Source: an uncultured Ignavibacteria bacterium
Lineage (GTDB): Bacteria > Bacteroidota > Ignavibacteria > Tepidaquicellales > OLB5
Assembly: GCA_963816535.1 (NCBI GenBank)
Contig: CAWFKW010000003.1
Span: 845,489-909,488, forward strand
DNA: 64,000 nucleotides
Direction of reading: 5' to 3'
Shown: positions 1 through 64,000 of the stretch, one piece after another
How the letters are laid out: each line of letters opens with the position of its first letter
Numbering within the stretch: position 1 is the stretch's first letter
The notes under the pieces: model-generated
Database searches by the model: none
Told to the model about the DNA's origin: nothing
What the model saw: only the letters and a program-made list of their open reading frames with translations
Position numbers and translations under genes: made by a program

Positions 1-213
1 GCCCGAAATTCTTTCAAGCTGTCTTATGCTCAGCTCAAGCTCATCAATCCTGTTTCTTTGCTCGTTAACAGCCGTCATATCTATATCCTGAACGTATTTC
101 TCACGCAGCTTCGCGAACCCGGCAAGCATTGGCGCCGCCGATGAAAGAACTCCGAGAGTAAGCGGCCTCAGCCTGTAGGCCGCATTACCATATTTATATG
201 TTTTGTTTTCCAT
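1..213 (-). CDS. phage structural-module protein, N-terminal 71 codons only (runs off the left edge). Its position after the tube gene suggests a tail assembly chaperone.
   Basis: The ATG at 213-211 lies 1 nt after the TAA (217-215) of the upstream gene. The frame stays open to position 1 (MENKTYKYGNAAYRLRPLTLGVLSSAAPMLAGF...). Function is inferred from gene order only. Confidence 0.4.
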   Translation of the reverse strand, partial: MENKTYKYGNAAYRLRPLTLGVLSSAAPMLAGFAKLREKYVQDIDMTAVNEQRNRIDELELSIRQLERISG

Positions 214-214
214 C

Positions 215-784
215 TTAAGCCACTTCCGTTTCGATGATTACTTGTTCAAGCCCTTCGGGAATAGTTACCGGCCCAGGCGACTTGATATCGATGCCAAGCG
301 CATTTTCAATTGAGCTGAGCGTGAACGCGCTGATAACAAAATCATCATGCAGCGAAATTGCGGTCGATTCATACGGCATCGATTTAGCGCCCCCTGGAGT
401 CGAAACTTTCATCTGCGGAGTAATTTCGACTATCTTAAATACTTCCTGGTGGGCGCCGCCCTTTATACCGAGGTATTTATATTCAAGATGTCTTTTGTTC
501 CGGACCCCTATGGCAAGCATGTCAAGCTTTTGTTTATCGGTTTCCATCAGTATTCCCGATGTTATACCTTCGAAGTCAAAATCAGCCGCGACCGTTTCAC
601 CCGCTTCGTTTTTGAACATGGTCTTCTTTGCGTTTATAGCCAGCCCGGAATTCGCAATGTGGCCCAGGTCAAGGCAGTTCTGCCCTGCGGCAAGATTTCC
701 GGGGATGGCTCCGTTTTGGTCAAGCTCAACGATGGCTATCTTATTGCCGCCCTTATCTTTTATATTTTTTATATTTGCAGACAT
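215..784 (-). CDS. putative phage major tail (tube) protein
   Basis: 189-aa ORF in the position of the tube gene in HK97-like modules, tightly packed with its neighbours. No specific motif recognised. Confidence 0.5.
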   Translation of the reverse strand: MSANIKNIKDKGGNKIAIVELDQNGAIPGNLAAGQNCLDLGHIANSGLAINAKKTMFKNEAGETVAADFDFEGITSGILMETDKQKLDMLAIGVRNKRHLEYKYLGIKGGAHQEVFKIVEITPQMKVSTPGGAKSMPYESTAISLHDDFVISAFTLSSIENALGIDIKSPGPVTIPEGLEQVIIETEVA

Positions 785-816
785 AATTTGTTTTAAGCAT
801 TAATACATGTTGGTTA

Positions 817-1284
817 TTAATTCAGGTTAATGTATTCAATTGTTATTGTAACTTCCAGCGTTTGCCTGTTATCGCGCCAGTCTGAATAAGGCTCTATTTT
901 GCTTATATAATAATTCTGCACTCCCGGCACGAGGCATAGAGAGCACCCTGTATCGGCGTTTTCGGACGAGATAAATCTTTCATAATCTTCTATCCAGCTT
1001 TCGGCTTCCGCCTGGTTCAATCCCTCTGAGTTCAGGTCATAAGTTGTTTCCATATGAGTAAGTATTTTCATCTTCAAAGACGATTCTAACAAATTCCTGT
1101 CTTCAAATCCGGGATTGATTTCTTCATCGCCTGCGGCAAGGTTAACCGAAGGAAATACGGCAATATCTGCCGGCGATTTCATTACAGGGATCACTTTTGC
1201 AATATCATGCATATACCCGTTTGAGGTATTTATCTTAAGCAGATCCAGCATCAGAACCCCGAATATTTGGCGTCTTTTTGTCAT
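817..1284 (-). CDS. phage neck protein (head-closure or tail-terminator class)
   Basis: 155-aa ORF between the connector and the tube gene. Its ATG (1284-1282) overlaps the TGA (1283-1281) of the upstream frame as ATGA, indicating translational coupling. Confidence 0.45.
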   Translation of the reverse strand: MTKRRQIFGVLMLDLLKINTSNGYMHDIAKVIPVMKSPADIAVFPSVNLAAGDEEINPGFEDRNLLESSLKMKILTHMETTYDLNSEGLNQAEAESWIEDYERFISSENADTGCSLCLVPGVQNYYISKIEPYSDWRDNRQTLEVTITIEYINLN

Positions 1285-1523
1285 ATGTTTGGTTTTTTAT
1301 ACCTGTTTATGATGTGTTCTATTTCAAGGTTTTCATAGACTGCGCTTTTGGGAACCGGGCCGCCGGAACTTTCAGATTTTTTCATGAGCAGATTTTTGCC
1401 GTCAGGCGAGTCATAAAAAGTTCTTGCCGCCAGGTACTTTACGGCTTTCTTCAGGTCTGCCGGGACCTGTTCGGCGTTAAGCGCTTCCCAATTATTCTGT
1501 TCGAACGTACCTCCTGAAACATG
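1281..1523 (-). other. C-terminal continuation of the gp6-like connector: 80 codons in frame with 1524-2003, with no start codon of its own
   Basis: Hand translation gives HVSGGTFEQNNWEALNAEQVPADLKKAVKYLAARTFYDSPDGKNLLMKKSESSGGPVPKSAVYENLEIEHIINRYKKPNI*. It is in the same frame as the upstream ORF and separated from it only by TAG 1526-1524. It contains the usual connector C-terminal motif (P.DLK.A...L.A..Y). Confidence 0.6.
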
Positions 1524-2003
1524 CTACATTGTGCAGCGCCAGAAGACATTTTGATAATTAACAATATCCCCCTGCTCATACTTTGTGTTTTCCGCCCAGT
1601 CATCCGCAGTCAGATATCCCGATGTGTACGCGGCTTTAATATTGCTTTCGCCAGGAGGGAATACGTAGTTTTTCAATATGCAGATCTGACCGCCGCTGAG
1701 AAGTAAAACTGAATCGCGAATCGAGTCAGGTTCCTTTATTATATCAGAGTATCCTTCTGAGGTTCTGAACTGCAGCTTTGTGATTTCAACGATTGGGAAT
1801 TCCTTAAGGTATGCAAACGCAGTGCCGCTGCCGTCCGGATTTTCTTCAATAACGCTGTAGCCAAGAGTCCGGTTGGTAAGCGAGTCAATTTCCGAAATGG
1901 CGCTTTGAATGCATTCGTTAAGCAGTTCGTCTTTGGATGTGTTGGCCGGGTCAATGGCCAGGAATCTCTTAAATTCAGTTAAGGTTAACATTTCATTTTT
2001 CAA
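1524..2003 (-). CDS. phage head-tail connector (gp6-like, Phage_connect_1 type), ends at an in-frame TAG
   Basis: The N-terminus LTLTEFKRFLAIDPANTSKDELLNECIQSAISEIDSLTNRTLGY is typical of gp6-like adaptors, and the gene follows MCP. See the finding on the TAG interruption. Confidence 0.75.
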   Translation of the reverse strand: MKNEMLTLTEFKRFLAIDPANTSKDELLNECIQSAISEIDSLTNRTLGYSVIEENPDGSGTAFAYLKEFPIVEITKLQFRTSEGYSDIIKEPDSIRDSVLLLSGGQICILKNYVFPPGESNIKAAYTSGYLTADDWAENTKYEQGDIVNYQNVFWRCTM

Positions 2004-2032
2004 AATTTACACGCGCCGGCCGTAACCGGCGC
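2002..2032 (-). terminator. GC-rich hairpin just downstream of the capsid gene (attenuator/terminator-like)
   Basis: GCGCCGG (2013-2019) pairs with CCGGCGC (2026-2032) around a 6-nt loop. On the minus strand it is followed by GTGTAAATTTT. Confidence 0.4.
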
Positions 2033-2067
2033 ATGCTGAATATTGGAGTTTGATTATTACCCCGGTT

Positions 2068-3294
2068 CTACGACACGGTCGTCTTGATCTGCACAAGCCT
2101 TGAAGCAAACGGCGCCTGTATATCGAACCGCATTTCAGTCCTGAACAAAGTCAGGTTATCCTGGAACGCCGATCTCTGAACATTGCCGTCGCTGAACGAA
2201 GCTTCGGTCGAACGCGCCATTGTCATTCCCGCCCTCATTGCCATGTACACTTTTTTCAGGTTTCCTAAAGTGATAAACGGCAGGTCGGGGCCCGATTCGT
2301 TCATTGAATAAGCTGAATCGGTTAAGGTCACCGGGATTCCCAATAGCGTCCGGTTCTTTACGTCATATTCGCTGAGCAGGTACCTGTCCATATCATCCTT
2401 TTTTGTATGCAGGTGGGCCCAAACCGATGGCGACATATACCACTCCGCGCCTTTCAGGTCGACTGTTCTCAGCAGCCCGATGGCATTAATAAGATCGTCT
2501 GTGCTTACGGTGTCGAAGCCTTTTCCTTCGGTAAGCTGGAACGCGGTCTGCATTCCGTAGAGGCCGGTTATATTTGCATCGCCCCTGAACAAAATGTTAT
2601 CAAGCAGCGCGCCGTAATATTCGCCGATGTTCTGTCTCAGGTATCCTTCAAGGTCGCTGGAAGAATCTTCAAGCAGTTCATCTGTGAACGGAACTATAAA
2701 CGAATACTTTTTGATAGTAAAAGTCGTCACTCCGAACGTATAATTAACAACCGGCTTCGGAGCGCCTTCTTCGGTGTATTGCGGAGTGAGTATGGTCGAG
2801 AGCGTCGGGAGCTTTATAAGGTTTGTCCCGACCGGGATTATCGAAACCTTGCCGAGCGTGATTCCGTTATCGCGGATGTCGTCGGCAATAAGCTTCATAG
2901 TGTCGGTAGGCACAGTATAACCGCCCGCGGCAGCCGAACCTTCCGCCTGCAGCGCGTGCTTGAACCCCGCCAGCTTCTCCGAAAACGGGCTGCCTTCCGG
3001 TTTCAGTATTGCATGCACATACCTGTTGAATCCTATTCTTCTTGCTTCTTTCTGGTCGGCGATGCATTTTTCTTTATCGCTAAGGAAATGATGGTACCAT
3101 TTCCCGTCTTTGGGCGCCTCCGGCGCTTTGACCCCGGTCGACGCCTTCTTCACTTCATCAATTACAGAATTGAATCCGTTCTTAAGGCCGTCCTGTATCT
3201 TATCAGGCAGCGAGTTAAGTTCATCCGGCTTGAACGAAGCCAGCTTGCCTATCTCAGCCTGGATCTGCGTAAAAATATCCTGTGTGTTCGTCAT
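2068..3294 (-). CDS. phage major capsid protein, HK97 family
   Basis: 408 aa with AAAGGYTVPTDTMKLIADDIRDNGITLGKV, resembling the HK97-fold MCP signature. It follows the prohead protease. Confidence 0.9.
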   Translation of the reverse strand: MTNTQDIFTQIQAEIGKLASFKPDELNSLPDKIQDGLKNGFNSVIDEVKKASTGVKAPEAPKDGKWYHHFLSDKEKCIADQKEARRIGFNRYVHAILKPEGSPFSEKLAGFKHALQAEGSAAAGGYTVPTDTMKLIADDIRDNGITLGKVSIIPVGTNLIKLPTLSTILTPQYTEEGAPKPVVNYTFGVTTFTIKKYSFIVPFTDELLEDSSSDLEGYLRQNIGEYYGALLDNILFRGDANITGLYGMQTAFQLTEGKGFDTVSTDDLINAIGLLRTVDLKGAEWYMSPSVWAHLHTKKDDMDRYLLSEYDVKNRTLLGIPVTLTDSAYSMNESGPDLPFITLGNLKKVYMAMRAGMTMARSTEASFSDGNVQRSAFQDNLTLFRTEMRFDIQAPFASRLVQIKTTVS

Positions 3295-3336
3295 ATTTTT
3301 TGTTTAAGCGTTTTTATTAATGTGCGTTAAGTTTTT

Positions 3337-4185
3337 TTATTCGATCCTGCCAGCTATAGAATCAACAGAGCGCTTTACAGCTTTTTCAACCAATGCCTCT
3401 AAGTTCGTACCGAGGTCATTTACTTGTTTTATGCTTCCGGCAAAGTGTTCCAGTTTGGGCATTATCATCTTATGGTATTGTTCTATTGTTTCTTCCGCGA
3501 TCGCCCTGAACTCATTTTCGTATCCGGCTGTTCCGAGAGATCTTAATTCATTTTTAATATTCTGAAGCTCTCCCATGAGATTCAACGAGTCATCTTCGCC
3601 CGCTGTCTTCCGGTTCATAATTGAATGCATAAAATATTTCTTCATCGTATCGCTTTTAACCGATTCAAGGGCGTTCAGAAAATTTGTTTCCTGTGTGGTC
3701 GAGTCGCCGTCAACCGGAACAAACACCGCGCTGTACTCGTATATCCCCCACTTATCGTAATATACATAGCCGTTTTCAGCGCGGGGCTCGGAGACCGGGT
3801 AAAACCATTTGCTCCATCCGTTTAAAAAGCCGAGCCTGTATAAATTATATACGTCGTGCGCGAAATCTGATTTATCGTCGTCTCTGAACTCGGTTTCGGC
3901 TCTCAGGTAATTTCCGTCGACCTGTATCTTCGTATTTTTTCCGAGCACAAAATCAAGCTGAATCCGCGCGGGAGTTGTTATGAAAAGGTCGCTTAGCCCG
4001 TGCTGAAACAATACGATAGGGTTTTTCCTGTAACGGCTGTCGTCATACCCCTCCGGTTTTAATACCTGTCCGTAGTCGTTCGGCTCTCCGCCGGATATGT
4101 AATGCGATACTGTTCTTTTTTGTTCGTTTATTTCCTGAACTGAATTCTGGAATAAGCTGAAAAGCGGCCTGATTAATTTCTGCAT
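3337..4185 (-). CDS. prohead serine protease (HK97/S78-like) with a C-terminal scaffold-like helical region
   Basis: Lies between portal and MCP. The segment NPIVLFQHGLSD...GNYLRAETEF resembles prohead protease cores. The C-terminal third is charged and helical. Confidence 0.65.
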   Translation of the reverse strand: MQKLIRPLFSLFQNSVQEINEQKRTVSHYISGGEPNDYGQVLKPEGYDDSRYRKNPIVLFQHGLSDLFITTPARIQLDFVLGKNTKIQVDGNYLRAETEFRDDDKSDFAHDVYNLYRLGFLNGWSKWFYPVSEPRAENGYVYYDKWGIYEYSAVFVPVDGDSTTQETNFLNALESVKSDTMKKYFMHSIMNRKTAGEDDSLNLMGELQNIKNELRSLGTAGYENEFRAIAEETIEQYHKMIMPKLEHFAGSIKQVNDLGTNLEALVEKAVKRSVDSIAGRIE

Positions 4186-4242
4186 AATTTTTTTTGCCCT
4201 GTTCCCGGTCGGCCGGGAATCTGTTTAGTTTTTTGTTTTACT

Positions 4243-5481
4243 TTATTTAAAGAAAAGATCGTTTGCCCTTGCGTCGTCGTAATCGTCCCAATTTCTCACC
4301 CGCCTAAGTTCGTTCTTTGTCGCCAGCTTATGCTTTGCGAACAGGTCTATCTCTTTAAGCTGCGTATCAACGTCTGTCACATCATATTCCATAGCAGTTA
4401 TAAGCTTTTCATCATAATTATCGTGCGCAAAAGCCGTAAGCTGTTCATTGAATACCATGTTTGAATAAGGTTCTATCGTATTTTTGATCCATGTCATCAA
4501 CGCGTTCCGGGAATTGTTGTAATTTGAATCTTCAAATATGTTCATCACCTGTTTTGATACGTCAAGCACAAGCATAATTTCTTCAAGGATCTGCCTGCGC
4601 GAGTTAGTGAAATCCATTTCCTTCTGCGTCCTGCCAAGCTCGGTCACTGCCGCGCCGCTATCCAGTATCAGCGGGTTCCTTGCGTTATCAACCCCGGTAT
4701 GGTTTTCTTTATACTGCTTTTTATATCTTTCAAACGTCTCATCCCTGAGCTCTTTGGGAAGACTGATAACAAAACCGGGAGACCCGTCGTTATCAAAAAA
4801 CCTGCGCTGGTAGCGGCTTTGAAGATATTCTATATCAAGCGTAAAGTTGAAAGCCGATACAGGCGCAAAAGGATAGATATTCGATTCGGGATGCGGGATC
4901 TTAAACCTGATAACATTCTCAGGTTTTACCTTCAGCGAAACGCCTCCCGCTTCATATAAATAATAATCGACCATAGAATTCTGCGAATCAAGCTTTGGCG
5001 TGACGTACTTTGCCGGCAATGGCACAAACTCAACAGGCAGTTTTCTGCCGAGGAATTCAACCCTGTTTACCAGTAGGTATGCATTGCCGTTTAAATCGCA
5101 ATTGACGGATGACAGGAACAGCATTTCTTTGAACGACTGCCCGTAACTGTTGCGTGACCGGAGAAGCTTTATGAACGGGTGATCGGTTATTTCAGTGCGG
5201 CGTGATTTAAACTGCCTGTACAAATAAATATTTGCGTTGGCTGCGTTGTACGCCTTTTTGTTTATGCACGCATAAGCAAACGACTTATAGAAATCCTGCG
5301 TCCCAGCGCGGTCAAACAGGTCCAGCCCTATCAGCGGCTTCCACACCGAAGGCGGATCGTCTGACCTAAACGCAGCCGAATTCTTTTTGTCCGGCCCCGG
5401 TTTGTAAAAGTCGTAAGCCGATCTGATCAAGTGTTTTAGTAATCCCATATTATTATTTGCCTCACCATTGCTTTCAACCAT
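4243..5481 (-). CDS. phage portal protein, HK97 family
   Basis: 412 aa immediately downstream of TerL, with portal-like segments (LNGNAYLLV, ...DFTNSRRQILEEI). Confidence 0.85.
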   Translation of the reverse strand: MVESNGEANNNMGLLKHLIRSAYDFYKPGPDKKNSAAFRSDDPPSVWKPLIGLDLFDRAGTQDFYKSFAYACINKKAYNAANANIYLYRQFKSRRTEITDHPFIKLLRSRNSYGQSFKEMLFLSSVNCDLNGNAYLLVNRVEFLGRKLPVEFVPLPAKYVTPKLDSQNSMVDYYLYEAGGVSLKVKPENVIRFKIPHPESNIYPFAPVSAFNFTLDIEYLQSRYQRRFFDNDGSPGFVISLPKELRDETFERYKKQYKENHTGVDNARNPLILDSGAAVTELGRTQKEMDFTNSRRQILEEIMLVLDVSKQVMNIFEDSNYNNSRNALMTWIKNTIEPYSNMVFNEQLTAFAHDNYDEKLITAMEYDVTDVDTQLKEIDLFAKHKLATKNELRRVRNWDDYDDARANDLFFK

Positions 5482-5551
5482 GTTTCACCCCTCTTTAGGC
5501 GGCGCGGTTGTTGGATTATTCGTATTTATTTAGTTTTTATTTGTTGTTTTG

Positions 5552-5607
5552 TCATTACTTATTTCTCATTGCTCATTACTTATTGCTCATTACTCATTAC
5601 TCAATCC
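5552..5607. repeat. heptamer-periodic microarray (8 units: TCATTAC/TTATTTC/TCATTGC...)
   Basis: Units counted directly from the sequence. The array overlaps the TerL stop codon (5599-5597) and fills the TerL-portal spacer. Confidence 0.85.
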
Positions 5608-7090
5608 TTCTTATTCTGGGTTCCGCTTCGCGCTTCAGCCGGCGCAGTATTGCGCCGCTCAAACAATCCACCTGGTCGTCATACTTTCCGTTCGGGAACG
5701 ATGCGCATTCATCAAGGAACCTCTCTGTCCACGAAGCGCCTTTTAGCAGGAATACCCTGCCCGATTCAATTGCCGGACTTGCCGCAATGAGCCTTGTTTG
5801 TTTATCGTCATTCGGCGGCTTATCTTCGATCACGTTAATTCTTTCGCCGCCGGACAGCTTTGATTCTTTCAGTTCCTGAACTATGCTGATACCTGATGCC
5901 TTTGGCTCGAACACGCATTCGCTTGCTGATGTATATCCGCAACGCTCGATGTAATCTATGTACGATTTCCTGAATTCCGGAAACCCCAGGTTGGCCACCC
6001 ACATATCCAGGATGTAAAACCTGCCGTCGTGAAAAATATAGCACATAGTGGCTGAGTTATCGCTTCGCTCTTTTCCGTATGCGGTATCAGTATAGAAATC
6101 AACAGCAAGACCCTGGGGCAGCTCCGAGAGGAAGAATTCTTTGAACCAGCGTTTCCTGATCAAACTTCCTTCTTCCGGCGAAGGACGCTGCTGGTATAAG
6201 CTTATAAACGTTCTCTCACTGATTTTCCTTATGTCATTAAGCCTTTCAAGTGAATGTTGTTCCGGCCAGAGCGCTTCGCCTGTTTTCCGCGGGTCGCCGG
6301 GATTCGAACTATCCTCTTTAACAGCCGGGAATGAAATTACTTCCCATTTGTCGCCGCCCGATTCCAAAAGCCTTCCGGCTAAGTCATCCTCATGCCAGCG
6401 TGTCATTGTCAGCAATACCCGGCTTGAATTATGCAGCCTCGTTTCAACAACATCGGTGTACCACTCCCAAACTGATCGGCGGTATGTTTCTGAAAATGCC
6501 TGCTCCGGGCCTTTCACAGGATCGTCTATGCTTAGTATATCAGCTGAAAACCCGGTCAGGCTTCCTCCTACTCCAACGCTTTTATAGTAACCGCCGTAGC
6601 CTTCCACTTCAAAGATATCGGCGCGCTTAAGGTATTTACGTTTTATTATATCTGTTTTACTCAGATCAAATATATCCGAATACGGAGTATCATCAACGAT
6701 CCTCTGGGTTTCCCGGTTGAACGAACATGCCAGCTCCTCTGAATAACTTGCGCCCACATATTTAAGATCCGGGTTCCTGCCGAGCATGTAAGCGGGAAAC
6801 CTCCGCGAGACCAGCTCCGATTTCCCGTGCTGCGGCGGCATGAATACCATCATCCTTGTTATCTTTCCAAGTGAAAATTCGTCCAGCTTCCGACACAGGT
6901 ATTCATGATGCCAGTTAACCTCATAATCTGGTTTTGTGTATTTAACAAAGCTCAATAGATCGTTTCGCTCACGTTCTGTGCTCATAAGTTTTTCCAGCTT
7001 TTCCTTCCGGAATTGTCTTTCTTCAAACCTATGCCTGAGTTCTAATTCAGATGTAGCTTTATATATAATTCCCGGCGCCGGCATTTTCAA
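5597..7090 (-). CDS. terL: terminase large subunit
   Basis: Walker A-like PPQHGKSE, Walker B-like ILSIDDP, TRWHEDDL coupling motif, and a C-terminal nuclease-type region. Confidence 0.9.
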   Translation of the reverse strand: MKMPAPGIIYKATSELELRHRFEERQFRKEKLEKLMSTERERNDLLSFVKYTKPDYEVNWHHEYLCRKLDEFSLGKITRMMVFMPPQHGKSELVSRRFPAYMLGRNPDLKYVGASYSEELACSFNRETQRIVDDTPYSDIFDLSKTDIIKRKYLKRADIFEVEGYGGYYKSVGVGGSLTGFSADILSIDDPVKGPEQAFSETYRRSVWEWYTDVVETRLHNSSRVLLTMTRWHEDDLAGRLLESGGDKWEVISFPAVKEDSSNPGDPRKTGEALWPEQHSLERLNDIRKISERTFISLYQQRPSPEEGSLIRKRWFKEFFLSELPQGLAVDFYTDTAYGKERSDNSATMCYIFHDGRFYILDMWVANLGFPEFRKSYIDYIERCGYTSASECVFEPKASGISIVQELKESKLSGGERINVIEDKPPNDDKQTRLIAASPAIESGRVFLLKGASWTERFLDECASFPNGKYDDQVDCLSGAILRRLKREAEPRIRRIE

Positions 7091-7496
7091 ATTCGTTAAT
7101 TACTTTTACGGCGTCTTCGCCGTTTACTATTCGGTTCAGGTAGAAATCAGGCAGTTTTTTTATATCATAATCGAGCTCTCTATCAGGTGAATCTCTCTGC
7201 CCCAGATAAATTTTACCCAGCAGCGAAACAATCGTAGGATTTTTTTCCTCAACCATAACAAATTGTTTCCCGCGTATTTTTGATTTGCCTTCTGCTATTG
7301 ACTTACGGTAAATCTTAAGAAATTTATCGTCGGCCTCCAAAACTTCAGGGGCGATTTCCATGATATCGGCAATTTCTTCCTTTGTACAGAAGATCCTTGC
7401 CAGAGCCGCCGCCAAATCATAATCAAATTTCTTCTTTATTACTTTACTTGTAGTTTTTCTCATAAGTAATCTGTGATTTGTAATTGTTATGGGCAA
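7059..7496 (-). CDS. terminase small subunit (putative)
   Basis: 145-aa ORF overlapping the TerL start, with an HTH-like segment (CTKEEIADIMEIAPEVL). Function assigned by position. Confidence 0.6.
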   Translation of the reverse strand: MPITITNHRLLMRKTTSKVIKKKFDYDLAAALARIFCTKEEIADIMEIAPEVLEADDKFLKIYRKSIAEGKSKIRGKQFVMVEEKNPTIVSLLGKIYLGQRDSPDRELDYDIKKLPDFYLNRIVNGEDAVKVINEFENAGAGNYI

Positions 7497-7861
7497 ACCT
7501 GTTCTTCAAGCGCGGCAAACGCTTTCATGAACGCGGCTGTTTCGGCCTCTTTTCGAGTTTGGAACTTTGGCGAAATTACATTCCCCGCCCCGGAATACAG
7601 CTCATAGTTAAAATATCCTATCCATTCATCATAGAGTATAACCACAAATATTCCGTATTGCTCAAAGAACTCATAAAGGTCTCTTTGGCGAAGAGTATCA
7701 ATCTCGTACCACTCTTCCGATTCATCTTCTTTTGTATCGGCGGCAACCGTATTGCCGTCTATCCTTATCCTTCTTTCTTTGTATATTCCCGGGTCGGCGA
7801 GGAAATCGACGAGGTCATACCAGGTATCGGGATAAGCGTTTTTTATTTTGTACCAGTCCAT
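7487..7861 (-). CDS. hypothetical phage protein (acidic, 124 aa)
   Basis: First ORF of the leftward operon; it overlaps the TerS start by 10 nt. Confidence 0.5.
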   Translation of the reverse strand: MDWYKIKNAYPDTWYDLVDFLADPGIYKERRIRIDGNTVAADTKEDESEEWYEIDTLRQRDLYEFFEQYGIFVVILYDEWIGYFNYELYSGAGNVISPKFQTRKEAETAAFMKAFAALEEQVCP

Positions 7862-8109
7862 AATCGGGTTAATTAAGTTTTATGAATTATATAAGTAAAT
7901 ATTACCAAAAACACGGGATCAGCCTTCAGGCAGAAGAGTTCACACGAAAGAGATCTTCTAAAAGTGGCGTAAATATCTCATAATTCAGCGCCTTGCAGCA
8001 GATTTGACTCTGCGGAAACTTTTGGTTCAATGTTGATTTTTTCAGCGGCCGGGCCTGCATGATAATCCTGGTTACGGGTTTATCTATTGTATCTTTTAGT
8101 TTAACGTAT

Positions 8110-8117
8110 TATATTTG
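8110..8117 (+). promoter_or_regulatory. Bacteroidota-type -7 box TATATTTG upstream of the repressor gene
   Basis: Matches the TAnnTTTG consensus and lies about 100 nt upstream of the ATG at 8220. Confidence 0.3.
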
Positions 8118-8168
8118 TCATGCACAATCGTTTAAATAACGACGGCGCTAATATAAAGCAATAGTTTA

Positions 8169-8181
8169 GACTTGTCAAGTC
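8169..8181. promoter_or_regulatory. perfect palindrome GACTTG-T-CAAGTC, candidate repressor operator
   Basis: Read directly from the sequence. It lies in the divergent intergenic region between the repressor gene and the packaging operon. Confidence 0.3.
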
Positions 8182-8219
8182 AAAACGTAAACAAAAGTTT
8201 ATAATTAAACAAAAAACAA

Positions 8220-8870
8220 ATGGATAAAAATGAACTTGGTTCAAGGTTAAGGCACGCAGCCGATACTTTATTCGGCGGAGTCGCGGGGTTGGCAAGCATC
8301 TGGGGCGTGCAGAAAGAAGGTATTTACAGCTATTTCCGCGGCGACAGGATGCCCGGGTCGGAGCTCTTAAGAGCGCTGTGCGAAGCCGGGCTTAATATCA
8401 ACTGGCTCCTGAGCGGACTCGGCGAAATGGCGCTCGCTTACGATAAGCCCAAAGGCAGGGCAAAATCAATCCAGATACCGGTGGTGGCAAATGTGCAGTG
8501 CGGCGTTCCGGCTGTTGAATTTACCTCCAACCCTGATAAATATATCGAATTCGACGGCATTAAAAATCTGCTGAACCCGTTTGGAGTTATAGCGCAGGGA
8601 TTAAGCATGGCGCAAACTATCCTTCCCGGCGATATTTTGATATGCTCGGAAGCTACCGGCCCGATAAAGAACAACACAATTTGCCTTGTCAGCTTCAAGA
8701 CTGAACCGGAAACAGCAATAGGCCTCATCAAGCGCGTCAGCTTCAATAACGACGGAACTGTGATATTATATTCTGATAATGCGCGGAACTTTCCGCCAAT
8801 GGTTTTCAGGGAAACCGAAATTTTCAGGCTTTACCCTGTTTATACTAAATTTATCAGAAACGTAAAATAA
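8220..8870 (+). CDS. CI/LexA-type phage repressor (HTH plus S24 peptidase domain)
   Basis: N-terminal CI-like HTH (IWGVQKEGIYSYFRGDRMPGSELLRALCEAGLNINWLL). C-terminal S24 motifs: GLSMAQTILPGDILI (Ser) and GLIKRV (Lys). Confidence 0.85.
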   Translation: MDKNELGSRLRHAADTLFGGVAGLASIWGVQKEGIYSYFRGDRMPGSELLRALCEAGLNINWLLSGLGEMALAYDKPKGRAKSIQIPVVANVQCGVPAVEFTSNPDKYIEFDGIKNLLNPFGVIAQGLSMAQTILPGDILICSEATGPIKNNTICLVSFKTEPETAIGLIKRVSFNNDGTVILYSDNARNFPPMVFRETEIFRLYPVYTKFIRNVK

Positions 8871-9038
8871 ACAAAGGCTTAACAAGTTTATCTCATTACT
8901 TAGAATAGCCGGCTCCAATGACTCAACAGGTAAAGGCGGATGTATTTATTTCGTCTATCTTTAATGTTAAATCATTATTGGCTATATTTATGTTTATATT
9001 TATAGTGATTTTTGAACTAGATATGAATTTAATCTAAG

Positions 9039-9749
9039 ATGAAGCCTTTTTTCGAAACTCCGCATTGTGAATCGTGCAATTCAAGATTGAGCAACGTATT
9101 CTGCAATCTTGACGACGAACAGCTAAAAGAGCTGGATGTGGAAAAGGCATGCAACATCTACAAAAAGGGCCAGCTCATATTCTTCGAAGGCAACAAGCCA
9201 CAGGGATTGTTCTGCATCAACCGCGGCAAAGTAAAGATTTTCCAGACAGGAATTGAAGGCAAAGAGCAGATCCTGAGGCTCGCCAAAGAAGGCGATATCT
9301 TAGGCTACCGTACGCTCATCAGCGGCGGCTCATATTCCGCTTCCGCAATGGCTATGGATGATTCTTCAATTTGCATGGTTCCAAAAAAGACCTTTTTCGA
9401 CCTCCTTCAGGCTAACTCAGAGCTATCTACCCGCGTTATGCAGCTCCTTTCGCAGGACCTCAAAGACGCCGAACACAGAATAACCGAGCTTGCTCAGAAG
9501 CCGGTCAGAGAAAGGGTCGCTGAGACTATCCTGATGCTAAGAGAGTTTTATGGCCTCGAAACCGACAACCAAACGATTAACGCGCTCATTTCAAGAGACG
9601 ATATCGCAAATATTACGGGCACCGCAACCGAAACGGCGATAAGAGTTCTTTCCGATTTCAAGAGCGAGAAGATGATAGACCTGAAAGGCAAAAAAATACG
9701 CGTTTTGAACGGCAACCTCCTGCTCAAAGCGGCCAACGTTTACGATTGA
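9039..9749 (+). CDS. Crp/Fnr family transcriptional regulator with an N-terminal Cys cluster (FNR-like)
   Basis: cNMP-binding fold plus a C-terminal HTH (RDDIANITGTATETAIRVLSDF). N-terminus HCESCNSRLSNVFC. Confidence 0.9.
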   Translation: MKPFFETPHCESCNSRLSNVFCNLDDEQLKELDVEKACNIYKKGQLIFFEGNKPQGLFCINRGKVKIFQTGIEGKEQILRLAKEGDILGYRTLISGGSYSASAMAMDDSSICMVPKKTFFDLLQANSELSTRVMQLLSQDLKDAEHRITELAQKPVRERVAETILMLREFYGLETDNQTINALISRDDIANITGTATETAIRVLSDFKSEKMIDLKGKKIRVLNGNLLLKAANVYD

Positions 9750-9936
9750 ACAACGCAGAATAGAGCCCCGGAGAAAAATCTGCGGGTATCTACATCCCGC
9801 AATCCTCGTATTTTTATCAATTCTAAGCTAAAATCAAACAAATTCGTTCTTCTAACAAAAGTCATATTCTTTTATGACCAAAGTCATTGTTTTCTCTGTG
9901 GCATTCCTGTTAGTTTTGTATTGAAGTTAAAAGATT

Positions 9937-10593
9937 GTGCAAATGAAAACAAATGGTTCATCTACATTATTCTGCGACCTGGTTAAGACTGCTAGGGGAT
10001 ACAGAGAATTAAAGTTTGTCAAGAACGATTTCCTTTTCAAAGAAGATGAGCGCCCGGAAGGCATTTATCATATTACCAAGGGAAAGGTCAAGATACTCAA
10101 ACATAATAATGTTGAGTATCCTGTTATACTTCATATAGCCAAAGAAGGCGAACAGCTGGGAGTGCAGGCCATTATTGATAACACAAACCACTGGAACTCA
10201 GCCATTGCCCTGGATGACGTTGAAGTATGTTTTGTGCCCGCCGAAGAATTCCTGAGGATAATAAACAACGACAATGCGCTTAAGCTGCAGATAATGCAGT
10301 CGCTCTGTTCAAGGATAAACCGGATCGAAAACCAGATCTCCAGCAGGAGCGAGAAATCGGCCAACCAGCGCTTCGCAGAAGTGCTTACATTTCTTGCAAA
10401 TGATTACGGAATATCCGAAGATAAAGCGCTGAACATAACGCTGAGCCTTGATGAGCTGGCGAGCCTGGCAGGTACATCGCGCAATTATCTCGCAAAAATT
10501 ATTTCTGAATTTACTTCTAACGGCTGGATACAGGCTGAAGAAGGACGATTCAAGATCCTCCAAATGCCGCGTCTGCTGGAAACTGCAAAGTAA
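9937..10593 (+). CDS. Crp/Fnr family transcriptional regulator
   Basis: cNMP-binding-like core plus an HTH (LDELASLAGTSRNYLAKIISEF). The ATG at 9943 is a likely alternative to the GTG at 9937. Confidence 0.85.
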   Translation: MQMKTNGSSTLFCDLVKTARGYRELKFVKNDFLFKEDERPEGIYHITKGKVKILKHNNVEYPVILHIAKEGEQLGVQAIIDNTNHWNSAIALDDVEVCFVPAEEFLRIINNDNALKLQIMQSLCSRINRIENQISSRSEKSANQRFAEVLTFLANDYGISEDKALNITLSLDELASLAGTSRNYLAKIISEFTSNGWIQAEEGRFKILQMPRLLETAK

Positions 10594-10613
10594 TAACTTA
10601 TGGTTAATTAATG

Positions 10614-10644
10614 AGCCTGATTGTAGCATAATCAGGCTTTTTTA
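10614..10644 (+). terminator. rho-independent terminator
   Basis: AGCCTGATT (10614-10622) pairs with AATCAGGCT (10630-10638) and is followed by TTTTT. Confidence 0.75.
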
Positions 10645-10700
10645 TTATATTCGCATTGAATTTTTATCATAACCTATTGTTAATTAAATGTTTAAATTTC

Positions 10701-10714
10701 ATGATAAATATCAT
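10701..10714. promoter_or_regulatory. FNR/CRP-type box ATGATA-AA-TATCAT (core TGAT-N4-ATCA)
   Basis: Perfect palindrome read from the sequence. It lies upstream of a TATTTTTG -7 box (10759-10766) and the ferredoxin cluster. Confidence 0.4.
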
Positions 10715-10789
10715 GTCTGAAATTGACAGTCGTCATAGTATTCGCTCTGCTAATAGGTTATTTTTGATATAGCTTCGGGGGTAAACAAA

Positions 10790-10903
10790 ATGAAAACGCT
10801 CAAAACGCCTGGCATTTGGGATAATATGAAATTCGAAATAATGATTTTGATATTGGGCGTTTGTTTGTTCGCAATATGGCTTGTGTGGTTATACTCGCAT
10901 TAA
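10790..10903 (+). CDS. possible 37-aa single-TM small protein
   Basis: Hand-found ORF MKTLKTPGIWDNMKFEIMILILGVCLFAIWLVWLYSH with GGGGG 8 nt upstream. It is below the ORF-track cutoff. Confidence 0.3.
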   Translation: MKTLKTPGIWDNMKFEIMILILGVCLFAIWLVWLYSH

Positions 10904-10958
10904 CAGTTTTGACGCAACAATTTCTTTTGTTCCCCGGCTAAGAAGGAGGATTTTGAAC

Positions 10959-11306
10959 ATGGCATATAAGATTACAAACGATTGCATAAACTGCGGAGTT
11001 TGCGAAGTCGAGTGCCCCGTTGGGGCTATCATACCCGGCGGAGTGAACTGGAGAAGCAAATATGACCCGCTCGTCATGTTCACTGAGGCGCCCGCCATGA
11101 AAGATCCCTTCTATTCCGAGACGATTTATTATGTGGTTCCCGGTATGTGTAACGAGTGCCGGGATTTTTTCAGCGAGCCAAGGTGTGAGATGATTTGCCC
11201 GATGGGAAGCGTTGTTAAGGATGATTCAGTCGCTGAAACAGCAGGGTCATCCGCCGGCGCCGGGGCGCCGATATGCTCATTGTTCAATTACATGAAAGTA
11301 AATTGA
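10959..11306 (+). CDS. 4Fe-4S dicluster ferredoxin
   Basis: AGGAGG RBS followed by an ATG at 10959. Contains CINCGVCEVECP and a second C-x2-C-x8-C-x3-CP motif. Confidence 0.85.
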   Translation: MAYKITNDCINCGVCEVECPVGAIIPGGVNWRSKYDPLVMFTEAPAMKDPFYSETIYYVVPGMCNECRDFFSEPRCEMICPMGSVVKDDSVAETAGSSAGAGAPICSLFNYMKVN

Positions 11307-11327
11307 TTAACGCGGGAGAAGAATGCT

Positions 11328-11762
11328 ATGAAATTTCTGAAATTAAGCCTGGTCGCCCTTTCATTAGCGATGTTAGTGGTCCTTGTTTCGACCATTCATG
11401 CGCAGGATATCGACAACATCAAGAAAAGCGGAAAGCTCTTCAATGCAAAAACAATTGAAACAGCCAAAGGCGAGATTACTCTTGTAAGAAAAAATTTTCA
11501 TAAGAAGTCGCCCGGGTATGCTCTTGGGTTCAAACTGCAGACTGCGGATGAGACCATTTACGTTCATGTGGGGCCGGGCTGGTACGTGGAAGAGAAAGAA
11601 TTCGCATTCGAAAAAGGAGATACGGTAGAAGTGACAGGCTCAAGGGTTATGGTGAATGATAACCCGGTAATAATTGCTACCGAAATATCAAAAAGCGGCA
11701 AGACATTAATGCTGCGAAACGCAGAGGGTACACCGCTGTGGATAGGCTGGGGGGAGAAATAG
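11328..11762 (+). CDS. exported hypothetical protein
   Basis: Signal peptide MKFLKLSLVALSLAMLVVLVSTIHA, then a small beta-rich domain ending ...LRNAEGTPLWIGWG. Confidence 0.7.
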   Translation: MKFLKLSLVALSLAMLVVLVSTIHAQDIDNIKKSGKLFNAKTIETAKGEITLVRKNFHKKSPGYALGFKLQTADETIYVHVGPGWYVEEKEFAFEKGDTVEVTGSRVMVNDNPVIIATEISKSGKTLMLRNAEGTPLWIGWGEK

Positions 11763-11812
11763 GTCGGCTCAAACAGAATATGCATTATTAAAAGTAATTT
11801 GATAAATTAAAA

Positions 11813-12337
11813 ATGACTACCATGACGCAGCATACTAAGAATGAAGAGTTTTTCGATATGGTTTCTCTGCTGGAATTTGAACATGAAGAGATCCTGATCT
11901 CGCTCTCGGAGCTTGAAAACCTGGTCCTGGATCTGGGCAATCAGGAAGTTGATTACAAAAAATACGGCGACATTAAAGAGCTGCTTACAAAAGTCCAGAG
12001 AAGGCTTGCATTTAATTTCACGCTTGAAGAAGATGTTCTGTTCCCTGACCTGCATGAAGTTTTGCCACAGCAGTCGTCCGTTCCTGCGATGAGAGAAGAG
12101 CATACGCAGATACTGGGATTGTGCGGCGATGCGCTGAACATGATGGCAACCAAAGAACACGCCGATGTGAATAAAGAACGCATTGAAGCCGAAATTATTA
12201 CGCTGACCGACCATGTTGAGCGCTCGTTTCATAAAAAAGAAAACGTAATGTACCATGAAGCGGAATCTCTGTTTACCGCTTCCCAGTTAGAAGAGTTGTA
12301 CAACAAAATGCTTTTGAAGTACTACAGGGAAACTTAG
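11813..12337 (+). CDS. hemerythrin-like (HHE cation-binding) domain protein
   Basis: Spaced H/E motifs: EFEHEEIL, LEEDVLFP, MREEHTQI, HKKENVMY. Confidence 0.8.
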   Translation: MTTMTQHTKNEEFFDMVSLLEFEHEEILISLSELENLVLDLGNQEVDYKKYGDIKELLTKVQRRLAFNFTLEEDVLFPDLHEVLPQQSSVPAMREEHTQILGLCGDALNMMATKEHADVNKERIEAEIITLTDHVERSFHKKENVMYHEAESLFTASQLEELYNKMLLKYYRET

Positions 12338-12377
12338 ACCCTGTAAAGGATACTATCTTTGAAAGGAGGGTAGTATA

Positions 12378-13184
12378 ATGAAATCCGCCATATTCGCAAT
12401 GCGGGCTCCTTCCAGCTTCACAGACGAACTGAAGGACGTTTACCAGAAATACTTCAGGCGCGGTTTCGAAATAGCGGTGATGATACATGTATTTATTATT
12501 GCCGCCTATATAGGGATCAATCAGCTGGTTAAACTCGCCGATGAACAGATAGATAAAACACAGCACAGGCAGGTAATAGATGTAAAACTAACCGACCTTG
12601 AACCGCCTCCCTCAGCAAACGAAGACGATACGCCGCCTCCGAAACTGGAAGAAGTGGTCGCGCCGCCTAAGGACCTCAGCGCCTTAACTCCGGAACCTGT
12701 GGCTAAAGAGAAAGCAGACCTTCAGACGATTAAATCACAGAAAGAACTGGAAGAGATAAGAACACCCGTATCAAGCACAGGCGATACGGGCAAATTTTCT
12801 TATACCGGAAACGTAAAAGTTGAGGAAAAGAAAATTGAAGAGAAGATGATTAAAGAAGATAAGGTTATTAAGGAAACAGAGAAGACAGTGTACCAATCTT
12901 TTGAAGTCGAGAAGCCTCCGGAGTGCGTGAATCTCGGACAGGTAAAAGCCTCAATGGAATATCCGCAGATTGCGCGTGATGCCGGCATCGAAGGCAGAAT
13001 TACGGTGAAAGTTCTGGTTAGTCCTGATGGCAGTGTTATTAAAGTCGGCTCAGTAGTAGGACCTGATGTTTTCGCTGATGAAGTAAGCCGGAAATCGATG
13101 GACCTTCAGTTTACTCCCGGCCTCCAAAACGGCAAACCTGTTAAAGTGTGGGTCACCGTTCCGTTTGTGTTTAAGCTGAAATAG
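12378..13184 (+). CDS. tonB: energy transducer TonB family protein
   Basis: N-terminal TM segment, Pro/Glu-rich linker, and the C-terminal TonB domain YPQIARDAGIEGRITVKVLVSPDGSV...KPVKVWVTVPFVFKLK. Confidence 0.85.
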   Translation: MKSAIFAMRAPSSFTDELKDVYQKYFRRGFEIAVMIHVFIIAAYIGINQLVKLADEQIDKTQHRQVIDVKLTDLEPPPSANEDDTPPPKLEEVVAPPKDLSALTPEPVAKEKADLQTIKSQKELEEIRTPVSSTGDTGKFSYTGNVKVEEKKIEEKMIKEDKVIKETEKTVYQSFEVEKPPECVNLGQVKASMEYPQIARDAGIEGRITVKVLVSPDGSVIKVGSVVGPDVFADEVSRKSMDLQFTPGLQNGKPVKVWVTVPFVFKLK

Positions 13185-13185
13185 A

Positions 13186-13220
13186 CAGTTAACAGTGAGC
13201 AGTGAGCAGTTAACATGAAC
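13186..13220. repeat. heptamer-periodic microarray (CAGTTAA CAGTGAG CAGTGAG CAGTTAA CATGAAC)
   Basis: Read directly from the sequence. It starts 2 nt after the tonB stop codon. Confidence 0.8.
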
Positions 13221-13485
13221 ACACTTCGTGGCACGACTTTCGGTCGTGCTACGAATAAAACAAAAACTCAGACACGGATTACACATTTTCACGGATTGTT
13301 CTGAAATAAATAATTGAGGTCTGTGGCAATATCCCTTCGTGGCACGACTCCCAGTCGTGCCACGAATAAAACAAAAACTCAGACGTGGATTACACATATT
13401 TTCACGGATTGTTCTGAAATAAATAATTGAGGTCTGTACCAACATCCATTCGTGGCACGACTCCCGGTCGTGCCACGAATAAAGG
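13221..13485. repeat. tandem repeat of about 112-113 bp, 2.3 copies, each unit carrying a 13-bp-stem hairpin TTCGTGGCACGAC-N5-GTCGTGCCACGAA
   Basis: Hairpins at 13224-13254, 13336-13366 and 13449-13479. The segments between them are near-identical. Confidence 0.9.
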
Positions 13486-13544
13486 AATTACAAATACCAG
13501 GATTTCTTATCATCATACCTAATTTTTCTATTGCTGATTCTGCT

Positions 13545-13573
13545 CTGGATCCCCGATCAAGTCGGGGATGACA
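13545..13573. repeat. REP-like hairpin CTGGATCCCCGA-TCAAG-TCGGGGATGAC
   Basis: 8-bp stem 13549-13556 / 13562-13569. It has the same architecture as the element at 60241-60268, in the opposite orientation. Confidence 0.7.
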
Positions 13574-13580
13574 AAGATTA

Positions 13581-14282
13581 TTAATGACAAATAATCTCTT
13601 CTTTAACAGAAGTCATCTTATCGGTAAGTTTAGGGCTTAGGTAAGGTATTCCAAGATTCAATCCGCGCATGATAAATATTGCTGCAAGAATTACAGTAAA
13701 TACCGGGACCATTTTCATCAATCTTGTTCGGATTTTAAAATTCACAATGCTGCCAAGCATTGTCGCGCCCAGCATTACCGGAACTGTGCCAAGCCCGAAC
13801 ATCGCCATGAACAACATACCTTTATAAGCGTCCCCTAAAGCCGTAGCGCCGGTTAATCCCATATACACAAATCCGCACGGAAGAAGTCCGTTAACTACGC
13901 CAATACCCAACAGTGAGAGCTTATTATGCTTTTTGAGCAACGAACCCATAGAAGACTTTACCACATTGAATGCCTTATAAAATCCCGTACCTGAGATTAT
14001 AGCCGATTTATACTTATACGGCAACACCGCCACGGCAAGAATTATGACGCCAAGCGAAATCGAGAGTATCTGCTGAAGTCCGAATAACGCTATCCTGTTG
14101 CCAAGCAGCCCGAACAAAAATCCGAGCGCTGAGTACGTAACAATTCTTCCGAAATTATGCAGAATTCTTCCAAAGAGGATATTGCCGCCGCCGGTTGGAA
14201 GCGCTAGCGCAATAGGCCCGCACATTCCAATGCAGTGGAAACTGCCGAATAAACCTATAATAAAACCTGTTAATAATTCCAT
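13581..14282 (-). CDS. DsbD_2 / TauE-SafE-like membrane protein associated with cbb3 clusters
   Basis: Polytopic protein with N-terminal GSFHCIGMCGPIALALP (HCxxMCGP motif). Confidence 0.8.
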   Translation of the reverse strand: MELLTGFIIGLFGSFHCIGMCGPIALALPTGGGNILFGRILHNFGRIVTYSALGFLFGLLGNRIALFGLQQILSISLGVIILAVAVLPYKYKSAIISGTGFYKAFNVVKSSMGSLLKKHNKLSLLGIGVVNGLLPCGFVYMGLTGATALGDAYKGMLFMAMFGLGTVPVMLGATMLGSIVNFKIRTRLMKMVPVFTVILAAIFIMRGLNLGIPYLSPKLTDKMTSVKEEIICH

Positions 14283-14285
14283 ATG

Positions 14286-14708
14286 TTATGAAACATTAGC
14301 CGCAGATTGCCCTGAATACTTATGATCTGCGCTGAATACTTTTCTTTTGATCTCCAGTTTCTTCCCGAAATTAATCAATAATCCAACTTCAAAACTGGTT
14401 GCTTTCAGGTAATTAATCAATTGGGCTTCAAAGGCCGGATTCATACATTCTGCCGCTTTCAATTCGAGGATTATTTTCCCTTCTACCAGTATGTCCGCAA
14501 AATAATCACCCGCAACTTCACCTTCAAATAAAACTTTTATAGGAAATTCTTCCTCAGCTCTTAATCCGGCTTCTCTTAATTTTTTTAGAAGAGCTCTCCG
14601 ATAAATTTTTCCCAGAAATCCATGTCCCAAAGTATTGTATACAGCAAATACTTGGCCTATTATTTTTTCGGTCAGGTCTGAGTATATATAATTCTGCTTA
14701 TTTAACAT
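14286..14708 (-). CDS. GxxExxY family protein (PD-(D/E)XK-like) with a variant motif
   Basis: IIGQVFAVYNTLGHGFLGKIYRRAL...DILVEGKIILELKA...AQLINYLKATSFEVGLLINFG. The signature reads GFLGKIY, so E is replaced by G. Confidence 0.85.
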   Translation of the reverse strand: MLNKQNYIYSDLTEKIIGQVFAVYNTLGHGFLGKIYRRALLKKLREAGLRAEEEFPIKVLFEGEVAGDYFADILVEGKIILELKAAECMNPAFEAQLINYLKATSFEVGLLINFGKKLEIKRKVFSADHKYSGQSAANVS

Positions 14709-14750
14709 GTTTTTATCATAATCACTCTGTGAAATCTGCGGCTCATGTTC

Positions 14751-15230
14751 TTAGAGAATTATCTGCTCTTCATCATAGTATTCGGTCCCGCCGGATTTCC
14801 ATTCGATCTTCACTTTCCAGTAACCCCTGGCGAATGAAGACAAGTCGATTGCCTGCCTGTTATCTTTATCAGGCTGGATCTTTATTTTGAAATCCTGTTT
14901 AGAATCGGAGGGACGGTAGAAAACATATTCGCCGCTTATATCCCCTATCTTTGGAAAAGCAAACACCACAGCGCCCCCGGTAAGCTCATACTTTAATACT
15001 TCCGCAAGCCTCTTCGAATTATTTATCTTGTCTATCTGGTCCTGGTATTTAATTTCTTTATCGTAGTAGTTAATGGCTACCAAGTCAACGTTCCTGGTCA
15101 TCATTGAGTAGGTCATGGTGAGCGTTACAATAACGAATATAATATATGTTGCGGCTATGCCTTTGCCCCAATAATTGCCTTTAGTCCCCGCGTATGCAGG
15201 GATCCCTTTATCTTTATTATGATCCTTCAT
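14751..15230 (-). CDS. fixH: FixH family protein (cbb3 maturation)
   Basis: Single TM segment plus ...VDLVAINYYDKEIKYQDQID... The start was moved to the ATG at 15230, because the longer ORF N-terminus is translated repeat DNA. Confidence 0.75.
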   Translation of the reverse strand: MKDHNKDKGIPAYAGTKGNYWGKGIAATYIIFVIVTLTMTYSMMTRNVDLVAINYYDKEIKYQDQIDKINNSKRLAEVLKYELTGGAVVFAFPKIGDISGEYVFYRPSDSKQDFKIKIQPDKDNRQAIDLSSFARGYWKVKIEWKSGGTEYYDEEQIIL

Positions 15231-15260
15231 ATTTCTTTCCTGATAATAACTTAATTGTTT

Positions 15261-15745
15261 AATCTGAGTCTCAAGCTCCGGTCCGGGACTATTACCTCTC
15301 CCCCGCCTATCGGCTCCCCTCCCCACATTGGGAGGGGGTTGGGTGGAGAGGTATTGCTACTTTACCGCCCCCAAAAACGAGGTCTTGAACATGCCTACCT
15401 CCTGCCCGTTGCAAACGCATCAATCTAAGTCTGAGTCTCAAGCTTCGGTCCGGGAACTATTACCTCTCCCCCGCCTACCGGCTCCCCTCCCCACATTGGG
15501 AGGGGGTTGGGTGGAGAGGTATTGCTACTTTACCGCCCCCAAAAACGAGGTCTTGAACCTCCCTATCTCCTGCCCGTTGCAAACACATCAATCTAAGTCT
15601 GAGTCCCAAGCTCCAGCTTGGGACTTTTACCTCTACCCCGCCTATCGGCTCCCCCTCCCCACATGGGGAGGGGGTTGGGAGGAGAGGTATTACTACTTTA
15701 CCGCCCCCAAGAACGTCGTCTTAAATTTCCCTATCTCAACTCCGT
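15261..15745. repeat. tandem repeat of about 167-168 bp, roughly 2.8 copies, containing nested G/C palindromes and duplicated ccoG 3' ends
   Basis: CTGAGTC(T/C)C anchors at 15265, 15432 and 15600. The palindrome CCTCTCC..CCCCTCCCACATTGGGAGGGG..GGAGAGG occupies 15296-15352 in copy 1. Confidence 0.9.
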
Positions 15746-17102
15746 TGTTAAGCGCTTCTATTTCAAGAGGCGTGTTCATTTTTGTAATCTTGTCTTTTGG
15801 CAGAAACACGAGAAACTTTGCATCGCCTACTCCGTTAGGCTCGACCTTAATATCATTACCTATCACCTTTATCTCGCCCTCGATACCGATCAGCTTCAGC
15901 GATATATCAGCGTCGTCAAACGTTTTATTCACAAGCTTGATGCTGTAAAGATTGCTGAGCTTTCCGCCCGGCTGCTCCTGGAACAGCATACCCGGACTTC
16001 TGAGTATGGTTACATCGATCGGCTTACGGTTCGAAACAAGTATTGTTAAAACCGTCAGCAGTAAAACAAGCACAATCGAGTATCCAATTACCCTGGCTGA
16101 AATTTTGAATTTTGTACGCGTCTTGATCTGTTCAGACGAGGCAAACTTGATCAGGCCGCGCGGAAATCCTACCTTATCCATAACAACATCGCATGCGTCT
16201 ATACACGCGGTACAGTTAACGCATTCAAGCTGGGTGCCGTTGCGGATATCTATGCCTGTCGGGCAGACTGAAACGCATTCGGCGCAATCGACGCAATCGC
16301 CAAGCTCGCGCTCCGTATTTTTTTTAATCCTGCCGCGGGGCTCTCCGCGAACATTATCATATGCTATTACAAGCGATTTCTGGTCCAGCAGAACGCCCTG
16401 CAGGCGCCCGTATGGGCAAACCAATATACATGCCTGCTCTCTGAACCACGCGAACACAAAATAAAATGCGCCTGAAAATAAAAGCATTGCAGTAAATCCG
16501 CCTTTATGCAATGCAACAGGTTCTGTAATTATTTTAAACAGGTCGTCGGTTCCTATTATCCATGCAAGAAAAGTATTGGCAATTATTACAGAGAGCGCAA
16601 AGAATATGCTCCACTTAAATCCTTTCTTAAAAATTTTGCCGCCTGACCACGGGGCGGCGTTAAGCCGTTTCTGACTAAGGTAATCCCCTTCGATCCAGTA
16701 TTCAATTTTTCTGAACACCATTTCAAGGAATACCGTTTGCGGGCAGACCCACCCGCAGAATATCCTGCCGAATATGACAGTGAACAAAATAATAAAAACA
16801 ATGAACGAAATTACCGCAAGCGCGAACAGGTAAAAATCATGCGGCCCGAAAGCAAGACCGAACAGAATAAATTTCCTGTCAACAATATTGAACATCATAA
16901 ACGGGTGGCCCGCTATTTTGATAAGCGGAGTAACAAACAGGATAGCGAGCAGCAGGACGCTGAAACATGTGCGCGCATTATAGAATTTTCCCTTTGGTTT
17001 CTTCGCATATATCCAGTTTCGCTTGCCCTCTTTAGTAACTATGCCGAGTGAGTCCCTGAATTTTTGCTCAGATTCCGGTATGTCTTTTGCGTTCATATGC
17101 AT
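15693..17102 (-). CDS. ccoG: cytochrome c oxidase accessory protein CcoG/FixG (4Fe-4S)
   Basis: TM segments plus CVDCAECVSVCP and CVNCTACIDACD ferredoxin motifs. It lies downstream of ccoP. Confidence 0.9.
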   Translation of the reverse strand: MHMNAKDIPESEQKFRDSLGIVTKEGKRNWIYAKKPKGKFYNARTCFSVLLLAILFVTPLIKIAGHPFMMFNIVDRKFILFGLAFGPHDFYLFALAVISFIVFIILFTVIFGRIFCGWVCPQTVFLEMVFRKIEYWIEGDYLSQKRLNAAPWSGGKIFKKGFKWSIFFALSVIIANTFLAWIIGTDDLFKIITEPVALHKGGFTAMLLFSGAFYFVFAWFREQACILVCPYGRLQGVLLDQKSLVIAYDNVRGEPRGRIKKNTERELGDCVDCAECVSVCPTGIDIRNGTQLECVNCTACIDACDVVMDKVGFPRGLIKFASSEQIKTRTKFKISARVIGYSIVLVLLLTVLTILVSNRKPIDVTILRSPGMLFQEQPGGKLSNLYSIKLVNKTFDDADISLKLIGIEGEIKVIGNDIKVEPNGVGDAKFLVFLPKDKITKMNTPLEIEALNNGVEIGKFKTTFLGAVK

Positions 17103-17104
17103 AA

Positions 17105-18043
17105 TTACTTTATAGCTTTCTTTGTAGTATCAACTTTTGAACTGTCGCTCTTATTCATATTTGTCTTTAAAGAATCGCCGGCGGTTTTTGTCTGCGTACT
17201 GTCAACCCAAAGCTGCCCCTCCGGCGGTTTGGCGTTGGGCGGGTTAGAACCATGCAATGAGATAACATAGCTTGCGACTTCCTGTATTTTCTTGGGATTC
17301 AGCTGGTTCTGCCAGGTTATCATACCCTTGGCAGGCACGCCGTATTTAATCGTAGTGAAAATGTTCTTTATTCCGCCGCCGTGTATCCAGTAATCGTCGG
17401 TTAAATTAGGCCCCACAATACCGCCCGCATTGGGCCCGTGGCACGGCACGCAATTTGTCATGAATGTGTTCTTGCCGTTTTCCAGAGAGGCGGGGTCGGT
17501 GAGCAGAGTCACAGTATTTTCGTTAATAAAAGCGCCTGTCCTGATAAGCTCTTCTCTTTGCTGCTGGGCGATCCTTATTTCATCTGCATATTCTTCGCCC
17601 ATTAGTTTACCAACGCCAAACACATGGTAAGAAAAGAAATATATAAAGGCAAATACAATTGTTCCGATGAACAGGAAATTATACCATGGCGGAATTTTGT
17701 TATCAAGCTCCCTGATGCCGTCGAAGTCATGGTCAAGCAGAATATCCTCTTCCGCCTCGACCGGCACAGCCTGCGTTATCCGCTGCCTGAATTTCTTAAA
17801 AGCGGATACTTTCTTTGTCTTTCTTTCATATGAATATTTATATTTCGGGGTTGAAAGAACAAAGAAAAGAATAAACAGAAATGCAACAAGCAGGAACACT
17901 ATAGCGCCCGCAAGTTTTGAGTAATCTTCCATGCTTTGCTCGGCTCCCGGCGGATGAGCATATTGAGCAAGTACAGCGCCGCGCTGCACCAAAATGAACG
18001 CCAATATTATCAATCCTGATTTAAGATATTTAAATAAGCTCAT
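17105..18043 (-). CDS. ccoP: cbb3-type cytochrome c oxidase subunit III (CcoP), single CxxCH seen
   Basis: FixP_N motif DHDFDGIRELDNKIPPWYNFLF and haem motif CVPCHG. Confidence 0.85.
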   Translation of the reverse strand: MSLFKYLKSGLIILAFILVQRGAVLAQYAHPPGAEQSMEDYSKLAGAIVFLLVAFLFILFFVLSTPKYKYSYERKTKKVSAFKKFRQRITQAVPVEAEEDILLDHDFDGIRELDNKIPPWYNFLFIGTIVFAFIYFFSYHVFGVGKLMGEEYADEIRIAQQQREELIRTGAFINENTVTLLTDPASLENGKNTFMTNCVPCHGPNAGGIVGPNLTDDYWIHGGGIKNIFTTIKYGVPAKGMITWQNQLNPKKIQEVASYVISLHGSNPPNAKPPEGQLWVDSTQTKTAGDSLKTNMNKSDSSKVDTTKKAIK

Positions 18044-18237
18044 AGAGTTTTTCCCTCCGCGGGTTCTTTATAAAAATTATCATCTTCAATCGGCATTTCG
18101 CTCATCTTCTTCAGATGGCTCTTATCAGCCTTCATCATCCAAATAAGTATGCCTGAAAAGAACAGAACAAAAATTATCAGGGATACAATCGGATATGTTG
18201 CAATACCGTCAATAGCTTCTATTACGTTCTGTTCCAT
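18040..18237 (-). CDS. ccoQ: CcoQ-like small membrane subunit
   Basis: 65-aa single-TM ORF starting at the ATG at 18237 (MEQNVIEAIDGIATYPIVSLIIFVLFFSGILIW). Its ATGA overlaps ccoP. Confidence 0.6.
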   Translation of the reverse strand: MEQNVIEAIDGIATYPIVSLIIFVLFFSGILIWMMKADKSHLKKMSEMPIEDDNFYKEPAEGKTL

Positions 18238-18238
18238 A

Positions 18239-20407
18239 TTATTTACCCCCCTTATTCTCTGCCGGCTTATTCTCAGCCGGTTTATTATCTGCGGGAACAT
18301 CGCCTTTTATATCTGTTCCCAGCCTTTGCAGGTAAGCAATCAGCGCGATAATTTCTTTGTTCTCATCCACAGCTGCGCCGTTTTTCTGAAGGTCCTTTGC
18401 TATGTCTTCCGCCTGCTTAACAAGGTCCTGGTTTGCCGATTCTTCATAACCCAACGGATACGGAACGCCAAGCGACCTCATTACAGATATCTTCTTTGCC
18501 GTTGTTGAAATATCCAGGTCCTGTGTGAACAGCCACGGGTAGCGAGGCATGATCGAACCCGGGGATATCTGCCTCGGGTCATCCATATGGAGGAAATGCC
18601 ATACGTTTGGATATTTCTTTCCTACTCGGTGCAGGTCAGGGCCCGTTCGCTTAGAACCCCACAGGAACGGATGGTCGTAAACAAACTCGCCCGCTTTCGA
18701 GTATTCGCCGTAACGCTCGGTCTCTGACCTGAACGGCCTTATCATCTGCGAATGGCAGTTGTTGCAGCCCTCTCTTATATAAATGTCGCGTCCCTGCAGT
18801 TCAAGCGGCGAGTACGGCTTAACGCTTGATATAGTTGGGATGTTTGATTTCACAAGGAAAGTAGGTATCATTTCAACCAGTCCGCCGACCAGCACAACTA
18901 CTGCGGCGAGAACAGTAAACTGCACCGGCCTTTTTTCGAGCCACCTGTGCCTCTTGCCGCCCGACATCCTGTCGTTAATTATTTCACGCGGAGGCGCTTC
19001 GGCGGCTTCGTTCGCTTCCATGCTCCCCTGTTTTGCCGTCTTTATTAAATTATAAACAGCCATTAATGCGCCCGTAAAATAAAGCGAACCGCCGATAGCT
19101 CTCATCAGGTACATCGGAATGATCTGGGTGGTCGTTTCAAGAAAATTAGGATACTGAAGAATTCCTTCCGGAGTAAACTGTTTCCACATAAGAGACTGAG
19201 TTATACCAGACCAGTACATTGAAGTGGCGTAAATGATTATACCCAGCGTGCCTATCCAGAAATGCGCGTTGGCCATTTTCTTTGAATATAAATTTGTGCG
19301 GAACATTTTCGGAAACAGCCAGTAAAGCATGCCGAATATCATGAATCCGTTCCATCCCAGCGCGCCGATGTGAACGTGCGCAATTATCCAGTCTGTGAAG
19401 TGGGCGATTGCATTTACGTTCTTAAGAGAAAGCATCGGGCCCTCGAACGTAGCCATACCGTATGCCGTAACCGCCACAACCATAAATTTTAAAACGGGGT
19501 CTTCGCGCACCCTGTCCCACGCGCCGCGCAGCGTCAGCAGGCCGTTTATCATACCTCCCCATGAAGGCGCTATAAGCATAATTGAAAATACCGTTCCAAG
19601 CGATTGAGCCCAGTCAGGGAGCGCCGAATACAGCAGGTGATGCGGCCCCGCCCAGATGTATATAAATATCAGAGACCAGAAGTGAACAATCGATAACTTA
19701 TACGAAAATATTGGGCGGTTAGCCGCTTTAGGAAGAAAATAATACATCAAACCCAGGTAAGGAGTGGTGAGGAAAAATGCCACCGCATTATGACCATACC
19801 ACCACTGAACAAGCGCATCCTGCACGCCCGCATAAACAGGGTAGCTTTTAAACAAGGTAACGGGAACTTCTATAGAATTAACTATGTGCAGCACGGCAAC
19901 CGTTATTACGGTCGCGATGTAAAACCAGATCGCAACATACATATGCTTCTCGCGGCGCTTTACGATAGTCCCAAAAAAGTTGATGGCAAAAATAACCCAC
20001 ACCAGCGCAATAAGTATATCGATGGGCCACTCGAGCTCTGCATATTCTTTACTGGTAGTAATACCTAAAGGAAGGGTCAATGCCGCACATAGAATTATGA
20101 ACTGCCAGCCCCAGAAATGGAGCTTGCTTAAAAGATCGCTGAACATCCTTGCTTTGCAAAGCCTTTGCAATGAATAATATATACCCATGAACATGGCGTT
20201 GCCTACAAATGCGAAAATCACCGCATTGGTGTGCAGCGGCCTTATTCGTCCGAAGGTCGTATACTGAATATCAAAATTCAATACAGGATTAAATATCTGG
20301 AATGCGATAAGAACGCCAACAAGCATACCCACAACACCCCACACAAGGGTGGCTATGGCAAAATCCCTCACAATCTTATTATCGTAACTGAATTTTTCCA
20401 TCTCCAT
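18239..20407 (-). CDS. ccoNO: fused cbb3-type cytochrome c oxidase subunits I and II (CcoN-CcoO)
   Basis: 722 aa. The haem-copper subunit I core has conserved His residues, and the C-terminal CcoO part carries CNNCHSQMIRP. Confidence 0.95.
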   Translation of the reverse strand: MEMEKFSYDNKIVRDFAIATLVWGVVGMLVGVLIAFQIFNPVLNFDIQYTTFGRIRPLHTNAVIFAFVGNAMFMGIYYSLQRLCKARMFSDLLSKLHFWGWQFIILCAALTLPLGITTSKEYAELEWPIDILIALVWVIFAINFFGTIVKRREKHMYVAIWFYIATVITVAVLHIVNSIEVPVTLFKSYPVYAGVQDALVQWWYGHNAVAFFLTTPYLGLMYYFLPKAANRPIFSYKLSIVHFWSLIFIYIWAGPHHLLYSALPDWAQSLGTVFSIMLIAPSWGGMINGLLTLRGAWDRVREDPVLKFMVVAVTAYGMATFEGPMLSLKNVNAIAHFTDWIIAHVHIGALGWNGFMIFGMLYWLFPKMFRTNLYSKKMANAHFWIGTLGIIIYATSMYWSGITQSLMWKQFTPEGILQYPNFLETTTQIIPMYLMRAIGGSLYFTGALMAVYNLIKTAKQGSMEANEAAEAPPREIINDRMSGGKRHRWLEKRPVQFTVLAAVVVLVGGLVEMIPTFLVKSNIPTISSVKPYSPLELQGRDIYIREGCNNCHSQMIRPFRSETERYGEYSKAGEFVYDHPFLWGSKRTGPDLHRVGKKYPNVWHFLHMDDPRQISPGSIMPRYPWLFTQDLDISTTAKKISVMRSLGVPYPLGYEESANQDLVKQAEDIAKDLQKNGAAVDENKEIIALIAYLQRLGTDIKGDVPADNKPAENKPAENKGGK

Positions 20408-20424
20408 AAATTCGTTTCTCCTTT

Positions 20425-21630
20425 TTAATTAATGATGTTTATTTCTTTCAAACACTTTTTAATTCTTCCACAGGCGATTGCAATGTCGTTATCCAGTCCT
20501 ATCGAAAATCTAACGAGTCCGCTTGAGAGTCCCATTTCTTTTTGCTCATCTTCAGGAATTTCAGAAGAAGTGCTGTGCCCGGGGGCGCTGAACAACGTCT
20601 TAAAGTACCCAAGGCTCACAGCCAGGTATCCGACTTTTTCTTCCTGCATTCTGGTCATCAGCTTACAGGCATTTTCATATGTGCCTGCGTCAATCGCCAT
20701 CATGCCGCCGTAACCAAAATCATCGTTCATCATGGTCCTGAGCAGCTTGTGCTGGCGGTGAGACCGCAGCCCCGGGTAATACACTTTTACGCCGAGCTTT
20801 TCAAACTTTTCAGCAAGCGCCATCGCGTTTGCGCCGTGTTTTCTTATTCTTACGTGCAGGCTGTGCAGGTTTTTCAAAATGCTTGCGGCGCGGAAGCTAT
20901 CAAGCACGGGCCCTAACAGCATGCTTGTTCCGGAATTAATATCGTTTAGCTGATGGATGAAATCTGCAGTCGAGCATACGCAGCCTGCGACGCAATCGCT
21001 TGTGCCGTTAATGTATTTTGTCATGGAGTGGATCACTATATCCGCACCGAGCCGGTGAGGAGAAAGAATCATCGGGCTGAAAGTGTTATCTATGACAAGT
21101 TTAACATCATGCTTCTTCGCAATTTTGCTTATTGCCGGAATATCCGCAACATCCAGCAGAGGGTTGCTGATTGATTCGCCGTAGATCGCTTTTGTTTTTG
21201 AAGTTATGGCCTTTTCAATCGCGGCAGGATTTGTAAAATCTACAAACTTAACTGTGATATTATAACGCGGCAGCAGGTTCTTGAACAATGCGTAAGTCCC
21301 GCCGTAGATTGTCCGGCTTGAAACAATTTCGTCGCCTGAGCCGCACAGCTGGAGTATTGTGCAGCTTATCGCGCCCATACCTGAGCCAAACACCTGCGCA
21401 AGCTCAGTGTCTTCCAGCCTTGCGAGCGCTTCAGACAAAAATTTATTTATCGGGTTCCAGTGGCGCGAGTAAAGAAAACACCCTTCTATTTCATGCGAGA
21501 ATATTTCGTCCATTTTGTCCGGATTCATGAACGTGAAAGTGGATGAATCCGTTATAGAGGGGTTTACATCTCCAAACTCCCCGAACACGAGATAATCGTG
21601 TATACTGGTGCTGGGGTCGAACTTCTGCAT
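20425..21630 (-). CDS. Cys/Met-metabolism PLP-dependent enzyme (methionine gamma-lyase / O-acetylhomoserine sulfhydrylase family)
   Basis: 401 aa with the PLP-lysine region IVIHSMTKYINGTSD and family-wide similarity along its length. Confidence 0.85.
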   Translation of the reverse strand: MQKFDPSTSIHDYLVFGEFGDVNPSITDSSTFTFMNPDKMDEIFSHEIEGCFLYSRHWNPINKFLSEALARLEDTELAQVFGSGMGAISCTILQLCGSGDEIVSSRTIYGGTYALFKNLLPRYNITVKFVDFTNPAAIEKAITSKTKAIYGESISNPLLDVADIPAISKIAKKHDVKLVIDNTFSPMILSPHRLGADIVIHSMTKYINGTSDCVAGCVCSTADFIHQLNDINSGTSMLLGPVLDSFRAASILKNLHSLHVRIRKHGANAMALAEKFEKLGVKVYYPGLRSHRQHKLLRTMMNDDFGYGGMMAIDAGTYENACKLMTRMQEEKVGYLAVSLGYFKTLFSAPGHSTSSEIPEDEQKEMGLSSGLVRFSIGLDNDIAIACGRIKKCLKEINIIN

Positions 21631-21806
21631 TACAGGTCAACCTCCTTGCCTTTTTGTTTAACAGTTTCTGTATCATCGAAAAGAATTCTAACAGAAGGCG
21701 TGTAACGGTCGTCGAACTGGCCGCTTTTAACAGCCCAGATAAATCCCCATAAAAATGTGCCCGCAACAAGCAGACTGAAAAAGATCAAAATAATAATTAC
21801 GCTCAT
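21630..21806 (-). CDS. ccoS: cbb3 oxidase maturation protein CcoS
   Basis: Hand-translated 58-aa ORF MSVIIILIFFSLLVAGTFLWGFIWAVKSGQFDDRYTPSVRILFDD..., missing from the ORF track because it is under 60 aa. Its TAA overlaps the next ATG as TAATG. Confidence 0.85.
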   Translation of the reverse strand: MSVIIILIFFSLLVAGTFLWGFIWAVKSGQFDDRYTPSVRILFDDTETVKQKGKEVDL

Positions 21807-21819
21807 AATTACATTCTCC

Positions 21820-24249
21820 TTATAAATTTTTTTTCCAGGCCATTATGTTGGTAGAAAGCGCCGTAAACAAAACAACGGTCACGGAACTAAGGGGCATAAG
21901 TATGGCCGCCATTAACGGCGATACCGAACCGCGGAACGCCAGGCTTACCCCTGTAATGTTATATAAAATTGAAATAATAAAACTCATTATAATTATTTTT
22001 TTTGCGGTTCGCGCAAAGCCCAACAGTTCGTCAAACCTGCTGAAAGCAGAGGCGTCCAGAATAGCGTCAGAAGAGGGCGTGAAGCCTGCAATATCTTCTG
22101 AAACCGCGATGCCAACGTCGCTTTGTTTCAGGGCGCCGGCATCGTTAAGCCCGTCGCCTATCATCAGCGTTTTCATTCCCTTTTGCTGAAGCGACTCTAT
22201 ATATCCAAGCTTATCCTGCGGCGACTGGTTAAAGAGCATTAACGAATCCCCGCCAAAGTAATTCAGAAGGTTGTCTCTTTCGCCGCTGTTATCGCCTGAG
22301 ACTACAGAAATATCATATTTGCCTTTCAGGGCTGAGGCAAGGCTCCCAAGTCCGTCGCGGTAGACGTTATTAAGCGAGAAGAAACCCTTAATGCTCCCGT
22401 CTATAGACAAAAATATTTTAGTCATATCAGAGCCACCGGACTTCTTATCATACTTCAGAATATTATTCTTATCTGCAGCATACAGGGCTGAGCCCATCCT
22501 GACAAGCTTACCGTCAATCACTCCCTCGATGCCCTTGCTCACAGCTTCCTTAAACGACTTAACTTCAAAAAGACCTTCCTCGCCGATCGCTTCATATATC
22601 CTTCCGCTCAGAGGGTGAGTAGAGTTTCTTACCAGCGATTTAACAAGTTTCTGTTCATATGAACTCAGCACAGAACCGTTGAAGGCAATCTTTGCGGCGC
22701 CCGTCCGGGTTATGGTTCCCGTTTTATCAAAAACAACGGCGTCTATACCCGACATTCGTTCCACCACAGACGTGTTTTTCACATATAGTTTATTTCTGCC
22801 TAATATACGCATGGCGTTGCCAAGCGCAAAGGGCCCGGTGAGCGCAATACCGCAGGGGCAGGCGACTATTAAAACGGCGGTGAACGCGTTAATTGCGGTT
22901 CTCATATCCACAGGCAGCCAGTAAATGAAAGCGGCGGCGGCGGTAAGCAAAACAATGACGGTGAAATATTTTCCTACGACATTTACCATCGAGTTAAACC
23001 TGTTCTCATCTTTCTTCACAAAAACATCGCTGTTCCACAATTGAGTTAGGTAGCTCTGCGGGACCGTTCTTATAACCTCAAGCTCAACGGCGCCGCCTCT
23101 CTGCCTTCCGCCTGCATATATAATTTCGCCGGCTACTTTGGACACCGGCTCCGATTCGCCGGTTACAAAACTATAGTCGATATTTGCCCTTGAAGAAAAC
23201 AAGATCGCGTCGGCGGGAACAAGCTCGCCGTTCCTGATAATTATCCGCGCCCCTATGCTGAGGTTTGAAACAGGAACGCTTTTTTCGGAATTATTTTTCT
23301 TTACAGTGACCGAGATAGGAAAATATGATTTATAGTTACGCTCGAAGTTAAGCGCGTCGTATGTTTTGCTCTGGAACAGCTTGCCTGCGAGCAGGAAGAA
23401 CACGAGCCCGCTCATCGAATCAAAAAAACCGGGCCCGGCGCCTGTCGCAATTTCAAATACGCTTCTTATGAATAATACACCGAGCCCCAGCGAAATTGGA
23501 AAATCTATATTTATATTCCTTTGTTTAATTCCAAGGAAAGCGGATTTAAAATAATCGGAGGCGCTGTATATTATTACCGGAAGAGCAAGAACGATGCTGA
23601 GAGCGCCAAAAAAAGACCTGAACAGGCTTTCAACATATCCTCCCAGCGAAAGATACTGCGGAAAGCTCATAAGCATTATGTTGCCGAAACAAAACCCTGC
23701 AACGCCGATCCTGTAATATAATTTCCGGTTGGAATGGTATTTAACTTTGGTTTCAGCGTCGCTTAAATTTATACGGGGCTCATACCCGACTGACACAAGC
23801 GTCTCAACAACTGACCGCAGAGTGATTTCTGCAGGGTTGAAACGGATACGTAAGCTTTTTTGCATGAAGTTAACTTCTGAGTGGATAATGCCTCCGTTAA
23901 GCTTGTGGAGGTTTTCCAGCAGCCAAATACATGAGCTGCAATGGATCTGCGGTATGTGGAAGCTGGCAGCTGAGAACTTGCCGTCTGAAAAATCAAGAAG
24001 CTGACTTATTACCTGCGGGTCATCAAGATATTCGTAACGCGGTTTTAGTTCGGCAGGCGCTTTTTTGAGCGAAGGTCCGGGATTTTTTTCGAAAGCATAG
24101 TATTGGCAAAGGTTATTTTCATTTAGAATTTCATAGACCATGCGGCAGCCCTGGCAGCAGAACTGCTTTTCGCCTATAAAAATGCGCTGTTCATTGCAAA
24201 TTTCTCCGCAATGATAGCATTTTACCCCTTCCTTTAGTAAAAGCTCCAT
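21820..24249 (-). CDS. ccoI: heavy-metal (Cu) translocating P-type ATPase CcoI/FixI
   Basis: CPCGIAL, DKTGTIT and GDGLNDA motifs, plus N-terminal Cys-rich metal-binding segments. Confidence 0.9.
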   Translation of the reverse strand: MELLLKEGVKCYHCGEICNEQRIFIGEKQFCCQGCRMVYEILNENNLCQYYAFEKNPGPSLKKAPAELKPRYEYLDDPQVISQLLDFSDGKFSAASFHIPQIHCSSCIWLLENLHKLNGGIIHSEVNFMQKSLRIRFNPAEITLRSVVETLVSVGYEPRINLSDAETKVKYHSNRKLYYRIGVAGFCFGNIMLMSFPQYLSLGGYVESLFRSFFGALSIVLALPVIIYSASDYFKSAFLGIKQRNINIDFPISLGLGVLFIRSVFEIATGAGPGFFDSMSGLVFFLLAGKLFQSKTYDALNFERNYKSYFPISVTVKKNNSEKSVPVSNLSIGARIIIRNGELVPADAILFSSRANIDYSFVTGESEPVSKVAGEIIYAGGRQRGGAVELEVIRTVPQSYLTQLWNSDVFVKKDENRFNSMVNVVGKYFTVIVLLTAAAAFIYWLPVDMRTAINAFTAVLIVACPCGIALTGPFALGNAMRILGRNKLYVKNTSVVERMSGIDAVVFDKTGTITRTGAAKIAFNGSVLSSYEQKLVKSLVRNSTHPLSGRIYEAIGEEGLFEVKSFKEAVSKGIEGVIDGKLVRMGSALYAADKNNILKYDKKSGGSDMTKIFLSIDGSIKGFFSLNNVYRDGLGSLASALKGKYDISVVSGDNSGERDNLLNYFGGDSLMLFNQSPQDKLGYIESLQQKGMKTLMIGDGLNDAGALKQSDVGIAVSEDIAGFTPSSDAILDASAFSRFDELLGFARTAKKIIIMSFIISILYNITGVSLAFRGSVSPLMAAILMPLSSVTVVLFTALSTNIMAWKKNL

Positions 24250-24269
24250 TTTCTAACTTATGTTCGTTC

Positions 24270-24277
24270 CAAAAATA
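24270..24277 (-). promoter_or_regulatory. -7 box TATTTTTG (minus strand) for the ccoI operon
   Basis: CAAAAATA on the plus strand, 21 nt upstream of the ccoI ATG. Matches TAnnTTTG. Confidence 0.3.
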
Positions 24278-24299
24278 GCTTTTTGATTAAAATTACCAT

Positions 24300-24335
24300 A
24301 TGATAACTATCATTTTGAAACATGATATTTATCAT
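24300..24335. promoter_or_regulatory. two FNR/CRP-type boxes, ATGATA-AC-TATCAT (24300-24313) and ATGATA-TT-TATCAT (24322-24335)
   Basis: Perfect palindromes with the core TGAT-N4-ATCA, 22 bp apart centre to centre, just upstream of the ccoI -7 box. Confidence 0.45.
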
Positions 24336-24840
24336 ATTCCGGAAATAGCTAATAGCTGAAAAAACAATGATTCAATAAAAGAAGCGGCAGGCATTTGACC
24401 TGCCGCTAATATGAGGTAAAATGAGGATACAGGAGGAAAACTGGATATGCCCGGGTAATTCTTTTTAAAAACTGATCTAAAGCGACTGATTTGATCTGCT
24501 TTCATATGTACTGTAAAGCAAAAAACTGTATTGTCTCTCATCCTGAAAGTGAATGAAATCGCCGTTTGGCATAAACACCCAGCAGAAATCAGCTTTAACG
24601 CTCATGATTTTTGCGTTTATTTTTTCCTTAAGTAATTCGTTTTTCTTTTCCATTTTAGTATTAGATTTAATTAATGAATAACTTCTGCACAAAGTTATTT
24701 CTTTACCTTACGGCTGTTCTTACAGGAACATTACAAGCTCATCAGAATTATCGAAAGCAATACTTAATTCAAATAAAATTGCATATTTTCCATGATTCCA
24801 GGAAAAATAAATCAGATTAAATTAGGGTTTTTGCATAAAA

Positions 24841-27800
24841 ATGCCGGAATTTGTAATTCGATCAAGGATAACTCCTAAGAAAAGCCAGGGCAATGTTATT
24901 CAAAGAGCGCGGCTTATCAAAGAAATTGACGCCAACAGGCAAAAGAATCTTGTTCTTGTTTGCGCACCCGCAGGCTACGGCAAAACCACGCTTGTGCAGG
25001 AGTATCTTTCGGCATATTCAGTACCGTTCGCATGGTTCCATGTTTCAACCGAAGTCGGTAATTTTTACACATTCGTAGTTTATATAGTTCATGCTCTCAG
25101 GACGCTGGATAAGGACTTAGGCGCCAACACTCTTGAAGCCGTTGAATCCCTTAAACAATCAATGAATCTTGTAAAAGACCTTAAGAACAGCGTCACAATA
25201 GTTATCGGAACCCTGATAAATGATATCCTGAACTCTGCCAGCCCTGAAATTACGATCGTACTCGACGATCTTCACGAGGCGCAGGATACTGACTGGTTTA
25301 AGACCGCTTTCGATACGCTGCTGGATGACTTTCCACCAAATCTGCGCCTGATAATTACATCAAGGAATATCCCTGATTTTAATTTTGCCAAGCTTACCGC
25401 CAAGAGAAATATTCTTAACATTGATTCCAAAAAGCTGCACTTTTCAAGAAACGAGATAGATGAGCTGATGAATAATATATACTCGATAAAAAGCTCAGGG
25501 AACGATTCTGAAATACTTGAAAAAAGCCTGAACGGGTGGATCACAGGAATCCATCTTGTTTTACAGGCTTACGGAGAAAATTTCAGAACCGCAGACCTCA
25601 GTTCAGGCGACATATTCGAGTTCTTTGCTGGAGAGGTTTTTGCCGGCCTAAATGACGATCTCAAAAACTTTCTGCTTGATACATGTTACCTGGATAGCTT
25701 TACGCCCGATGATTGCGATATTATTCTGGGCACAAAGACAAGCAAACAAATAATCGATGAACTAATAAACCGGAATATATTTATTGAGTCAGCTTCATAT
25801 GTTTCTGAGAGCGGCAAGCGGACAAATACATACAGCTATCATAAGCTCTTCAAGGAATTTCTCTCATTAAAACTGCATGAATCCCGCGACGGGGCCGAAA
25901 TAAAAGAAACCCTCCGGAGGATATACAATTTTTACATATCGCGTAATGATCTTTCTTCGGCTCTGGGATTTTCGCTGTTCGCAAAGGACATTGAAACATC
26001 AACGGAGCTCATAAAAAAGGTGTTTGACCGTGAGTTTGAAGATAACCAGTTTGAAAAACTGTGGAAATGGATCTCGGAATTCCCTGATGAAATTATACAA
26101 GGCGATGCATCGCTGCTGTATTACAAAGGGTTATTGCTCCGTTTATACAGGGGCGATCTGGAAGGCGCGCTGGCGCATATGCAGAAGGGGGTAAATTTAA
26201 CAAACAGGTCGGCCGATAACAGGCTCTATATAGATATTAACATTCAAGCGGCTGAAACGCTGCGGCTGCTTGGCAAACCTAACGATTCATTAAGCGTACT
26301 TGAATCCGTTTCGGCGCTAAACCCGTCGCCCTCAGACAAAGCCAAAATTCTTTACTCGCTTGCTTATACACTGTACAGGATAGGCCCGGAAAAGTATAAG
26401 AGGATCGGCGAAATAATAGACGAAGGAGTAAAAATATGTTCTGAAAACGAACTGGATTCACAAATGTTAAATTTTTATAACCTGCTTGGACTCATTAATT
26501 CGCACAGGGGAGATATAATCAAGGGCATTCATTACTATGAACTGGCTTTGCTGAAAGAGAAGTATATACTCTCAAAAATGAAGCTGATGAACAATATCAT
26601 CCCTCTCTATGTTTGGTCAGGCAATTACGCCAGGGCAAAAGAACTTTTAGAAAAAGCTGAGACTATGAACAGCTTGTTCCCTTCCGTCATTTTAAAACGC
26701 CTGCTTTTGAGAACAAAAGCGTTGTTCTATTTCGAATTCGGGGATTACGAAACCGCAATCGCAGCTCTCGAAGAACTCATAAGAACCGATATAAAAAACA
26801 ACAACAACAGGTTTCTTTTCATTAATTATTTGTTCATAGGCGAGTGTTATTTCTTTCTTAATAAACCGGAGCTGGCGGGCAGATATTATGAAATAATGCT
26901 AGAAAATATTGACCCGGCCGACTCATATCAAAAACTCGAAAATGATCTTCACATCGCTATCCTGAAAAAACAAACAGGTGCAGACGATTCTGTTGAACCT
27001 GCGCTGATGAACGCGCTCAATTATTTTGAAGATAACAGTCTTGTATACGCCAGGGCGCAAGTTGAATTTCATTTGGCAGATTATTATTACAAAAAAGGGT
27101 TGAAGGATACCGCGCTTAAATTTTTGAAAGATTCACTTGAGGTTTCGGCGGCAAATCAATATGTATCTTATCTTGAACAGCTGTATCCGCTTTACAGGTA
27201 TCTGTTTGATTTCGCCGTATCGAATTATGTTAGCAGGGATTTCCTGAAGTCGGTCCTTCAGAACATTGCAGCAAAAGAAGAGTTTATTTGGATATCCGCC
27301 GCGTTCAGGAAAAGACTTGGCGAGACCATTGATCTGCTTTCAGATATCAGCTTCAAGGCGTTTGGCGGGGCTGATCTAAGCGTCCGCGGAAAACATGTGG
27401 ACGAGGACCGCTGGGTGCGCAAGAAAAGCAAGCTTATATTGGCGTACCTGCTTCTGAACCAGGGCGCAAAATTCACAAAAGATAAGATACTGGGCTTATT
27501 TTTCGGGGACCTGAATTCTGCAAGCGCTGAAAACGTATTTCACCAGGCGATAACCAACATCCGCAGCGCATTAAGATTTGAAGAAGATACAGGCGCCGAA
27601 ATAAGATCTAAAGAAAAAACCAAAGCCAAAAAACCGGCCTCAAAAAAAGAGAAGGAAGCCGCGGCGGGCCCGGAATATATTCTATATGAAGATAAAATAC
27701 TGCGACTTAATCCTGATTATGTTTATAAAGTCGACGCTGTTGAATTTAATGCGATCTATCATAAGATAAAATCGGCTGAAACAAGCCCCGAAGTTAAGAT

Positions 27801-28173
27801 GAGCCTGGGCGCTAAGGCGATGGGCTCATACAAAGGAGAACTGCTCGCGGGAAATTATGACGACTGGTGCGAGGAACTAAGAACAAATTATGCAAACAAA
27901 TTTGCAGAGCTATGTGAAGAAATGATCTCTTTGTATAAGAAAATGAATAAGCCCGATGAAATCATTGAATACGCTGAACGATTGCTGCAAGCGGATAGGC
28001 TTCATGAAGAAGCATACATTGACTTGATTGAAGCTTATGTTAACTCAGGAAAAGCAAATATGGCAAAGACCAAATTCTCACAGATGCTGAAAACCTATGA
28101 TGAAGAATACGGCGAAAAACCTCCGCGAAAAGTGATGGACAGAATCGGGCAGTTGCTGGATGGCAAAGAATAA
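24841..28173 (+). CDS. large STAND/MalT-like ATPase regulator with TPR-like repeats and a C-terminal winged-helix plus BTAD (SARP-type) module
   Basis: N-terminus RARLIKEIDANRQKNLVLVCAPAGYGKTTLVQEYL (MalT-like Walker A). C-terminus ...KKSKLILAYLLLNQGAKFTKDKILGLFF... followed by the BTAD-like DRLHEEAYIDLIEAYVNSGKANMAK. Confidence 0.8.
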   Translation: MPEFVIRSRITPKKSQGNVIQRARLIKEIDANRQKNLVLVCAPAGYGKTTLVQEYLSAYSVPFAWFHVSTEVGNFYTFVVYIVHALRTLDKDLGANTLEAVESLKQSMNLVKDLKNSVTIVIGTLINDILNSASPEITIVLDDLHEAQDTDWFKTAFDTLLDDFPPNLRLIITSRNIPDFNFAKLTAKRNILNIDSKKLHFSRNEIDELMNNIYSIKSSGNDSEILEKSLNGWITGIHLVLQAYGENFRTADLSSGDIFEFFAGEVFAGLNDDLKNFLLDTCYLDSFTPDDCDIILGTKTSKQIIDELINRNIFIESASYVSESGKRTNTYSYHKLFKEFLSLKLHESRDGAEIKETLRRIYNFYISRNDLSSALGFSLFAKDIETSTELIKKVFDREFEDNQFEKLWKWISEFPDEIIQGDASLLYYKGLLLRLYRGDLEGALAHMQKGVNLTNRSADNRLYIDINIQAAETLRLLGKPNDSLSVLESVSALNPSPSDKAKILYSLAYTLYRIGPEKYKRIGEIIDEGVKICSENELDSQMLNFYNLLGLINSHRGDIIKGIHYYELALLKEKYILSKMKLMNNIIPLYVWSGNYARAKELLEKAETMNSLFPSVILKRLLLRTKALFYFEFGDYETAIAALEELIRTDIKNNNNRFLFINYLFIGECYFFLNKPELAGRYYEIMLENIDPADSYQKLENDLHIAILKKQTGADDSVEPALMNALNYFEDNSLVYARAQVEFHLADYYYKKGLKDTALKFLKDSLEVSAANQYVSYLEQLYPLYRYLFDFAVSNYVSRDFLKSVLQNIAAKEEFIWISAAFRKRLGETIDLLSDISFKAFGGADLSVRGKHVDEDRWVRKKSKLILAYLLLNQGAKFTKDKILGLFFGDLNSASAENVFHQAITNIRSALRFEEDTGAEIRSKEKTKAKKPASKKEKEAAAGPEYILYEDKILRLNPDYVYKVDAVEFNAIYHKIKSAETSPEVKMSLGAKAMGSYKGELLAGNYDDWCEELRTNYANKFAELCEEMISLYKKMNKPDEIIEYAERLLQADRLHEEAYIDLIEAYVNSGKANMAKTKFSQMLKTYDEEYGEKPPRKVMDRIGQLLDGKE

Positions 28174-28341
28174 ACAATAAATAGCAAATAATAGATACTG
28201 TAACACTACCTCCTCCCATGAAATCAAATCTTTCAAATTAATTTACAACCTTCAACTTATTGTTAATTAATCACTTGTTAATTGCGTTTTAGTTGTTCCT
28301 CCCTGTAAGGATTGTGTAAGAAGCCCTGTCAGGAATAAAAA

Positions 28342-28349
28342 TAGATTTG
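28342..28349 (+). promoter_or_regulatory. -7 box TAGATTTG upstream of the OMP gene
   Basis: Matches TAnnTTTG and lies 59 nt upstream of the ATG at 28408. Confidence 0.3.
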
Positions 28350-28407
28350 TAGTGTAAGGAATTAGAAAACACAAACAAATCTAATCAAAAAGAAAGGGAA
28401 TACTAAA

Positions 28408-29169
28408 ATGAAATCAATTAACAGTTTTATCTCAATAGCAGCTTTAATCGTTTCAATGGTTATATCATCTTCTTTATTCGCTCAGGATGATATCAATAAA
28501 GTTCTTGCACAGCTTGATACCAAAAGTTTCCAGCCGTTAACGGATGCTTTCAGTTCCGACATAAACTCAGGATTATATCATTCAGCAAAGGTAAACAAAT
28601 CTTTCAGCTTATACCTGGGTGTCAAAGCCTCCACAACAGGAATAGTTGAGGGCCCTTCGAACTTAAAGATCTCAAGCATGCCTTTTGCCGTTCCGCAGTT
28701 AACCCTCGGCTCGGTATTAGGAACAGATGTGACGCTGCGCTTCATGCCAAATATCACAATTGGCAAATACGGTTCAGTTAATACATTTGGATTTGCAGTA
28801 CGTCACAGCATCTCTCAATATGTAAAGAAAGCGCCGATTGATGCTGCGGTTCAGTTTGCTTATCAGAAATTTAGCGTTTCGGATACAAAAGATAACAACG
28901 CCGTTAACTCCGGTTCAATTGCCGCTAACCTGCAGTTCAGCAAAGAACTGAGCATATTTACATTCTACGCGGGAGTGCAGTATGAACAAACAACGGCTAA
29001 TTATACATTCAGTTATGACGGATTATCGCAGAACATAAATATCCAAAATCAAAATAATTTAAGGGGTACCCTTGGGCTGAATATTAAGCTGGGACCGGTA
29101 AATTTAAACGGCGATTGCAGCCTCTCAAAAAGCTCTTCATTTTCCGCCGGATTTGGGTTTGCCTTCTGA
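28408..29169 (+). CDS. outer-membrane beta-barrel protein (hypothetical)
   Basis: Signal peptide, alternating beta-strand pattern, and a C-terminal ...SAGFGFAF ending in an aromatic residue. Confidence 0.7.
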   Translation: MKSINSFISIAALIVSMVISSSLFAQDDINKVLAQLDTKSFQPLTDAFSSDINSGLYHSAKVNKSFSLYLGVKASTTGIVEGPSNLKISSMPFAVPQLTLGSVLGTDVTLRFMPNITIGKYGSVNTFGFAVRHSISQYVKKAPIDAAVQFAYQKFSVSDTKDNNAVNSGSIAANLQFSKELSIFTFYAGVQYEQTTANYTFSYDGLSQNINIQNQNNLRGTLGLNIKLGPVNLNGDCSLSKSSSFSAGFGFAF

Positions 29170-29192
29170 AAAATGGTATTTGTTAACTGAAA

Positions 29193-29217
29193 AGGCATGA
29201 TTGCAATTATCATGCCT
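29193..29217 (+). terminator. hairpin terminator candidate
   Basis: AGGCATGAT pairs with ATCATGCCT (9-bp stem, 7-nt loop). The following T-tract is weak. Confidence 0.5.
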
Positions 29218-29279
29218 CATTATTTGCACTTGAATTCTTGAATATAAATTATGAAATTTTAAAATAATCAAAATTAAAT

Positions 29280-30599
29280 ATGAAAAGAAAAATAGCTTGC
29301 CTTGCTTTCATTTTATTTTTCACTGCCGGGGCTTACTCTTCTGGCTCGTGGGTTGACCTCAATATAAACACAAACATTCAGCCCCTGTTTTCAGTATTCG
29401 CTGTCAGCAATACAACCGTTTGGGCGGGCGGATTGCAGGGAACGGTCATTAAAACTACGAATGAAGGTATAGATTGGTTTCCTCATGGCGGCGGACCGGT
29501 TGGGCAGCTTGACGTTTATGTGGTGGCCTGCATAGATTCACAAACTGTTCTGCTGGGCGTACACCAGCAAACCCCTGCGCTGACAGAGATTATAAGAACA
29601 TCAAATTCCGGACAATCCTGGTCAGTTCCATTTATTCAGCAATCAGGCTGGATTGACGATATTAAAATGATCAACTCAACAATGGGTTATGCATACGGCG
29701 ACCCGGTTGGCGGAAGATGGACGCTTCTTAAAACTACGAACGGCGGCAATTCCTGGGATTCTACAGGCATGTACATTCCTGAAACGAACGGCAATTTCGG
29801 GTGGTTTAACGCGATGAACATATATTATTCAGGCTTTAACGCGCCGATAATATGGTTCGGCACAAATGACGGGCTGGTTTACAGAAGCTCTGACGGCGGG
29901 TTTAACTGGGTATCCCAGGTGATACCGATGAACGGAGCCGTGTACAGCATTGCCTTCCAGGACGGCAACACGGGATTTTGCGGCTCGGATAACGCTGTTT
30001 GCGGTTCTACCAACGGCGGAACAAACTGGAGCCTGCTTAGCGCCCCTGATTCAGGGATTGTTAATTCATTTGTTTACAATTCCGGGACATTCTGGTACTC
30101 GACGGACAAATATATTTATTCCACAACAAATGAAGGAGCAAGTTTCATCTTGCAGCATTCGTCCCCGGGAAGTACGCCTTATCACCACATGAGCTTTGAA
30201 TATTCCCCAAATGCCAACATCAATTCTACAGTCGGCGGCTGGGCAATTACTGAAAAGAATATTGTTTCGCATTACACCGACCATAATATCGGCATTCAGC
30301 AAATCGGAACGGAAATTCCAAAAACATTTAAGCTGGGCCAGAATTTCCCAAACCCGTTCAACCCGGAAACCAGGATAAAATTTGATATTCCGGGCGGCCC
30401 GAATGGCGCTGACTCCGGCGTGAAGCTCTTAATATATGATGCAACAGGAAGAGAAGTTGCGGCGCTTATAAACCAGGCGCTCAAACCGGGTTATTACGAG
30501 ACAAGCTGGAACGCCGCTGATTATTCTTCAGGAATTTATTTTTACAGGATAACTGCCGGTTCGTTTGTTGAAACCAAAAAAATGATTCTCGTAAAATAG
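29280..30599 (+). CDS. secreted BNR/Ycf48-like beta-propeller protein with a T9SS C-terminal sorting domain
   Basis: Repeated SxxGGxxW motifs (SNSGQSW, TNGGNSW, SDGGFNW, TNGGTNW). C-terminus NFPNPFNPETRIKFDIP...GIYFYRITAGSFVETKKMILVK. Confidence 0.85.
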   Translation: MKRKIACLAFILFFTAGAYSSGSWVDLNINTNIQPLFSVFAVSNTTVWAGGLQGTVIKTTNEGIDWFPHGGGPVGQLDVYVVACIDSQTVLLGVHQQTPALTEIIRTSNSGQSWSVPFIQQSGWIDDIKMINSTMGYAYGDPVGGRWTLLKTTNGGNSWDSTGMYIPETNGNFGWFNAMNIYYSGFNAPIIWFGTNDGLVYRSSDGGFNWVSQVIPMNGAVYSIAFQDGNTGFCGSDNAVCGSTNGGTNWSLLSAPDSGIVNSFVYNSGTFWYSTDKYIYSTTNEGASFILQHSSPGSTPYHHMSFEYSPNANINSTVGGWAITEKNIVSHYTDHNIGIQQIGTEIPKTFKLGQNFPNPFNPETRIKFDIPGGPNGADSGVKLLIYDATGREVAALINQALKPGYYETSWNAADYSSGIYFYRITAGSFVETKKMILVK

Positions 30600-30719
30600 T
30601 TTTTCACCCGCGCAATTCATCTCAGCGCCGCTTGCTATGCCGATCAGGAAAATTTTTTGAAAAATTAATTTATTTTCATCACATAATATTAATATTTTTG
30701 TTATATTGTTTTTATACAA

Positions 30720-31181
30720 ATGGATAGTTTCACAAGAAGACAAAATATAAGGTATATCCTTCTTATCGCTGTGACGACGATGAGCGTATTCGCTTTGAGC
30801 ATGGCGTATTCGGGAAGCAGGCTGAAGAAGGAAAAAGTCAGGACAAACCAGGCAGATGTTTCCGCTGTTGACGCATATAATATTCTGAAGAACGGCAAAG
30901 ATAACGGCGGCGTGGTTGTGCTTGATCTGCGGACTCCGGGTGAATACGATGAAGGGCACATTGCCGGCAGCGTTCATATTAGTTATTTTGCCGATGATTT
31001 CAAAAAGAAACTTTCATCTCTTGACAGGAACAAAACATACCTGCTGTATTGCAAATCCGGAAGAGTCTGCCCTAAAGTAATAAAGAGAATGAAAAAGCTT
31101 GGTTTCAAAGAAGCGCACAAGATCTCAGGCGGCTTAAAGGAATGGAAAGCCCGTAACCTGCCGGTCGAATACTCCCGATAG
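30720..31181 (+). CDS. rhodanese-like sulfurtransferase domain protein (membrane-anchored or exported)
   Basis: VVLDLRTPGEYDEGHIAGSVHI plus the active-site loop CKSGRV. Confidence 0.85.
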   Translation: MDSFTRRQNIRYILLIAVTTMSVFALSMAYSGSRLKKEKVRTNQADVSAVDAYNILKNGKDNGGVVVLDLRTPGEYDEGHIAGSVHISYFADDFKKKLSSLDRNKTYLLYCKSGRVCPKVIKRMKKLGFKEAHKISGGLKEWKARNLPVEYSR

Positions 31182-31209
31182 TTCCACAGTAACCAATAAC
31201 AATACTGTT

Positions 31210-32235
31210 ATATCATCATTATTAACATATACTTCCAGAGGGCTGTACTGCCCCGAGGCAGACGTTTTTATTGATCCGGTTCGCCCGGTCGAGAACGCAA
31301 TAATTACACACGCCCACTCTGACCATGCCAGGCGGGGCCATAAGAAATACATTGCTCATCCGCTGACGGTTCCCATAATTAAACACCGGCTTAGCGGCGG
31401 AATAAATATTACAGCGCTTGAATACGGAAAAGTAATTCAGAAAAACGGCGTGAACATTTCGCTTCATCCTGCCGGCCACATACCCGGCTCTGCGCAGGTG
31501 AGAGTTGAATACAAAGGAGAAGTTTGGGTTTTTACCGGCGATTATAAAATTGAGAATGACGGTCTGAGCGATCCGTACGAGCAGTTGAAATGCCATACAT
31601 TCATTACAGAATCTACCTTTGCGCTGCCTGTTTATAAATGGAAAAAACAAAATGAAATATTTGACGACATTAATTCATGGTGGAGGTCAAATATCGCCGC
31701 GGGGAAGATCAGCGTTCTTACTGGTTACTCGCTTGGAAAAGCTCAGCGGCTGTTTAATAATGTTGACCGCTCTTTAGGGAAAATTTTCGGCCACGAACTT
31801 ATTACTTCCATAAATGAATTATTCATTGGCGCCGGATTGAACCTCCCGGATCTTGAAACTATCACAAACAAAATCAGGCGTTCCGATCTTAACGGGGCTA
31901 TGATAATAGCGCCGCCTTCGGTAACCGGAAGCGACTGGCTGGAACAATTCGCTCCTTTATCTGTCGGATTCGCTTCCGGATGGATGATACTCGGCGGAGG
32001 AAGAAGCAAAAAAGGTACAGATATCGGATTTGCATTATCTGACCACGCGGACTGGGACGGGCTTAATCACGCTGTAAAGGAAACAGGAGCGGAAAATATT
32101 TATGTAACCCATGGATATACTTCTGTCTTTGTCCGCCACCTGCAAAAATCAGGATATAATGCACACGAACTTAAATCGCTTGGAAAAGAGAACGCTGTGA
32201 TAACTCACCGGGGAGAGCAATTGAAGCTTTTCTGA
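31210..32235 (+). CDS. ligase-associated DNA damage response exonuclease (MBL/beta-CASP fold). The N-terminus has no canonical start codon.
   Basis: The ORF track starts at the GTG at 31450. The same frame is open from 31138 and encodes ISSLLTYTSRGLYCPEADVFIDPVRPVENAIITHAHSDHARRG (HxHxDH). The 5' limit of 31210 (ATA) is a guess. Confidence 0.7.
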   Translation: MSSLLTYTSRGLYCPEADVFIDPVRPVENAIITHAHSDHARRGHKKYIAHPLTVPIIKHRLSGGINITALEYGKVIQKNGVNISLHPAGHIPGSAQVRVEYKGEVWVFTGDYKIENDGLSDPYEQLKCHTFITESTFALPVYKWKKQNEIFDDINSWWRSNIAAGKISVLTGYSLGKAQRLFNNVDRSLGKIFGHELITSINELFIGAGLNLPDLETITNKIRRSDLNGAMIIAPPSVTGSDWLEQFAPLSVGFASGWMILGGGRSKKGTDIGFALSDHADWDGLNHAVKETGAENIYVTHGYTSVFVRHLQKSGYNAHELKSLGKENAVITHRGEQLKLF

Positions 32236-32675
32236 TATTTTGTTTGCGATGCATCCGTAAATGAATTGTTCCTTAGTTTTAAGTACAAAATCATCTTCTT
32301 TCGTAACTCATTAACGACAGGCAGCGTAAAACTATCGCGTTACGACTTCGCGTCGTGGCAGGAATTCCCGCTATTTATAGATTCTATTTGTTCTATTTGT
32401 TATAAATTTTGACGCCTTATAATTTCTCCGCGGCCTCCGTGTGAAATTATCTTTTGTTGTTTACACAGAGCATTTCATAATCCCTAAAATTTACTCTACT
32501 TTTACAACTTATTAACGATACTATCCTGCCATATATTAATAATTTTGACGCCGGATGATTTCTCCGTATGGAATTATATGTTTTACGCAGCTCGCACAGG
32601 CTCCAGGTCTGTTGTTTCAGAACTTCTTTCTCCTTATAAATAGAGTTAATTATTGCTTAAATTTGAAGTTCACAG

Positions 32676-34148
32676 TTGGAAAAGATATCAAAATACAGGG
32701 TTCTGCTTCTATTTTTGCTGGTTATGATAGTTCAGGCCATTTGGATAGCCTATTCAAACGGTTTCTATTTTATAGATGACTCCTGCCATTTTAACTATAA
32801 CAGGCATTTCTTAGAATCCTACAATTTCAGCATTGGGGCATGGCACCGCGTCGGACGCGTTTGGCTTTTCGCGCTTCCCGCGCAGTTCGGCTTAAAGGGG
32901 GTGCAGATCGCATCAGCGGCGCTGTTTCTGCTTACGATCTACTTTGCTTACAGGATACTCAAATTAAAAAAAATCAAATATGCCGAGTGGGTAATTCCTA
33001 TAATCGGATTTCAGCCTGTCCTGTTTAATATTTCATACACCGTTCTTGCAGAGCTTCCGGCGGCATTTTTGATAGTACTGAGCTGTTATTTTTATTTTAA
33101 AGACCGGTATGTTCTTACTATGATATGCGCGTCCTTAATTTTCATTTTCAGAACTGAATATTATTTTGTAGCCGGAATATTTTTACTGTTATATCTGTAC
33201 CATAAGAAGTGGCGCGCTATACCGCTCTTTTTTATCGGACCTCTCGCCTGGTTTCTGTATTCAACTGTCATTAGCCTTAATCCAAACCAGTTTTTTTACG
33301 ACATGGTTATACATGCCCGGCTGCCGCGAATTGAGGAAGGCATTGACTGGTATTATTACTTAATCCATTCGCCTGAAATATACGGTTTCGTGCAGACCCT
33401 GTTCTTTGTAGCCGCGATCGCTTTTATTATTATAAACAGAAAGGTACGCGATTACGCCATAATGTTCATAATAGCGCTTGGCGGCATAGCGGTTCATACG
33501 CTGCTTGCATTAAAAGACCTTAACCTTTCATGCAGCGTGGGACAGTTAAGATATGTTGCCGTAGTGGGACCGATGGTCGGCATAATTTCAACCGCGGGAC
33601 TAAGTTACTTCTTTGAAGCCGTAAAGCCTAAGTACATACGGCTGCCGCTCATGTTCATCTTCTTAGCGGTCATGTTCGTGTTAGGCCCTTATGCAACGCC
33701 GTTTCACAATAAATTTGAGATAGAAAAGGTATCGGATAAAATAGCCGAGCTGGTGCGAACACGTTACAAAGATTACATGGTGCTATCAAACCTGCATTAC
33801 GTTGCCAACTCGCTTGACCAGCCCGCTTCAGGAGGCGGTGATTTCCAAAACCTCACTCCTGAAAATATCAGGAAATATGATAAGGCGGTGATAGTCTGGG
33901 AAAAGAGCCTCGAAACATCGCCGTTCTTTGAAGGCGAACGCGAACCCCTGAAAAAACTTGAAAGCAATCCGCACATTAAGCTTGTTGAATCGTTTACAGA
34001 TACGGTAAACAACTGCACAAGCATCCCGATCTACAAATACAGAAAAGAAGATTACGACTCCCGCCGCTCGAGAGAATTTATAGATTACCTTACAAAAGAC
34101 CAGACCACATGGGAAAACATTGACATAAAGGTCTTTGTAAAAGAATAG
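32676..34148 (+). CDS. polytopic membrane protein, GT-C-like glycosyltransferase candidate
   Basis: About 10 predicted TM helices, a first-loop acidic motif YFIDDSCHF, and a soluble C-terminal domain. The TTG start is uncertain. Confidence 0.55.
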   Translation: MEKISKYRVLLLFLLVMIVQAIWIAYSNGFYFIDDSCHFNYNRHFLESYNFSIGAWHRVGRVWLFALPAQFGLKGVQIASAALFLLTIYFAYRILKLKKIKYAEWVIPIIGFQPVLFNISYTVLAELPAAFLIVLSCYFYFKDRYVLTMICASLIFIFRTEYYFVAGIFLLLYLYHKKWRAIPLFFIGPLAWFLYSTVISLNPNQFFYDMVIHARLPRIEEGIDWYYYLIHSPEIYGFVQTLFFVAAIAFIIINRKVRDYAIMFIIALGGIAVHTLLALKDLNLSCSVGQLRYVAVVGPMVGIISTAGLSYFFEAVKPKYIRLPLMFIFLAVMFVLGPYATPFHNKFEIEKVSDKIAELVRTRYKDYMVLSNLHYVANSLDQPASGGGDFQNLTPENIRKYDKAVIVWEKSLETSPFFEGEREPLKKLESNPHIKLVESFTDTVNNCTSIPIYKYRKEDYDSRRSREFIDYLTKDQTTWENIDIKVFVKE

Positions 34149-34162
34149 GAAGTCTTTTCATC

Positions 34163-35176
34163 TCACTCCTGCAGATGCGTATTCAGCTTAAGCCTTTCCT
34201 CAGGATTTGTTATTACTACAATCTTGCTGTCTTCGGCAACCACATGTTCTTTGTCCGGGTTATAAGTCCATTTATCTCCTGAAACCACGGCTATAACCAG
34301 AGTGTTGGGAAAATTACCCAGTTCAAGTTCCACAATTTTTTTCCCGGCGTGTTTTGGATGAACGTGGATTTCTTCTACCCTGAGGTTTTTATCTTTGTCG
34401 GCAAACATCCTGTCAAGGAAAGTGGCTGCAGCGGGGCTCAGCATATCCGAGACAAGGCGCATACCGGCAATGTAGTTCTCGGTAATAACGTAATCAGCGC
34501 CTGCCTTCTTCATCTTATTTTGGTTTGCGGCTTCCAGGCAGCGCGCCACAACTCTGATCTTCGGGTTCAGATCCTTTGCAGTCAGGCTTATTACAAGGTT
34601 GCTGTTGTCGTCGCCGGTTGATGCAAAGATTCCCGCAGCGGATTTAATTTCAGCCTGCAGCATTACTTCTTCCAGGCCGGCGTCGCCGCTTACAAAAGGA
34701 ATTTTAGGATATTTTTCTGCCAGCGCTTTCAAAGCCGCAGCGTTATCGTCTATTACAACAAAGCTTCTTCCCGTTTCAAGAAGTTCCTGGATTATAACAG
34801 AGCCCACCCTGCCGGCCCCGCATACTATGTAATGATTTTCCATTTTACTTATGATTTTTTTTCTTCTTCTGGTTTTGTAAGTGTCTTTAATGTGCCCTTC
34901 AACAATTATTCCGGTGGCAGTAGAGAGAAAATATGTAGCCAGCCCAACGCCTGTAAAAGCGAGAAATATTGTAAATATTCTGATAGACGGGTCGTGGGAT
35001 GAATCGATTACCTCATAGTAACCTATGGTCAGGATTGTGATAGCGGTCATGTAGAAACAATCCAGAAGCGAATGCCCGGCGCCGCCAAGCAGCCTGTAGC
35101 CTGCTGTTCCCACTATCATAATAGCGGCCACCAATATCACCGGCGGCCGCAACCGTCTCAAAATCTCTGTCGGCAT
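34163..35176 (-). CDS. potassium-channel family protein with RCK (TrkA-N/TrkA-C) domains and a variant filter
   Basis: Two TM helices plus a pore with TILTIGYYEV, and the Rossmann motif IVCGAGRVGSVI. Confidence 0.85.
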   Translation of the reverse strand: MPTEILRRLRPPVILVAAIMIVGTAGYRLLGGAGHSLLDCFYMTAITILTIGYYEVIDSSHDPSIRIFTIFLAFTGVGLATYFLSTATGIIVEGHIKDTYKTRRRKKIISKMENHYIVCGAGRVGSVIIQELLETGRSFVVIDDNAAALKALAEKYPKIPFVSGDAGLEEVMLQAEIKSAAGIFASTGDDNSNLVISLTAKDLNPKIRVVARCLEAANQNKMKKAGADYVITENYIAGMRLVSDMLSPAAATFLDRMFADKDKNLRVEEIHVHPKHAGKKIVELELGNFPNTLVIAVVSGDKWTYNPDKEHVVAEDSKIVVITNPEERLKLNTHLQE

Positions 35177-35329
35177 GCCGCAATTTATACAACGCGGTTA
35201 AGAAAATCAGGGCAGTAAGAAGCGGCGTCTAAAAAGCGTAATTACTCATCATGATAATGGCCGGTTGCATTCAGCAGATATCCCGGGCTCCGGGCCATGC
35301 GATTTCTGACCCATTTCTGACAACAAAGT

Positions 35330-35860
35330 CTACATAGCGGCTCTTTCAAACCAGTCAAGATGAAACGGCTCGGTATAGAATGAGCTCATATATTCAGTTT
35401 TCTTTGGAGAAGCGCCGGCAAAGCAGCCGTCGTTGGCTGAGTTTATCATAGTTATTTTGGTTTTGTAACCATTTGCCTTCATTACTTCCAGCAGCGAATC
35501 GATCCTTTCAAGCTCATCTCCAACAAGTTCAATAACTATATTTCTCTTCTCCAGCAAAGCGAGGTCAAGCGTAACTACGCCGATAAAATTTATGAGTTGC
35601 GTTCTGCGGTTCAGCTTTATTCCGGTCTGGCTCTGAAGGTCGAAGAAAATCCTCGCCATATCTATCCATACATAACCCGCGCTTACGTAGTTTTCACGTA
35701 TGTGGCTCGACTTGCCGCCTGCAACGGGCCCCATAATTATTACAAGTTCGGGTTCCTCAGATTTGCTTCCTTCTTTAAGGTATTGCATTATTTTGGGCGC
35801 CGCCAGCTTAACTTCGTCGCTAGTAAGTTCGTCTATTGCCGGTTTTATTGTTGTTTCCAT
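35330..35860 (-). CDS. P-loop NTPase/kinase-like protein (zeta-toxin/AAA-like fold?)
   Basis: Walker A IMGPVAGGKSS. Nothing else recognised. Confidence 0.45.
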   Translation of the reverse strand: METTIKPAIDELTSDEVKLAAPKIMQYLKEGSKSEEPELVIIMGPVAGGKSSHIRENYVSAGYVWIDMARIFFDLQSQTGIKLNRRTQLINFIGVVTLDLALLEKRNIVIELVGDELERIDSLLEVMKANGYKTKITMINSANDGCFAGASPKKTEYMSSFYTEPFHLDWFERAAM

Positions 35861-36056
35861 TTTGGTAACCTCCTTTTAGTTATTTAATTTACTTCAAAGA
35901 TAAAATTGTTCTCCCAAAGAAGAGTATCATTCAATGATATTAATTTAGTTTTTCGCGGACCGGATTGCTAATTGAAGCCATGGAATTATTAAGATTTTGT
36001 TAAATTCCCCAATTCCCTTGAAGAAACACCAATTTAGATATAAATTTGGTGTTTGT

Positions 36057-36560
36057 ATGAAAACACTGTACTTAGTGAGGCATTCCAAATCAAGCTGGAA
36101 AAATCCGGAACTTAAGGATTTGGCCAGGCCGTTGAATGCGCGCGGAAAAGCTGATGCGCCAAAAATGGGTAAACTAATGAAAAAACTGGGCGAAATTCCG
36201 GATTTGATAATTTCGAGTCCCGCTAAACGTGCTTTTAAAACTGCTTCGAAGATTGCCTCCGAAATCGGTTACCAGTTTAAAAAAATTGTAAAAGAAGATA
36301 AGCTGTATATGGCGGGGCAGGATGAGTTCTTTGCTGTAATATCAAAAGTTAAAAAATCAGCAACCCGGCTCATGATAGTCAGCCATAATTTCGGTCTTAC
36401 AATTTTTGCCAATTTCATTTCAGGCTCGGACATAGTAAACATTCCGACTTCAGGCATTGTAAGAATAGATTTCGATATAGATAAATGGAAAGAGATAAAA
36501 CAAACGAAGGGAAAACTGATTTTCTTCGAATATCCAAAAAAGAATGACGATGGAAAATGA
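36057..36560 (+). CDS. sixA: histidine phosphatase family protein (SixA-like)
   Basis: LYLVRHSKSSW (RH motif) and IVSHNFG. The start was set at the ATG at 36057, just after the TAAATTTG -7 box (36041-36048). Confidence 0.8.
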   Translation: MKTLYLVRHSKSSWKNPELKDLARPLNARGKADAPKMGKLMKKLGEIPDLIISSPAKRAFKTASKIASEIGYQFKKIVKEDKLYMAGQDEFFAVISKVKKSATRLMIVSHNFGLTIFANFISGSDIVNIPTSGIVRIDFDIDKWKEIKQTKGKLIFFEYPKKNDDGK

Positions 36561-38604
36561 GCGGTTTAACAGGGAGCTAAGCTGGCTCTCGTTCAATTAC
36601 AGGGTGCTGCAGGAAGCTAAGGACCCCTCGGTTCCATTATATGAGCGGATAAAGTTCCTCGCCATATTTTCATCCAACCTGGACGAATTTTTCAGGATAA
36701 GGGTGGCGTCGCTGCGTTCAATTCTTATACTTAAGAAGAAGACTCAGAAGGAACTGGATTTTGACGTGAAGAAACTGCTGGAGCGGATTCACAAAACAGT
36801 TGTAGCCGTGCAGGAAGAATACGGGAATATCTTCACGGACACCATTTATCCTGAGCTTAAAAAGAACGATATCTACGTTGTTAACGAAAAGGAACTGAAC
36901 CCGCAGCAGAGGGAATATGTTAAAGAGATTTTCGAGGGACAGATTGTGCCGCATATTATGCCAATGATAATTGTAAAAGAGAAGATAACGCCTTTTCTCA
37001 GGAATCAGCGGCTTTACCTTACCGTTAAGCTATCGGCAAAAGACAGCAAGTCAAAAAAATTCCACCGTTATCGTTACGCGATAGTCGAAATACCCATGAA
37101 CCATATAGACAGGTTCATACTGCTTCCAAAAACCGACGAAAAGAACTGCGTTATATTTCTGGACGATGTGCTGAGGCTTTTCCTGCCTCAGATATTTTAC
37201 GGTTACCATATTCACGAATCATTTTCGGTTAAGCTTACGCGCGACGCCGAGCTGTATATAGAAGACGAATTCCAGGGCAACCTGCTTGATAAAATTAAGA
37301 AAGGGCTTTCCAAACGCGGAGCCGGGGTGCCATGCCGCTTCCAATATGACAGGTCAATGCCCGTATCGCTGCTCACATTTTTAAAAGAATCATTATTGCT
37401 CACTCCTGACGACCTGTTTCCAGCGGCAAAGTATCTTAACTTCGCCGATTTCTTCAACTTCCCGAACCCCGGGAAAAAGAGCCTGTTCTATTCTCCGCTT
37501 GGGGGCTTAAAACACAAAGAATATTCAGCGTTCGGAAATATTTTTGAAGCGGCAAAGCACGGGGAGTATTTGTTTAATTTCCCTTATCATACATACGACC
37601 ATGTAGTGAACGCATTTAATTTTGCAGCCAGGGATCCTGATGTTAAATCTATCAAGATAACCCAGTACAGGGTGGCTAAAAACTCTACAATAGTCAATTC
37701 GCTCATAAAGGCAGCTCATCGCGGCAAAGAAGTCACCGCTTTTGTGGAAGTTAAGGCCAGGTTCGATGAAGAAATAAACATCCGCAGCGCCGAAGAAATG
37801 CAGAAGGCAGGCGCAAAGGTCCTGTACAGCCTTCCCGGGCTGAAAGTGCATGCCAAAATGGCGCTCATTTCAAGAATGGAAGACGGCAAGCTGAAAGATT
37901 ACGCATACCTGGCTACCGGAAACTTCAACGAGAAGACAGGAAAGCTATATACAGATTTCGGTTTTATCACAACCGATAAAAAGCTTACTAAAGAGATACG
38001 CATGGTCTTTGATGTGCTTGAGGGAAAGCTGAAGGACCCCGAATTTGAACACCTGCTTGTAGCTCAGTTCAATATGAGAAAAGGATTCACAACCCTTATA
38101 GAAAATGAGATCGCCAATGCCAAGGCGGGAAAAAAGGCCGCTATAACCGTAAAAATGAACAGCCTTGAAGACGAAAAGATAATCAGGAAACTTTACGAAG
38201 CAAGCGCCGCCGGCGTGAATATAAAATTGATTGTGAGGGGCATTTGCTGCATTGTTCCCGGAGTAAAGGGTATGAGCGAGAACATCAGCGTTATCAGCAT
38301 CGTGGACAGGTTCCTGGAGCATGGCCGCATTTTTGTATTTCATAACGGCGGAAATGAAAAGATATATTTATCATCGGCCGACTGGATGAAACGAAACCTG
38401 AGCCGCAGAATTGAGGTGGCTTTCCCTATAAACAATCCAAAACTTAAGTCGGATATTAAAGATATTCTTGAAATACAGTTCAGGGATAACGTAAAAGCAA
38501 GGATTATCGACCAGAAACAATCCAACCAATACCGAAACGGGTTATCCGATTCAATTCACCGCTCGCAATATGAAATCTACGATTACTGGAAAACAAAATC
38601 TTAG
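36544..38604 (+). CDS. ppk: polyphosphate kinase 1
   Basis: RFNRELSWLSFNYRVLQEAKDPSVPLYERIKFLAIFSSNLDEFFRIRVA and two PLD-like HKD regions (KVHAKM..., EHGRIF). Confidence 0.95.
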   Translation: MTMENERFNRELSWLSFNYRVLQEAKDPSVPLYERIKFLAIFSSNLDEFFRIRVASLRSILILKKKTQKELDFDVKKLLERIHKTVVAVQEEYGNIFTDTIYPELKKNDIYVVNEKELNPQQREYVKEIFEGQIVPHIMPMIIVKEKITPFLRNQRLYLTVKLSAKDSKSKKFHRYRYAIVEIPMNHIDRFILLPKTDEKNCVIFLDDVLRLFLPQIFYGYHIHESFSVKLTRDAELYIEDEFQGNLLDKIKKGLSKRGAGVPCRFQYDRSMPVSLLTFLKESLLLTPDDLFPAAKYLNFADFFNFPNPGKKSLFYSPLGGLKHKEYSAFGNIFEAAKHGEYLFNFPYHTYDHVVNAFNFAARDPDVKSIKITQYRVAKNSTIVNSLIKAAHRGKEVTAFVEVKARFDEEINIRSAEEMQKAGAKVLYSLPGLKVHAKMALISRMEDGKLKDYAYLATGNFNEKTGKLYTDFGFITTDKKLTKEIRMVFDVLEGKLKDPEFEHLLVAQFNMRKGFTTLIENEIANAKAGKKAAITVKMNSLEDEKIIRKLYEASAAGVNIKLIVRGICCIVPGVKGMSENISVISIVDRFLEHGRIFVFHNGGNEKIYLSSADWMKRNLSRRIEVAFPINNPKLKSDIKDILEIQFRDNVKARIIDQKQSNQYRNGLSDSIHRSQYEIYDYWKTKS

Positions 38605-38673
38605 AAATAGATTGCAGCGAGGGTTCCTTTCCTTCCAAACTCTTTCGCTTAAATTAAGTTACTGCCCGCGCCT

Positions 38674-38714
38674 AAAAATAATAAAAGCGGAACCGGTTAT
38701 TCACTCGGTCCCGC
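38674..38714 (-). terminator. rho-independent terminator for the 38772-39263 gene
   Basis: Minus strand reads GCGGGACCGA...CGGTTCCGC (one mismatch) followed by TTTTATTATTTTT. Confidence 0.55.
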
Positions 38715-38771
38715 AACTTATGACGGAACTGTTAGCGGATCAAAATATCTATAATAAGTTTTAATTCTTGC

Positions 38772-39263
38772 CTAATGCAAAGCCTGTGAAGTATCGTTCC
38801 AGCATCTTATATTGTAGTTTGATCCTGTAAAATTCGGAAACGCGATCACTTCATGGCTTGTGCAAGTATGGCATGTATCGCAGCCGTAAGTGCCAAGCAC
38901 AATTGGCGTGCCGCCGCTGTTCCTCATCCAAACCACTGCGGCAAAATAATTTCCTTTGCCGCCCCAATGCATTCTGTAAGAATATGAATGACCGCTTACT
39001 ATCCCTGCCAGATTTATCGTATCTACATATACCGGCTCATAAATAAATGGAGACGGATTGTTATTGTATAAAGCTATACCGTAATTGCCGCCGCTTGTCA
39101 CATAATTAGTGTCAATAAAGAGCGCGAACCCGTCGATGTAATCACCTTTAGGCTGCGTAGCGAGGTCGTCCATATTGCAGGACTGCATTACTAGCAAAAA
39201 TACAAACAGAAATGGCAGAAATATAATTATGTAAAATTTGAATCTTCTCGATAATGTCTCCAT
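38772..39263 (-). CDS. hypothetical lipoprotein
   Basis: Signal sequence plus lipobox-like LLVMQSC. Cys-rich C-terminus (CDTCHTC). Confidence 0.6.
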   Translation of the reverse strand: METLSRRFKFYIIIFLPFLFVFLLVMQSCNMDDLATQPKGDYIDGFALFIDTNYVTSGGNYGIALYNNNPSPFIYEPVYVDTINLAGIVSGHSYSYRMHWGGKGNYFAAVVWMRNSGGTPIVLGTYGCDTCHTCTSHEVIAFPNFTGSNYNIRCWNDTSQALH

Positions 39264-39370
39264 AATCTTGTACTCCCCTATACCAATATATACTACTGGT
39301 ATTTTTGAGCACCTACCCGATTACAGTGATTCTATCCTATTACCAATTTCTATGCCAAAAAACAGTTATT

Positions 39371-40303
39371 CTATTTTTTCAGCATCTTATAGGCTGTAAG
39401 GCGCGGGTGTTCTCCCCTGGCTTCATCGCTGATATATAAAGTATTTTTAGAATCGAAAGCAATTCCTTCAGGCTGAAGGTGCAGTTCTTCAGGAAGGTCT
39501 TTCTGGTTTAATATCTCGCCGTCTGCTGCAATTTCAACAATTGTGTGGCCGTGAGAAGCAATAATAAAAAAGGTTGATGTTATTTTCTGCAACGCAATAC
39601 CGGAGGGCCTGAACTCCCCGTCAATAGTGTTTCTTTTTATCCTGTTCGCCCGAAGAGCAAATCTCGGGGTTTCTTCCATAGTCATTGATGCAAGAGAAAA
39701 CGAATAAACCGTTTTTCGCTTATCATAGCCGTCGCCGGGATAGTCCTTACATGCCATCAGCAGGGCGTTTGTCTGCGGGTCATAACACAACCCCTCTATG
39801 TTGTTATCTTTAGTAAGTTTTGTCTTGTAAACTGTATAGTTTACATATTCGCCGTTTGAACCCTCATTGCATTCATAAATTGAGCCATGGCTTTGCAGGA
39901 TAAAAAACCGCCCTCCTACGATCGCCAGGTCTTCAAAACTGCTCTTTATCCTGTCCGAATGTTTCTTTTTCCCTTCGCCAACATAAAATACTTTCAATAT
40001 CTTTCCGGTATTAGGATCGATCTGGGATACGCCGCTCGAATCGTCGCCGTCGCAAAACAGCCTGTTGTCATCGGTAAAACATATTCCGGAGATCTGTTCC
40101 AGTTCGTCAGGGAGCGTTATGCCCGGCGCATTTTCATCTTCGACATCATACCATGACAGGGCAGAGAGCCGGTTCTTTGCCTTAACATTACTATCCTTAC
40201 CTTCATTATCAAATTTAAAACCGCAGCCCGAAACCAACAGTACGGTCAACAATATCGCAGTGAAAAAAGCCCACGTACAAATAGGAAAATTCCTCAATTT
40301 CAT
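39371..40303 (-). CDS. lipoprotein, beta-propeller-like (SdiA-regulated/YjiK-like?)
   Basis: Lipobox LLVSGCG. Repeated EG(I/L)(A/C)(F/Y)D-type blades (ISGICFTD, IEGLCYDP, PEGIAFDS). Confidence 0.5.
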   Translation of the reverse strand: MKLRNFPICTWAFFTAILLTVLLVSGCGFKFDNEGKDSNVKAKNRLSALSWYDVEDENAPGITLPDELEQISGICFTDDNRLFCDGDDSSGVSQIDPNTGKILKVFYVGEGKKKHSDRIKSSFEDLAIVGGRFFILQSHGSIYECNEGSNGEYVNYTVYKTKLTKDNNIEGLCYDPQTNALLMACKDYPGDGYDKRKTVYSFSLASMTMEETPRFALRANRIKRNTIDGEFRPSGIALQKITSTFFIIASHGHTIVEIAADGEILNQKDLPEELHLQPEGIAFDSKNTLYISDEARGEHPRLTAYKMLKK

Positions 40304-40474
40304 GAGTTCAATTTACTTAATAAAAATTGAAAAAAATACAAAAAAAGGAACTGAAAGGGGTACTCAGGCGCCAAATATCTTGCGCAGGCATCTTTTAAAG
40401 GAACAAATTTCATAAAGTTCTGTATAATCACTAAGAAAGAGGGTTAATAACTGCCTAAACAAAAGGAGGCGAAT

Positions 40475-41272
40475 ATGGATGACTCAATCACACTCATCAA
40501 CAACAACGACTACGGCGCACCTGAACTCCAGAGGCTATACCGACGCAATTTGAGGGAAGCGATGTTAATCGCAGTTATGTTTCATGTGGCGGCCATCGCC
40601 GCTTATCTTCTGATTACATATATAAACCAGGCAAATGCGAACGAAAAAAAGATTCCATTGACAAAAGAATTTAAGATAGTTGAAATCGACCAATCGCCTT
40701 CTGTTAATGATGAGGACCTGCCAAAAATAAAACAGGAAGATATTGTAAAGCCGCCTAGGGAGATGTCATCGTTGGAGCCCAAACTTGTTCCAAAAGAACT
40801 TTCGGATAACGTTCTTATGAAAACTCAGGACGAACTTGATAAAACACAAAATAACGTTTCAGGCAAGGGCGACAGCGTAATTTACGTTGCAGGAAATGAC
40901 ATTGCCGGCAGGATTAACGACAATATAATAAACAATAAAATTAAGAATGATATTGAAAAGCCGGAGAAGCAAGTCTATGAGAATTTTGAAGTGGGCGTCG
41001 CTCCTGAATGCACAAACCTCCTGCAGGTGAAAAGCTCGATCGAATATCCAAAGCTGGCTGTTGATGCCGGAATAGAAGGCAGAGTAACGGTCAGAGTATT
41101 GGTTGGTGAAGACGGAAACGTTGTTAAAGTAGGTTCGGTAGGCGGGAATGAAATTTTCTATGATGAAGTAAAGGAAAAATCAAAGAACCTTGTTTTTACG
41201 CCGGGAATACAAAATAATAAGGCGGTTAAGGTATGGGTTACGGTACCGTTTGTATTTAAGCTGAAAAATTGA
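40475..41272 (+). CDS. tonB: energy transducer TonB family protein (paralogue of 12378-13184)
   Basis: The C-terminus YPKLAVDAGIEGRVTVRVLVGEDGNV...KAVKVWVTVPFVFKLKN is nearly identical to the first TonB. Confidence 0.85.
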   Translation: MDDSITLINNNDYGAPELQRLYRRNLREAMLIAVMFHVAAIAAYLLITYINQANANEKKIPLTKEFKIVEIDQSPSVNDEDLPKIKQEDIVKPPREMSSLEPKLVPKELSDNVLMKTQDELDKTQNNVSGKGDSVIYVAGNDIAGRINDNIINNKIKNDIEKPEKQVYENFEVGVAPECTNLLQVKSSIEYPKLAVDAGIEGRVTVRVLVGEDGNVVKVGSVGGNEIFYDEVKEKSKNLVFTPGIQNNKAVKVWVTVPFVFKLKN

Positions 41273-41412
41273 ATCAGATTGCGGCAGAGTATACATTTAC
41301 CATAGTCTTTTGGTTATTATGCTTACACCAAACACGTTAGCATCTTCCCTTTCTAAACGTTAGTTTTTTACTTAAATTAATAGCTCGGAATTTAGAAAAA
41401 AATGATGCTTTA

Positions 41413-43962
41413 TTGGATAACAGCATTCAGATAATAAATACTGACTTACACGAAACATTCGGGGCTTTTAATCAGATAAATGACTTAGCGTTAGTTATAG
41501 ACCCGAAGAGCTTTAGAATTATTATTGCCAACCTAAGCGCCGAAAAGCTTTGCGGTTACAGCCAAAGCGGCCTTACAAATCTCCCAGTTTCTGATATTAC
41601 CGATTCCCCGCAAAAACTTAGCAGAACCATTAATGAATTTGCCGAAGGCAACAATTCCAGCATTTTTGATATCAAGGTAAAGGGAAGCGACTCCCGGAAA
41701 CGCCTGGTTGAAATGAGCCTTTCGCCTGTAACATACAAGGGCGAACCGGCCATACTCTGTATAGGAAGAAATATTGACGCCCGGAAAGCGGCTGAAAAAG
41801 AACTGAGGAAAAGCGAAGAAAAATACAGGATGCTTGTTGAAGGAGTTAATGTTATAACCTGGCTGTATGATATTAAAAACGAGGACTATCTTTATGTAAG
41901 TTTGATAGCTGAAGAACTGCTTGGCTACCCTCTTTCAAAATGGAAGGAAAAGGATTTTTGGTTTGGCATAATCCATCCGGACGACCGCAGGAAAGTAATC
42001 TCACTCAGCGACGAACGAATAACAAAAGGACTGGATTTTGAGCTTGACTACAGGGTTATTTCAGCCCGCGCGGAGACTAAATGGTTCAAGGACCTTACCT
42101 CGGTGAATTTCATCGAGGGGAAGCCCGACACAATGCAGGGCGTTCTGATTGATATTACCGATAAGAAAGTAACCGAAGAAGCTCTGAAAAGAAGCGAAGA
42201 ACAGCTTTTCCTGATATTTGAGAATTCAAACGCTGGCAACAGTCTAACTACTGTAGACGGAAAGTTCCTGAGAGTTAACAAAGCTCTTTGCAAAGTTCTG
42301 GGGTACAACAAAGATGAATTGCTTAAGCTGACATTCCAGGAATTGACGCATCCTGACAACATTACCGAAAACCTCGGGGCGATAAAAGAAGCCATCGACA
42401 GAGGGGATTCGTCGGTTGAAGTTGAAAAGAGATACATTAAGAAGGATGGCGGCATAGTTTACGCATCGACCAATATTTCATTTTTAAGAGACGAAAGCGG
42501 TAAGGTAACCCGGTATGTGGCCCAGGTAAAAGACATAACTGTGCAGAGAGAGAGCGAGGAAAAACTCAGGGTAACGGAACTGCGGCTAAGCTCGCTGCTG
42601 AACAACTTATCGGACATCGTTTTTTACGAGTCAGACCGAAACGGCGTTTTTGTTTCCGATAACATTGAAGAAATGCTGGGTTACCCGGCAAAAGAGTTCG
42701 CTGATAACGAAAGCTTCTTCGAATCGATCATGTACGATGAAGATAAAGATAAGATTAATGGGCAGATAAGATCATGGAGAGTGAAAGATAATCCGTCGCC
42801 GCTGAATTTCGAGTTCAGGGTAAAGAAAAAAGACGGCTCTTATATTTGGATCGAAGACCATATGTTCGGCATAAACGCGCCTGGCAGGTCTTATTGGTCG
42901 GGTTTTATGATAGATGTCACAAACAGAAAGAACGCTGAGATCAAACTCGAAGAAACGCAGATGAGGCTAAGTTCAGTCCTGAACAACCTCCCGAACGTGG
43001 TTGTATATGAAAATGCGAGAGGCAAACAATTTATTTCGGAAAATATAATAGAGATGCTGGGTCATCCGGTAGAAGACTTTTATAACAACCCGGGCCTGTT
43101 TGATTCATTAATTCATAAAGGCGACCTGAAAAGAATTCTCGACAGAACCGATAAATGGTACTCTTCAGGCGCAAAGGGAACATACAGGGAAATATTCAGA
43201 ATTAAGCGTAAAGACGGCGAATATATCTGGCTTGAGGACCATATGTTCAAAACCCAGAGACTTGACGGCCTGGATTATTATTCAGGCGTGATGATAGATA
43301 TTACCGAAAGGAAGAATATCGAAACGCAGTTAGCGCGCTCGCTTAAAGAAAAAGAGCTGCTTATAAAAGAAATACATCACCGCGTTAAGAATAACCTTCA
43401 GGTTGTATCAAGCCTTCTGAAGCTCCAGTCAACATCCATAAAAGATAAAGAAGCGCGCGATATACTGCTGGACAGCCAGAACCGAGTACAATCGATGGCG
43501 CTGGTGCATCAGAAACTTTACCAGTCGGCCGACCTTGCCAACATAAATCTGAACGAATATATTCCCCAGCTGCTGCACCATTTACTCCATTCTTTCAAAT
43601 CAAAGGGAAGCAAGATAAATCTGAACATGGATATTGAAGATATCACAATAGGAATAGATACTGCAATACCATGCGGACTTGTAATCAACGAGCTTGTTTC
43701 CAATTCGCTGAAACATGCTTTCCCGGCGAACGGCTCCGGAAGTATTGATGTTAAGCTTAGCGCCGGCGGCAGCGATGAATACACTTTGATCATAAAAGAC
43801 AGCGGTATAGGCTTCCCTGACTCAGTCGATTTCCGAAACACGGCTTCGCTCGGGCTGCAACTCGTCTCAACTCTTGTGAACCAGATTGACGGGAAAATTG
43901 AAATGTCGGAAGGCGACGGAACAACCTTTGTTATCAAATTTAAGGAAATAAACTCAAACTAA
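41413..43962 (+). CDS. multi-PAS sensor histidine kinase (HisKA_2/HWE-type)
   Basis: At least 5 PAS/PAC units, the H-box IHHRVKNNLQVVSSLLKLQ, and an HATPase_c domain (NELVSNSLKHAF, DSGIGFP). TTG start. Confidence 0.9.
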   Translation: MDNSIQIINTDLHETFGAFNQINDLALVIDPKSFRIIIANLSAEKLCGYSQSGLTNLPVSDITDSPQKLSRTINEFAEGNNSSIFDIKVKGSDSRKRLVEMSLSPVTYKGEPAILCIGRNIDARKAAEKELRKSEEKYRMLVEGVNVITWLYDIKNEDYLYVSLIAEELLGYPLSKWKEKDFWFGIIHPDDRRKVISLSDERITKGLDFELDYRVISARAETKWFKDLTSVNFIEGKPDTMQGVLIDITDKKVTEEALKRSEEQLFLIFENSNAGNSLTTVDGKFLRVNKALCKVLGYNKDELLKLTFQELTHPDNITENLGAIKEAIDRGDSSVEVEKRYIKKDGGIVYASTNISFLRDESGKVTRYVAQVKDITVQRESEEKLRVTELRLSSLLNNLSDIVFYESDRNGVFVSDNIEEMLGYPAKEFADNESFFESIMYDEDKDKINGQIRSWRVKDNPSPLNFEFRVKKKDGSYIWIEDHMFGINAPGRSYWSGFMIDVTNRKNAEIKLEETQMRLSSVLNNLPNVVVYENARGKQFISENIIEMLGHPVEDFYNNPGLFDSLIHKGDLKRILDRTDKWYSSGAKGTYREIFRIKRKDGEYIWLEDHMFKTQRLDGLDYYSGVMIDITERKNIETQLARSLKEKELLIKEIHHRVKNNLQVVSSLLKLQSTSIKDKEARDILLDSQNRVQSMALVHQKLYQSADLANINLNEYIPQLLHHLLHSFKSKGSKINLNMDIEDITIGIDTAIPCGLVINELVSNSLKHAFPANGSGSIDVKLSAGGSDEYTLIIKDSGIGFPDSVDFRNTASLGLQLVSTLVNQIDGKIEMSEGDGTTFVIKFKEINSN

Positions 43963-44387
43963 ATTTTTTTTTCAGCTACCGAAGAGTTGTAAAATTTTTC
44001 AAACTCCTTCTTTATCTCATCCCTTGTTTTCCTGTACACAGCTGATATTTCTTCGCCGGTTCCCGGTGCATCGGCCGGGTCGGGAAACCCAATATGCAGC
44101 CTCTTCGACACTGTGCCGGTAAACACAGGGCATGATTCTTTTGCGTTATCGCATACAGTAATTACATAATCAAAAGAAAAGCCGGTGAAGTCGTTGATGT
44201 GTTTCGGGCAATGCGAGCTTATATCAATACCGATTTCCTCCATCACTCTTACAGCAAACGGGTTTACTTTTTTCTCGGGTTTTGTTCCGGCTGAAAAAAC
44301 TTCCAGCGCGGGATCGATGTTCCTTAATATTCCTTCAGCCATCTGGCTGCGGCATGAATTACCGGTGCATAATATTAGAATTCGCAT
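43959..44387 (-). CDS. arsC: arsenate reductase / low-molecular-weight phosphotyrosine phosphatase family
   Basis: ILILCTGNSCRSQMAEG (CX5R P-loop) and VITVCD. Confidence 0.85.
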   Translation of the reverse strand: MRILILCTGNSCRSQMAEGILRNIDPALEVFSAGTKPEKKVNPFAVRVMEEIGIDISSHCPKHINDFTGFSFDYVITVCDNAKESCPVFTGTVSKRLHIGFPDPADAPGTGEEISAVYRKTRDEIKKEFEKFYNSSVAEKKI

Positions 44388-44467
44388 ATCCTGAACTTCT
44401 GTAAAAAATTAATAATTAGGAATTTTAATAATAAATTCTAATGTTAATAATTGAAAACCAAAAATAA

Positions 44468-45415
44468 GTGAAGAAAATATTAATAATATCAATATACGTG
44501 ATACTCTCCGTGCTTTTGGGATGCGGCTCAAAAAGTGATTACCGCTTTCAGAAAGAAGATACTCTCGTAAAAAAGCGCGGAAATGAAGGAGTAAGGAAAG
44601 ACCTTTCCGAAATCGAAGAAATATACCAAAATTTTGATTACGGCGCGGTTATTGATAAATATAAGAATATGCTCCCGGAGGGGGCATCTATATCAAGGTT
44701 CAGGTACTTCGTGGTATTTTCCAAGCTTCCGCCCGAGCTCACATATAGCCTCATAGATAATGATATCAGGCTTACTATTGACGCTATGCTTAACTCTTAT
44801 ATAAGTGTGAAGCCTGATAAGGTGACGCCAATATTTCTTTTTGAAGATTACGACGCCTACAGAAATTTCTCAGTCGGAAATTTCAATATCGATGAATCTG
44901 ATCTTTCTCCTTACGGGTTCTACAAAATTTCAAAAAACGTAATAGTAATACGGTATATATCATGGAAAGGCAGCATTGCGCACGAGGTTACGCATGCAAT
45001 GATACAAAACGATTTTCCCGATATCCCCTCATGGTTCAACGAGGGGATGGCGGCGCTTCACGAAAAGTCGACGTACAAAAACGGAACGCTTGTTGGCGAT
45101 TTCAGCTGGCGCATTTTATCAATAAGGCGGGCTTTAGCCGAGAATACTTACACGGGCGTTGAGGAGCTTATGAATACGAATGATGACGAACTGTACGGCA
45201 GGAAAAGCTCTTTCTATTACGCCGAGTCCCGCTACCTGTTAATGATGCTTCAGCAGCGCGGATTATTAAAAGAATACTATAAAAATTTCAGAGACTCGTT
45301 CGCAAAGGATAAGACGGGTATTACGCAGCTTGAAAAGATCACCGGGAAAAGCCTGGCGGAAATTGACAAAGAACTTCTGGATTTCATGAGTAGCTTTGAT
45401 AACCAAACCAGGTAG
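44468..45415 (+). CDS. lipoprotein with an HExxH metallopeptidase-like motif (MA clan/DUF1570-like)
   Basis: Lipobox LLGCGS, and SIAHEVTHAMIQNDFPDIPSWFNEGMAALHE. Confidence 0.6.
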   Translation: MKKILIISIYVILSVLLGCGSKSDYRFQKEDTLVKKRGNEGVRKDLSEIEEIYQNFDYGAVIDKYKNMLPEGASISRFRYFVVFSKLPPELTYSLIDNDIRLTIDAMLNSYISVKPDKVTPIFLFEDYDAYRNFSVGNFNIDESDLSPYGFYKISKNVIVIRYISWKGSIAHEVTHAMIQNDFPDIPSWFNEGMAALHEKSTYKNGTLVGDFSWRILSIRRALAENTYTGVEELMNTNDDELYGRKSSFYYAESRYLLMMLQQRGLLKEYYKNFRDSFAKDKTGITQLEKITGKSLAEIDKELLDFMSSFDNQTR

Positions 45416-45465
45416 ATTTACGCCGTCCCAAAAAGTCGGCTCCGGCGGGATGCAGAACTTACCGT

Positions 45466-46827
45466 TTAACCCATTATCTCATCAGCGGCATCTTCGCCGG
45501 AATTAATAGCTCCTTCCATAAACCCCTGCCAGTCGGCAAGATGCTCTCCTGCAAAGTGAGCGTTCATGAATTTCTGCTTTAACGCTGGCATCACATCAAA
45601 CCACTGCCTCTTGTTATAAATAGCGTATGAACCGTACGAATATTTATCCATGCCCCAATAGTAGTTAACATGCTTCTCGATTTTCGATGATATGTCCCCG
45701 AACGCAGGCCTAAGCGATTCGGTTATAAGCCGGTTCTTGAATTTATTATCCTGTCTCGAAATAACATCGGCTTTATCACCTATAGTGTAAGAAATCAATA
45801 CCCCTTTATCTGATTTCTGGTTCTTGGTGGCATGATAAAAATAATGCCCGTATGCATCGGTGACCATGTCGAACGACTCATCTTTCCAGAATCTGTCGCT
45901 GAACAGAACGGCATGCTTGCTTATTCTTGCATACTGCAGCAAATTCAAAGCGCTCATAAAACTCTCAGGGAGCGCGGGTTTCCAGTTGATCCGGCTAACG
46001 GCAAACGTCGGGACTGCGCAGATGAGCTGGTCGCCCGAAAATATCTTGCCGTTTTCACATGTTACGGATACGCCTCCGTCAGCCTGAGCAATTTCAAGCG
46101 CTTTGTGCTGAAGGTTTATATTTTCAAGACCAAATTTTTCGGCGAGTTTTTGCGCCAGCAATCCGTTGCCGCCGGATATCTTGTAATCCATTTCATCGCG
46201 CTCGTCTGATTCCGCATACTCGGCAACTCCCTGGTAGGCGGAAACTTCTCTTAACGTTTCCCCGAAATCAGTGCTGTCGAACAGCTCCTTTATCTGGATA
46301 TCACGTTCGCCTATTCCATTATTCATGAGGAAACGCCACCAGTCGGTTTGATCCAGCTTCTTTTTATCGTCGTCGGTAAAATTTTTGTAGTCTGTCAGTA
46401 TCTTATTGTACTTTTCTTTCCATTCAGCCGAATAATCCCATTTGCCTTTCGGAAAATACTCGCCGGCAAATATAAGGTGAGTATCCATCTGGTTATTTTG
46501 AAGGGTAAGGCCAAGTTCGCCGCACAGTTCTTTTATTCTTGTATGGGATTCGCCGATCCACTCGCCTCCAAGTTCTATTACGAGCTTCTCAGTCTTATCA
46601 ATTTCATACGAGAAAACCCTGCCACCAATCCGGTTTCTGGCTTCAAGAACTGCGACATTATAGCCGTTTTGCTTCAGTTTATTGGCCGCCGCCAGCCCCG
46701 CAAAACCCGCGCCTATAATGATTATCCTGCCCTTAGGCTTGAGGTTTATATTAAATGATTGTGGGAGAACCACTGCGCCTGCAGCTAGTATAGCGGTCGT
46801 TTTCAAAAAATCTCTTCTTGTAGTCAT
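45466..46827 (-). CDS. Tat-exported flavin-dependent amine oxidase family protein
   Basis: Tat signal TRRDFLKTTAILAAGA and the FAD motif IIIIGAGFAGLAAANKL...LEARNRIGGRV. Confidence 0.85.
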   Translation of the reverse strand: MTTRRDFLKTTAILAAGAVVLPQSFNINLKPKGRIIIIGAGFAGLAAANKLKQNGYNVAVLEARNRIGGRVFSYEIDKTEKLVIELGGEWIGESHTRIKELCGELGLTLQNNQMDTHLIFAGEYFPKGKWDYSAEWKEKYNKILTDYKNFTDDDKKKLDQTDWWRFLMNNGIGERDIQIKELFDSTDFGETLREVSAYQGVAEYAESDERDEMDYKISGGNGLLAQKLAEKFGLENINLQHKALEIAQADGGVSVTCENGKIFSGDQLICAVPTFAVSRINWKPALPESFMSALNLLQYARISKHAVLFSDRFWKDESFDMVTDAYGHYFYHATKNQKSDKGVLISYTIGDKADVISRQDNKFKNRLITESLRPAFGDISSKIEKHVNYYWGMDKYSYGSYAIYNKRQWFDVMPALKQKFMNAHFAGEHLADWQGFMEGAINSGEDAADEIMG

Positions 46828-46875
46828 ATGTAAGATGGTTTTAAGTTAAAAACTGATTGGAAACAGTTCTTGCGC

Positions 46876-47895
46876 TTAGCCTAACGAACGAGTTACAAAA
46901 TAAAGCGTTAAAATTACATAGAGCGCTGAAAACATAATAAATGAATACCTGTCGATCTTCTTCGATTTTTCGGCGTTTCCTTTTTTCATATAGTGAAGCG
47001 AAATTGCCGATACGAGAATGCAAATAAATATGAATATGTAGGCAATAACGTGCAGTATATCAACCAGAGTGAGTTTCTGATTTTGAGGAAGAGTTGAACT
47101 AATAACATACTGATTTGCGATCGCGGCAAAAATAGCGCCTACGGATAGCCCGAACCTTGGGTCAAGATCGGTAGGGTTAATGAAAAATGTCAGAAAAGAT
47201 ATCAGCACAGAAATGAACAGCCCAATAAAAAGCTTAAAAAATATTCCTTTGCCTTCGCGATCAATTGTGAAATAAACCACTACTCTTGAGTACGTGGAAT
47301 AATCATTGGGTTTCAGAGTAGGATCGCCATAAGTTGTTTCGTAAGTGTGGTCCTCGTTCTTTATTCCAAAATCCCGTATCTTAAATCCCTGGAGGCTTGT
47401 TTCTTTATCAATTTTGCTCTCCATGGAATCCGCGATAAGAACAAGTTTTGATTTATCAAACTCAGCGTCTTCTATCTGCAATTCAACGTATTGCCGGTCA
47501 AACGGAAAATCGGTTATGTCCCATTGCTTCTTAATAACGGCGTTGCACCTGAACGTTACATACTTGTACCCTGCTTTGTATTCTACGGCCTCGCCCGACT
47601 TAACTGCTTCTTTTGCATTAACCAGGTCGAAAGTTTCGTTTAGTTTCAGACTGTCGTCTTTATAAAGATACCATATATAAAAATCGGCGCTTATCTTATC
47701 CCCCGGGAAATCGACGTCATATATTGAAAAGAGATAAATTCCGACCTTAGCAGTATCCACTTTCTGCTCTTCTTCGGGGTTGTTCTGCTGGGTTTTTTCG
47801 CCGGGATTGTTTTGCGAATAAATCAATTTCCCGGAAAAAAGCGCCGCAAAAACCAGGAGCGCAATGATTAATATATTTCTCATAGCCAATCTCAT
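46876..47895 (-). CDS. prokaryotic pentameric ligand-gated ion channel (pLGIC)-like protein
   Basis: Signal peptide, then a beta-rich ectodomain with VGIYLFSIYDVD...DFYIWYLYKDDSLK and WDITDFPFDRQYVELQIE (equivalent to the Cys-loop FPFDxQ), then TM helices. Confidence 0.6.
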   Translation of the reverse strand: MRLAMRNILIIALLVFAALFSGKLIYSQNNPGEKTQQNNPEEEQKVDTAKVGIYLFSIYDVDFPGDKISADFYIWYLYKDDSLKLNETFDLVNAKEAVKSGEAVEYKAGYKYVTFRCNAVIKKQWDITDFPFDRQYVELQIEDAEFDKSKLVLIADSMESKIDKETSLQGFKIRDFGIKNEDHTYETTYGDPTLKPNDYSTYSRVVVYFTIDREGKGIFFKLFIGLFISVLISFLTFFINPTDLDPRFGLSVGAIFAAIANQYVISSTLPQNQKLTLVDILHVIAYIFIFICILVSAISLHYMKKGNAEKSKKIDRYSFIMFSALYVILTLYFVTRSLG

Positions 47896-47939
47896 ATTTG
47901 TTTTTGGATCCGGAGCCTGGGTGAAACCGACATTTGCAG

Positions 47940-48506
47940 CTACCTAAGCTTAACGGCAAGAGTATATACTTCCGCCGCAAGCCTCCGGAGCCTTCTTCTT
48001 ACGATTTCGCTCTTTATCTCATTATTTTCGATGTGCAACTGGGTAGAACTAATCGCCACATTTGAAGAGGCTGATATTCCCCTGAAACTATGTATAATGT
48101 TCACTATTGTTTGGAGGGTAGCGGCGCCGGAAACGTCGCCTCCGCCGGTCGCAATAGCTCCTACGGGTTTAAGCGTCATGTACGGCGGTTTTGAAAATGA
48201 GAGGAACTCGATATAATCTATGGCGTTCTTGAATGCGCCGCTGACAGAACCATGGTATTCCGGCGATGCAAAAATGAATCCGTCGGCGCTCTGAAGAGTT
48301 TCTAGAAACTTCTTAAGTTCAACGCCACCCTGTTTTATTCCTTTGGCGGGATTGTAGACAGGCAATTTCATTCTGTAAAGGTCGTATATTTTAATTTCTG
48401 CCCCGAACGCTGCAAGTTCTTCCATTGTGAACCTAAGGGCTGCATAGGTAGATGAGTTTTTCTCTAAACTGCCGCCAATACCCGCTATTTTTATTTTATT
48501 TCCCAC
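47940..48506 (-). CDS. NAD(P)H-dependent FMN reductase
   Basis: IKIAGIGGSLEKNSSTY and FIFASPEYHGSVSGAFKNAIDY. GTG start. Confidence 0.85.
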   Translation of the reverse strand: MGNKIKIAGIGGSLEKNSSTYAALRFTMEELAAFGAEIKIYDLYRMKLPVYNPAKGIKQGGVELKKFLETLQSADGFIFASPEYHGSVSGAFKNAIDYIEFLSFSKPPYMTLKPVGAIATGGGDVSGAATLQTIVNIIHSFRGISASSNVAISSTQLHIENNEIKSEIVRRRLRRLAAEVYTLAVKLR

Positions 48507-48615
48507 GATTTTACAATTATAATGAACTTAAGGAACAAAATTTAGGTACTTTAAGCGCCTTTCAAATTTTTCAGAAATTAAGTATTTTCATATAAATTTG
48601 CGACTTCAAAACGAT

Positions 48616-48918
48616 ATGGAAAAAGGACTTTTTACTAAGGCAATAAACGCTTTGAAAAATATTTCAATTGATTTTCGGCTTGATACAATTGTATTTGCCG
48701 GAGAAGGAATTGTAAGAGGAATAATTTTAAGCAACCCCGACGACGTACCTAAAGTTAAAAGCATTTTAGACAGCGAGATATTAAAAAGTTTCAGGTTTAA
48801 GAAGAGCCTCTCCTGGTACCTTGGAGATAAGAAAGAGTCTGTTTTAATGCAATTAAAGAAGAAAATGAGCCTGACTATACCTGAGATCGAGCAGCTGCAG
48901 GTTAGTAATTACGCATAA
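48616..48918 (+). CDS. hypothetical protein (100 aa)
   Basis: ATG 16 nt after a TAAATTTG -7 box (48593-48600). Its 3' end overlaps the gatA 3' end by 17 nt. No motif recognised. Confidence 0.35.
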   Translation: MEKGLFTKAINALKNISIDFRLDTIVFAGEGIVRGIILSNPDDVPKVKSILDSEILKSFRFKKSLSWYLGDKKESVLMQLKKKMSLTIPEIEQLQVSNYA

Positions 48919-50329
48919 TAAAATCAGCAAATCCTAATACGCCCGATTCATCAAAATCCCTTCCGATTATCTGTAAACCTATTGGAAGTCCTGCGGCGTC
49001 TTTGCCTGCAGGGATGCTTATTGCCGGGTTGCATGATAAGTTCGCCGCCGTAGTAAATATATCATTCAAATACATCGACAAAGGATCGTCTATTTTCTCG
49101 CCTATTTTAAAAGCCGTAGTCGGAGTAGTAGGCGAGATTATGAAATCAACTTCTTCAAACGCTTTTCTGAAATCTTCTTTGATTAGCCGCCTTACTTTTT
49201 GAGCCTTTTTATAATATGCGTCATAATACCCCGCTGAAAGCACGTATGTGCCCAGCATTATCCTTCTCTTTACCTCCGGCCCGAATCCTTCCGTTCTTGA
49301 GTTAACATACATATCTTCCATTGTTGCGGAATCTTCAGAACGTACGCCATACCGCGCTCCGTCATACCTTGCAAGATTGCTTGAAGCTTCGGCGGTTGTA
49401 AGGATGTAGTATGTTTGAATGGAATATTTAGAATGCGGCAGGTGAACAGGCTTTACGCTAAATCCCTTTGCCTTCAGCATGGCGGCGGTCTCATCAAATG
49501 AGTCTTTTACTTCTTTTTGTAATCCCTCCGACTCTGCGAATTCTTCGATTATCCCAACCTTAATACCGTTACCGGCTTTCAAGTCTTTAAGAGATTCCAG
49601 GTAAGACGGAACATCAAGCGATACCGAGGTTGAGTCGTTCTTATCCCGCCCCGCCATAACCTCAAGCGCAAGCGCGCAATCAGAAATGTTATTTGAATAA
49701 ATGCCGATTGTGTCAAACGACGACGCAAACGCTGTGAGTCCATATCTTGAAATCCTGCCGTATGTGGGCTTCATGCCCGCGACGCCGCAAAACGCGGCCG
49801 GCTGCCTGACCGAGCCGCCTGTATCCGTGCCAAGAGATAACATGCACATTCCGGCCGCCACAGCAACTGCGCTGCCGCCCGAAGAGCCGCCGGGGACTCT
49901 TGATTCATCGAACGGGTTTTTAACCGAGCCGTAAGCCGAGTTTTCGTTTGACGAGCCCATTGCAAATTCGTCGCAGTTTGTTTTGCCTATAACGATGGCA
50001 TCTTCGTCTATCAATCTCTGCACGCAAGTGGCCGTATAAAGCGATTCGAAATTCCCAAGAATTTTCGATCCGCACGTCAGTTTCCGCCCCTTTAAAGCAA
50101 GCACATCTTTGATAGCGACCGCCATGCCGGCAAGTTTTCCGGCAGTTCCGTTTTTGATCTTATCGTCAACCCGCGCGGCGCCTTCCAGCGCTTCTTCGTT
50201 AAAAACAGAAAGGAAAGCGTTCAGTCGCTTTCCTTTCTCAATGTAGGCCAAAAAATATTTTACAATTTCAACCGCTGAAACTTTTCCTGAATCCAGATCC
50301 TTTCTTACTGACAGGTAATCATCGAACAT
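48902..50329 (-). CDS. gatA: Asp-tRNA(Asn)/Glu-tRNA(Gln) amidotransferase subunit A
   Basis: Amidase signature GGSSGGSAVAVAAG with full-length similarity. Confidence 0.95.
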   Translation of the reverse strand: MFDDYLSVRKDLDSGKVSAVEIVKYFLAYIEKGKRLNAFLSVFNEEALEGAARVDDKIKNGTAGKLAGMAVAIKDVLALKGRKLTCGSKILGNFESLYTATCVQRLIDEDAIVIGKTNCDEFAMGSSNENSAYGSVKNPFDESRVPGGSSGGSAVAVAAGMCMLSLGTDTGGSVRQPAAFCGVAGMKPTYGRISRYGLTAFASSFDTIGIYSNNISDCALALEVMAGRDKNDSTSVSLDVPSYLESLKDLKAGNGIKVGIIEEFAESEGLQKEVKDSFDETAAMLKAKGFSVKPVHLPHSKYSIQTYYILTTAEASSNLARYDGARYGVRSEDSATMEDMYVNSRTEGFGPEVKRRIMLGTYVLSAGYYDAYYKKAQKVRRLIKEDFRKAFEEVDFIISPTTPTTAFKIGEKIDDPLSMYLNDIFTTAANLSCNPAISIPAGKDAAGLPIGLQIIGRDFDESGVLGFADFIMRNY

Positions 50330-50330
50330 A

Positions 50331-50522
50331 CTATTTTACTACTGTCTTATCCTTTTCGTCTTCTGTCTTTGTAATTTCGTCGTTCACGTCCCTTGTCGCT
50401 TTCTTAAATTCCCTGATGCCCTTGCCCAGTCCCTGCATCATCTCGGGAATTTTTTTTGCGCCAAACAATACAAGTATTACAAGTAATACAAGTATAAGTT
50501 CCTGCGATCCTAAACCAAACAT
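50331..50522 (-). CDS. tatA: twin-arginine translocase TatA/E
   Basis: MFGLGSQELILVLLVILVLFGAKKIPEMMQGLGKGIREFKKA. Confidence 0.9.
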   Translation of the reverse strand: MFGLGSQELILVLLVILVLFGAKKIPEMMQGLGKGIREFKKATRDVNDEITKTEDEKDKTVVK

Positions 50523-50564
50523 TTTTTTATATCTCCTTCTCCTGTTCTCAGCAAACAGGATTTA

Positions 50565-51245
50565 TTAATTCAAACTCTGGATTATACTCTCAAAAATATA
50601 TTTGCCGTCATGCGCGCCTACCAGGTCTTCGCTTGCTCTTTCGGGATGGGGCATCATGCCCATTACATTTCCCTTTTCATTCATTATTCCCGCAATATCG
50701 GCTATCGAGCCGTTGGGATTATCTTCGTACCTGAAAACAACGCGGTTATTATCTTCAAGTTCTCTCAGCGTATCCGCGTCGCAGAAATAATTCCCGTCGC
50801 CGTGTGCAACTGGTATAACAAATGCCTGATTATTAAGATTTCCGGCAATGGAGTTCGTAAAAATGGCGTTTTTGTTTTCAATATTCAATGTAACATTCCT
50901 GCATACAAACCTCAGGTTGGCGTTCCTTAGAAGCGTGCCGGGCAGCAAACCCGCCTCGCACAGTATCTGGAAACCGTTGCATATACCCATCACAATACCT
51001 CCGTTACGGGCAAACCTGACAATATCCTTCATAATGCCCGAAAAGCGGGCTATTGCCCCGCAACGCAGGTAATCTCCGTACGAAAATCCGCCGGGGATAA
51101 TTATTACGTTCCTGTCGCCAATAGTTGAATCCTTGTGCCACAAAAACTCAGTATCCTGATCCAAAACGTGTTTCAAAACGTTGTAAGCGTCGTGGTCGCA
51201 GTTCGAACCGGGGAACACAACTACGCCAAAGCGGGCTTTAGACAT
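50565..51245 (-). CDS. purQ: phosphoribosylformylglycinamidine synthase subunit PurQ
   Basis: [21 protein letters not shown] and MMPHPER. Confidence 0.95.
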
Positions 51246-51533
51246 TTACTTCGCGCCTCCGCCGTTATTAGACGCGCCCGCCCCGTCAAGGTTTAAGACC
51301 TCAAACTCATAATCTTCTATAACGGGATTTGCAAGAAGTTTTTTGCAAACTTCCTCTGTAGTTTTGCCGGCTTCTTCTTTGGAGGCCGAATCGATAGTAA
51401 GCTCTATATACTTACCGATCCTTGTATCCTTTATGTTCCTGAAGCCTAAACTTTCTATGGAATGTTCGACTGCTTTCCCCTGCGGGTCAAGTATCGATTT
51501 TCTGAGAGTGATTTTAATTCTGGATTTATACAA
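51246..51533 (-). CDS. purS: phosphoribosylformylglycinamidine synthase subunit PurS
   Basis: ...IKITLRKSILDPQGKAVEHSIESLGFRNIKDTRIGKYIELTI... The TTG at 51533 fits the usual PurS length; the ATG at 51575 is the longer alternative. Confidence 0.8.
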   Translation of the reverse strand: MYKSRIKITLRKSILDPQGKAVEHSIESLGFRNIKDTRIGKYIELTIDSASKEEAGKTTEEVCKKLLANPVIEDYEFEVLNLDGAGASNNGGGAK

Positions 51534-51999
51534 TATTTTGGTTTGAGAATTTATAATACAATTTTCTTGAAACAATGAAAAATATCGCCAACAGCAATAA
51601 CATCGAGATCATGGGCTTTAAATTCAAATTTGTCGGGACCAATAATTCCTTATTTATGTACCCTTCCTTGAATTTTGTTTTCACTTTTGAAAAGACTATC
51701 CTCCCGTTAACCGCTGATATCCAGTCTTCAACATAAACAAAGTCGCCGCTGTTTATAAACCCGTCGGCGCTTCCGTAATCCTTTGGGTCAAGCAGCAGCG
51801 GAGTCATTCCGTAGGGCGAATCTTTCACAATCGCTCTTTCGTATGCAAAATTATTGTATACGTCCACCGCGCTGTATATCAGAATTCCGACAATCAAAAC
51901 AAGCGCGGCATAACCTACGCCTTTTGCCGCTTTGGAAACAGATTTATTCAAGCCCATAGCTGCCGGTTCTTTCCTGAGGGCTATATTATATTTTCCCAC
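51526..51999 (-). CDS. hypothetical membrane protein
   Basis: TM segments at both ends. The start may be the internal ATG at 51957, since the extreme 5' end abuts a REP hairpin. Confidence 0.5.
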   Translation of the reverse strand: MGKYNIALRKEPAAMGLNKSVSKAAKGVGYAALVLIVGILIYSAVDVYNNFAYERAIVKDSPYGMTPLLLDPKDYGSADGFINSGDFVYVEDWISAVNGRIVFSKVKTKFKEGYINKELLVPTNLNLKPMISMLLLLAIFFIVSRKLYYKFSNQNIV

Positions 52000-52050
52000 C
52001 CCCGACCCTCTCTCAAAAAGAGAGGCGTACCCGCCGGGACAGGGCGAGTC
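51998..52050. repeat. REP-like hairpin with a G-rich tail (minus strand: CCTCTCTTTTTGAGAGAGG GTCGGGGGTGGG)
   Basis: Read directly from the sequence. It lies between the thioredoxin-TPR gene and the next ORF. Confidence 0.7.
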
Positions 52051-52059
52051 AAATCTAAA

Positions 52060-53130
52060 TCACTTCGCGCTTAACTGTTTATCTATCTGGTCCTTCATGT
52101 CACGGTAAAGCTTCCTGTTGAAAATGACCAGCGCTTTATCAATAGACTCCTTTGCTTTGGCAAATTCTTTCAGGTCATAATACAATTTCGCCTGGATATA
52201 ATATGAACTGCCTTCGTTAACCGAACCCTTAAGATAAGGCAGCCCGGTATTTACCAGATCTAAACCTTTTTTATAATCTTCAGCTCCAGTGCCTTTATCA
52301 GCTAGCCCGATTGCGCGGCCGTTCATGAACTGCCCGTAGCTTGAGCCAACCATATCATCGTTCGGGAACTTTGCGAGCGCTTCTTTATACCATTTATCAG
52401 CCGTTTCAACATCGTTCTTTGTATAATAATATGCCTCGCATAAAGAAACGTACGCATCTCTTAATACGTCGCTGGACGGATTTTCTTTTATGAAATTCTC
52501 AAGATTCTGGACTATGGTTTCTTTATCAGACATCGAAGCAAGTCTGTACTTTGCGTCGTCTGTTTTGCCTTCTTTGTTTTCCGGGTCAAGCTCAATAATT
52601 TTATTCAGGTAAGCCTTCGCGTCATTTTCATTTCCTAAAGCCATCAGCTTATCCGCAAAACGTGAATTTGCATCAATGTTGGAGGGGTCCTTTTCAAGTT
52701 TAGCTTTCAGGTCGTTATATGTGTTGATTCCCTTTTCATAATCTGACATCATCTCAGTAAAATCCTTAGCCGGCACATAGCCAACTATCCTGTCTATCTC
52801 ATTCCCGTCGGCGTCAAGAAATAAAATTGTCGGGTACCCTGTAACTTTATACTTCTTGGCAAAATCCAGGCCTTCGCCTTTTTCAGCGTCTATTTTATAA
52901 TTCACCTGGTTTGCATTGGCAATAGCGCCAACGTCGCTTTTAGAATATACTTTGTTATCAAGCTCAACGCACCATTTGCACCAGTCTGTCATAACGTCGA
53001 CCATGACAATTTTTTTCTGGTCCTTGGCCATTTGCATAATATCAGCCAGCGAACCCTGCTTAAAATCAATTTGCGAAAATGACATTTTCGCTAAGAACAG
53101 GAGGGCAAGTAATAAAATAGTCTTTTTCAT
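52060..53130 (-). CDS. exported thioredoxin-fold protein with TPR repeats
   Basis: Signal peptide, VMVDVMTDWCKWCVELD (CxxC), and a TPR-like C-terminal half. Confidence 0.8.
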   Translation of the reverse strand: MKKTILLLALLFLAKMSFSQIDFKQGSLADIMQMAKDQKKIVMVDVMTDWCKWCVELDNKVYSKSDVGAIANANQVNYKIDAEKGEGLDFAKKYKVTGYPTILFLDADGNEIDRIVGYVPAKDFTEMMSDYEKGINTYNDLKAKLEKDPSNIDANSRFADKLMALGNENDAKAYLNKIIELDPENKEGKTDDAKYRLASMSDKETIVQNLENFIKENPSSDVLRDAYVSLCEAYYYTKNDVETADKWYKEALAKFPNDDMVGSSYGQFMNGRAIGLADKGTGAEDYKKGLDLVNTGLPYLKGSVNEGSSYYIQAKLYYDLKEFAKAKESIDKALVIFNRKLYRDMKDQIDKQLSAK

Positions 53131-53341
53131 GTTTCTGCTTTAATAAGTTATTATTTATAATATTTAATTAATCTGATGCAATTAAGCTATATATCTTAAA
53201 ATAACAATTTAAGTTCAAATGTAATATGTCTATATTTGTATTCCAGTTAACTTCAAAAAATATAGGCTTTTTGAAAGAATTATACATAAAAAATCGGATT
53301 CCCTCATTCAGCGCTGTGGAAGCCCTCGTTCAATATTTTAG

Positions 53342-55873
53342 ATGAATAAATTTCTTAAAACTTTTCTTGGTATCGCGGTAATAATTATCCCTTTAGCCGT
53401 GCTATTCTTGTTCATTTTTAACGGCATGTCGAAGAAGTCTTTTTACCCCGTTCAGGGCGAAACAACGGTACAGGGCCTGAACTCGCCGGTAAAGATCTAT
53501 TTTGACGATTACGCCGTGCCGCATATATTCGCTGAAAACGAAAGAGACATGTATTTTACGATGGGCTACATGCATGCTCAGGACAGGCTATGGCAGATGG
53601 ACATTACCCGCCGTGTTGCAGAAGGAAGGCTTGCCGAAATCATGGGCGGCGGCGTATTGGAATTTGATAAGCTTTTCAGAACAATAGGAATTAATAAGTT
53701 TGCTTACCGATGGTATGAAAACATAAGCCCGAAGAGCAAAGAAATACTAGCTTACTATACAGACGGCGTAAATAAATTTATTGATACCCATTACAAAAAT
53801 CTGCCTGTTGAGTTTGACGCGCTGAATTATAAACCCGAACCATGGAAGCCCCAGCAGAGCCTTATGATAGCAAGGCTTATGGGATGGGACCTTAACATTG
53901 CCTGGTATACCGATTATGTTCTGGGCGAGATAGTTAATAAAGTCGGCCTTGAAAAAGCCGGCGAGATATTCCCTGACACAACGTTTTCGCTTTTCAAAAG
54001 ACCGATTGACACTTTAGCCGTTGAAGACACATCAAAAAGCGTCTCCGAAAATTCAGCGCCGGTTCTCAGGCTTCGGCAAACCGCGGCGCTCGGGCAGGGA
54101 TTTTTTGATTCATACCAGAATTACCGTTCGTATTTTAATATCAACTGCTCTCATACTGGCAGCAACGCGTGGGTAATATCCGGCGCGAAATCTTTAACAG
54201 GTAAACCCATACTTGCAAATGACCCCCATCTCGGTTTTCAGGCCCCTTCAAAATGGTACGAACTGGATATGAATAGCGGACAAACCGCCGTGAGAGGAAT
54301 GTCAATAGCAGGCGTTCCCGGAATTGTGATCGGCAATAACCGATTCATCAGCTGGGGCATAACCAACCTGATGAACGACGACAATGATTTTATAATTCTT
54401 CAGAAAGACTCGGTGAACGCCAATAAATATTATTACAAAAACCAGCCTTACACGCTCGACTCGGTTGTTGAGAAGATCGGCGTAAAAGATTCTGTTGAGG
54501 CGGATTACACGGTTAAGATGACTAAAATAGGGCCCGTTATATCAGGGCTTAATGAAAGAGGGTTTGCCGGTTACGGAAATCCGGATAAAGAAAACGCTTA
54601 CAAAGATAAACTAATGACCTTCAGGTGGACGGGCTTTGAATATTCAGACGAGGTTAACACTTTTTATAAATTAGATAATGCAAGAACGTGGGATGAATTC
54701 AAGGAAGGGCTGAAAGATTTCAGCGTTCCCGCTTCGAACTTTGTCTATGCAGATGTAGGCGGAAACATTGGCTACCACGCTGCGGGTAAAATACCGGAAA
54801 GAAGAACCCCGAATAATACAAGCTACATTTTCCCGTCATCAGGCGAACTTGACTGGGACGGCTTTGTTGATTTTGACAGGCTGCCAAACGATTACAATCC
54901 AAAAGAAGGTTACATAGCGAGCGCCAATACAAACCCGTTCGATATACTCAAAACTGAGCCGAAGAACAGGTATTATATTGGGTATCTGTGGGAACCATCC
55001 TCAAGATATGATAAAATAAAGAACTGGCTTGACGGCAAGTCAAAGCTTGATATTGATGAGTTCCAGCTTATGCAGATGAACTATGAATCGCCTTATGCAA
55101 AAGAAATTGGCGTGTACATTGAAGAGGCTTATAAGAACTACAGCGGAAACGACAACGATATTAAATGGTGCATTGAAAGATTTAAGAACTGGGACGGAGA
55201 GATGAAGCCTTCGAACCCTCTGGGCTCGGTATATAACGCTTTCTTCACCTACCTGCTGCGCAACACTTACCTTGACCAGCTTGGCGACAAAGTATTCTAT
55301 GATTTTCTTATCGTCCAGAATATTCCCTATAGGGCGACGCTTAACCTTCTGAGGAACGGAAAATCGATCTGGTTCGATAATATTAACACCGCGGCTGTTG
55401 AAAAAAGGAACGATATAATCAGAAAAAGCCTGCAGGACGCGTTGGTATTTCTGAGAACAAAGTTTTCTAACCAAGACATAAACACCTGGGACTGGGGGGA
55501 GATACATAAAGCAAAATTCCGCCACCCGCTCGGGATTGTGCCGGCATTTGATAAGATATTCAACATCGGGCCGTTTGATGTAGGCGGCGACCAAACTACA
55601 ATAAACAACTCTGAATATAGCTTTAATGAAGTAATGAAAAACGGCGACTTCACGAATATACTTGGCCCATCGATGAGAATAATCGTAAGCATGGCCGACC
55701 CTGAGCGTTCGCTCTCGGTAAATACTACCGGCCAATCAGGGCAGCCGCTGCATCCGAATTACCAGGACCAGGCAAGGCTGTGGCAGTTTGGCGAATACAA
55801 GTATAACACAATGAGCCAATTAGAAATGATAGCTAAAGAGTATAAGCTACTGACTCTGCTTCCCGGAAATTAA
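53342..55873 (+). CDS. penicillin acylase family (Ntn hydrolase, S45)
   Basis: MGYMHAQDRLWQMD, and the nucleophile region GSNAWVISG. Confidence 0.9.
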   Translation: MNKFLKTFLGIAVIIIPLAVLFLFIFNGMSKKSFYPVQGETTVQGLNSPVKIYFDDYAVPHIFAENERDMYFTMGYMHAQDRLWQMDITRRVAEGRLAEIMGGGVLEFDKLFRTIGINKFAYRWYENISPKSKEILAYYTDGVNKFIDTHYKNLPVEFDALNYKPEPWKPQQSLMIARLMGWDLNIAWYTDYVLGEIVNKVGLEKAGEIFPDTTFSLFKRPIDTLAVEDTSKSVSENSAPVLRLRQTAALGQGFFDSYQNYRSYFNINCSHTGSNAWVISGAKSLTGKPILANDPHLGFQAPSKWYELDMNSGQTAVRGMSIAGVPGIVIGNNRFISWGITNLMNDDNDFIILQKDSVNANKYYYKNQPYTLDSVVEKIGVKDSVEADYTVKMTKIGPVISGLNERGFAGYGNPDKENAYKDKLMTFRWTGFEYSDEVNTFYKLDNARTWDEFKEGLKDFSVPASNFVYADVGGNIGYHAAGKIPERRTPNNTSYIFPSSGELDWDGFVDFDRLPNDYNPKEGYIASANTNPFDILKTEPKNRYYIGYLWEPSSRYDKIKNWLDGKSKLDIDEFQLMQMNYESPYAKEIGVYIEEAYKNYSGNDNDIKWCIERFKNWDGEMKPSNPLGSVYNAFFTYLLRNTYLDQLGDKVFYDFLIVQNIPYRATLNLLRNGKSIWFDNINTAAVEKRNDIIRKSLQDALVFLRTKFSNQDINTWDWGEIHKAKFRHPLGIVPAFDKIFNIGPFDVGGDQTTINNSEYSFNEVMKNGDFTNILGPSMRIIVSMADPERSLSVNTTGQSGQPLHPNYQDQARLWQFGEYKYNTMSQLEMIAKEYKLLTLLPGN

Positions 55874-55874
55874 A

Positions 55875-56690
55875 ATGACTCCGGACACATCAGAATTCAA
55901 AACCCGTCCCAAAAAATCGCTTGGACAGAATTACCTGAAGGACGATAACATTTGCAGGAACATCGTTAGATCATTTGAAATCGGCTATAAGGATTATGTT
56001 CTTGAAATCGGCCCCGGCCGCGGAGCCATTACAAAATATATACTTGAAAAGACAGATAACGTGGTTGCCGTTGAACTGGATAAGATTAACTGCGCATTGT
56101 TAAAGGAACAATTTCCCAGCCTGAAGCTGCTTAGTAATGACTTTTTGAAAATCGATTTAGAAAATATCAGGAAATCTCAATTCGAAAATCTCAATTCGAA
56201 ACTCCGGATTCTCGGCAATATCCCGTATAATATTACCACCGAGATAATATTCAAGCTTATTGATAACAGAACTCTGATAAAAGACGCTCAAATAATGGTC
56301 CAGGAAGAAGTAGCGCAAAGACTTGTCGCTTCGCCAAATTCGAAAGAATACGGGATACCCTCAGTGTTTGTTCAGATCTTTACTAAGCCCAAACTAATAT
56401 TTAAAGTATCAAGAAATTGTTTTTATCCAAAGCCCCGGGTTGATTCACGGATTATTCATTTTGATTTCGATAATAAGCTGCAGGATAAAATTAAAGACAT
56501 AGATTTCTTTAAGAAGTTTGTAAAAGCGGCATTTGGCAACCGCCGCAAGACGCTTAGAAACTCGTTAAAGAAGCTGGAACTGAATCTTGGCGCCGTTGAT
56601 TTTGATTTCGGCAGGCGCGCAGAAAGCTTATCGATATATGAATTCATAGAATTGAGTAATAGATTGATACCTTACCCCGTCACTTCGTGA
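55875..56690 (+). CDS. rsmA: 16S rRNA (adenine1518/1519-N6)-dimethyltransferase
   Basis: PKKSLGQNYLKDDNICRNIV, EIGPGRGAIT and GNIPYNITT. Confidence 0.95.
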   Translation: MTPDTSEFKTRPKKSLGQNYLKDDNICRNIVRSFEIGYKDYVLEIGPGRGAITKYILEKTDNVVAVELDKINCALLKEQFPSLKLLSNDFLKIDLENIRKSQFENLNSKLRILGNIPYNITTEIIFKLIDNRTLIKDAQIMVQEEVAQRLVASPNSKEYGIPSVFVQIFTKPKLIFKVSRNCFYPKPRVDSRIIHFDFDNKLQDKIKDIDFFKKFVKAAFGNRRKTLRNSLKKLELNLGAVDFDFGRRAESLSIYEFIELSNRLIPYPVTS

Positions 56691-56692
56691 CA

Positions 56693-56750
56693 CCCCTCTC
56701 CATATGGAGAGGGGAAGCTCGCTTTGGCGCGCAGGGGTGAGGTATATAAG
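56693..56750. repeat. REP-like hairpin CCCCTCTCC-ATAT-GGAGAGGGG plus a downstream CAGGGGTGAGG tail
   Basis: The stem occupies 56693-56701 / 56706-56714 and begins 3 nt after the rsmA stop codon. Confidence 0.8.
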
Positions 56751-56763
56751 CTTTTTGGGCTTT

Positions 56764-56815
56764 AACCTGTAACTTGCAACCTGTAACTTGCAATCAGGAG
56801 GCAGTAACTTGCAAC
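56764..56815. repeat. heptamer-periodic microarray (AACCTGTAACTTGC x2, then AATCAGGAGGCAGTAACTTGCAAC)
   Basis: Read directly from the sequence, between rsmA and mfd. Confidence 0.8.
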
Positions 56816-56848
56816 CCATGTGGCGCCTGAGAGACCCATGATTGTGAT

Positions 56849-59800
56849 TTGATAGAATTAGCGAACAAAATATTTTCATCGCGTGAATTTAACGAGCTGA
56901 GAAATTCAGCAGGGAAAGACTGTTTCCTCACAGGCGTAAGCGGCTCATTTAACGCATTTATTGTATCACACTTATACCTTAACTCTAACAGGAAGATAGT
57001 TTATTGCTCCGCTGAGGCTCAAAAGCTCTTCAAACTTAAGGATGACCTGAACTTTATCATTGGAGATGAAGCAGCGTCAGTGTATTTAGACAAATTTGAT
57101 GAGGAATATGAAGGCGACATCACTCCCCTTTCAACAACGCTTAAACGGCTTTCAACAGATGACGGTTATATAATCCTGCTGGACCCGCCGGTGTTTCACA
57201 AACCCATCATCGGCGAGAGCGCCTTCAAGAGCAAGATCATAAACATCAAAAAGGGAGACGCGCTCAATTTTGACGAATTGATCTCACGGCTGCGGGTATT
57301 TAACTTCGCCCGCAAACAGGTTGTTGAGGAGGAAAACGATTATGCGGTTCGGGGCGGGATACTTGATATATTTCCTGAGAATCTTTCACAGCCGGTGAGG
57401 ATAGAGTTCTACGGAAACATAATTGAATCTATAAGGGAATTTGACGCGGGCACACAGCGTTCCATCGCGCAAATTGACGCTGTCGAAATTCTTCCTTCGC
57501 TCGATGAATTCGAAAACATACCTTCCGAAACCGCTAAGCTGATGGATTATATAGGCAAAGATGCGCTGCTGCTTCTTGATGAGCCGGACCTGATAAAGAA
57601 CGATCATGAAGATATCTTTCAGGAACTTCTGAAATTTCCAACGTCGTTTTTCTCAGGATTTTCGCTTAATAAATCGGAATCTGTTCAGGGTCTGAACGCA
57701 ATAAGGGAAATTGTTTTCAATTCAAAGCCACAGCCGCCGTTCAATTCAAATACAAAATTACTTTTTGAAAACCTGGAAGGACTCGCCCGGAAGTCTTATC
57801 AAATTTATATCACATGCACCGACGATTACCAGTCAAAACGCTTCAAAGAGCTTGTAGACGACCATGATGAAGACGGGGCCCTTGCTGATATTATTTATCT
57901 TGATAACTCATTTCATGAAGGGTTTCTTCTGCCTGAGGAGAACATTGCCGTTTATACCGAGCATGGGATTTATGACAGGTTCTACAGAACGGCAAAACGA
58001 AAGAGAAGATTTGCGGGCATCACTTTCAAAGACCTCGGCAAAGTCAACAACGGCGATTTCATGGTGCACCGCGATTTTGGAATAGGCAAATACGCAGGCA
58101 TGAGAAAAGTTAAGACCGGCGGAATCGAGCATGAAGCCGTAAAGCTGCTGTATAAAGATAACGACGTGGTGTTTGTCAACCTGAACTCGCTTCACCTGAT
58201 AAAAAAATATTCAGCGCAGGAAGGCTATGTGCCCAAGCTTAACAAGCTGGGAGGATATGAATGGGAAAAAACAAAACAGCGCACAAAGAAAAAGATACAG
58301 GATATTGCCCGCGATCTTATTCTGCTTTATTCAAAACGAAAAAAGCAAAAAGGATTTAGGTTCTCTGCCGATTCAGTATGGCAAAAAGAGCTGGAAGCAA
58401 GCTTTATTTACGAGGATACGCCGGACCAGGTAACTGCGACCAAAGAAGTTAAGAGCGACATGGAGGCTGAGATCCCAATGGACAGGCTTGTTTGCGGCGA
58501 TGTTGGCTTTGGGAAAACCGAGGTCGCGGTTCGGGCAGCGTTCAAATGCGTATTGGATAACAAGCAGGCTGCCGTACTGGTGCCAACAACTATTCTAGCC
58601 GAGCAGCATTATAACACATTTAAAGACAGGCTCTCAAACTGGGCGGTTGAAGTTGAACACATATCAAGATTTAAAAGCCGTAAAGAACAAACCGAAGTTC
58701 TCAAAAGGCTTGAAGACGGGAAACTTAACATTATTATTGGCACGCACCGCCTGCTATCAAAAGATGTTAAGTTCAGGGACCTTGGCTTATTAATTATTGA
58801 CGAAGAACAGCGTTTCGGAGTGAAGTCAAAGGAAAAACTCAAGTTCATGCGGGAGAACGTTGATGTATTAACGCTTACCGCGACTCCTATCCCCCGCACT
58901 TTGAATTTTTCTCTGCTTGGCGCAAGAGACCTATCGATAATCAACACGCCGCCTAAAAACCGCCAGCCGATACATACCGAGATAATCAATTTTGATAAGA
59001 AAACTATCGGCAATGCAGTGCTAAGAGAACTTCAGCGCGGAGGGCAGGTGTATTTGGTTAACGACAGAATCGCAAAACTGGAAGAACTTGCATTTATGAT
59101 AGAAGAGCTTGTTCCGTTCGCAAAAGTTGCAATAGCGCACGGACAAATGACGGCGCCGCAGCTTGAAAAAGTTATGATGAAGTTCCTCGAAAAGAAATTT
59201 AACGTGCTGGTATGCACTAAGATCATTGAATCAGGGCTTGATATACCCACAGTAAATACAATTATTATCAATCGCGCAGATCATTTCGGGCTTGCTGAAT
59301 TATATCAGTTACGCGGACGCGTTGGGCGCTCGAACACTAAATCATACGCATTCTTAATAACGCCGCCGCAAAGCGTGTTAACAAAACAGGCTGTCCGGAG
59401 GCTCCATGCGCTTGAGGAATTTTCGGATCTGGGCTCAGGGATGAATCTTGCGCTCCGCGACCTGGAAATACGGGGCGCGGGAAATTTGCTCGGCGGCGAG
59501 CAAAGCGGCTTTATCTCTGAAATGGGATTCGATATGTACATGCAGATACTTGACGAAGCGGTCACCGAGCTGAAAGAATCAGAATTGGGGATGGCGCTTA
59601 CCGATATAATTCCCAAAGCTCCGGCAAGCAAAAAGAAGATAAAAGAAGTTACAATTGAATCCGATGTGGCTATGCTGATTCCTGATTATTATGTTGACGA
59701 TGAAAACACAAGACTGGAAGTTTACCAGAGGCTCGCGAATGTTACTTCGCTTGAAGAACTTGATTCGATAAAAGCTGAACTGCTTGACAGGTTCGGGAAA

Positions 59801-60136
59801 TTCCCTGATGAAACCACTTCGCTCTTTGATCATATCACTATTAAAGTTCTTTGCGGCGAAAAAGGGTTCAGTAAAATTTCAATTCATGCAAATATTCTTG
59901 AGCTGCATATGAATCCTGATAACGAAGAAATCTTCACAAGCGGGTATTTTGAAAAACTGGTTAACTTTATTTCTAATCCCCCCTTTTCTTCTCAAAGGGG
60001 GGCAGGGGGGTTCACATCGCAGCTGGTACAAACAAAATTCTCTCTTTATGTAAAATTCCGCCTGCCCCTCGCAGATCATTCATTGCAAAAGCTTGATGAA
60101 GTAATGAAAATTGTAGAGGAGCTACATCGGTTATAA
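56849..60136 (+). CDS. mfd: transcription-repair coupling factor
   Basis: 1095 aa with a UvrB-homology N-terminus, CarD/RID (FMVHRDFGIGKYAG), SF2 helicase motifs (GDVGFGKTEV, DEEQRFG, QLRGRVGRS) and a TRCF C-terminus. TTG start. Confidence 0.95.
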   Translation: MIELANKIFSSREFNELRNSAGKDCFLTGVSGSFNAFIVSHLYLNSNRKIVYCSAEAQKLFKLKDDLNFIIGDEAASVYLDKFDEEYEGDITPLSTTLKRLSTDDGYIILLDPPVFHKPIIGESAFKSKIINIKKGDALNFDELISRLRVFNFARKQVVEEENDYAVRGGILDIFPENLSQPVRIEFYGNIIESIREFDAGTQRSIAQIDAVEILPSLDEFENIPSETAKLMDYIGKDALLLLDEPDLIKNDHEDIFQELLKFPTSFFSGFSLNKSESVQGLNAIREIVFNSKPQPPFNSNTKLLFENLEGLARKSYQIYITCTDDYQSKRFKELVDDHDEDGALADIIYLDNSFHEGFLLPEENIAVYTEHGIYDRFYRTAKRKRRFAGITFKDLGKVNNGDFMVHRDFGIGKYAGMRKVKTGGIEHEAVKLLYKDNDVVFVNLNSLHLIKKYSAQEGYVPKLNKLGGYEWEKTKQRTKKKIQDIARDLILLYSKRKKQKGFRFSADSVWQKELEASFIYEDTPDQVTATKEVKSDMEAEIPMDRLVCGDVGFGKTEVAVRAAFKCVLDNKQAAVLVPTTILAEQHYNTFKDRLSNWAVEVEHISRFKSRKEQTEVLKRLEDGKLNIIIGTHRLLSKDVKFRDLGLLIIDEEQRFGVKSKEKLKFMRENVDVLTLTATPIPRTLNFSLLGARDLSIINTPPKNRQPIHTEIINFDKKTIGNAVLRELQRGGQVYLVNDRIAKLEELAFMIEELVPFAKVAIAHGQMTAPQLEKVMMKFLEKKFNVLVCTKIIESGLDIPTVNTIIINRADHFGLAELYQLRGRVGRSNTKSYAFLITPPQSVLTKQAVRRLHALEEFSDLGSGMNLALRDLEIRGAGNLLGGEQSGFISEMGFDMYMQILDEAVTELKESELGMALTDIIPKAPASKKKIKEVTIESDVAMLIPDYYVDDENTRLEVYQRLANVTSLEELDSIKAELLDRFGKFPDETTSLFDHITIKVLCGEKGFSKISIHANILELHMNPDNEEIFTSGYFEKLVNFISNPPFSSQRGAGGFTSQLVQTKFSLYVKFRLPLADHSLQKLDEVMKIVEELHRL

Positions 60137-60240
60137 GGAAAAAACAGCCACAAAGTTGAAGCGAAGCGAAAACCCGCCTTTGGAGGGACACACGAAGAAA
60201 ATAAAACAGTAATTTTATATTCCTAATTAAACCTCACTAA

Positions 60241-60268
60241 TGTCATTCCCGCGAAGGCGGGAATCCAG
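60241..60268. repeat. REP-like hairpin GTCATTCCCGC-GAAG-GCGGGAATCCAG
   Basis: 8-bp stem 60245-60252 / 60257-60264. It is the inverse-orientation counterpart of the 13545-13573 element. Confidence 0.7.
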
Positions 60269-60450
60269 ATCACAATTTCAGATAGCAAAATTATTTTGCC
60301 CCTACAAGAAATTAATGCAACGAAGACACTAATTTACACAAACATTTAACGCAGAGTAACAAAGAAATATAATATTTAATGGAAGCAATTAATTTACTAA
60401 AAGGTTAAATGATAGTAATTGTTTGTCAATCAGAACCACTAAAAAGTAAA

Positions 60451-63400
60451 TTATTCATTAATCATACTTGAAATCCTATTTTTAAGTTCATTATCAGTTA
60501 GTGAATTATTTATTTCGTTAATTTTTTCTTTAATCTTATTAGAAGATTCATTATTCTGATATTGTCTCAAATATGCATCTACTTCATGAATCCATTTATC
60601 TGCATTTACATTAATTATTTCTTCCTTAATGCCGAACTCAATAAAGAAATCAATTTTAACTTGTTGATTTGAATTTAGTTGGTCCAAAAGCTCATCAACA
60701 ATTTCATTTCGGTCGGAACTTTTCATAAATTGCAGATTCATCATAACAAACTCTGTATCTGGCCCTTTCTTCAAATCAATTTTGATTTGATCCCAGACAT
60801 AATTAAGAGCTCTTTCTTTCGCTTCATTTGATAAATTATCAAATAAGGCAAATCTAAATTTTGATAACTCTGCTTTAAAGGTTTCAGTGTCAATATCTTT
60901 AAGACTTCTGAGAATAGGACTTAGTAATGTATCCTTATCGTTTTGAGTTATCCTAGAATCTCTATTCATTAACTCCATGCTGTAAGATAAAAATGCGTCC
61001 CTATCTAAGGATGTTGCATTACCCCAGAAATCTTTATTCAAAAATTGCTCTAAAGCATTCTTAATTATTGGTTTATTATCGTCAATTCTATCCACTTTAT
61101 CTATTAGCACTTCATTGACAAACCTTACAATATATTTTGCATATAATTCTTTGGATTTCCAATAACTTTCAAATAAATATTTAAGAATATCTTTGCTTTG
61201 GAAATTATATATTTTTTCAATAAGTTCGTAAATAATTCCTTTCCACTTTTCTTCAGTATTTCCCAAGTCTGAAGCCTCATTTGATGCTGCGGAATCGAAC
61301 ATTGTTGAATTGAAGAGTGGGAATTTACCAAATTTAGAACGTTTGAACTCCTTTTCATACAATTCTGGATCTACTTGTATGGCTTCAGTTAATTTCTTTC
61401 TTATGATTTTTCGTTTATCTTCTTCTAAAACTTTATATAATTCAACAAAACCACTGAACCATTCTGCATCTATATCATACTCATTTTCCCATTTTGAACT
61501 TTCTTTAATTAAAGTATCAAATACTTGATTTGCAACTTCTTTACTAATATTAACATTAGAATTTAAAACCCAATTCAGAACTACATTCGGAGGATAAAGA
61601 GGGTCTTCTACATCCACTTTACTAAAATCATTCGTCAGACATTCAATTGATTTAGCAAACAGGTTATTGAGTATTTCTTTATCTGCTATTTCACTAAGTC
61701 TGGCAATTAAAAGCCCAACCGAATAGCTTGTTTTCGAAATTTCAGGAGTCAAACCATTTACTGCATTCCTTAATATTTTTTTGCTTTTTATTATTTCTGG
61801 AATATTTCCCTCTGTGGGTAAAAGCCATTCCCACAAACTCTCTAAGTAATCTTTACTTGATAAGTTAATTAATATCAATTTACTCAATAGTTCTCTATAA
61901 TGCTCAATTATTTCAATTCCTAAAATTGAAATATTTTCGTTTACTCCTTTGATATGAGGTTGAATTTTATTCCAATAGTTGGGAAGAGTATTATTTACAT
62001 CTAGAGTTACATTTGAAAATAAAGGAATTAACCTACTGTATATTATTCTTGCTACAGTTTTGAGTTTTTCGTAACTAATTTTTGGAATATCGCCTTTACC
62101 CAAACGCCAAATCGATGGGTTTATATTTTCCCCCAGCCCAAGTAAAACATCCGAAGGAATGGATTCAAATAAAGAGCCAATCATTACATCCAATCTAAAT
62201 TCAATTTTTTCATTAACGTTTTGTAAAGCACTAATAAGATTTTCTCTTAAAGTAAGGGGTGTCACTAAATTATTCAGTCTTATCTTAGTTTCAATTTCAA
62301 AATTTCCCAAAAACCCATCCTTTTCAATATTAATCTTTATTAAATCCAATGCGTTTTCCTCATCTTTTCTCATCAGTGAAGCAATAATTTTATCGAATAG
62401 TTCCGAACTTGCATTGCCAGAAAACGTAAAAAATAAATCTGCATTCTCATTTGTAATTCTATTGGTTGCATCAAGGAAATTTCTCAATCTGTAACCATCT
62501 GTTGGCTCATCAAGTATTTCTTCTAATTCTTTGTCATTCAAGAACTGACTATCAAAATCTAAATTCTTCCTGTATTGTTCTAGGTTGTTAAATGACCCGA
62601 TATTATTCAAAAAGTATTTATAAGCTTTAGGATAATAGTTTTGGATTATGAGGATTTTCAACAAAAACCCTAAATCCTTTGAAATTCTATCTTTTGGCAA
62701 TGACTGCATATCACCGTCTGCTTTTTCTAAATCTAACGCTAAATTATAACTAGCCACAAGATTATTTAGAATTTGCTTAGCCCTTCTCGGATTGTTCATA
62801 AATTTTGTAAATAAAATTGCTTGGAAGTTTGTTATATCAACTGAATTATTAATTCCAATTTTCTCTGCAAGGTCTTTAATGTAGTCTAACAAATACTCAG
62901 CATAAACTGGTCTCAAATAAATCTCGACATTGAATAATTTTCTCAAAAATTCATCCTCATCAATTACATCTTTCCCATCTTTTTCACCCATTCCTTTGCT
63001 GATATGGTTCTTTATTTTTTCATGATCGCATGGTATAAGATAAATACAATCATTAACCCCCAAAAAAGTACTAATCCCAGTTAATACTTCCAAAACTTTA
63101 GAACTTTGACACCTATCTAAATTGTCAATTATAAAAACTTTCCTATGGTCCTTTATTGAAGGGTGATTTATGGCTTGTTTAAACATATCTTCAAATTGTT
63201 CTGGTGAGTTGGGCTTTTCAGTGTCTTTAACTATAGTAGTGACTACGCCTTTACTTCTGATTGAAGTTATAACTGCAATAATTACAGGTAATATTGCTTT
63301 ACTTATTAGATCAATCCAGTCTTTGCATGCAAAACCAATCGGGGGGTAAAAATACTTAATTAAAAAAAGTCCAGTTAAAACCGGGATTAACCAGTAGAAA

Positions 63401-63822
63401 TTCTTACTAAATATTTTCCATGAAAATTTAGTAGTATATTGGGCTCCTTCATGTGTATTAATATATAACTTTTCATTGAATTTTAAATCATTGTTGAACC
63501 ATTCCTTGTCAATTCTCAACAATATTTGCCTTCGCAATGAATCAGCAGAATATTTCCAGACATCAAAATTCAAATATTTTATTTTCTTATTCTCTTTTTT
63601 ATCCAATTCCACACATAGTGCATTTACAATACCTGTTTTACCCGTTCCCCAACCTCCAAAAAGTCCAATGCAAAAAGGAGCAGGACATTCCTTAATGGTT
63701 TCCATTAATGCATTTATGTATCCGGAATGTTTAAAAATATCCTTTGGGTGTTCATCTTTTCCCCAATATGCATCAAACCTTGGTAAATCTCGTAAATATT
63801 TTAAGTGATTAGCCATAACCAA
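60451..63822 (-). CDS. KAP-family P-loop NTPase, 1123 aa, with TM helices inserted in the NTPase domain
   Basis: Walker A GLFGGWGTGKTG. Hydrophobic helices FYWLIPVLTGLFLIKYFY and ILPVIIAVITSI. Walker B-like VFIIDNLDRC. The long helical C-terminal region has no recognised domain. Confidence 0.85.
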   Translation of the reverse strand: MVMANHLKYLRDLPRFDAYWGKDEHPKDIFKHSGYINALMETIKECPAPFCIGLFGGWGTGKTGIVNALCVELDKKENKKIKYLNFDVWKYSADSLRRQILLRIDKEWFNNDLKFNEKLYINTHEGAQYTTKFSWKIFSKNFYWLIPVLTGLFLIKYFYPPIGFACKDWIDLISKAILPVIIAVITSIRSKGVVTTIVKDTEKPNSPEQFEDMFKQAINHPSIKDHRKVFIIDNLDRCQSSKVLEVLTGISTFLGVNDCIYLIPCDHEKIKNHISKGMGEKDGKDVIDEDEFLRKLFNVEIYLRPVYAEYLLDYIKDLAEKIGINNSVDITNFQAILFTKFMNNPRRAKQILNNLVASYNLALDLEKADGDMQSLPKDRISKDLGFLLKILIIQNYYPKAYKYFLNNIGSFNNLEQYRKNLDFDSQFLNDKELEEILDEPTDGYRLRNFLDATNRITNENADLFFTFSGNASSELFDKIIASLMRKDEENALDLIKINIEKDGFLGNFEIETKIRLNNLVTPLTLRENLISALQNVNEKIEFRLDVMIGSLFESIPSDVLLGLGENINPSIWRLGKGDIPKISYEKLKTVARIIYSRLIPLFSNVTLDVNNTLPNYWNKIQPHIKGVNENISILGIEIIEHYRELLSKLILINLSSKDYLESLWEWLLPTEGNIPEIIKSKKILRNAVNGLTPEISKTSYSVGLLIARLSEIADKEILNNLFAKSIECLTNDFSKVDVEDPLYPPNVVLNWVLNSNVNISKEVANQVFDTLIKESSKWENEYDIDAEWFSGFVELYKVLEEDKRKIIRKKLTEAIQVDPELYEKEFKRSKFGKFPLFNSTMFDSAASNEASDLGNTEEKWKGIIYELIEKIYNFQSKDILKYLFESYWKSKELYAKYIVRFVNEVLIDKVDRIDDNKPIIKNALEQFLNKDFWGNATSLDRDAFLSYSMELMNRDSRITQNDKDTLLSPILRSLKDIDTETFKAELSKFRFALFDNLSNEAKERALNYVWDQIKIDLKKGPDTEFVMMNLQFMKSSDRNEIVDELLDQLNSNQQVKIDFFIEFGIKEEIINVNADKWIHEVDAYLRQYQNNESSNKIKEKINEINNSLTDNELKNRISSMINE

Positions 63823-64000
63823 TTAATTAAAAAATTTGACTTCAGTTAACTTAAAAGTCTATTCAAAAAATGTATTATGTGAAGTCCGGGGTGTTGAAAT
63901 ATCAGCAGCTCGGGTTATCTAAATATATCATAACACAATAATTTTTACAAGCAAGAATAGTAGTCCAATACTTTCTAAATTAGATTGTTTATTGGTATTA

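What the first reader, a model, noticed from the sequence alone, without database searches (positions are those of the whole stretch)
1281..2003. Head-tail connector gene split by a single in-frame TAG that falls inside a CBM5/12-like insertion
ORF 1524-2003 ends at a TAG (1526-1524). The next 80 codons are in the same frame and have no start codon. They end in an ATGA overlap with the next gene, which is a sign of translational coupling. The canonical gp6-type adaptor is divided between the two halves. The N-terminal part, up to ...IKAAYTSGY, is upstream of the TAG. The usual C-terminal VPADLKKAVKYLAARTFY is downstream. Between them is W-x5-Y-x2-GD-x-V-x-Y-x4-W-R-C-T-M-*-H-V-S-x9-W. This resembles the small chitin-binding-type CBM5/12 motif seen in phage proteins, where the equivalent stretch often reads C-x-Q-x-H-x-S. 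TAG is one transition from CAG (Gln). The possible explanations are a recent nonsense mutation in a decaying element, programmed readthrough or suppression that controls assembly, or TAG-to-Gln recoding of the kind described in some phages.
Basis: partly seen in the sequence, partly recalled or inferred. Interest (0 to 1): 0.65.

Follow-up and report, generated by a model that had tools for sequence, protein, structure and literature searches.

The report
Phage neck gene cut by stop
A prophage gene for the protein that joins head to tail, which carries a small sugar-binding insertion, is cut by one premature TAG stop codon that looks like an ordinary recent point mutation (or a base-calling error), not a programmed recoding signal.

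Summary
On the minus strand, 1991-1527 encodes 155 codons and ends at TAG (1526-1524). The same frame runs 80 more codons to a TGA that overlaps the ATG of the next gene.

Read through, the 236-aa product is a gp6/gp15-type head-tail adaptor (PF05135) with a CBM5/12 domain (PF02839) inserted at about residues 128-175. The TAG is codon 156, inside that insertion.

- All seven close homologues (236-238 aa) and at least eight more distant cluster representatives are uninterrupted.
- The three closest loci read CAG (Gln) at that codon.
- TAG is a normal terminator here: 15 of 50 ORFs, including the capsid gene just upstream, in this window and in related phages.
- There is no tRNA, no Rfam match, no stable RNA structure after the TAG, and no other in-frame TAG in the head module.
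- Codons after the TAG show no decay (dN/dS about 0.09), and neighbouring genes are intact.

Most likely this is a recent CAG-to-TAG nonsense change that removes the portal-binding C-terminus. An assembly error cannot be excluded, because no available reads cover the site. Recoding and programmed readthrough are not supported. The CBM-decorated adaptor family is a modest novelty.

The parts
1527..1991 (-). N-terminal 155 codons of the head-tail adaptor gene. The start is ATG 1991-1989, as in all homologues; the ORF tool's TTG at 2003 lies upstream.
   Evidence: PF05135 at 29.5 bits for this half alone, and phrog_442 head-tail adaptor. It aligns to residues 1-155 of the uninterrupted homologues.
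1524..1526 (-). Premature in-frame TAG, codon 156.
   Evidence: The homologous codon is CAG in L001, L005 and L006, GAT in L004 and GAA in L007.
1284..1523 (-). C-terminal 80 codons of the same adaptor gene, now untranslated unless the TAG is read through. They hold the last CBM strand, the VPADLKKAVKYLAA helix and the conserved C-terminal tail IEHIINRYKKPNI.
   Evidence: Same frame with no stop. PF05135 profile positions 45-100. 79% nucleotide identity to L006, and dN/dS 0.08-0.09.
1464..1613 (-). CBM5/12 insertion, about residues 127-176. The Pfam-matched core is residues 132-167, at 1491-1598.
   Evidence: PF02839 E=1.5e-8. PDB profile hits to Vibrio chitin deacetylase CBMs and the ChiA1 chitin-binding domain. 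Fold match to 1ed7 with TMt 0.68 and rmsd 1.9. The segment is absent as a block from the 191-197-aa homologues.
1281..1284 (-). ATGA overlap: TGA stop of the adaptor frame and ATG of the next gene.
   Evidence: The same 4-nt overlap occurs in relatives L004, L007, L001 and L006.
817..1284 (-). Downstream conserved 155-aa neck/head-completion candidate gene, probably translationally coupled to the adaptor.
   Evidence: Full-length match at 60-79% identity to the gene in the same position in L004, L005 and L007. No Pfam, PHROG or NCBIfam hit.
2068..3294 (-). Major capsid protein gene, HK97 type, which ends with TAG.
   Evidence: PF05065 E=7e-39. TAG stop in the window and in L004 and L006; the L005 capsid 3' end also reads TAG.

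Best explanation
The segment 1281-1991 (minus strand) is a single gene for an Ad1-type head-to-tail adaptor of the HK97 gp6 / SPP1 gp15 family. A roughly 50-residue CBM5/12 carbohydrate-binding module is inserted between the beta-rich middle part and the C-terminal helices.

In this copy, codon 156 inside the insertion has changed from CAG (Gln) to TAG by one C-to-T transition. The host and the phage use the standard code, so translation stops there. The 155-aa product lacks the last strand of the CBM, the conserved helices, and the C-terminal tail that in this family anchors the adaptor in the portal clip. It should therefore be unable to close and join heads. Translation of the ATGA-coupled downstream gene is probably also reduced.

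The change is recent, since nothing else in the gene or the head module is damaged.

Shown here: the gene architecture, the intact homologues, the CAG ancestry, the use of TAG as a stop, and the absence of decay. Inferred: loss of function, polarity on the downstream gene, and that the base is real rather than a consensus error.
For: Intact homologues:
- Seven full-length uninterrupted homologues of 236-238 aa at 40-71% identity.
- At least eight more 50%-cluster representatives that also carry the insertion, all without a stop.
- The codon at the TAG column is CAG in the three closest loci.

Gene context:
- The gene order TerL-portal-protease-MCP-adaptor-155aa-189aa matches relatives, and every neighbour is full length.

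TAG behaves as a stop:
- It ends 15 of 50 ORFs in the window, including the capsid gene 60 nt upstream, and it ends the capsid gene of relatives.
- There is no tRNA in 64 kb, no Rfam match in 1-10000, and no stable RNA fold after the TAG (z = -0.37).

Recency:
- dN/dS is 0.07-0.08 before the TAG and 0.08-0.09 after it.
- The C-half is 79% identical in nucleotides to L006, comparable to the neighbouring intact gene (g155 0.74; g189 0.77 versus L005).

Loss of function:
- Fold hits are to solved adaptors (phage 812 neck, RcGTA adaptor) and to gp6-domain proteins.
- In SPP1, the gp15 C-terminus inserts into the portal clip, and replacing its last five residues abolishes binding (PMC9701221).
Against: No reads cover 1524-1526, so the base is unverified. 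The only public runs holding this strain give about 2x unitigs that miss the site.

The total absence of any further lesion is equally what an assembly error or a functional read-through would produce.

Only about 9 kb of the prophage is visible. A suppressor tRNA or further in-frame TAGs in the tail genes to the left of the window cannot be excluded.
Confidence: 0.6

Rival explanations
1. The TAG is a sequencing or consensus error. The true sequence would be CAG, or another sense codon, and the gene would be intact.
For: It is a single-base transition in an otherwise perfect gene. The C-terminal 80 codons are undamaged and conserved, and all neighbouring genes are intact.

The contig is 1.9 Mb and the same strain occurs in soil metagenome runs, so the contig may come from a long-read metagenome assembly.

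A second oddity of the same direction (G to A on the + strand) may exist. The host exonuclease gene (TIGR04122) has ATA or no canonical start where its profile begins, at about 31219.
Against: About 29 independent short unitigs of run X2 (roughly 5 kb in total) lie on the window. All eight printed for the prophage stretch and all eight printed for the host stretch show no differences, and 29 of the unitigs laid fall in the 99%-or-better class. The only difference printed is one letter in the 8946-9082 piece. The consensus is therefore generally accurate.

Substitution errors that create stops are rarer than real nonsense mutations in prophage genes in good assemblies; this point rests on general knowledge and was not tested here.
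Confidence: 0.25
2. The TAG is real but leaky. Low-level readthrough, by a near-cognate tRNA-Gln or a host or phage amber suppressor, would supply the 12 adaptor copies needed per virion. The prophage would then stay viable, or adaptor supply would be throttled.
For: The downstream frame is intact and strongly conserved. Only 12 copies per virion are needed; this is established for gp6/gp15-type adaptors (PMC9701221). The base following the stop is C, a comparatively weak termination context in E. coli; this is my own knowledge and was not tested in this host.
Against: The stop is not conserved in any of 15 or more homologues. There is no stimulatory RNA structure. There is no tRNA in the window. 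TAG also ends the adjacent capsid gene, which must terminate efficiently.
Confidence: 0.1
3. The phage uses a reassigned code (TAG = Gln, code 15), as some crAss-like and Lak phages do.
For: The host belongs to the Bacteroidota/Ignavibacteriota group, whose phages include recoded lineages (PMC9523058, PMC11210395). The aligned residue in the closest homologues is Gln.
Against: There is a single in-frame TAG in about 9 kb of late genes. The capsid genes of this phage and of its relatives end with TAG, and relatives also end another gene with TAG. There is no suppressor tRNA in the window. Homologues encode CAG, not TAG.
Confidence: 0.02
4. These are two genuine separate genes: a 155-aa protein ending at the TAG, and an independent downstream gene.
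For: One database protein (P0096, 152 aa) ends four residues before the equivalent position.
Against: No usable start codon exists for the first 46 codons after the TAG. Every homologue with known context is a single ORF of 226-256 aa. P0096 ends mid-domain and is most simply a contig-end fragment; its contig could not be retrieved. The split would cut the CBM fold in two.
Confidence: 0.02

Closest known systems
SPP1 gp15 / HK97 gp6 head-to-tail adaptor (Ad1; Pfam PF05135 Phage_connect_1)
   Same: The Pfam match is above threshold. The gene sits directly after the major capsid gene. It has N-terminal helices plus a C-terminal helix and a conserved C-terminal tail. Fold matches are to gp6-domain proteins.
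   Different: It is about twice the size of gp15 (236 aa against 102 aa). It has a larger beta-rich middle part (residues 46-124 in the model) and an inserted CBM5/12 domain. In this copy it is truncated at codon 156.
Adaptor proteins in solved necks: Rhodobacter capsulatus GTA adaptor (6toa, 6te8) and Staphylococcus phage 812 neck protein (8q01, 8qje)
   Same: These are the best structural matches to the model of homologue P0001: E = 5.7e-5 to 5e-3, TM 0.4-0.6.
   Different: Sequence identity is only 14-16%. None of these was seen to carry a CBM5/12 module. The model has moderate confidence, with pLDDT 70.8.
CBM5/12 chitin-binding domains (Bacillus circulans ChiA1 ChBD 1ed7; Vibrio chitin oligosaccharide deacetylase CBMs 4ny2, 3wx7)
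   Same: The Pfam PF02839 match, the PDB profile hits (E = 2e-5 to 1e-3), the fold match (TMt 0.68, rmsd 1.9), and the invariant aromatics W132, Y138, Y146 and W168.
   Different: Here the domain is inserted inside a virion neck protein rather than appended to an enzyme or tail fibre. The ligand is unknown.
Stop-codon-recoded phages (TAG = Gln, code 15; crAss-like, Lak)
   Same: There is an in-frame TAG at a position where close relatives have Gln, and the host is from the Bacteroidota-related FCB group.
   Different: The defining features are absent: there is one TAG only, TAG is still used as a terminator, there is no suppressor tRNA in view, and relatives encode CAG.

Membership tests
gp6-like head-tail connector / Ad1 adaptor (PF05135) | Sequence match to the family profile above the curated threshold | tested here: met
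   The read-through product scores 40.8 bits against a cut-off of 21.2. The N-half alone scores 29.5. The C-half alone scores 15.2, below the cut-off, but it covers profile positions 45-100. phrog_442 head-tail adaptor matches at 2.8e-10.
gp6-like head-tail connector / Ad1 adaptor (PF05135) | Position in the late operon directly downstream of the major capsid gene | tested here: met
   The order is TerL 5597-7090, portal 4243-5481, protease 3337-4185, MCP 2068-3294, adaptor 1281-1991. Relatives have the same order.
gp6-like head-tail connector / Ad1 adaptor (PF05135) | Fold resembling solved adaptors in portal-neck complexes | tested here: met
   The test used a model of the 71%-identical homologue P0001 (pLDDT 70.8). 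Foldseek hits were 8q01_b at 5.7e-5 and 6toa_C/D at 5e-4 to 9e-4. In BFVD, gp6-domain proteins matched at 2.5e-7. Confidence is moderate only.
gp6-like head-tail connector / Ad1 adaptor (PF05135) | C-terminus that docks in the portal clip; dodecameric ring | not testable with these tools
   A conserved C-terminal tail (IEHIINRYKKPN) exists downstream of the TAG. Its role is inferred from SPP1 gp15 (PMC9701221).
CBM5/12 carbohydrate-binding module (PF02839) | Profile match above threshold and conserved surface aromatics | tested here: met
   35.0 bits against a cut-off of 26.2 at residues 132-167. W132, Y138, Y146 and W168 are invariant in eight sequences.
CBM5/12 carbohydrate-binding module (PF02839) | Small three-stranded beta fold like ChiA1 ChBD | tested here: met
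   1ed7 matches at TMt 0.68 and rmsd 1.9 over 43 columns. Vibrio deacetylase CBMs match at rmsd 1.4-2.1.
CBM5/12 carbohydrate-binding module (PF02839) | Binds chitin or another polysaccharide | not testable with these tools
TAG-to-Gln recoded phage (genetic code 15) | Many in-frame TAGs in (late) genes | tested here: not met
   Only one in-frame TAG is found in the visible head and neck genes. All the others are full-length ORFs under the standard code.
TAG-to-Gln recoded phage (genetic code 15) | TAG not used as a terminator in the recoded genes | tested here: not met
   The capsid gene ends with TAG in the window and in L004 and L006; the L005 capsid 3' end also reads TAG. L004 ends a second gene with TAG as well.
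TAG-to-Gln recoded phage (genetic code 15) | Phage-encoded suppressor tRNA(CUA) | tested here: inconclusive
   None is found in the 64-kb window, but the left part of the prophage lies outside the window.
Programmed stop-codon readthrough | Stop codon conserved among homologues | tested here: not met
   None of the 15 or more homologues has a stop there, and the column is variable: Q/D/E/A/N/S.
Programmed stop-codon readthrough | Stimulatory downstream RNA structure or motif | tested here: not met
   The minimum free energy z-score is -0.37 against shuffles. There is no Rfam match.
Gene inactivated by nonsense mutation (pseudogene) | Uninterrupted orthologues, and a sense codon one step from the stop in the nearest relatives | tested here: met
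   The codon is CAG in L001, L005 and L006.
Gene inactivated by nonsense mutation (pseudogene) | Stop confirmed in the underlying reads | not testable with these tools
The only runs holding the strain do not cover 1524-1526.
Gene inactivated by nonsense mutation (pseudogene) | Secondary decay: further stops, frameshifts or raised dN/dS downstream | tested here: not met
   No decay is seen. dN/dS in the C-half is 0.08-0.09. This implies a very recent event, an error, or continued function.

The most novel reading that the evidence does not exclude
The amber codon is genuine and is tolerated. On this reading the lysogen, or its population, makes a small amount of full-length CBM-decorated adaptor by natural UAG readthrough or a suppressor tRNA encoded elsewhere. 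A single stop inside a dispensable surface insertion would then act as a throttle, or a conditional switch, on head completion in a temperate phage of an uncultured Ignavibacteriota/Bacteroidota host.
Probability: 0.07. Interest if true: 0.6.

Novelty: new variant of a known kind. Interest (0 to 1): 0.25.

Why it matters
The stop codon itself is of practical rather than conceptual importance.

- **Annotation.** The locus should be annotated as one interrupted adaptor gene, not as two hypothetical proteins.
- **Prophage status.** If the base is real, an otherwise intact-looking prophage is probably unable to make infectious particles.
- **False positives for recoding.** The case shows that a TAG aligned to Gln in a Bacteroidota-group phage is not enough to call recoding.
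- **The adaptor family.** The more interesting by-product is a family of head-tail adaptors with a CBM5/12 module inserted as a cassette. It is present in at least 15 sequence clusters from metagenomes, absent from close insertion-less relatives, and has no full-length match among 50,697 deposited phage genomes. A carbohydrate-binding domain displayed 12-fold around the neck would be a new place for a phage to carry an adhesin, for example to bind chitin, cell-wall or matrix polysaccharide. This could be tested by expressing an intact homologue.

Tried and rejected
**Raw-read check.** Only soil-metagenome runs X1-X4 were found. X1 and X2 hold unitigs at about 2x depth that are identical to the window, but none crosses 1524-1526. 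A narrow query around the TAG found nothing.

**Related loci.** The genome contigs and viral-contig scans found no relative. The metagenome-contig scan gave one locus, L005.

**Contig look-ups.** Look-ups for the window's own product P0003 and for the 152-aa protein P0096 returned nothing on record. Whether P0096 is a contig-end fragment therefore stays open.

**Structure prediction.** The intact 71%-identical homologue P0001 was modelled instead.

**Deposited phages.** A tblastn search gave only partial hits, either to the N-terminal adaptor part or to the CBM alone.

**Readthrough signals.** The RNA fold after the TAG is not stable and there is no Rfam match.

**Prophage copy number.** A higher prophage than host copy number was suggested by the word shares, 0.13 against 0.06. 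Laying the unitigs did not bear this out: there is about one piece per kb in both regions.

**Decay hypothesis.** This was rejected for the visible part of the element.

Full report
**What is in the sequence**

On the minus strand, an ORF starts at 1991 (ATG; the ORF tool lists a TTG at 2003) and ends at TAG 1526-1524. The same reading frame then continues for 80 sense codons (1523-1284) to TGA 1283-1281. That TGA shares the tetranucleotide ATGA with the start of the next gene, 817..1284. After the TAG the only canonical in-frame start is an ATG at codon 47 of 80, at 1385-1383. It is an internal Met/Leu position in homologues and could give only a 34-residue peptide.

**What the gene is**

With the TAG read as a sense codon, the 236-aa product has two Pfam matches:
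- PF05135 (phage gp6-like head-tail connector), 40.8 bits against a cut-off of 21.2.
- PF02839 (CBM_5_12), 35.0 bits against a cut-off of 26.2, at residues 132-167, across the TAG at codon 156.

PHROGs gives head-tail adaptor. The gene lies in a standard late module on the minus strand:
- large terminase 5597-7090
- portal 4243-5481
- prohead protease 3337-4185
- HK97-type major capsid protein 2068-3294
- this adaptor gene
- conserved 155-aa and 189-aa genes

An S24-peptidase repressor gene (8220-8870, + strand) closes the element. From 9039 onward the genes are chromosomal: Crp/Fnr regulators, the cbb3 oxidase cluster and a T9SS-sorted protein. The host's CcoNO protein is 77-78% identical to proteins of Ignavibacterium and unclassified Bacteroidota MAGs. 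This is therefore a prophage in an uncultured FCB-group bacterium.

**Homologues**

Two searches of 5.8 billion proteins returned seven full-length relatives of 236-238 aa at 40-71% identity, plus only the window's own 155-aa fragment. All seven are uninterrupted. At the TAG column they have Q, Q, D, E, E, A and N, next to an invariant His.

At the DNA level the three closest loci (L001, L005, L006) read CAG. The others read GAT and GAA. CAG to TAG by a single transition is therefore the parsimonious history.

Contigs of relatives show the same gene order and the same 4-nt overlap with the 155-aa gene.

An exhaustive profile search found:
- at least eight further 50%-identity clusters of 226-256 aa that match end to end, so they also carry the insertion;
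- 191-197-aa relatives in which the conserved ...AGY motif runs straight into the ...VPxDL helix.

The CBM5/12 module is thus a discrete cassette of about 50 residues, window residues about 127-176. The stop lies in its middle.

**Structure**

The Gln-substituted fusion was not accepted by the tool, so the 71%-identical homologue P0001 was modelled. Its mean pLDDT is 70.8. The model has these elements:
- N-terminal helices
- a beta-rich middle part
- a small beta module at residues 143-171
- helices at 178-193, 196-208 and 224-231

Foldseek places the model with solved neck adaptors: phage 812 at 5.7e-5 and the RcGTA adaptor at about 5e-4 to 9e-4. It places the small module with the ChiA1 chitin-binding domain 1ed7 (TMt 0.68, rmsd 1.9) and with Vibrio deacetylase CBMs. 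In BFVD the best hits are gp6-domain and head-tail adaptor proteins. A sequence profile against the PDB finds the same CBM domains, at E = 2e-5 to 1e-3.

**Is the TAG programmed?**

The evidence says no.
- TAG is a normal terminator. It ends 15 of 50 ORFs in the window, including the capsid gene 60 nt upstream. It also ends the capsid gene of related phages.
- No other head-module gene contains an in-frame TAG, and each is collinear and full length against relatives.
- ARAGORN finds no tRNA in 64 kb.
- Rfam finds nothing in 1-10000 even at E = 1.
- The 126 nt around and after the stop fold no better than shuffles, with z = -0.37.
- The stop is not conserved in any homologue.

These results fail the defining features of code-15 recoding (as described in PMC9523058 and PMC11210395) and of programmed readthrough.

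**Is the element decaying?**

Not visibly.
- dN/dS against L001 and L006 is 0.07-0.08 before the stop and 0.08-0.09 after it.
- Nucleotide identity to L006 is 0.79 for the C-half. For comparison it is 0.65 for the N-half, 0.74 for the next gene and 0.84 for the capsid gene.

The stop is therefore very recent, or an error, or the distal part is still being used.

**Consequence if the stop is real**

In the family prototype SPP1 gp15, the C-terminus inserts into the portal clip, and replacing its last five residues abolishes portal binding (PMC9701221). The truncated product here loses 80 residues, including the most conserved part of the family: VPADLKKAVKYLAA...FYDSP.GKN...IEHIINRYKKPN. It should therefore not attach to the portal. 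This is an inference. Ribosomes would stop 240 nt before the ATGA junction, so expression of the coupled 155-aa gene is probably lowered as well. That is also an inference.

**Could it be an error?**

This could not be tested.
- The only public runs with this strain are soil metagenomes at about 2x depth.
- About 29 of their unitigs, roughly 5 kb in total, lie on the window. The sixteen printed for the prophage and host stretches show no differences; the only difference printed is one letter in the 8946-9082 piece. This speaks for a generally accurate consensus.
- None of those unitigs covers 1524-1526.

I therefore put about 0.6 on a genuine recent nonsense mutation, about 0.25 on a consensus error, about 0.1 on a real but leaky or suppressed stop, and a few percent on everything else.

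**Comparison and novelty**

A prophage gene hit by a nonsense mutation is ordinary. The mildly new point is the architecture: an Ad1 adaptor with a CBM5/12 cassette. It is present in at least 15 metagenomic clusters and absent from insertion-less close relatives. It has no full-length match among 50,697 deposited phage genomes, where the hits cover only the N-terminal adaptor part or the CBM alone. Two literature searches for a carbohydrate-binding module in a head-tail adaptor turned up nothing relevant. I rate the finding low in interest (0.25) and classify it as a new variant of a known kind because of the decorated adaptor, not because of the stop.

Noticed in passing
window 2013-2032 (minus strand); L005 about 345-365: There is a GC-rich hairpin (GCGCCGG-TTACGG-CCGGCGC) followed by a T-rich stretch between the capsid gene's TAG and the adaptor start. 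It is conserved in the related phage contig L005 (GCGCCGGTTTCGGCCGGCGC). It may be a partial terminator or attenuator that sets the capsid-to-neck protein ratio. The consensus terminator scan did not call it.
   Followed up: partly
window about 31219-32235 (+): The host gene for the ligase-associated DNA damage response exonuclease (TIGR04122, 430 bits) has no ATG, GTG or TTG where the profile begins. The codons there read GTT ATA TCA TCA TTA TTA, and the first canonical start is 77 codons in. This could be an ATG-to-ATA change, which is G to A on the + strand, the same direction as the adaptor's CAG to TAG. It could also be a non-canonical start.
   Followed up: partly
window 8946: A 241-nt unitig of soil run X2 matches 8946-9082 and then continues for 104 nt that are unlike the window to the left of 8946. 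This point lies between the S24 repressor gene and the first host gene. It may mark the prophage end, as an empty site or an attP junction. However, a similar loose end occurs inside host DNA at 20052, so the evidence is weak.
   Followed up: partly
window 1527-1991 versus flanks: The adaptor N-half is much more diverged from the nearest relative (65% nucleotide identity, dS saturated) than the capsid gene (84%) or the adaptor C-half (79%). dN/dS is still about 0.08. This suggests a mosaic junction or a fast-evolving but constrained segment.
   Followed up: partly
window 60001-64000 (ORF 60451..63822, minus): G+C drops to 0.30, against 0.42 for the window, across a 1123-aa ORF. This may be a horizontally acquired gene.
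   Followed up: no
related JGI contig versus window 8220-8870 and 30720-32235: In both elements an S24 repressor gene sits back to back with the packaging genes at the element's edge. In the relative, the flanking genes are a 153-aa rhodanese and then 344-aa and 524-aa genes. In the window, a 153-aa rhodanese and the exonuclease gene lie 22 kb away. The insertion site or the local gene order therefore differs between hosts.
   Followed up: no
protein P0096: This 152-aa database homologue ends (...VRYNGIIY) four residues before the position equivalent to the TAG. It is probably a contig-end fragment, but its contig was not on record, so a second interrupted copy cannot be ruled out.
   Followed up: partly

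Follow-up and report, generated by a model that had tools for sequence, protein, structure and literature searches.

The minus-strand gene at positions 60451..63816 of the window (the whole 64,000-nucleotide stretch of Ignavibacteria DNA analysed here) encodes a KAP-family NTPase, and from our comparative and structural analyses we infer that it is, on balance, likely to be a horizontally acquired, self-contained immune sensor made of one membrane-anchored protein. It most likely belongs to a class already known, in which a KAP NTPase is joined to an uncharacterised C-terminal region and which was shown to block phage in 2026; what is new here is the rare solenoid arm. The product has 1121 aa from the ATG at 63816, with the stop codon at 60451-60453. 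The sequence-only reading had described a single ORF of 1123 aa. This ORF is real when read from a TTG at 63822 (60451..63822, minus strand), but an in-frame ATG follows two codons later, and public collections record the 1121-aa product, with an exact match on two contigs.

[quoted passage not shown] Its family assignment, proposed before any database search, is borne out by a strong match to Pfam PF07693 (E = 1.7e-30; 106.8 bits, cut-off 20; profile positions 3-292 of 293), whose threshold is likewise exceeded by the relatives P0002, P0004, P0007 and P0011. Walker A, GLFGGWGTGKTG, lies at residues 51-62 (63631..63666, minus strand) and includes K60. Its core GGWGTGKTG fits GxxGxGK[ST], and W56, G57, G59 and K60 are present in 99/99 members of the surrounding clade, which comprises no fewer than 100 clusters, with proteins about 1000-1150 aa long and the shared motifs W-G-x-G-K-[ST], D-N-L-D-R, K-[FL]-F-N and N-P-R. 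Walker B, KVFIIDNLDRC, lies at residues 226-236 (63109..63141, minus strand), where D231, D234 and R235 occur in 99/99 clade members and N232 in 97/99. The D-N-L-D-R form, with Asn (N232) in place of the usual second Asp, is typical of the clade. Since N232 replaces the acidic residue whose change abolished EF_KAP defence, NTP hydrolysis may be slow or may rely on D234. An NPRR motif (62782..62793, minus strand), with P343 and R344 in 99/99 clade members, is a candidate arginine finger or sensor.

Solved folds nearest to the NTPase domain in the AlphaFold2 model of residues 1-470 (pLDDT 88.6, pTM 0.79) are RdrA, ORC/Cdc6 and RFC. Between Walker A and Walker B, the model contains a two-helix hydrophobic hairpin at residues ~133-186 (63259..63420, minus strand), formed with high confidence (pLDDT 88.6) by helices H133-156 and H165-186. 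The two hydrophobic helices described earlier inside the P-loop domain are thus recovered, together with intact Walker motifs. Kyte-Doolittle analysis placed two hydrophobic 19-mers between Walker A and Walker B in 6/6 full-length family members, and two such 19-mers occupy the hairpin position in at least 72/99 clade members. The hairpin is predicted to anchor the protein in the membrane, and its short, conserved outer loop contains the residues P159, G161, K165 and W167, which are invariant in the family alignment. Aravind et al. (2004), as cited in PMC13552941, reportedly described the KAP family as having transmembrane helices inserted in the NTPase domain.

Beyond residue 361, the C-terminal ~760 residues contain no Pfam, NCBIfam or PADLOC domain, in agreement with the earlier description of about 800 further residues without a recognised domain. 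Next to the NTPase, residues 367-550 (62167..62718, minus strand) form a helical region that was delimited by hmmsearch and an exhaustive profile search and is common to a few other long KAP proteins (P0007, P0126-P0131 and others), which match only the first ~180 profile positions. It is followed by an orphan all-alpha solenoid at residues ~551-1121 (60454..62166, minus strand). In the full-length structure model, built on a six-sequence alignment, residues ~480-1121 (the C-terminal ~640) are confidently modelled as an alpha-solenoid consisting of helices only, with pLDDT mostly 80-93. No internal repeats were detected in the solenoid by hhalign, and Foldseek returned no specific relative, only generic HEAT/ARM solenoids with TM-scores of at most 0.23, among them karyopherins, CAND1, ribosome-biogenesis factors and Avs3. 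Among 1.84 billion cluster representatives, an exhaustive search with a profile of residues 367-1121 (E up to 1e-10) detected no more than eight clusters with the C-terminal module; the family is sporadically distributed and single-copy, and only about seven of about 15 billion proteins belong to it. Family members share 41-54% identity in their N-terminal part and 27-33% in their C-terminal part. The faster evolution of the C-terminal part and the near-uniqueness of the C-terminal module resemble the evolution of a sensor, and we regard the solenoid as a putative sensor arm.

Alpha-solenoids are, however, generic protein-binding scaffolds. The protein could instead be a scaffold or regulatory NTPase at the membrane that plays no part in immunity and was acquired by chance; it would then use NTP to assemble an envelope or signalling complex, as has been proposed for the animal protein Kidins220/ARMS, and bind host proteins through its solenoid. 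The Foldseek matches to karyopherins, CAND1 and ribosome-biogenesis factors, the housekeeping or envelope genes that neighbour the family in several contexts, and the lack of an effector domain in Pfam, NCBIfam and PADLOC are consistent with such a role. We nevertheless consider it quite unlikely in view of the sporadic single-copy distribution, the fast-evolving C-terminal part, the foreign composition, insertion sites that differ in every genome, and the phage protection conferred by all KAP fusion proteins in PMC13552941.

The gene is located in an A+T-rich inserted segment (60137..64000), delimited by its composition and by the gene list of a Logan contig with the identical protein; according to this list, the segment runs on to about window-equivalent 65900 and measures roughly 5.8 kb in total. 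That the DNA becomes A+T-rich after mfd had been noticed by eye, and both windowed G+C and tetranucleotide composition indeed differ sharply from the flanks. The G+C content of positions 60200-64000 is 29.7%, compared to 43.2% elsewhere in the window (z = -8.7; background of all 3.8-kb windows upstream: mean 43.2%, sd 1.5, minimum 40.1). The four 1-kb windows of 60001-64000 have 29.0-31.8% G+C, and those of the preceding 60 kb 36.4-51.3%. The 3.8-kb island has a tetranucleotide L1 distance of 0.485, whereas the background does not exceed 0.219, and the GC3 of the KAP gene is 24.6%, against 44-51% in mfd, ksgA and the acylase gene.

The mfd gene itself (56849..60136, plus strand), assigned from its ORF and the acylase-ksgA-mfd synteny, is a conserved flank outside the island. 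This synteny is conserved among related loci, with mfd orthologues of 64-96% identity, and the KAP gene is missing beside mfd in 80/80 related Ignavibacteria mfd loci, which excludes a core gene beside mfd, the outcome that the sequence-only reading had named as fatal to an island. In locus L002, mfd and a 948-aa PD40/Omp85 gene are just 272 nt apart; judged by its gene order, this locus looks like an empty site in which mfd is directly followed by the flanking gene of the island. The near-conspecific contig L016 contains other cargo, with 29% G+C, at the same place. The G+C and GC3 values, the absence from 80 mfd loci and the loci L002 and L016 support a foreign origin, and with its odd composition, its absence in relatives and the alternative content at the site, the segment has the features of a horizontally acquired genomic island. 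Downstream of mfd, relatives encode ordinary secreted or propeller proteins, and hence this is a plastic region and not a recognised defence hotspot.

Foreign composition and a variable site would also fit cargo that serves a mobile element, either by exclusion of competing plasmids or elements or as a membrane addiction function. N-terminal relatives are present on haloarchaeal and other plasmids, and PifA is plasmid-borne (PMC13001434), which would agree with this explanation. It is very unlikely, since the window and the Logan contig gene list show no integrase, transposase, relaxase or tRNA within the segment or close to it, full-length relatives are found in chromosomal housekeeping contexts, and searches yielded no relatives in phage records and viral contigs and no full-length plasmid match.

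Partner genes had been suspected beyond position 64000, and the gene list of the Logan contig does contain two small co-oriented ORFs there, of 73 aa and 114 aa, followed by a divergent 946-aa gene with Pfam matches to Tricorn_N and PD40. The 73-aa gene ends 182 nt before the KAP start; by coordinate arithmetic its stop codon, TAA on the minus strand, occupies 63998..64000, and its body falls outside the window. The 114-aa gene is located about 0.9 kb upstream. The KAP gene is thus not necessarily alone, and the two small genes could be its partners. If the KAP protein were the large subunit of such a multi-gene system, inactive or deregulated alone, they could provide a regulator, an antitoxin-like inhibitor or an effector. 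Both genes lack Pfam matches and share the inserted segment, and other KAP NTPases act within operons, for example QatABCD (PMC13279940). A multi-gene system is nonetheless unlikely, as no small upstream gene is conserved in other family members: P0004 comes straight after an RNR gene, the genes upstream in L001 and L086 bear no relation to each other, and L083 starts with the KAP gene. In addition, the 182-nt gap contains a sigma-70-like match (a consensus match only), from which the KAP gene may have its own promoter. No conserved neighbour was found among the seven family members in six readable contexts, which suggests that the KAP gene is a single-gene unit. The sites of family members include a position between RNR and nitroreductase genes, one beside tex and one beside an HNH gene, among others; one clade relative is located inside a dnaX-ybaB-recR cluster. 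In L082 and L084, the KAP gene region is also lower in G+C than its flanks.

An immune function of this single-gene unit is indicated by its PADLOC matches to PDC-S20, QatA and PifA, by an NTPase fold closest to that of the RADAR defence ATPase RdrA, by catalytic motifs that are invariant in 99 clade members, and by clade relatives that adjoin a type IIG restriction-modification gene and a Cas4-like nuclease gene, or a PADLOC-type HNH gene. Counted against it are the domain-level nature of the PADLOC and NCBIfam matches, the lack of other defence genes near the KAP gene in the window and of a recognisable effector domain in Pfam, NCBIfam and PADLOC, the absence of relatives from phage and viral contigs, the plastic region downstream of mfd, and N232. 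The candidate defence module proposed in the sequence-only reading remains a fair description, given that single-gene KAP fusions protect (PMC13552941) and that relatives adjoin restriction-modification and nuclease genes. The abortive-infection label attached to it is not established, as the validated EF_KAP is reported to act without abortive infection (PMC13552941), and the statement that KAP NTPases are almost without a known mechanism is partly outdated by the 2026 papers on EF_KAP, QatA and Tmn.

The four KAP NTPases with unknown C-terminal fusions described in one study, EF_KAP and three metagenomic ORFs, all protected against phage, and EF_KAP defence requires the Walker B motif and the C-terminal region, with D247A abolishing defence (PMC13552941). 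The protein described here resembles EF_KAP in combining a KAP NTPase, transmembrane helices (predicted in our protein) and a large C-terminal region unlike anything known in one protein, and in its sporadic, island-like distribution. It also has the layout of the KAP-fusion class, with a domain-free region beyond residue 361, generic structure matches and no conserved neighbour in six contexts. Compared with EF_KAP as described, it has ~760 instead of 322 C-terminal residues and D-N instead of D-D in Walker B, and no serine recombinase was seen nearby.

Tmn is a single-gene sensor that has solenoid arms and whose P-loop domain carries two transmembrane helices; it forms a decameric hub, senses phage RIIB and causes plasmolysis, with trigger-stimulated ATP turnover and Mg2+ export (PMC13001434). 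The two proteins are laid out in nearly the same way, with two transmembrane helices (predicted in our protein) in the P-loop domain, a helical proximal region, a long ARM/HEAT-like solenoid without sequence repeats, a length of about 1100-1270 aa, a variable C-terminal part and no conserved operon. The best mechanistic analogue is Tmn, which oligomerises into a membrane hub and uses its arms to sense a phage protein, with ion efflux or plasmolysis as the result. Membership of the Tmn/YobI family was rejected, with no match to PADLOC Tmn or Pfam YobI-ATPase (PF20693) at E up to 1, assuming that PADLOC-DB 2.0.0 contains a Tmn model, as its use in PMC13001434 implies. The likeness to Tmn is one of architecture only.

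PifA, the T7 exclusion protein of the F plasmid, is a founding KAP member. It shares the KAP NTPase fold with our protein, which the PADLOC PifA model matches with E = 1.4e-11. This match is limited to short P-loop stretches, the best at residues 50-106, without full-length similarity, and PifA differs in its length (720 profile positions) and its C-terminal part; identity with PifA was rejected. Triggered by phage proteins, PifA aborts infection by a membrane permeability lesion (summarised in PMC13001434 and PMC13552941), and it is reported to be without transmembrane helices (PMC13001434).

QatA forms 7-8-mers, binds DNA and works within the QatABCD operon (PMC13279940). Identity with QatA was likewise rejected (NCBIfam QatA, 48.5 bits, cut-off 600), and no QatB, QatC (QueC-like) or QatD (TatD) genes are adjacent among the window ORFs and the Logan contig gene list. 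The closest solved structure to the NTPase model is RdrA (PDB 8hr8, 8fnu; Foldseek E = 1e-6, query TM-score about 0.4), the ring-forming, heptameric defence ATPase of RADAR, which is without a membrane hairpin and has other C-terminal domains. The likeness is structural only, with about 15% identity and no PADLOC RdrA match, and no RdrB deaminase gene is adjacent (window ORFs and Logan contig gene list); a RADAR identity was not retained. PDC-S20, a computational candidate system in PADLOC, gave the best PADLOC match (E = 7.3e-17, residues 27-430 against profile positions 18-382 of 464), which spans the KAP domain and about 70 more residues. The KAP protein is more than twice as long as this profile, which contains no solenoid and of which positions 17-461 are covered by P0007 and P0011. 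Avs/STAND proteins (Avs3, PDB 8dgc) similarly join an NTPase switch to a C-terminal helical-repeat sensor, but the present protein has an NTPase of another family (KAP) and is predicted to be membrane-embedded. With 33 residues before the NTPase, there is no N-terminal effector domain, and the Avs3 TM-score is at most 0.16, so that a STAND/Avs identity was discarded.

If the protein is an immune sensor, it would be held in the cytoplasmic membrane by the hairpin inserted into its KAP P-loop NTPase domain, with both NTPase halves and the solenoid facing the cytoplasm. The NTPase domains would form a ring of about 7-10 subunits, comparable to RdrA, QatA and Tmn, and the fast-evolving solenoid arm would bind a protein of a phage or other mobile element. 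Binding could alter the nucleotide state and pass a signal to the membrane hairpins. Infection might then be arrested by an ion or permeability change, in the manner of PifA or Tmn, or phage development might be blocked at the membrane while the cell survives, in the manner of EF_KAP.

A broader proposal, which we put forward as a speculation that is itself somewhat unlikely, is that the long KAP NTPases related to our protein make up a large, hitherto unrecognised clade that corresponds to Tmn within the KAP family and consists of membrane-embedded oligomeric "umbrella" sensors. Its members would then turn the recognition of phage proteins into an ion or permeability response via hypervariable solenoid arms, and few known sensor arms would be rarer than the solenoid described here, which is represented by about seven sequences in a total of about 15 billion proteins. 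Four clade relatives exceed the PF20693 threshold (29-35 bits, cut-off 27) but score 76-97 bits for KAP. Because the Pfam thresholds for KAP and YobI are both exceeded by some clade members, the two families may have inherited their transmembrane insertion from a common ancestor instead of acquiring it independently. A BLAST search of a clade relative against plasmids retrieved PifA, QatA and KAP proteins, none annotated as YobI or Tmn. Weak NACHT-like NPHP3_N matches occurred in relatives only.

Between mfd and the KAP gene lies a G+C-rich hairpin, GTCATTCCCGCGAAGGCGGGAATCCAG (60242..60268), with an 8-bp stem and a GAAG loop, which folds as predicted. Its core, ATTCCCGCGAAGGCGGGAAT (60245-60264), is present in a single copy in the window, where shuffles expect 0, and 1.49 Mb of Ignavibacteria loci contain about ten framed palindromes of a similar kind. 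The hairpin, taken earlier as a REP element coinciding with the island boundary, is therefore real, but the REP label, although plausible, is weakly supported by these counts. Homology to the near-conspecific contig stops at about 60157, which is about 21 nt past the mfd stop codon and 85 nt short of the hairpin. Related framed palindromes are found in other Ignavibacteria loci, and L016 has one in the corresponding position. The Logan contig that contains the identical KAP gene terminates at the hairpin.

The A+T-rich segment beyond mfd (56849-60136) carries a gene for a KAP-family protein, in which all the defining features of that family are present. This gene is the sole long open reading frame in 60200-64000 and runs on the minus strand from a TTG at 63822 to 60451 (1123 aa); an ATG at 63816, two codons inside the TTG start, gives the 1121-aa product that is the version in public collections. 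The composition of this region is foreign. From 60001 on, the four 1-kb windows have a G+C content of 29.0-31.8%, compared with 36.4-51.3% elsewhere in the window, and the GC3 of the KAP gene is 24.6%, compared with 44-51% for the three upstream genes. The A+T-rich island that the sequence-only reading had seen by eye was confirmed by computation, since the 3.8-kb block has 29.7% G+C against a background of 43.2 ± 1.5% (z = -8.7) and a tetranucleotide distance to the rest of the window of 0.485, the background maximum being 0.219. G+C below the window mean of about 43% was also seen at 24001-25000 (36.4%) and 28001-29000 (38.1%). No tRNA genes or Rfam families were found anywhere in the window, and promoter and terminator scans gave matches at chance level.

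Residues 34-361 correspond to the Pfam family KAP_NTPase with 106.8 bits (E = 1.7e-30), far above the cut-off of 20, and the Walker A (GLFGGWGTGKTG) and Walker B (KVFIIDNLDRC) motifs are those of the sequence-only reading, which had also placed the protein in this family. Two hydrophobic helices within the P-loop domain had likewise been proposed. Two hydrophobic segments lie between Walker A and Walker B in 6/6 full-length members of the family sharing the C-terminal solenoid described below. In an AlphaFold2 model of residues 1-470, built on a 99-sequence alignment (pLDDT 88.6, pTM 0.79), these form a helical hairpin (H133-156 and H165-186) that breaks the P-loop core between strands 121-124 and 196-199. 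The hairpin has Lys/Arg-rich flanking residues and a connecting loop of about 10 residues; we infer a topology, fitting the sequence, in which both of its ends, and therefore both NTPase halves, would be cytoplasmic. Within the loop between the membrane helices (residues 157-167; hairpin 63259-63420), P159, G161, K165 and W167 are invariant in the six-member family, and this conservation hints at a possible role at the outer face or in oligomer contact.

Among 99 members of the wider clade of long KAP NTPases, the residues W56, G57, G59, K60, D231, D234, R235, K293, F295, P343, R344 and N351 are invariant or nearly so. Because 97 of these 99 have Asn at position 232, D-N-L-D-R is a character of the clade, unlike the D-D form that was mutated in EF_KAP. 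The residue N232 suggests that hydrolysis may be slow and switch-like, or that catalysis may be based on D234. The best solved-fold match to the NTPase model is RdrA, the heptameric RADAR defence ATPase (E = 1e-6, TM-score about 0.4), followed by ORC/Cdc6 and then RFC subunits. Four clade proteins (P0017, P0027, P0051 and P0062), haloarchaeal plasmid proteins among them, score above both the KAP_NTPase and the YobI-ATPase Pfam gathering thresholds; this hints at a possible relationship between the KAP and YobI families, in both of which the P-loop fold contains transmembrane helices.

From about residue 480 to the C-terminus, the protein is modelled as an alpha-solenoid. In the full-length model, built on a six-sequence alignment (mean pLDDT 73.7), this part is all helical and most of its 10-residue blocks have a pLDDT of 80-93. 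Foldseek comparison of this model with the PDB gave only generic HEAT/ARM solenoids with TM-scores of at most 0.23, including karyopherins, CAND1, ribosome-biogenesis factors and Avs3, and in the BFVD viral library the one match below E = 0.001 was a giant-virus KAP protein; no effector fold could be assigned from either library. Pfam, NCBIfam and PADLOC contained no domain matching the C-terminal two thirds, in agreement with the earlier statement that no domain is recognisable there. A sequence search of the PDB returned designed helical repeats only (E > 0.1), and hhalign comparison of five C-terminal segments gave no internal repeats (probabilities of at most 1.7%).

The solenoid is nearly an orphan. 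An exhaustive search of 1.84 billion cluster representatives with a profile of residues 367-1121 yielded 15 proteins at E <= 0.001. Eight of these (E <= 1e-10), four full-length proteins and four fragments, bear the C-terminal module; the other seven match the first ~180 profile positions only, an NTPase-proximal helical region common to other long KAP proteins. A JGI metagenome scan added one further full-length member, on contig L087. Its open reading frame (L087:9986-13273) stops at 13132 and the tblastn match to the query runs on to 13273, so that the reading frame may be shifted, or ended too early, close to the C-terminus. Identity within the family is 41-54% in the N-terminal third and 27-33% in the solenoid. 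No relative was found among GTDB species genomes scanned with the family alignment, and no full-length relative in a scan of viral contigs or by tblastn in phage records and plasmids, where plasmid matches were confined to the N-terminal part.

To our knowledge, few phage defences are as poorly understood as membrane-anchored NTPase immune sensors, a partial mechanism being available for Tmn only, and we know of no validation of KAP fusions before 2026, when it was achieved in gut Firmicutes. The KAP protein fits this class of stand-alone KAP fusions, which was defined only recently. The examples described, EF_KAP and three ORFs from metagenomes, combine KAP with uncharacterised C-terminal regions, and all of them protected Enterococcus against phage; protection by EF_KAP depended on the Walker B motif as well as on the C-terminal region, and its mode of action was not abortive infection (PMC13552941). 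Tmn is an NTPase of the YobI family whose P-loop domain contains two transmembrane helices and whose solenoid arms are ARM/HEAT-like. It assembles into a decamer in the membrane, and its arms sense T2 RIIB, leading to Mg2+ export and plasmolysis (PMC13001434). Tmn is closest to the KAP protein in layout; the likeness to EF_KAP and Tmn-25 is judged from published descriptions. Membership of Tmn itself was rejected, with no PADLOC Tmn match and no Pfam YobI-ATPase match. QatA, which forms 7-8-mers (PMC13279940), was rejected because the score of 48.5 bits is far below the cut-off of 600 and the qatBCD genes are absent. PifA, which aborts T7 infection by a membrane lesion (as summarised in PMC13001434 and PMC13552941), gave short P-loop matches only. 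RADAR was set aside as the likeness to RdrA is structural only and RdrB is missing, and Avs as the KAP protein lacks an N-terminal effector.

The protein thus combines an intact KAP NTPase, an internal hydrophobic hairpin and a long, fast-evolving solenoid with foreign composition and sporadic distribution, and no enzymatic effector domain was found in it by Pfam, NCBIfam or PADLOC. On balance we favour an immune role, by a modest preference. The protein would then assemble into a ring, presumably of 7-10 subunits, on the inner side of the membrane, with solenoid arms that would bind a phage protein and a changed nucleotide state that would be passed on to the membrane hairpins. The output could be altered permeability or an altered ion balance, or infection could be blocked without killing the cell; a membrane or ion output specifically seems doubtful. 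The architecture and the probable role are already known; new are the solenoid module, the D-N-L-D-R clade and the occurrence in an Ignavibacteria host, which extends the KAP-fusion class to this lineage. With its intact NTPase, internal hairpin and confidently modelled orphan solenoid, the protein is a clean, rare and compact test case for membrane NTPase sensors, in which it can be asked how fast-evolving helical arms encode specificity, what the output is without an enzymatic effector, and whether the KAP and YobI/Tmn families are homologous.

The KAP gene lies next to a conserved gene order at 53342-60136, consisting of genes for a penicillin-acylase-like protein (843 aa), ksgA/rsmA (271 aa) and mfd (1095 aa). 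This order is kept in about 20 Ignavibacteria MAGs with 55-69% protein identity and is a useful syntenic anchor for the lineage; all Mfd relatives with 64-96% identity belong to Ignavibacteria MAGs, which identifies the host as a member of the Ignavibacteria. A KAP relative was found in 0/80 related mfd loci, and the comparison upholds the earlier view of an island rather than a core gene. The commonest gene beyond mfd in relatives encodes an SBBP propeller protein of ~545 aa with a T9SS sorting tail. Locus L011 has thioredoxin/TPR genes and uncharacterised genes, and locus L002 a gene for a 948-aa PD40/Omp85/peptidase-MA protein just 272 nt downstream of mfd. In the near-conspecific contig L016 (Mfd 96% identity), homology extends only about 21 nt past the mfd stop. 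The spacer that follows (L016:1860-2140) holds a variant hairpin, GTCATTCCGGGCTTGACCCGGAATC, and three copies of a palindromic unit, CCCATCTGAGTC...GACTCAGATG, which look like a small MITE/REP array; after these comes a different minus-strand ORF (29% G+C, at least 240 aa) with no Pfam or PADLOC match. Given this varied content and the different cargo of L016, the site is plastic and the KAP cargo strain-specific. A defence hotspot is unsupported, the cargo of relatives being SBBP/T9SS propeller or thioredoxin-TPR proteins and that of L016 having no Pfam or PADLOC identity.

Folding of the mfd-KAP intergenic region revealed a DNA hairpin at 60242-60268 (GTCATTCCCGCGAAGGCGGGAATCCAG), with an 8-bp G+C-rich stem and a GAAG loop, which is not expected by chance; the intergenic fold is otherwise unremarkable (z = -1.0). 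About ten palindromes framed by TCATTCC...GGAAT were counted in Ignavibacteria loci totalling 1.49 Mb; L016 has one in the corresponding position, and L002 has a near-identical one at another position (L002:3413-3434). As the hairpin is single-copy in the window and has these counterparts elsewhere, "REP-like" is a reasonable, weakly supported label; of the REP hairpin in the sequence-only reading, the real structure stands and the REP assignment is weak. That reading also made the hairpin coincide with the island boundary. Instead, the boundaries in composition (about 60200-60300) and in homology (about 60157) bracket it. A Logan contig with an identical KAP gene terminates exactly at the hairpin start, suggesting that its assembly broke off there at a repeat or at a junction that varies between strains. 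Low-copy palindromes of the form TCATTCC-stem-loop-stem-GGAAT[GA] are scattered in Ignavibacteria, also in L012, L046, L053 and L058.

Partner genes beyond 64000 had been thought possible, and the Logan contig, read as gene sizes and Pfam marks only, does have co-oriented 73-aa and 114-aa genes without Pfam matches upstream of the KAP gene. They are followed by a divergent 946-aa gene with matches to Tricorn_N and, more weakly, to PD40 and DPPIV_N. Its size and the Pfam families in common make it the probable orthologue of the 948-aa gene of L002, in which case about 5.8 kb would have been inserted between mfd and the 946-aa gene. The six readable contexts of family members share no recurring neighbour. 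P0004 has an RNR gene on one side and a nitroreductase gene on the other, P0006 adjoins tex, and P0005 is followed by an HNH nuclease gene matching a PADLOC model. P0003 lies among small uncharacterised genes, 5 kb from a Schlafen/AlbA_2 gene, P0121 follows an uncharacterised gene unrelated to that upstream of P0003, and the L087 member, in a housekeeping neighbourhood, follows a gene for an AAA_14/DUF4143 ATPase. A conserved partner was rejected, since the genes on either side of the KAP gene change from one context to the next. What inserts, at many different sites, is a single gene; the main uncertainty lies with the two small genes beyond 64000. Standard defence finders would give only a domain-level match for such a single-gene insertion at the plastic site beside mfd. 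More distant clade relatives fit the same picture. P0007 (1109 aa; L084:7550-11932) sits between ybaB and recR of the widely conserved dnaX-ybaB-recR cluster, its G+C being 33% and that of the flanks 39-40%; the KAP genes of both L082 and L084 have G+C below their own flanks. Another of these relatives, P0011, has a type IIG restriction-modification gene before it and a Cas4-like nuclease gene after it. The tex gene beside P0006 (L082:3611-5756) is split into two overlapping ORFs, one of 111 aa with Tex_N and one of 620 aa with the remaining domains, probably through a frameshift or an assembly error.
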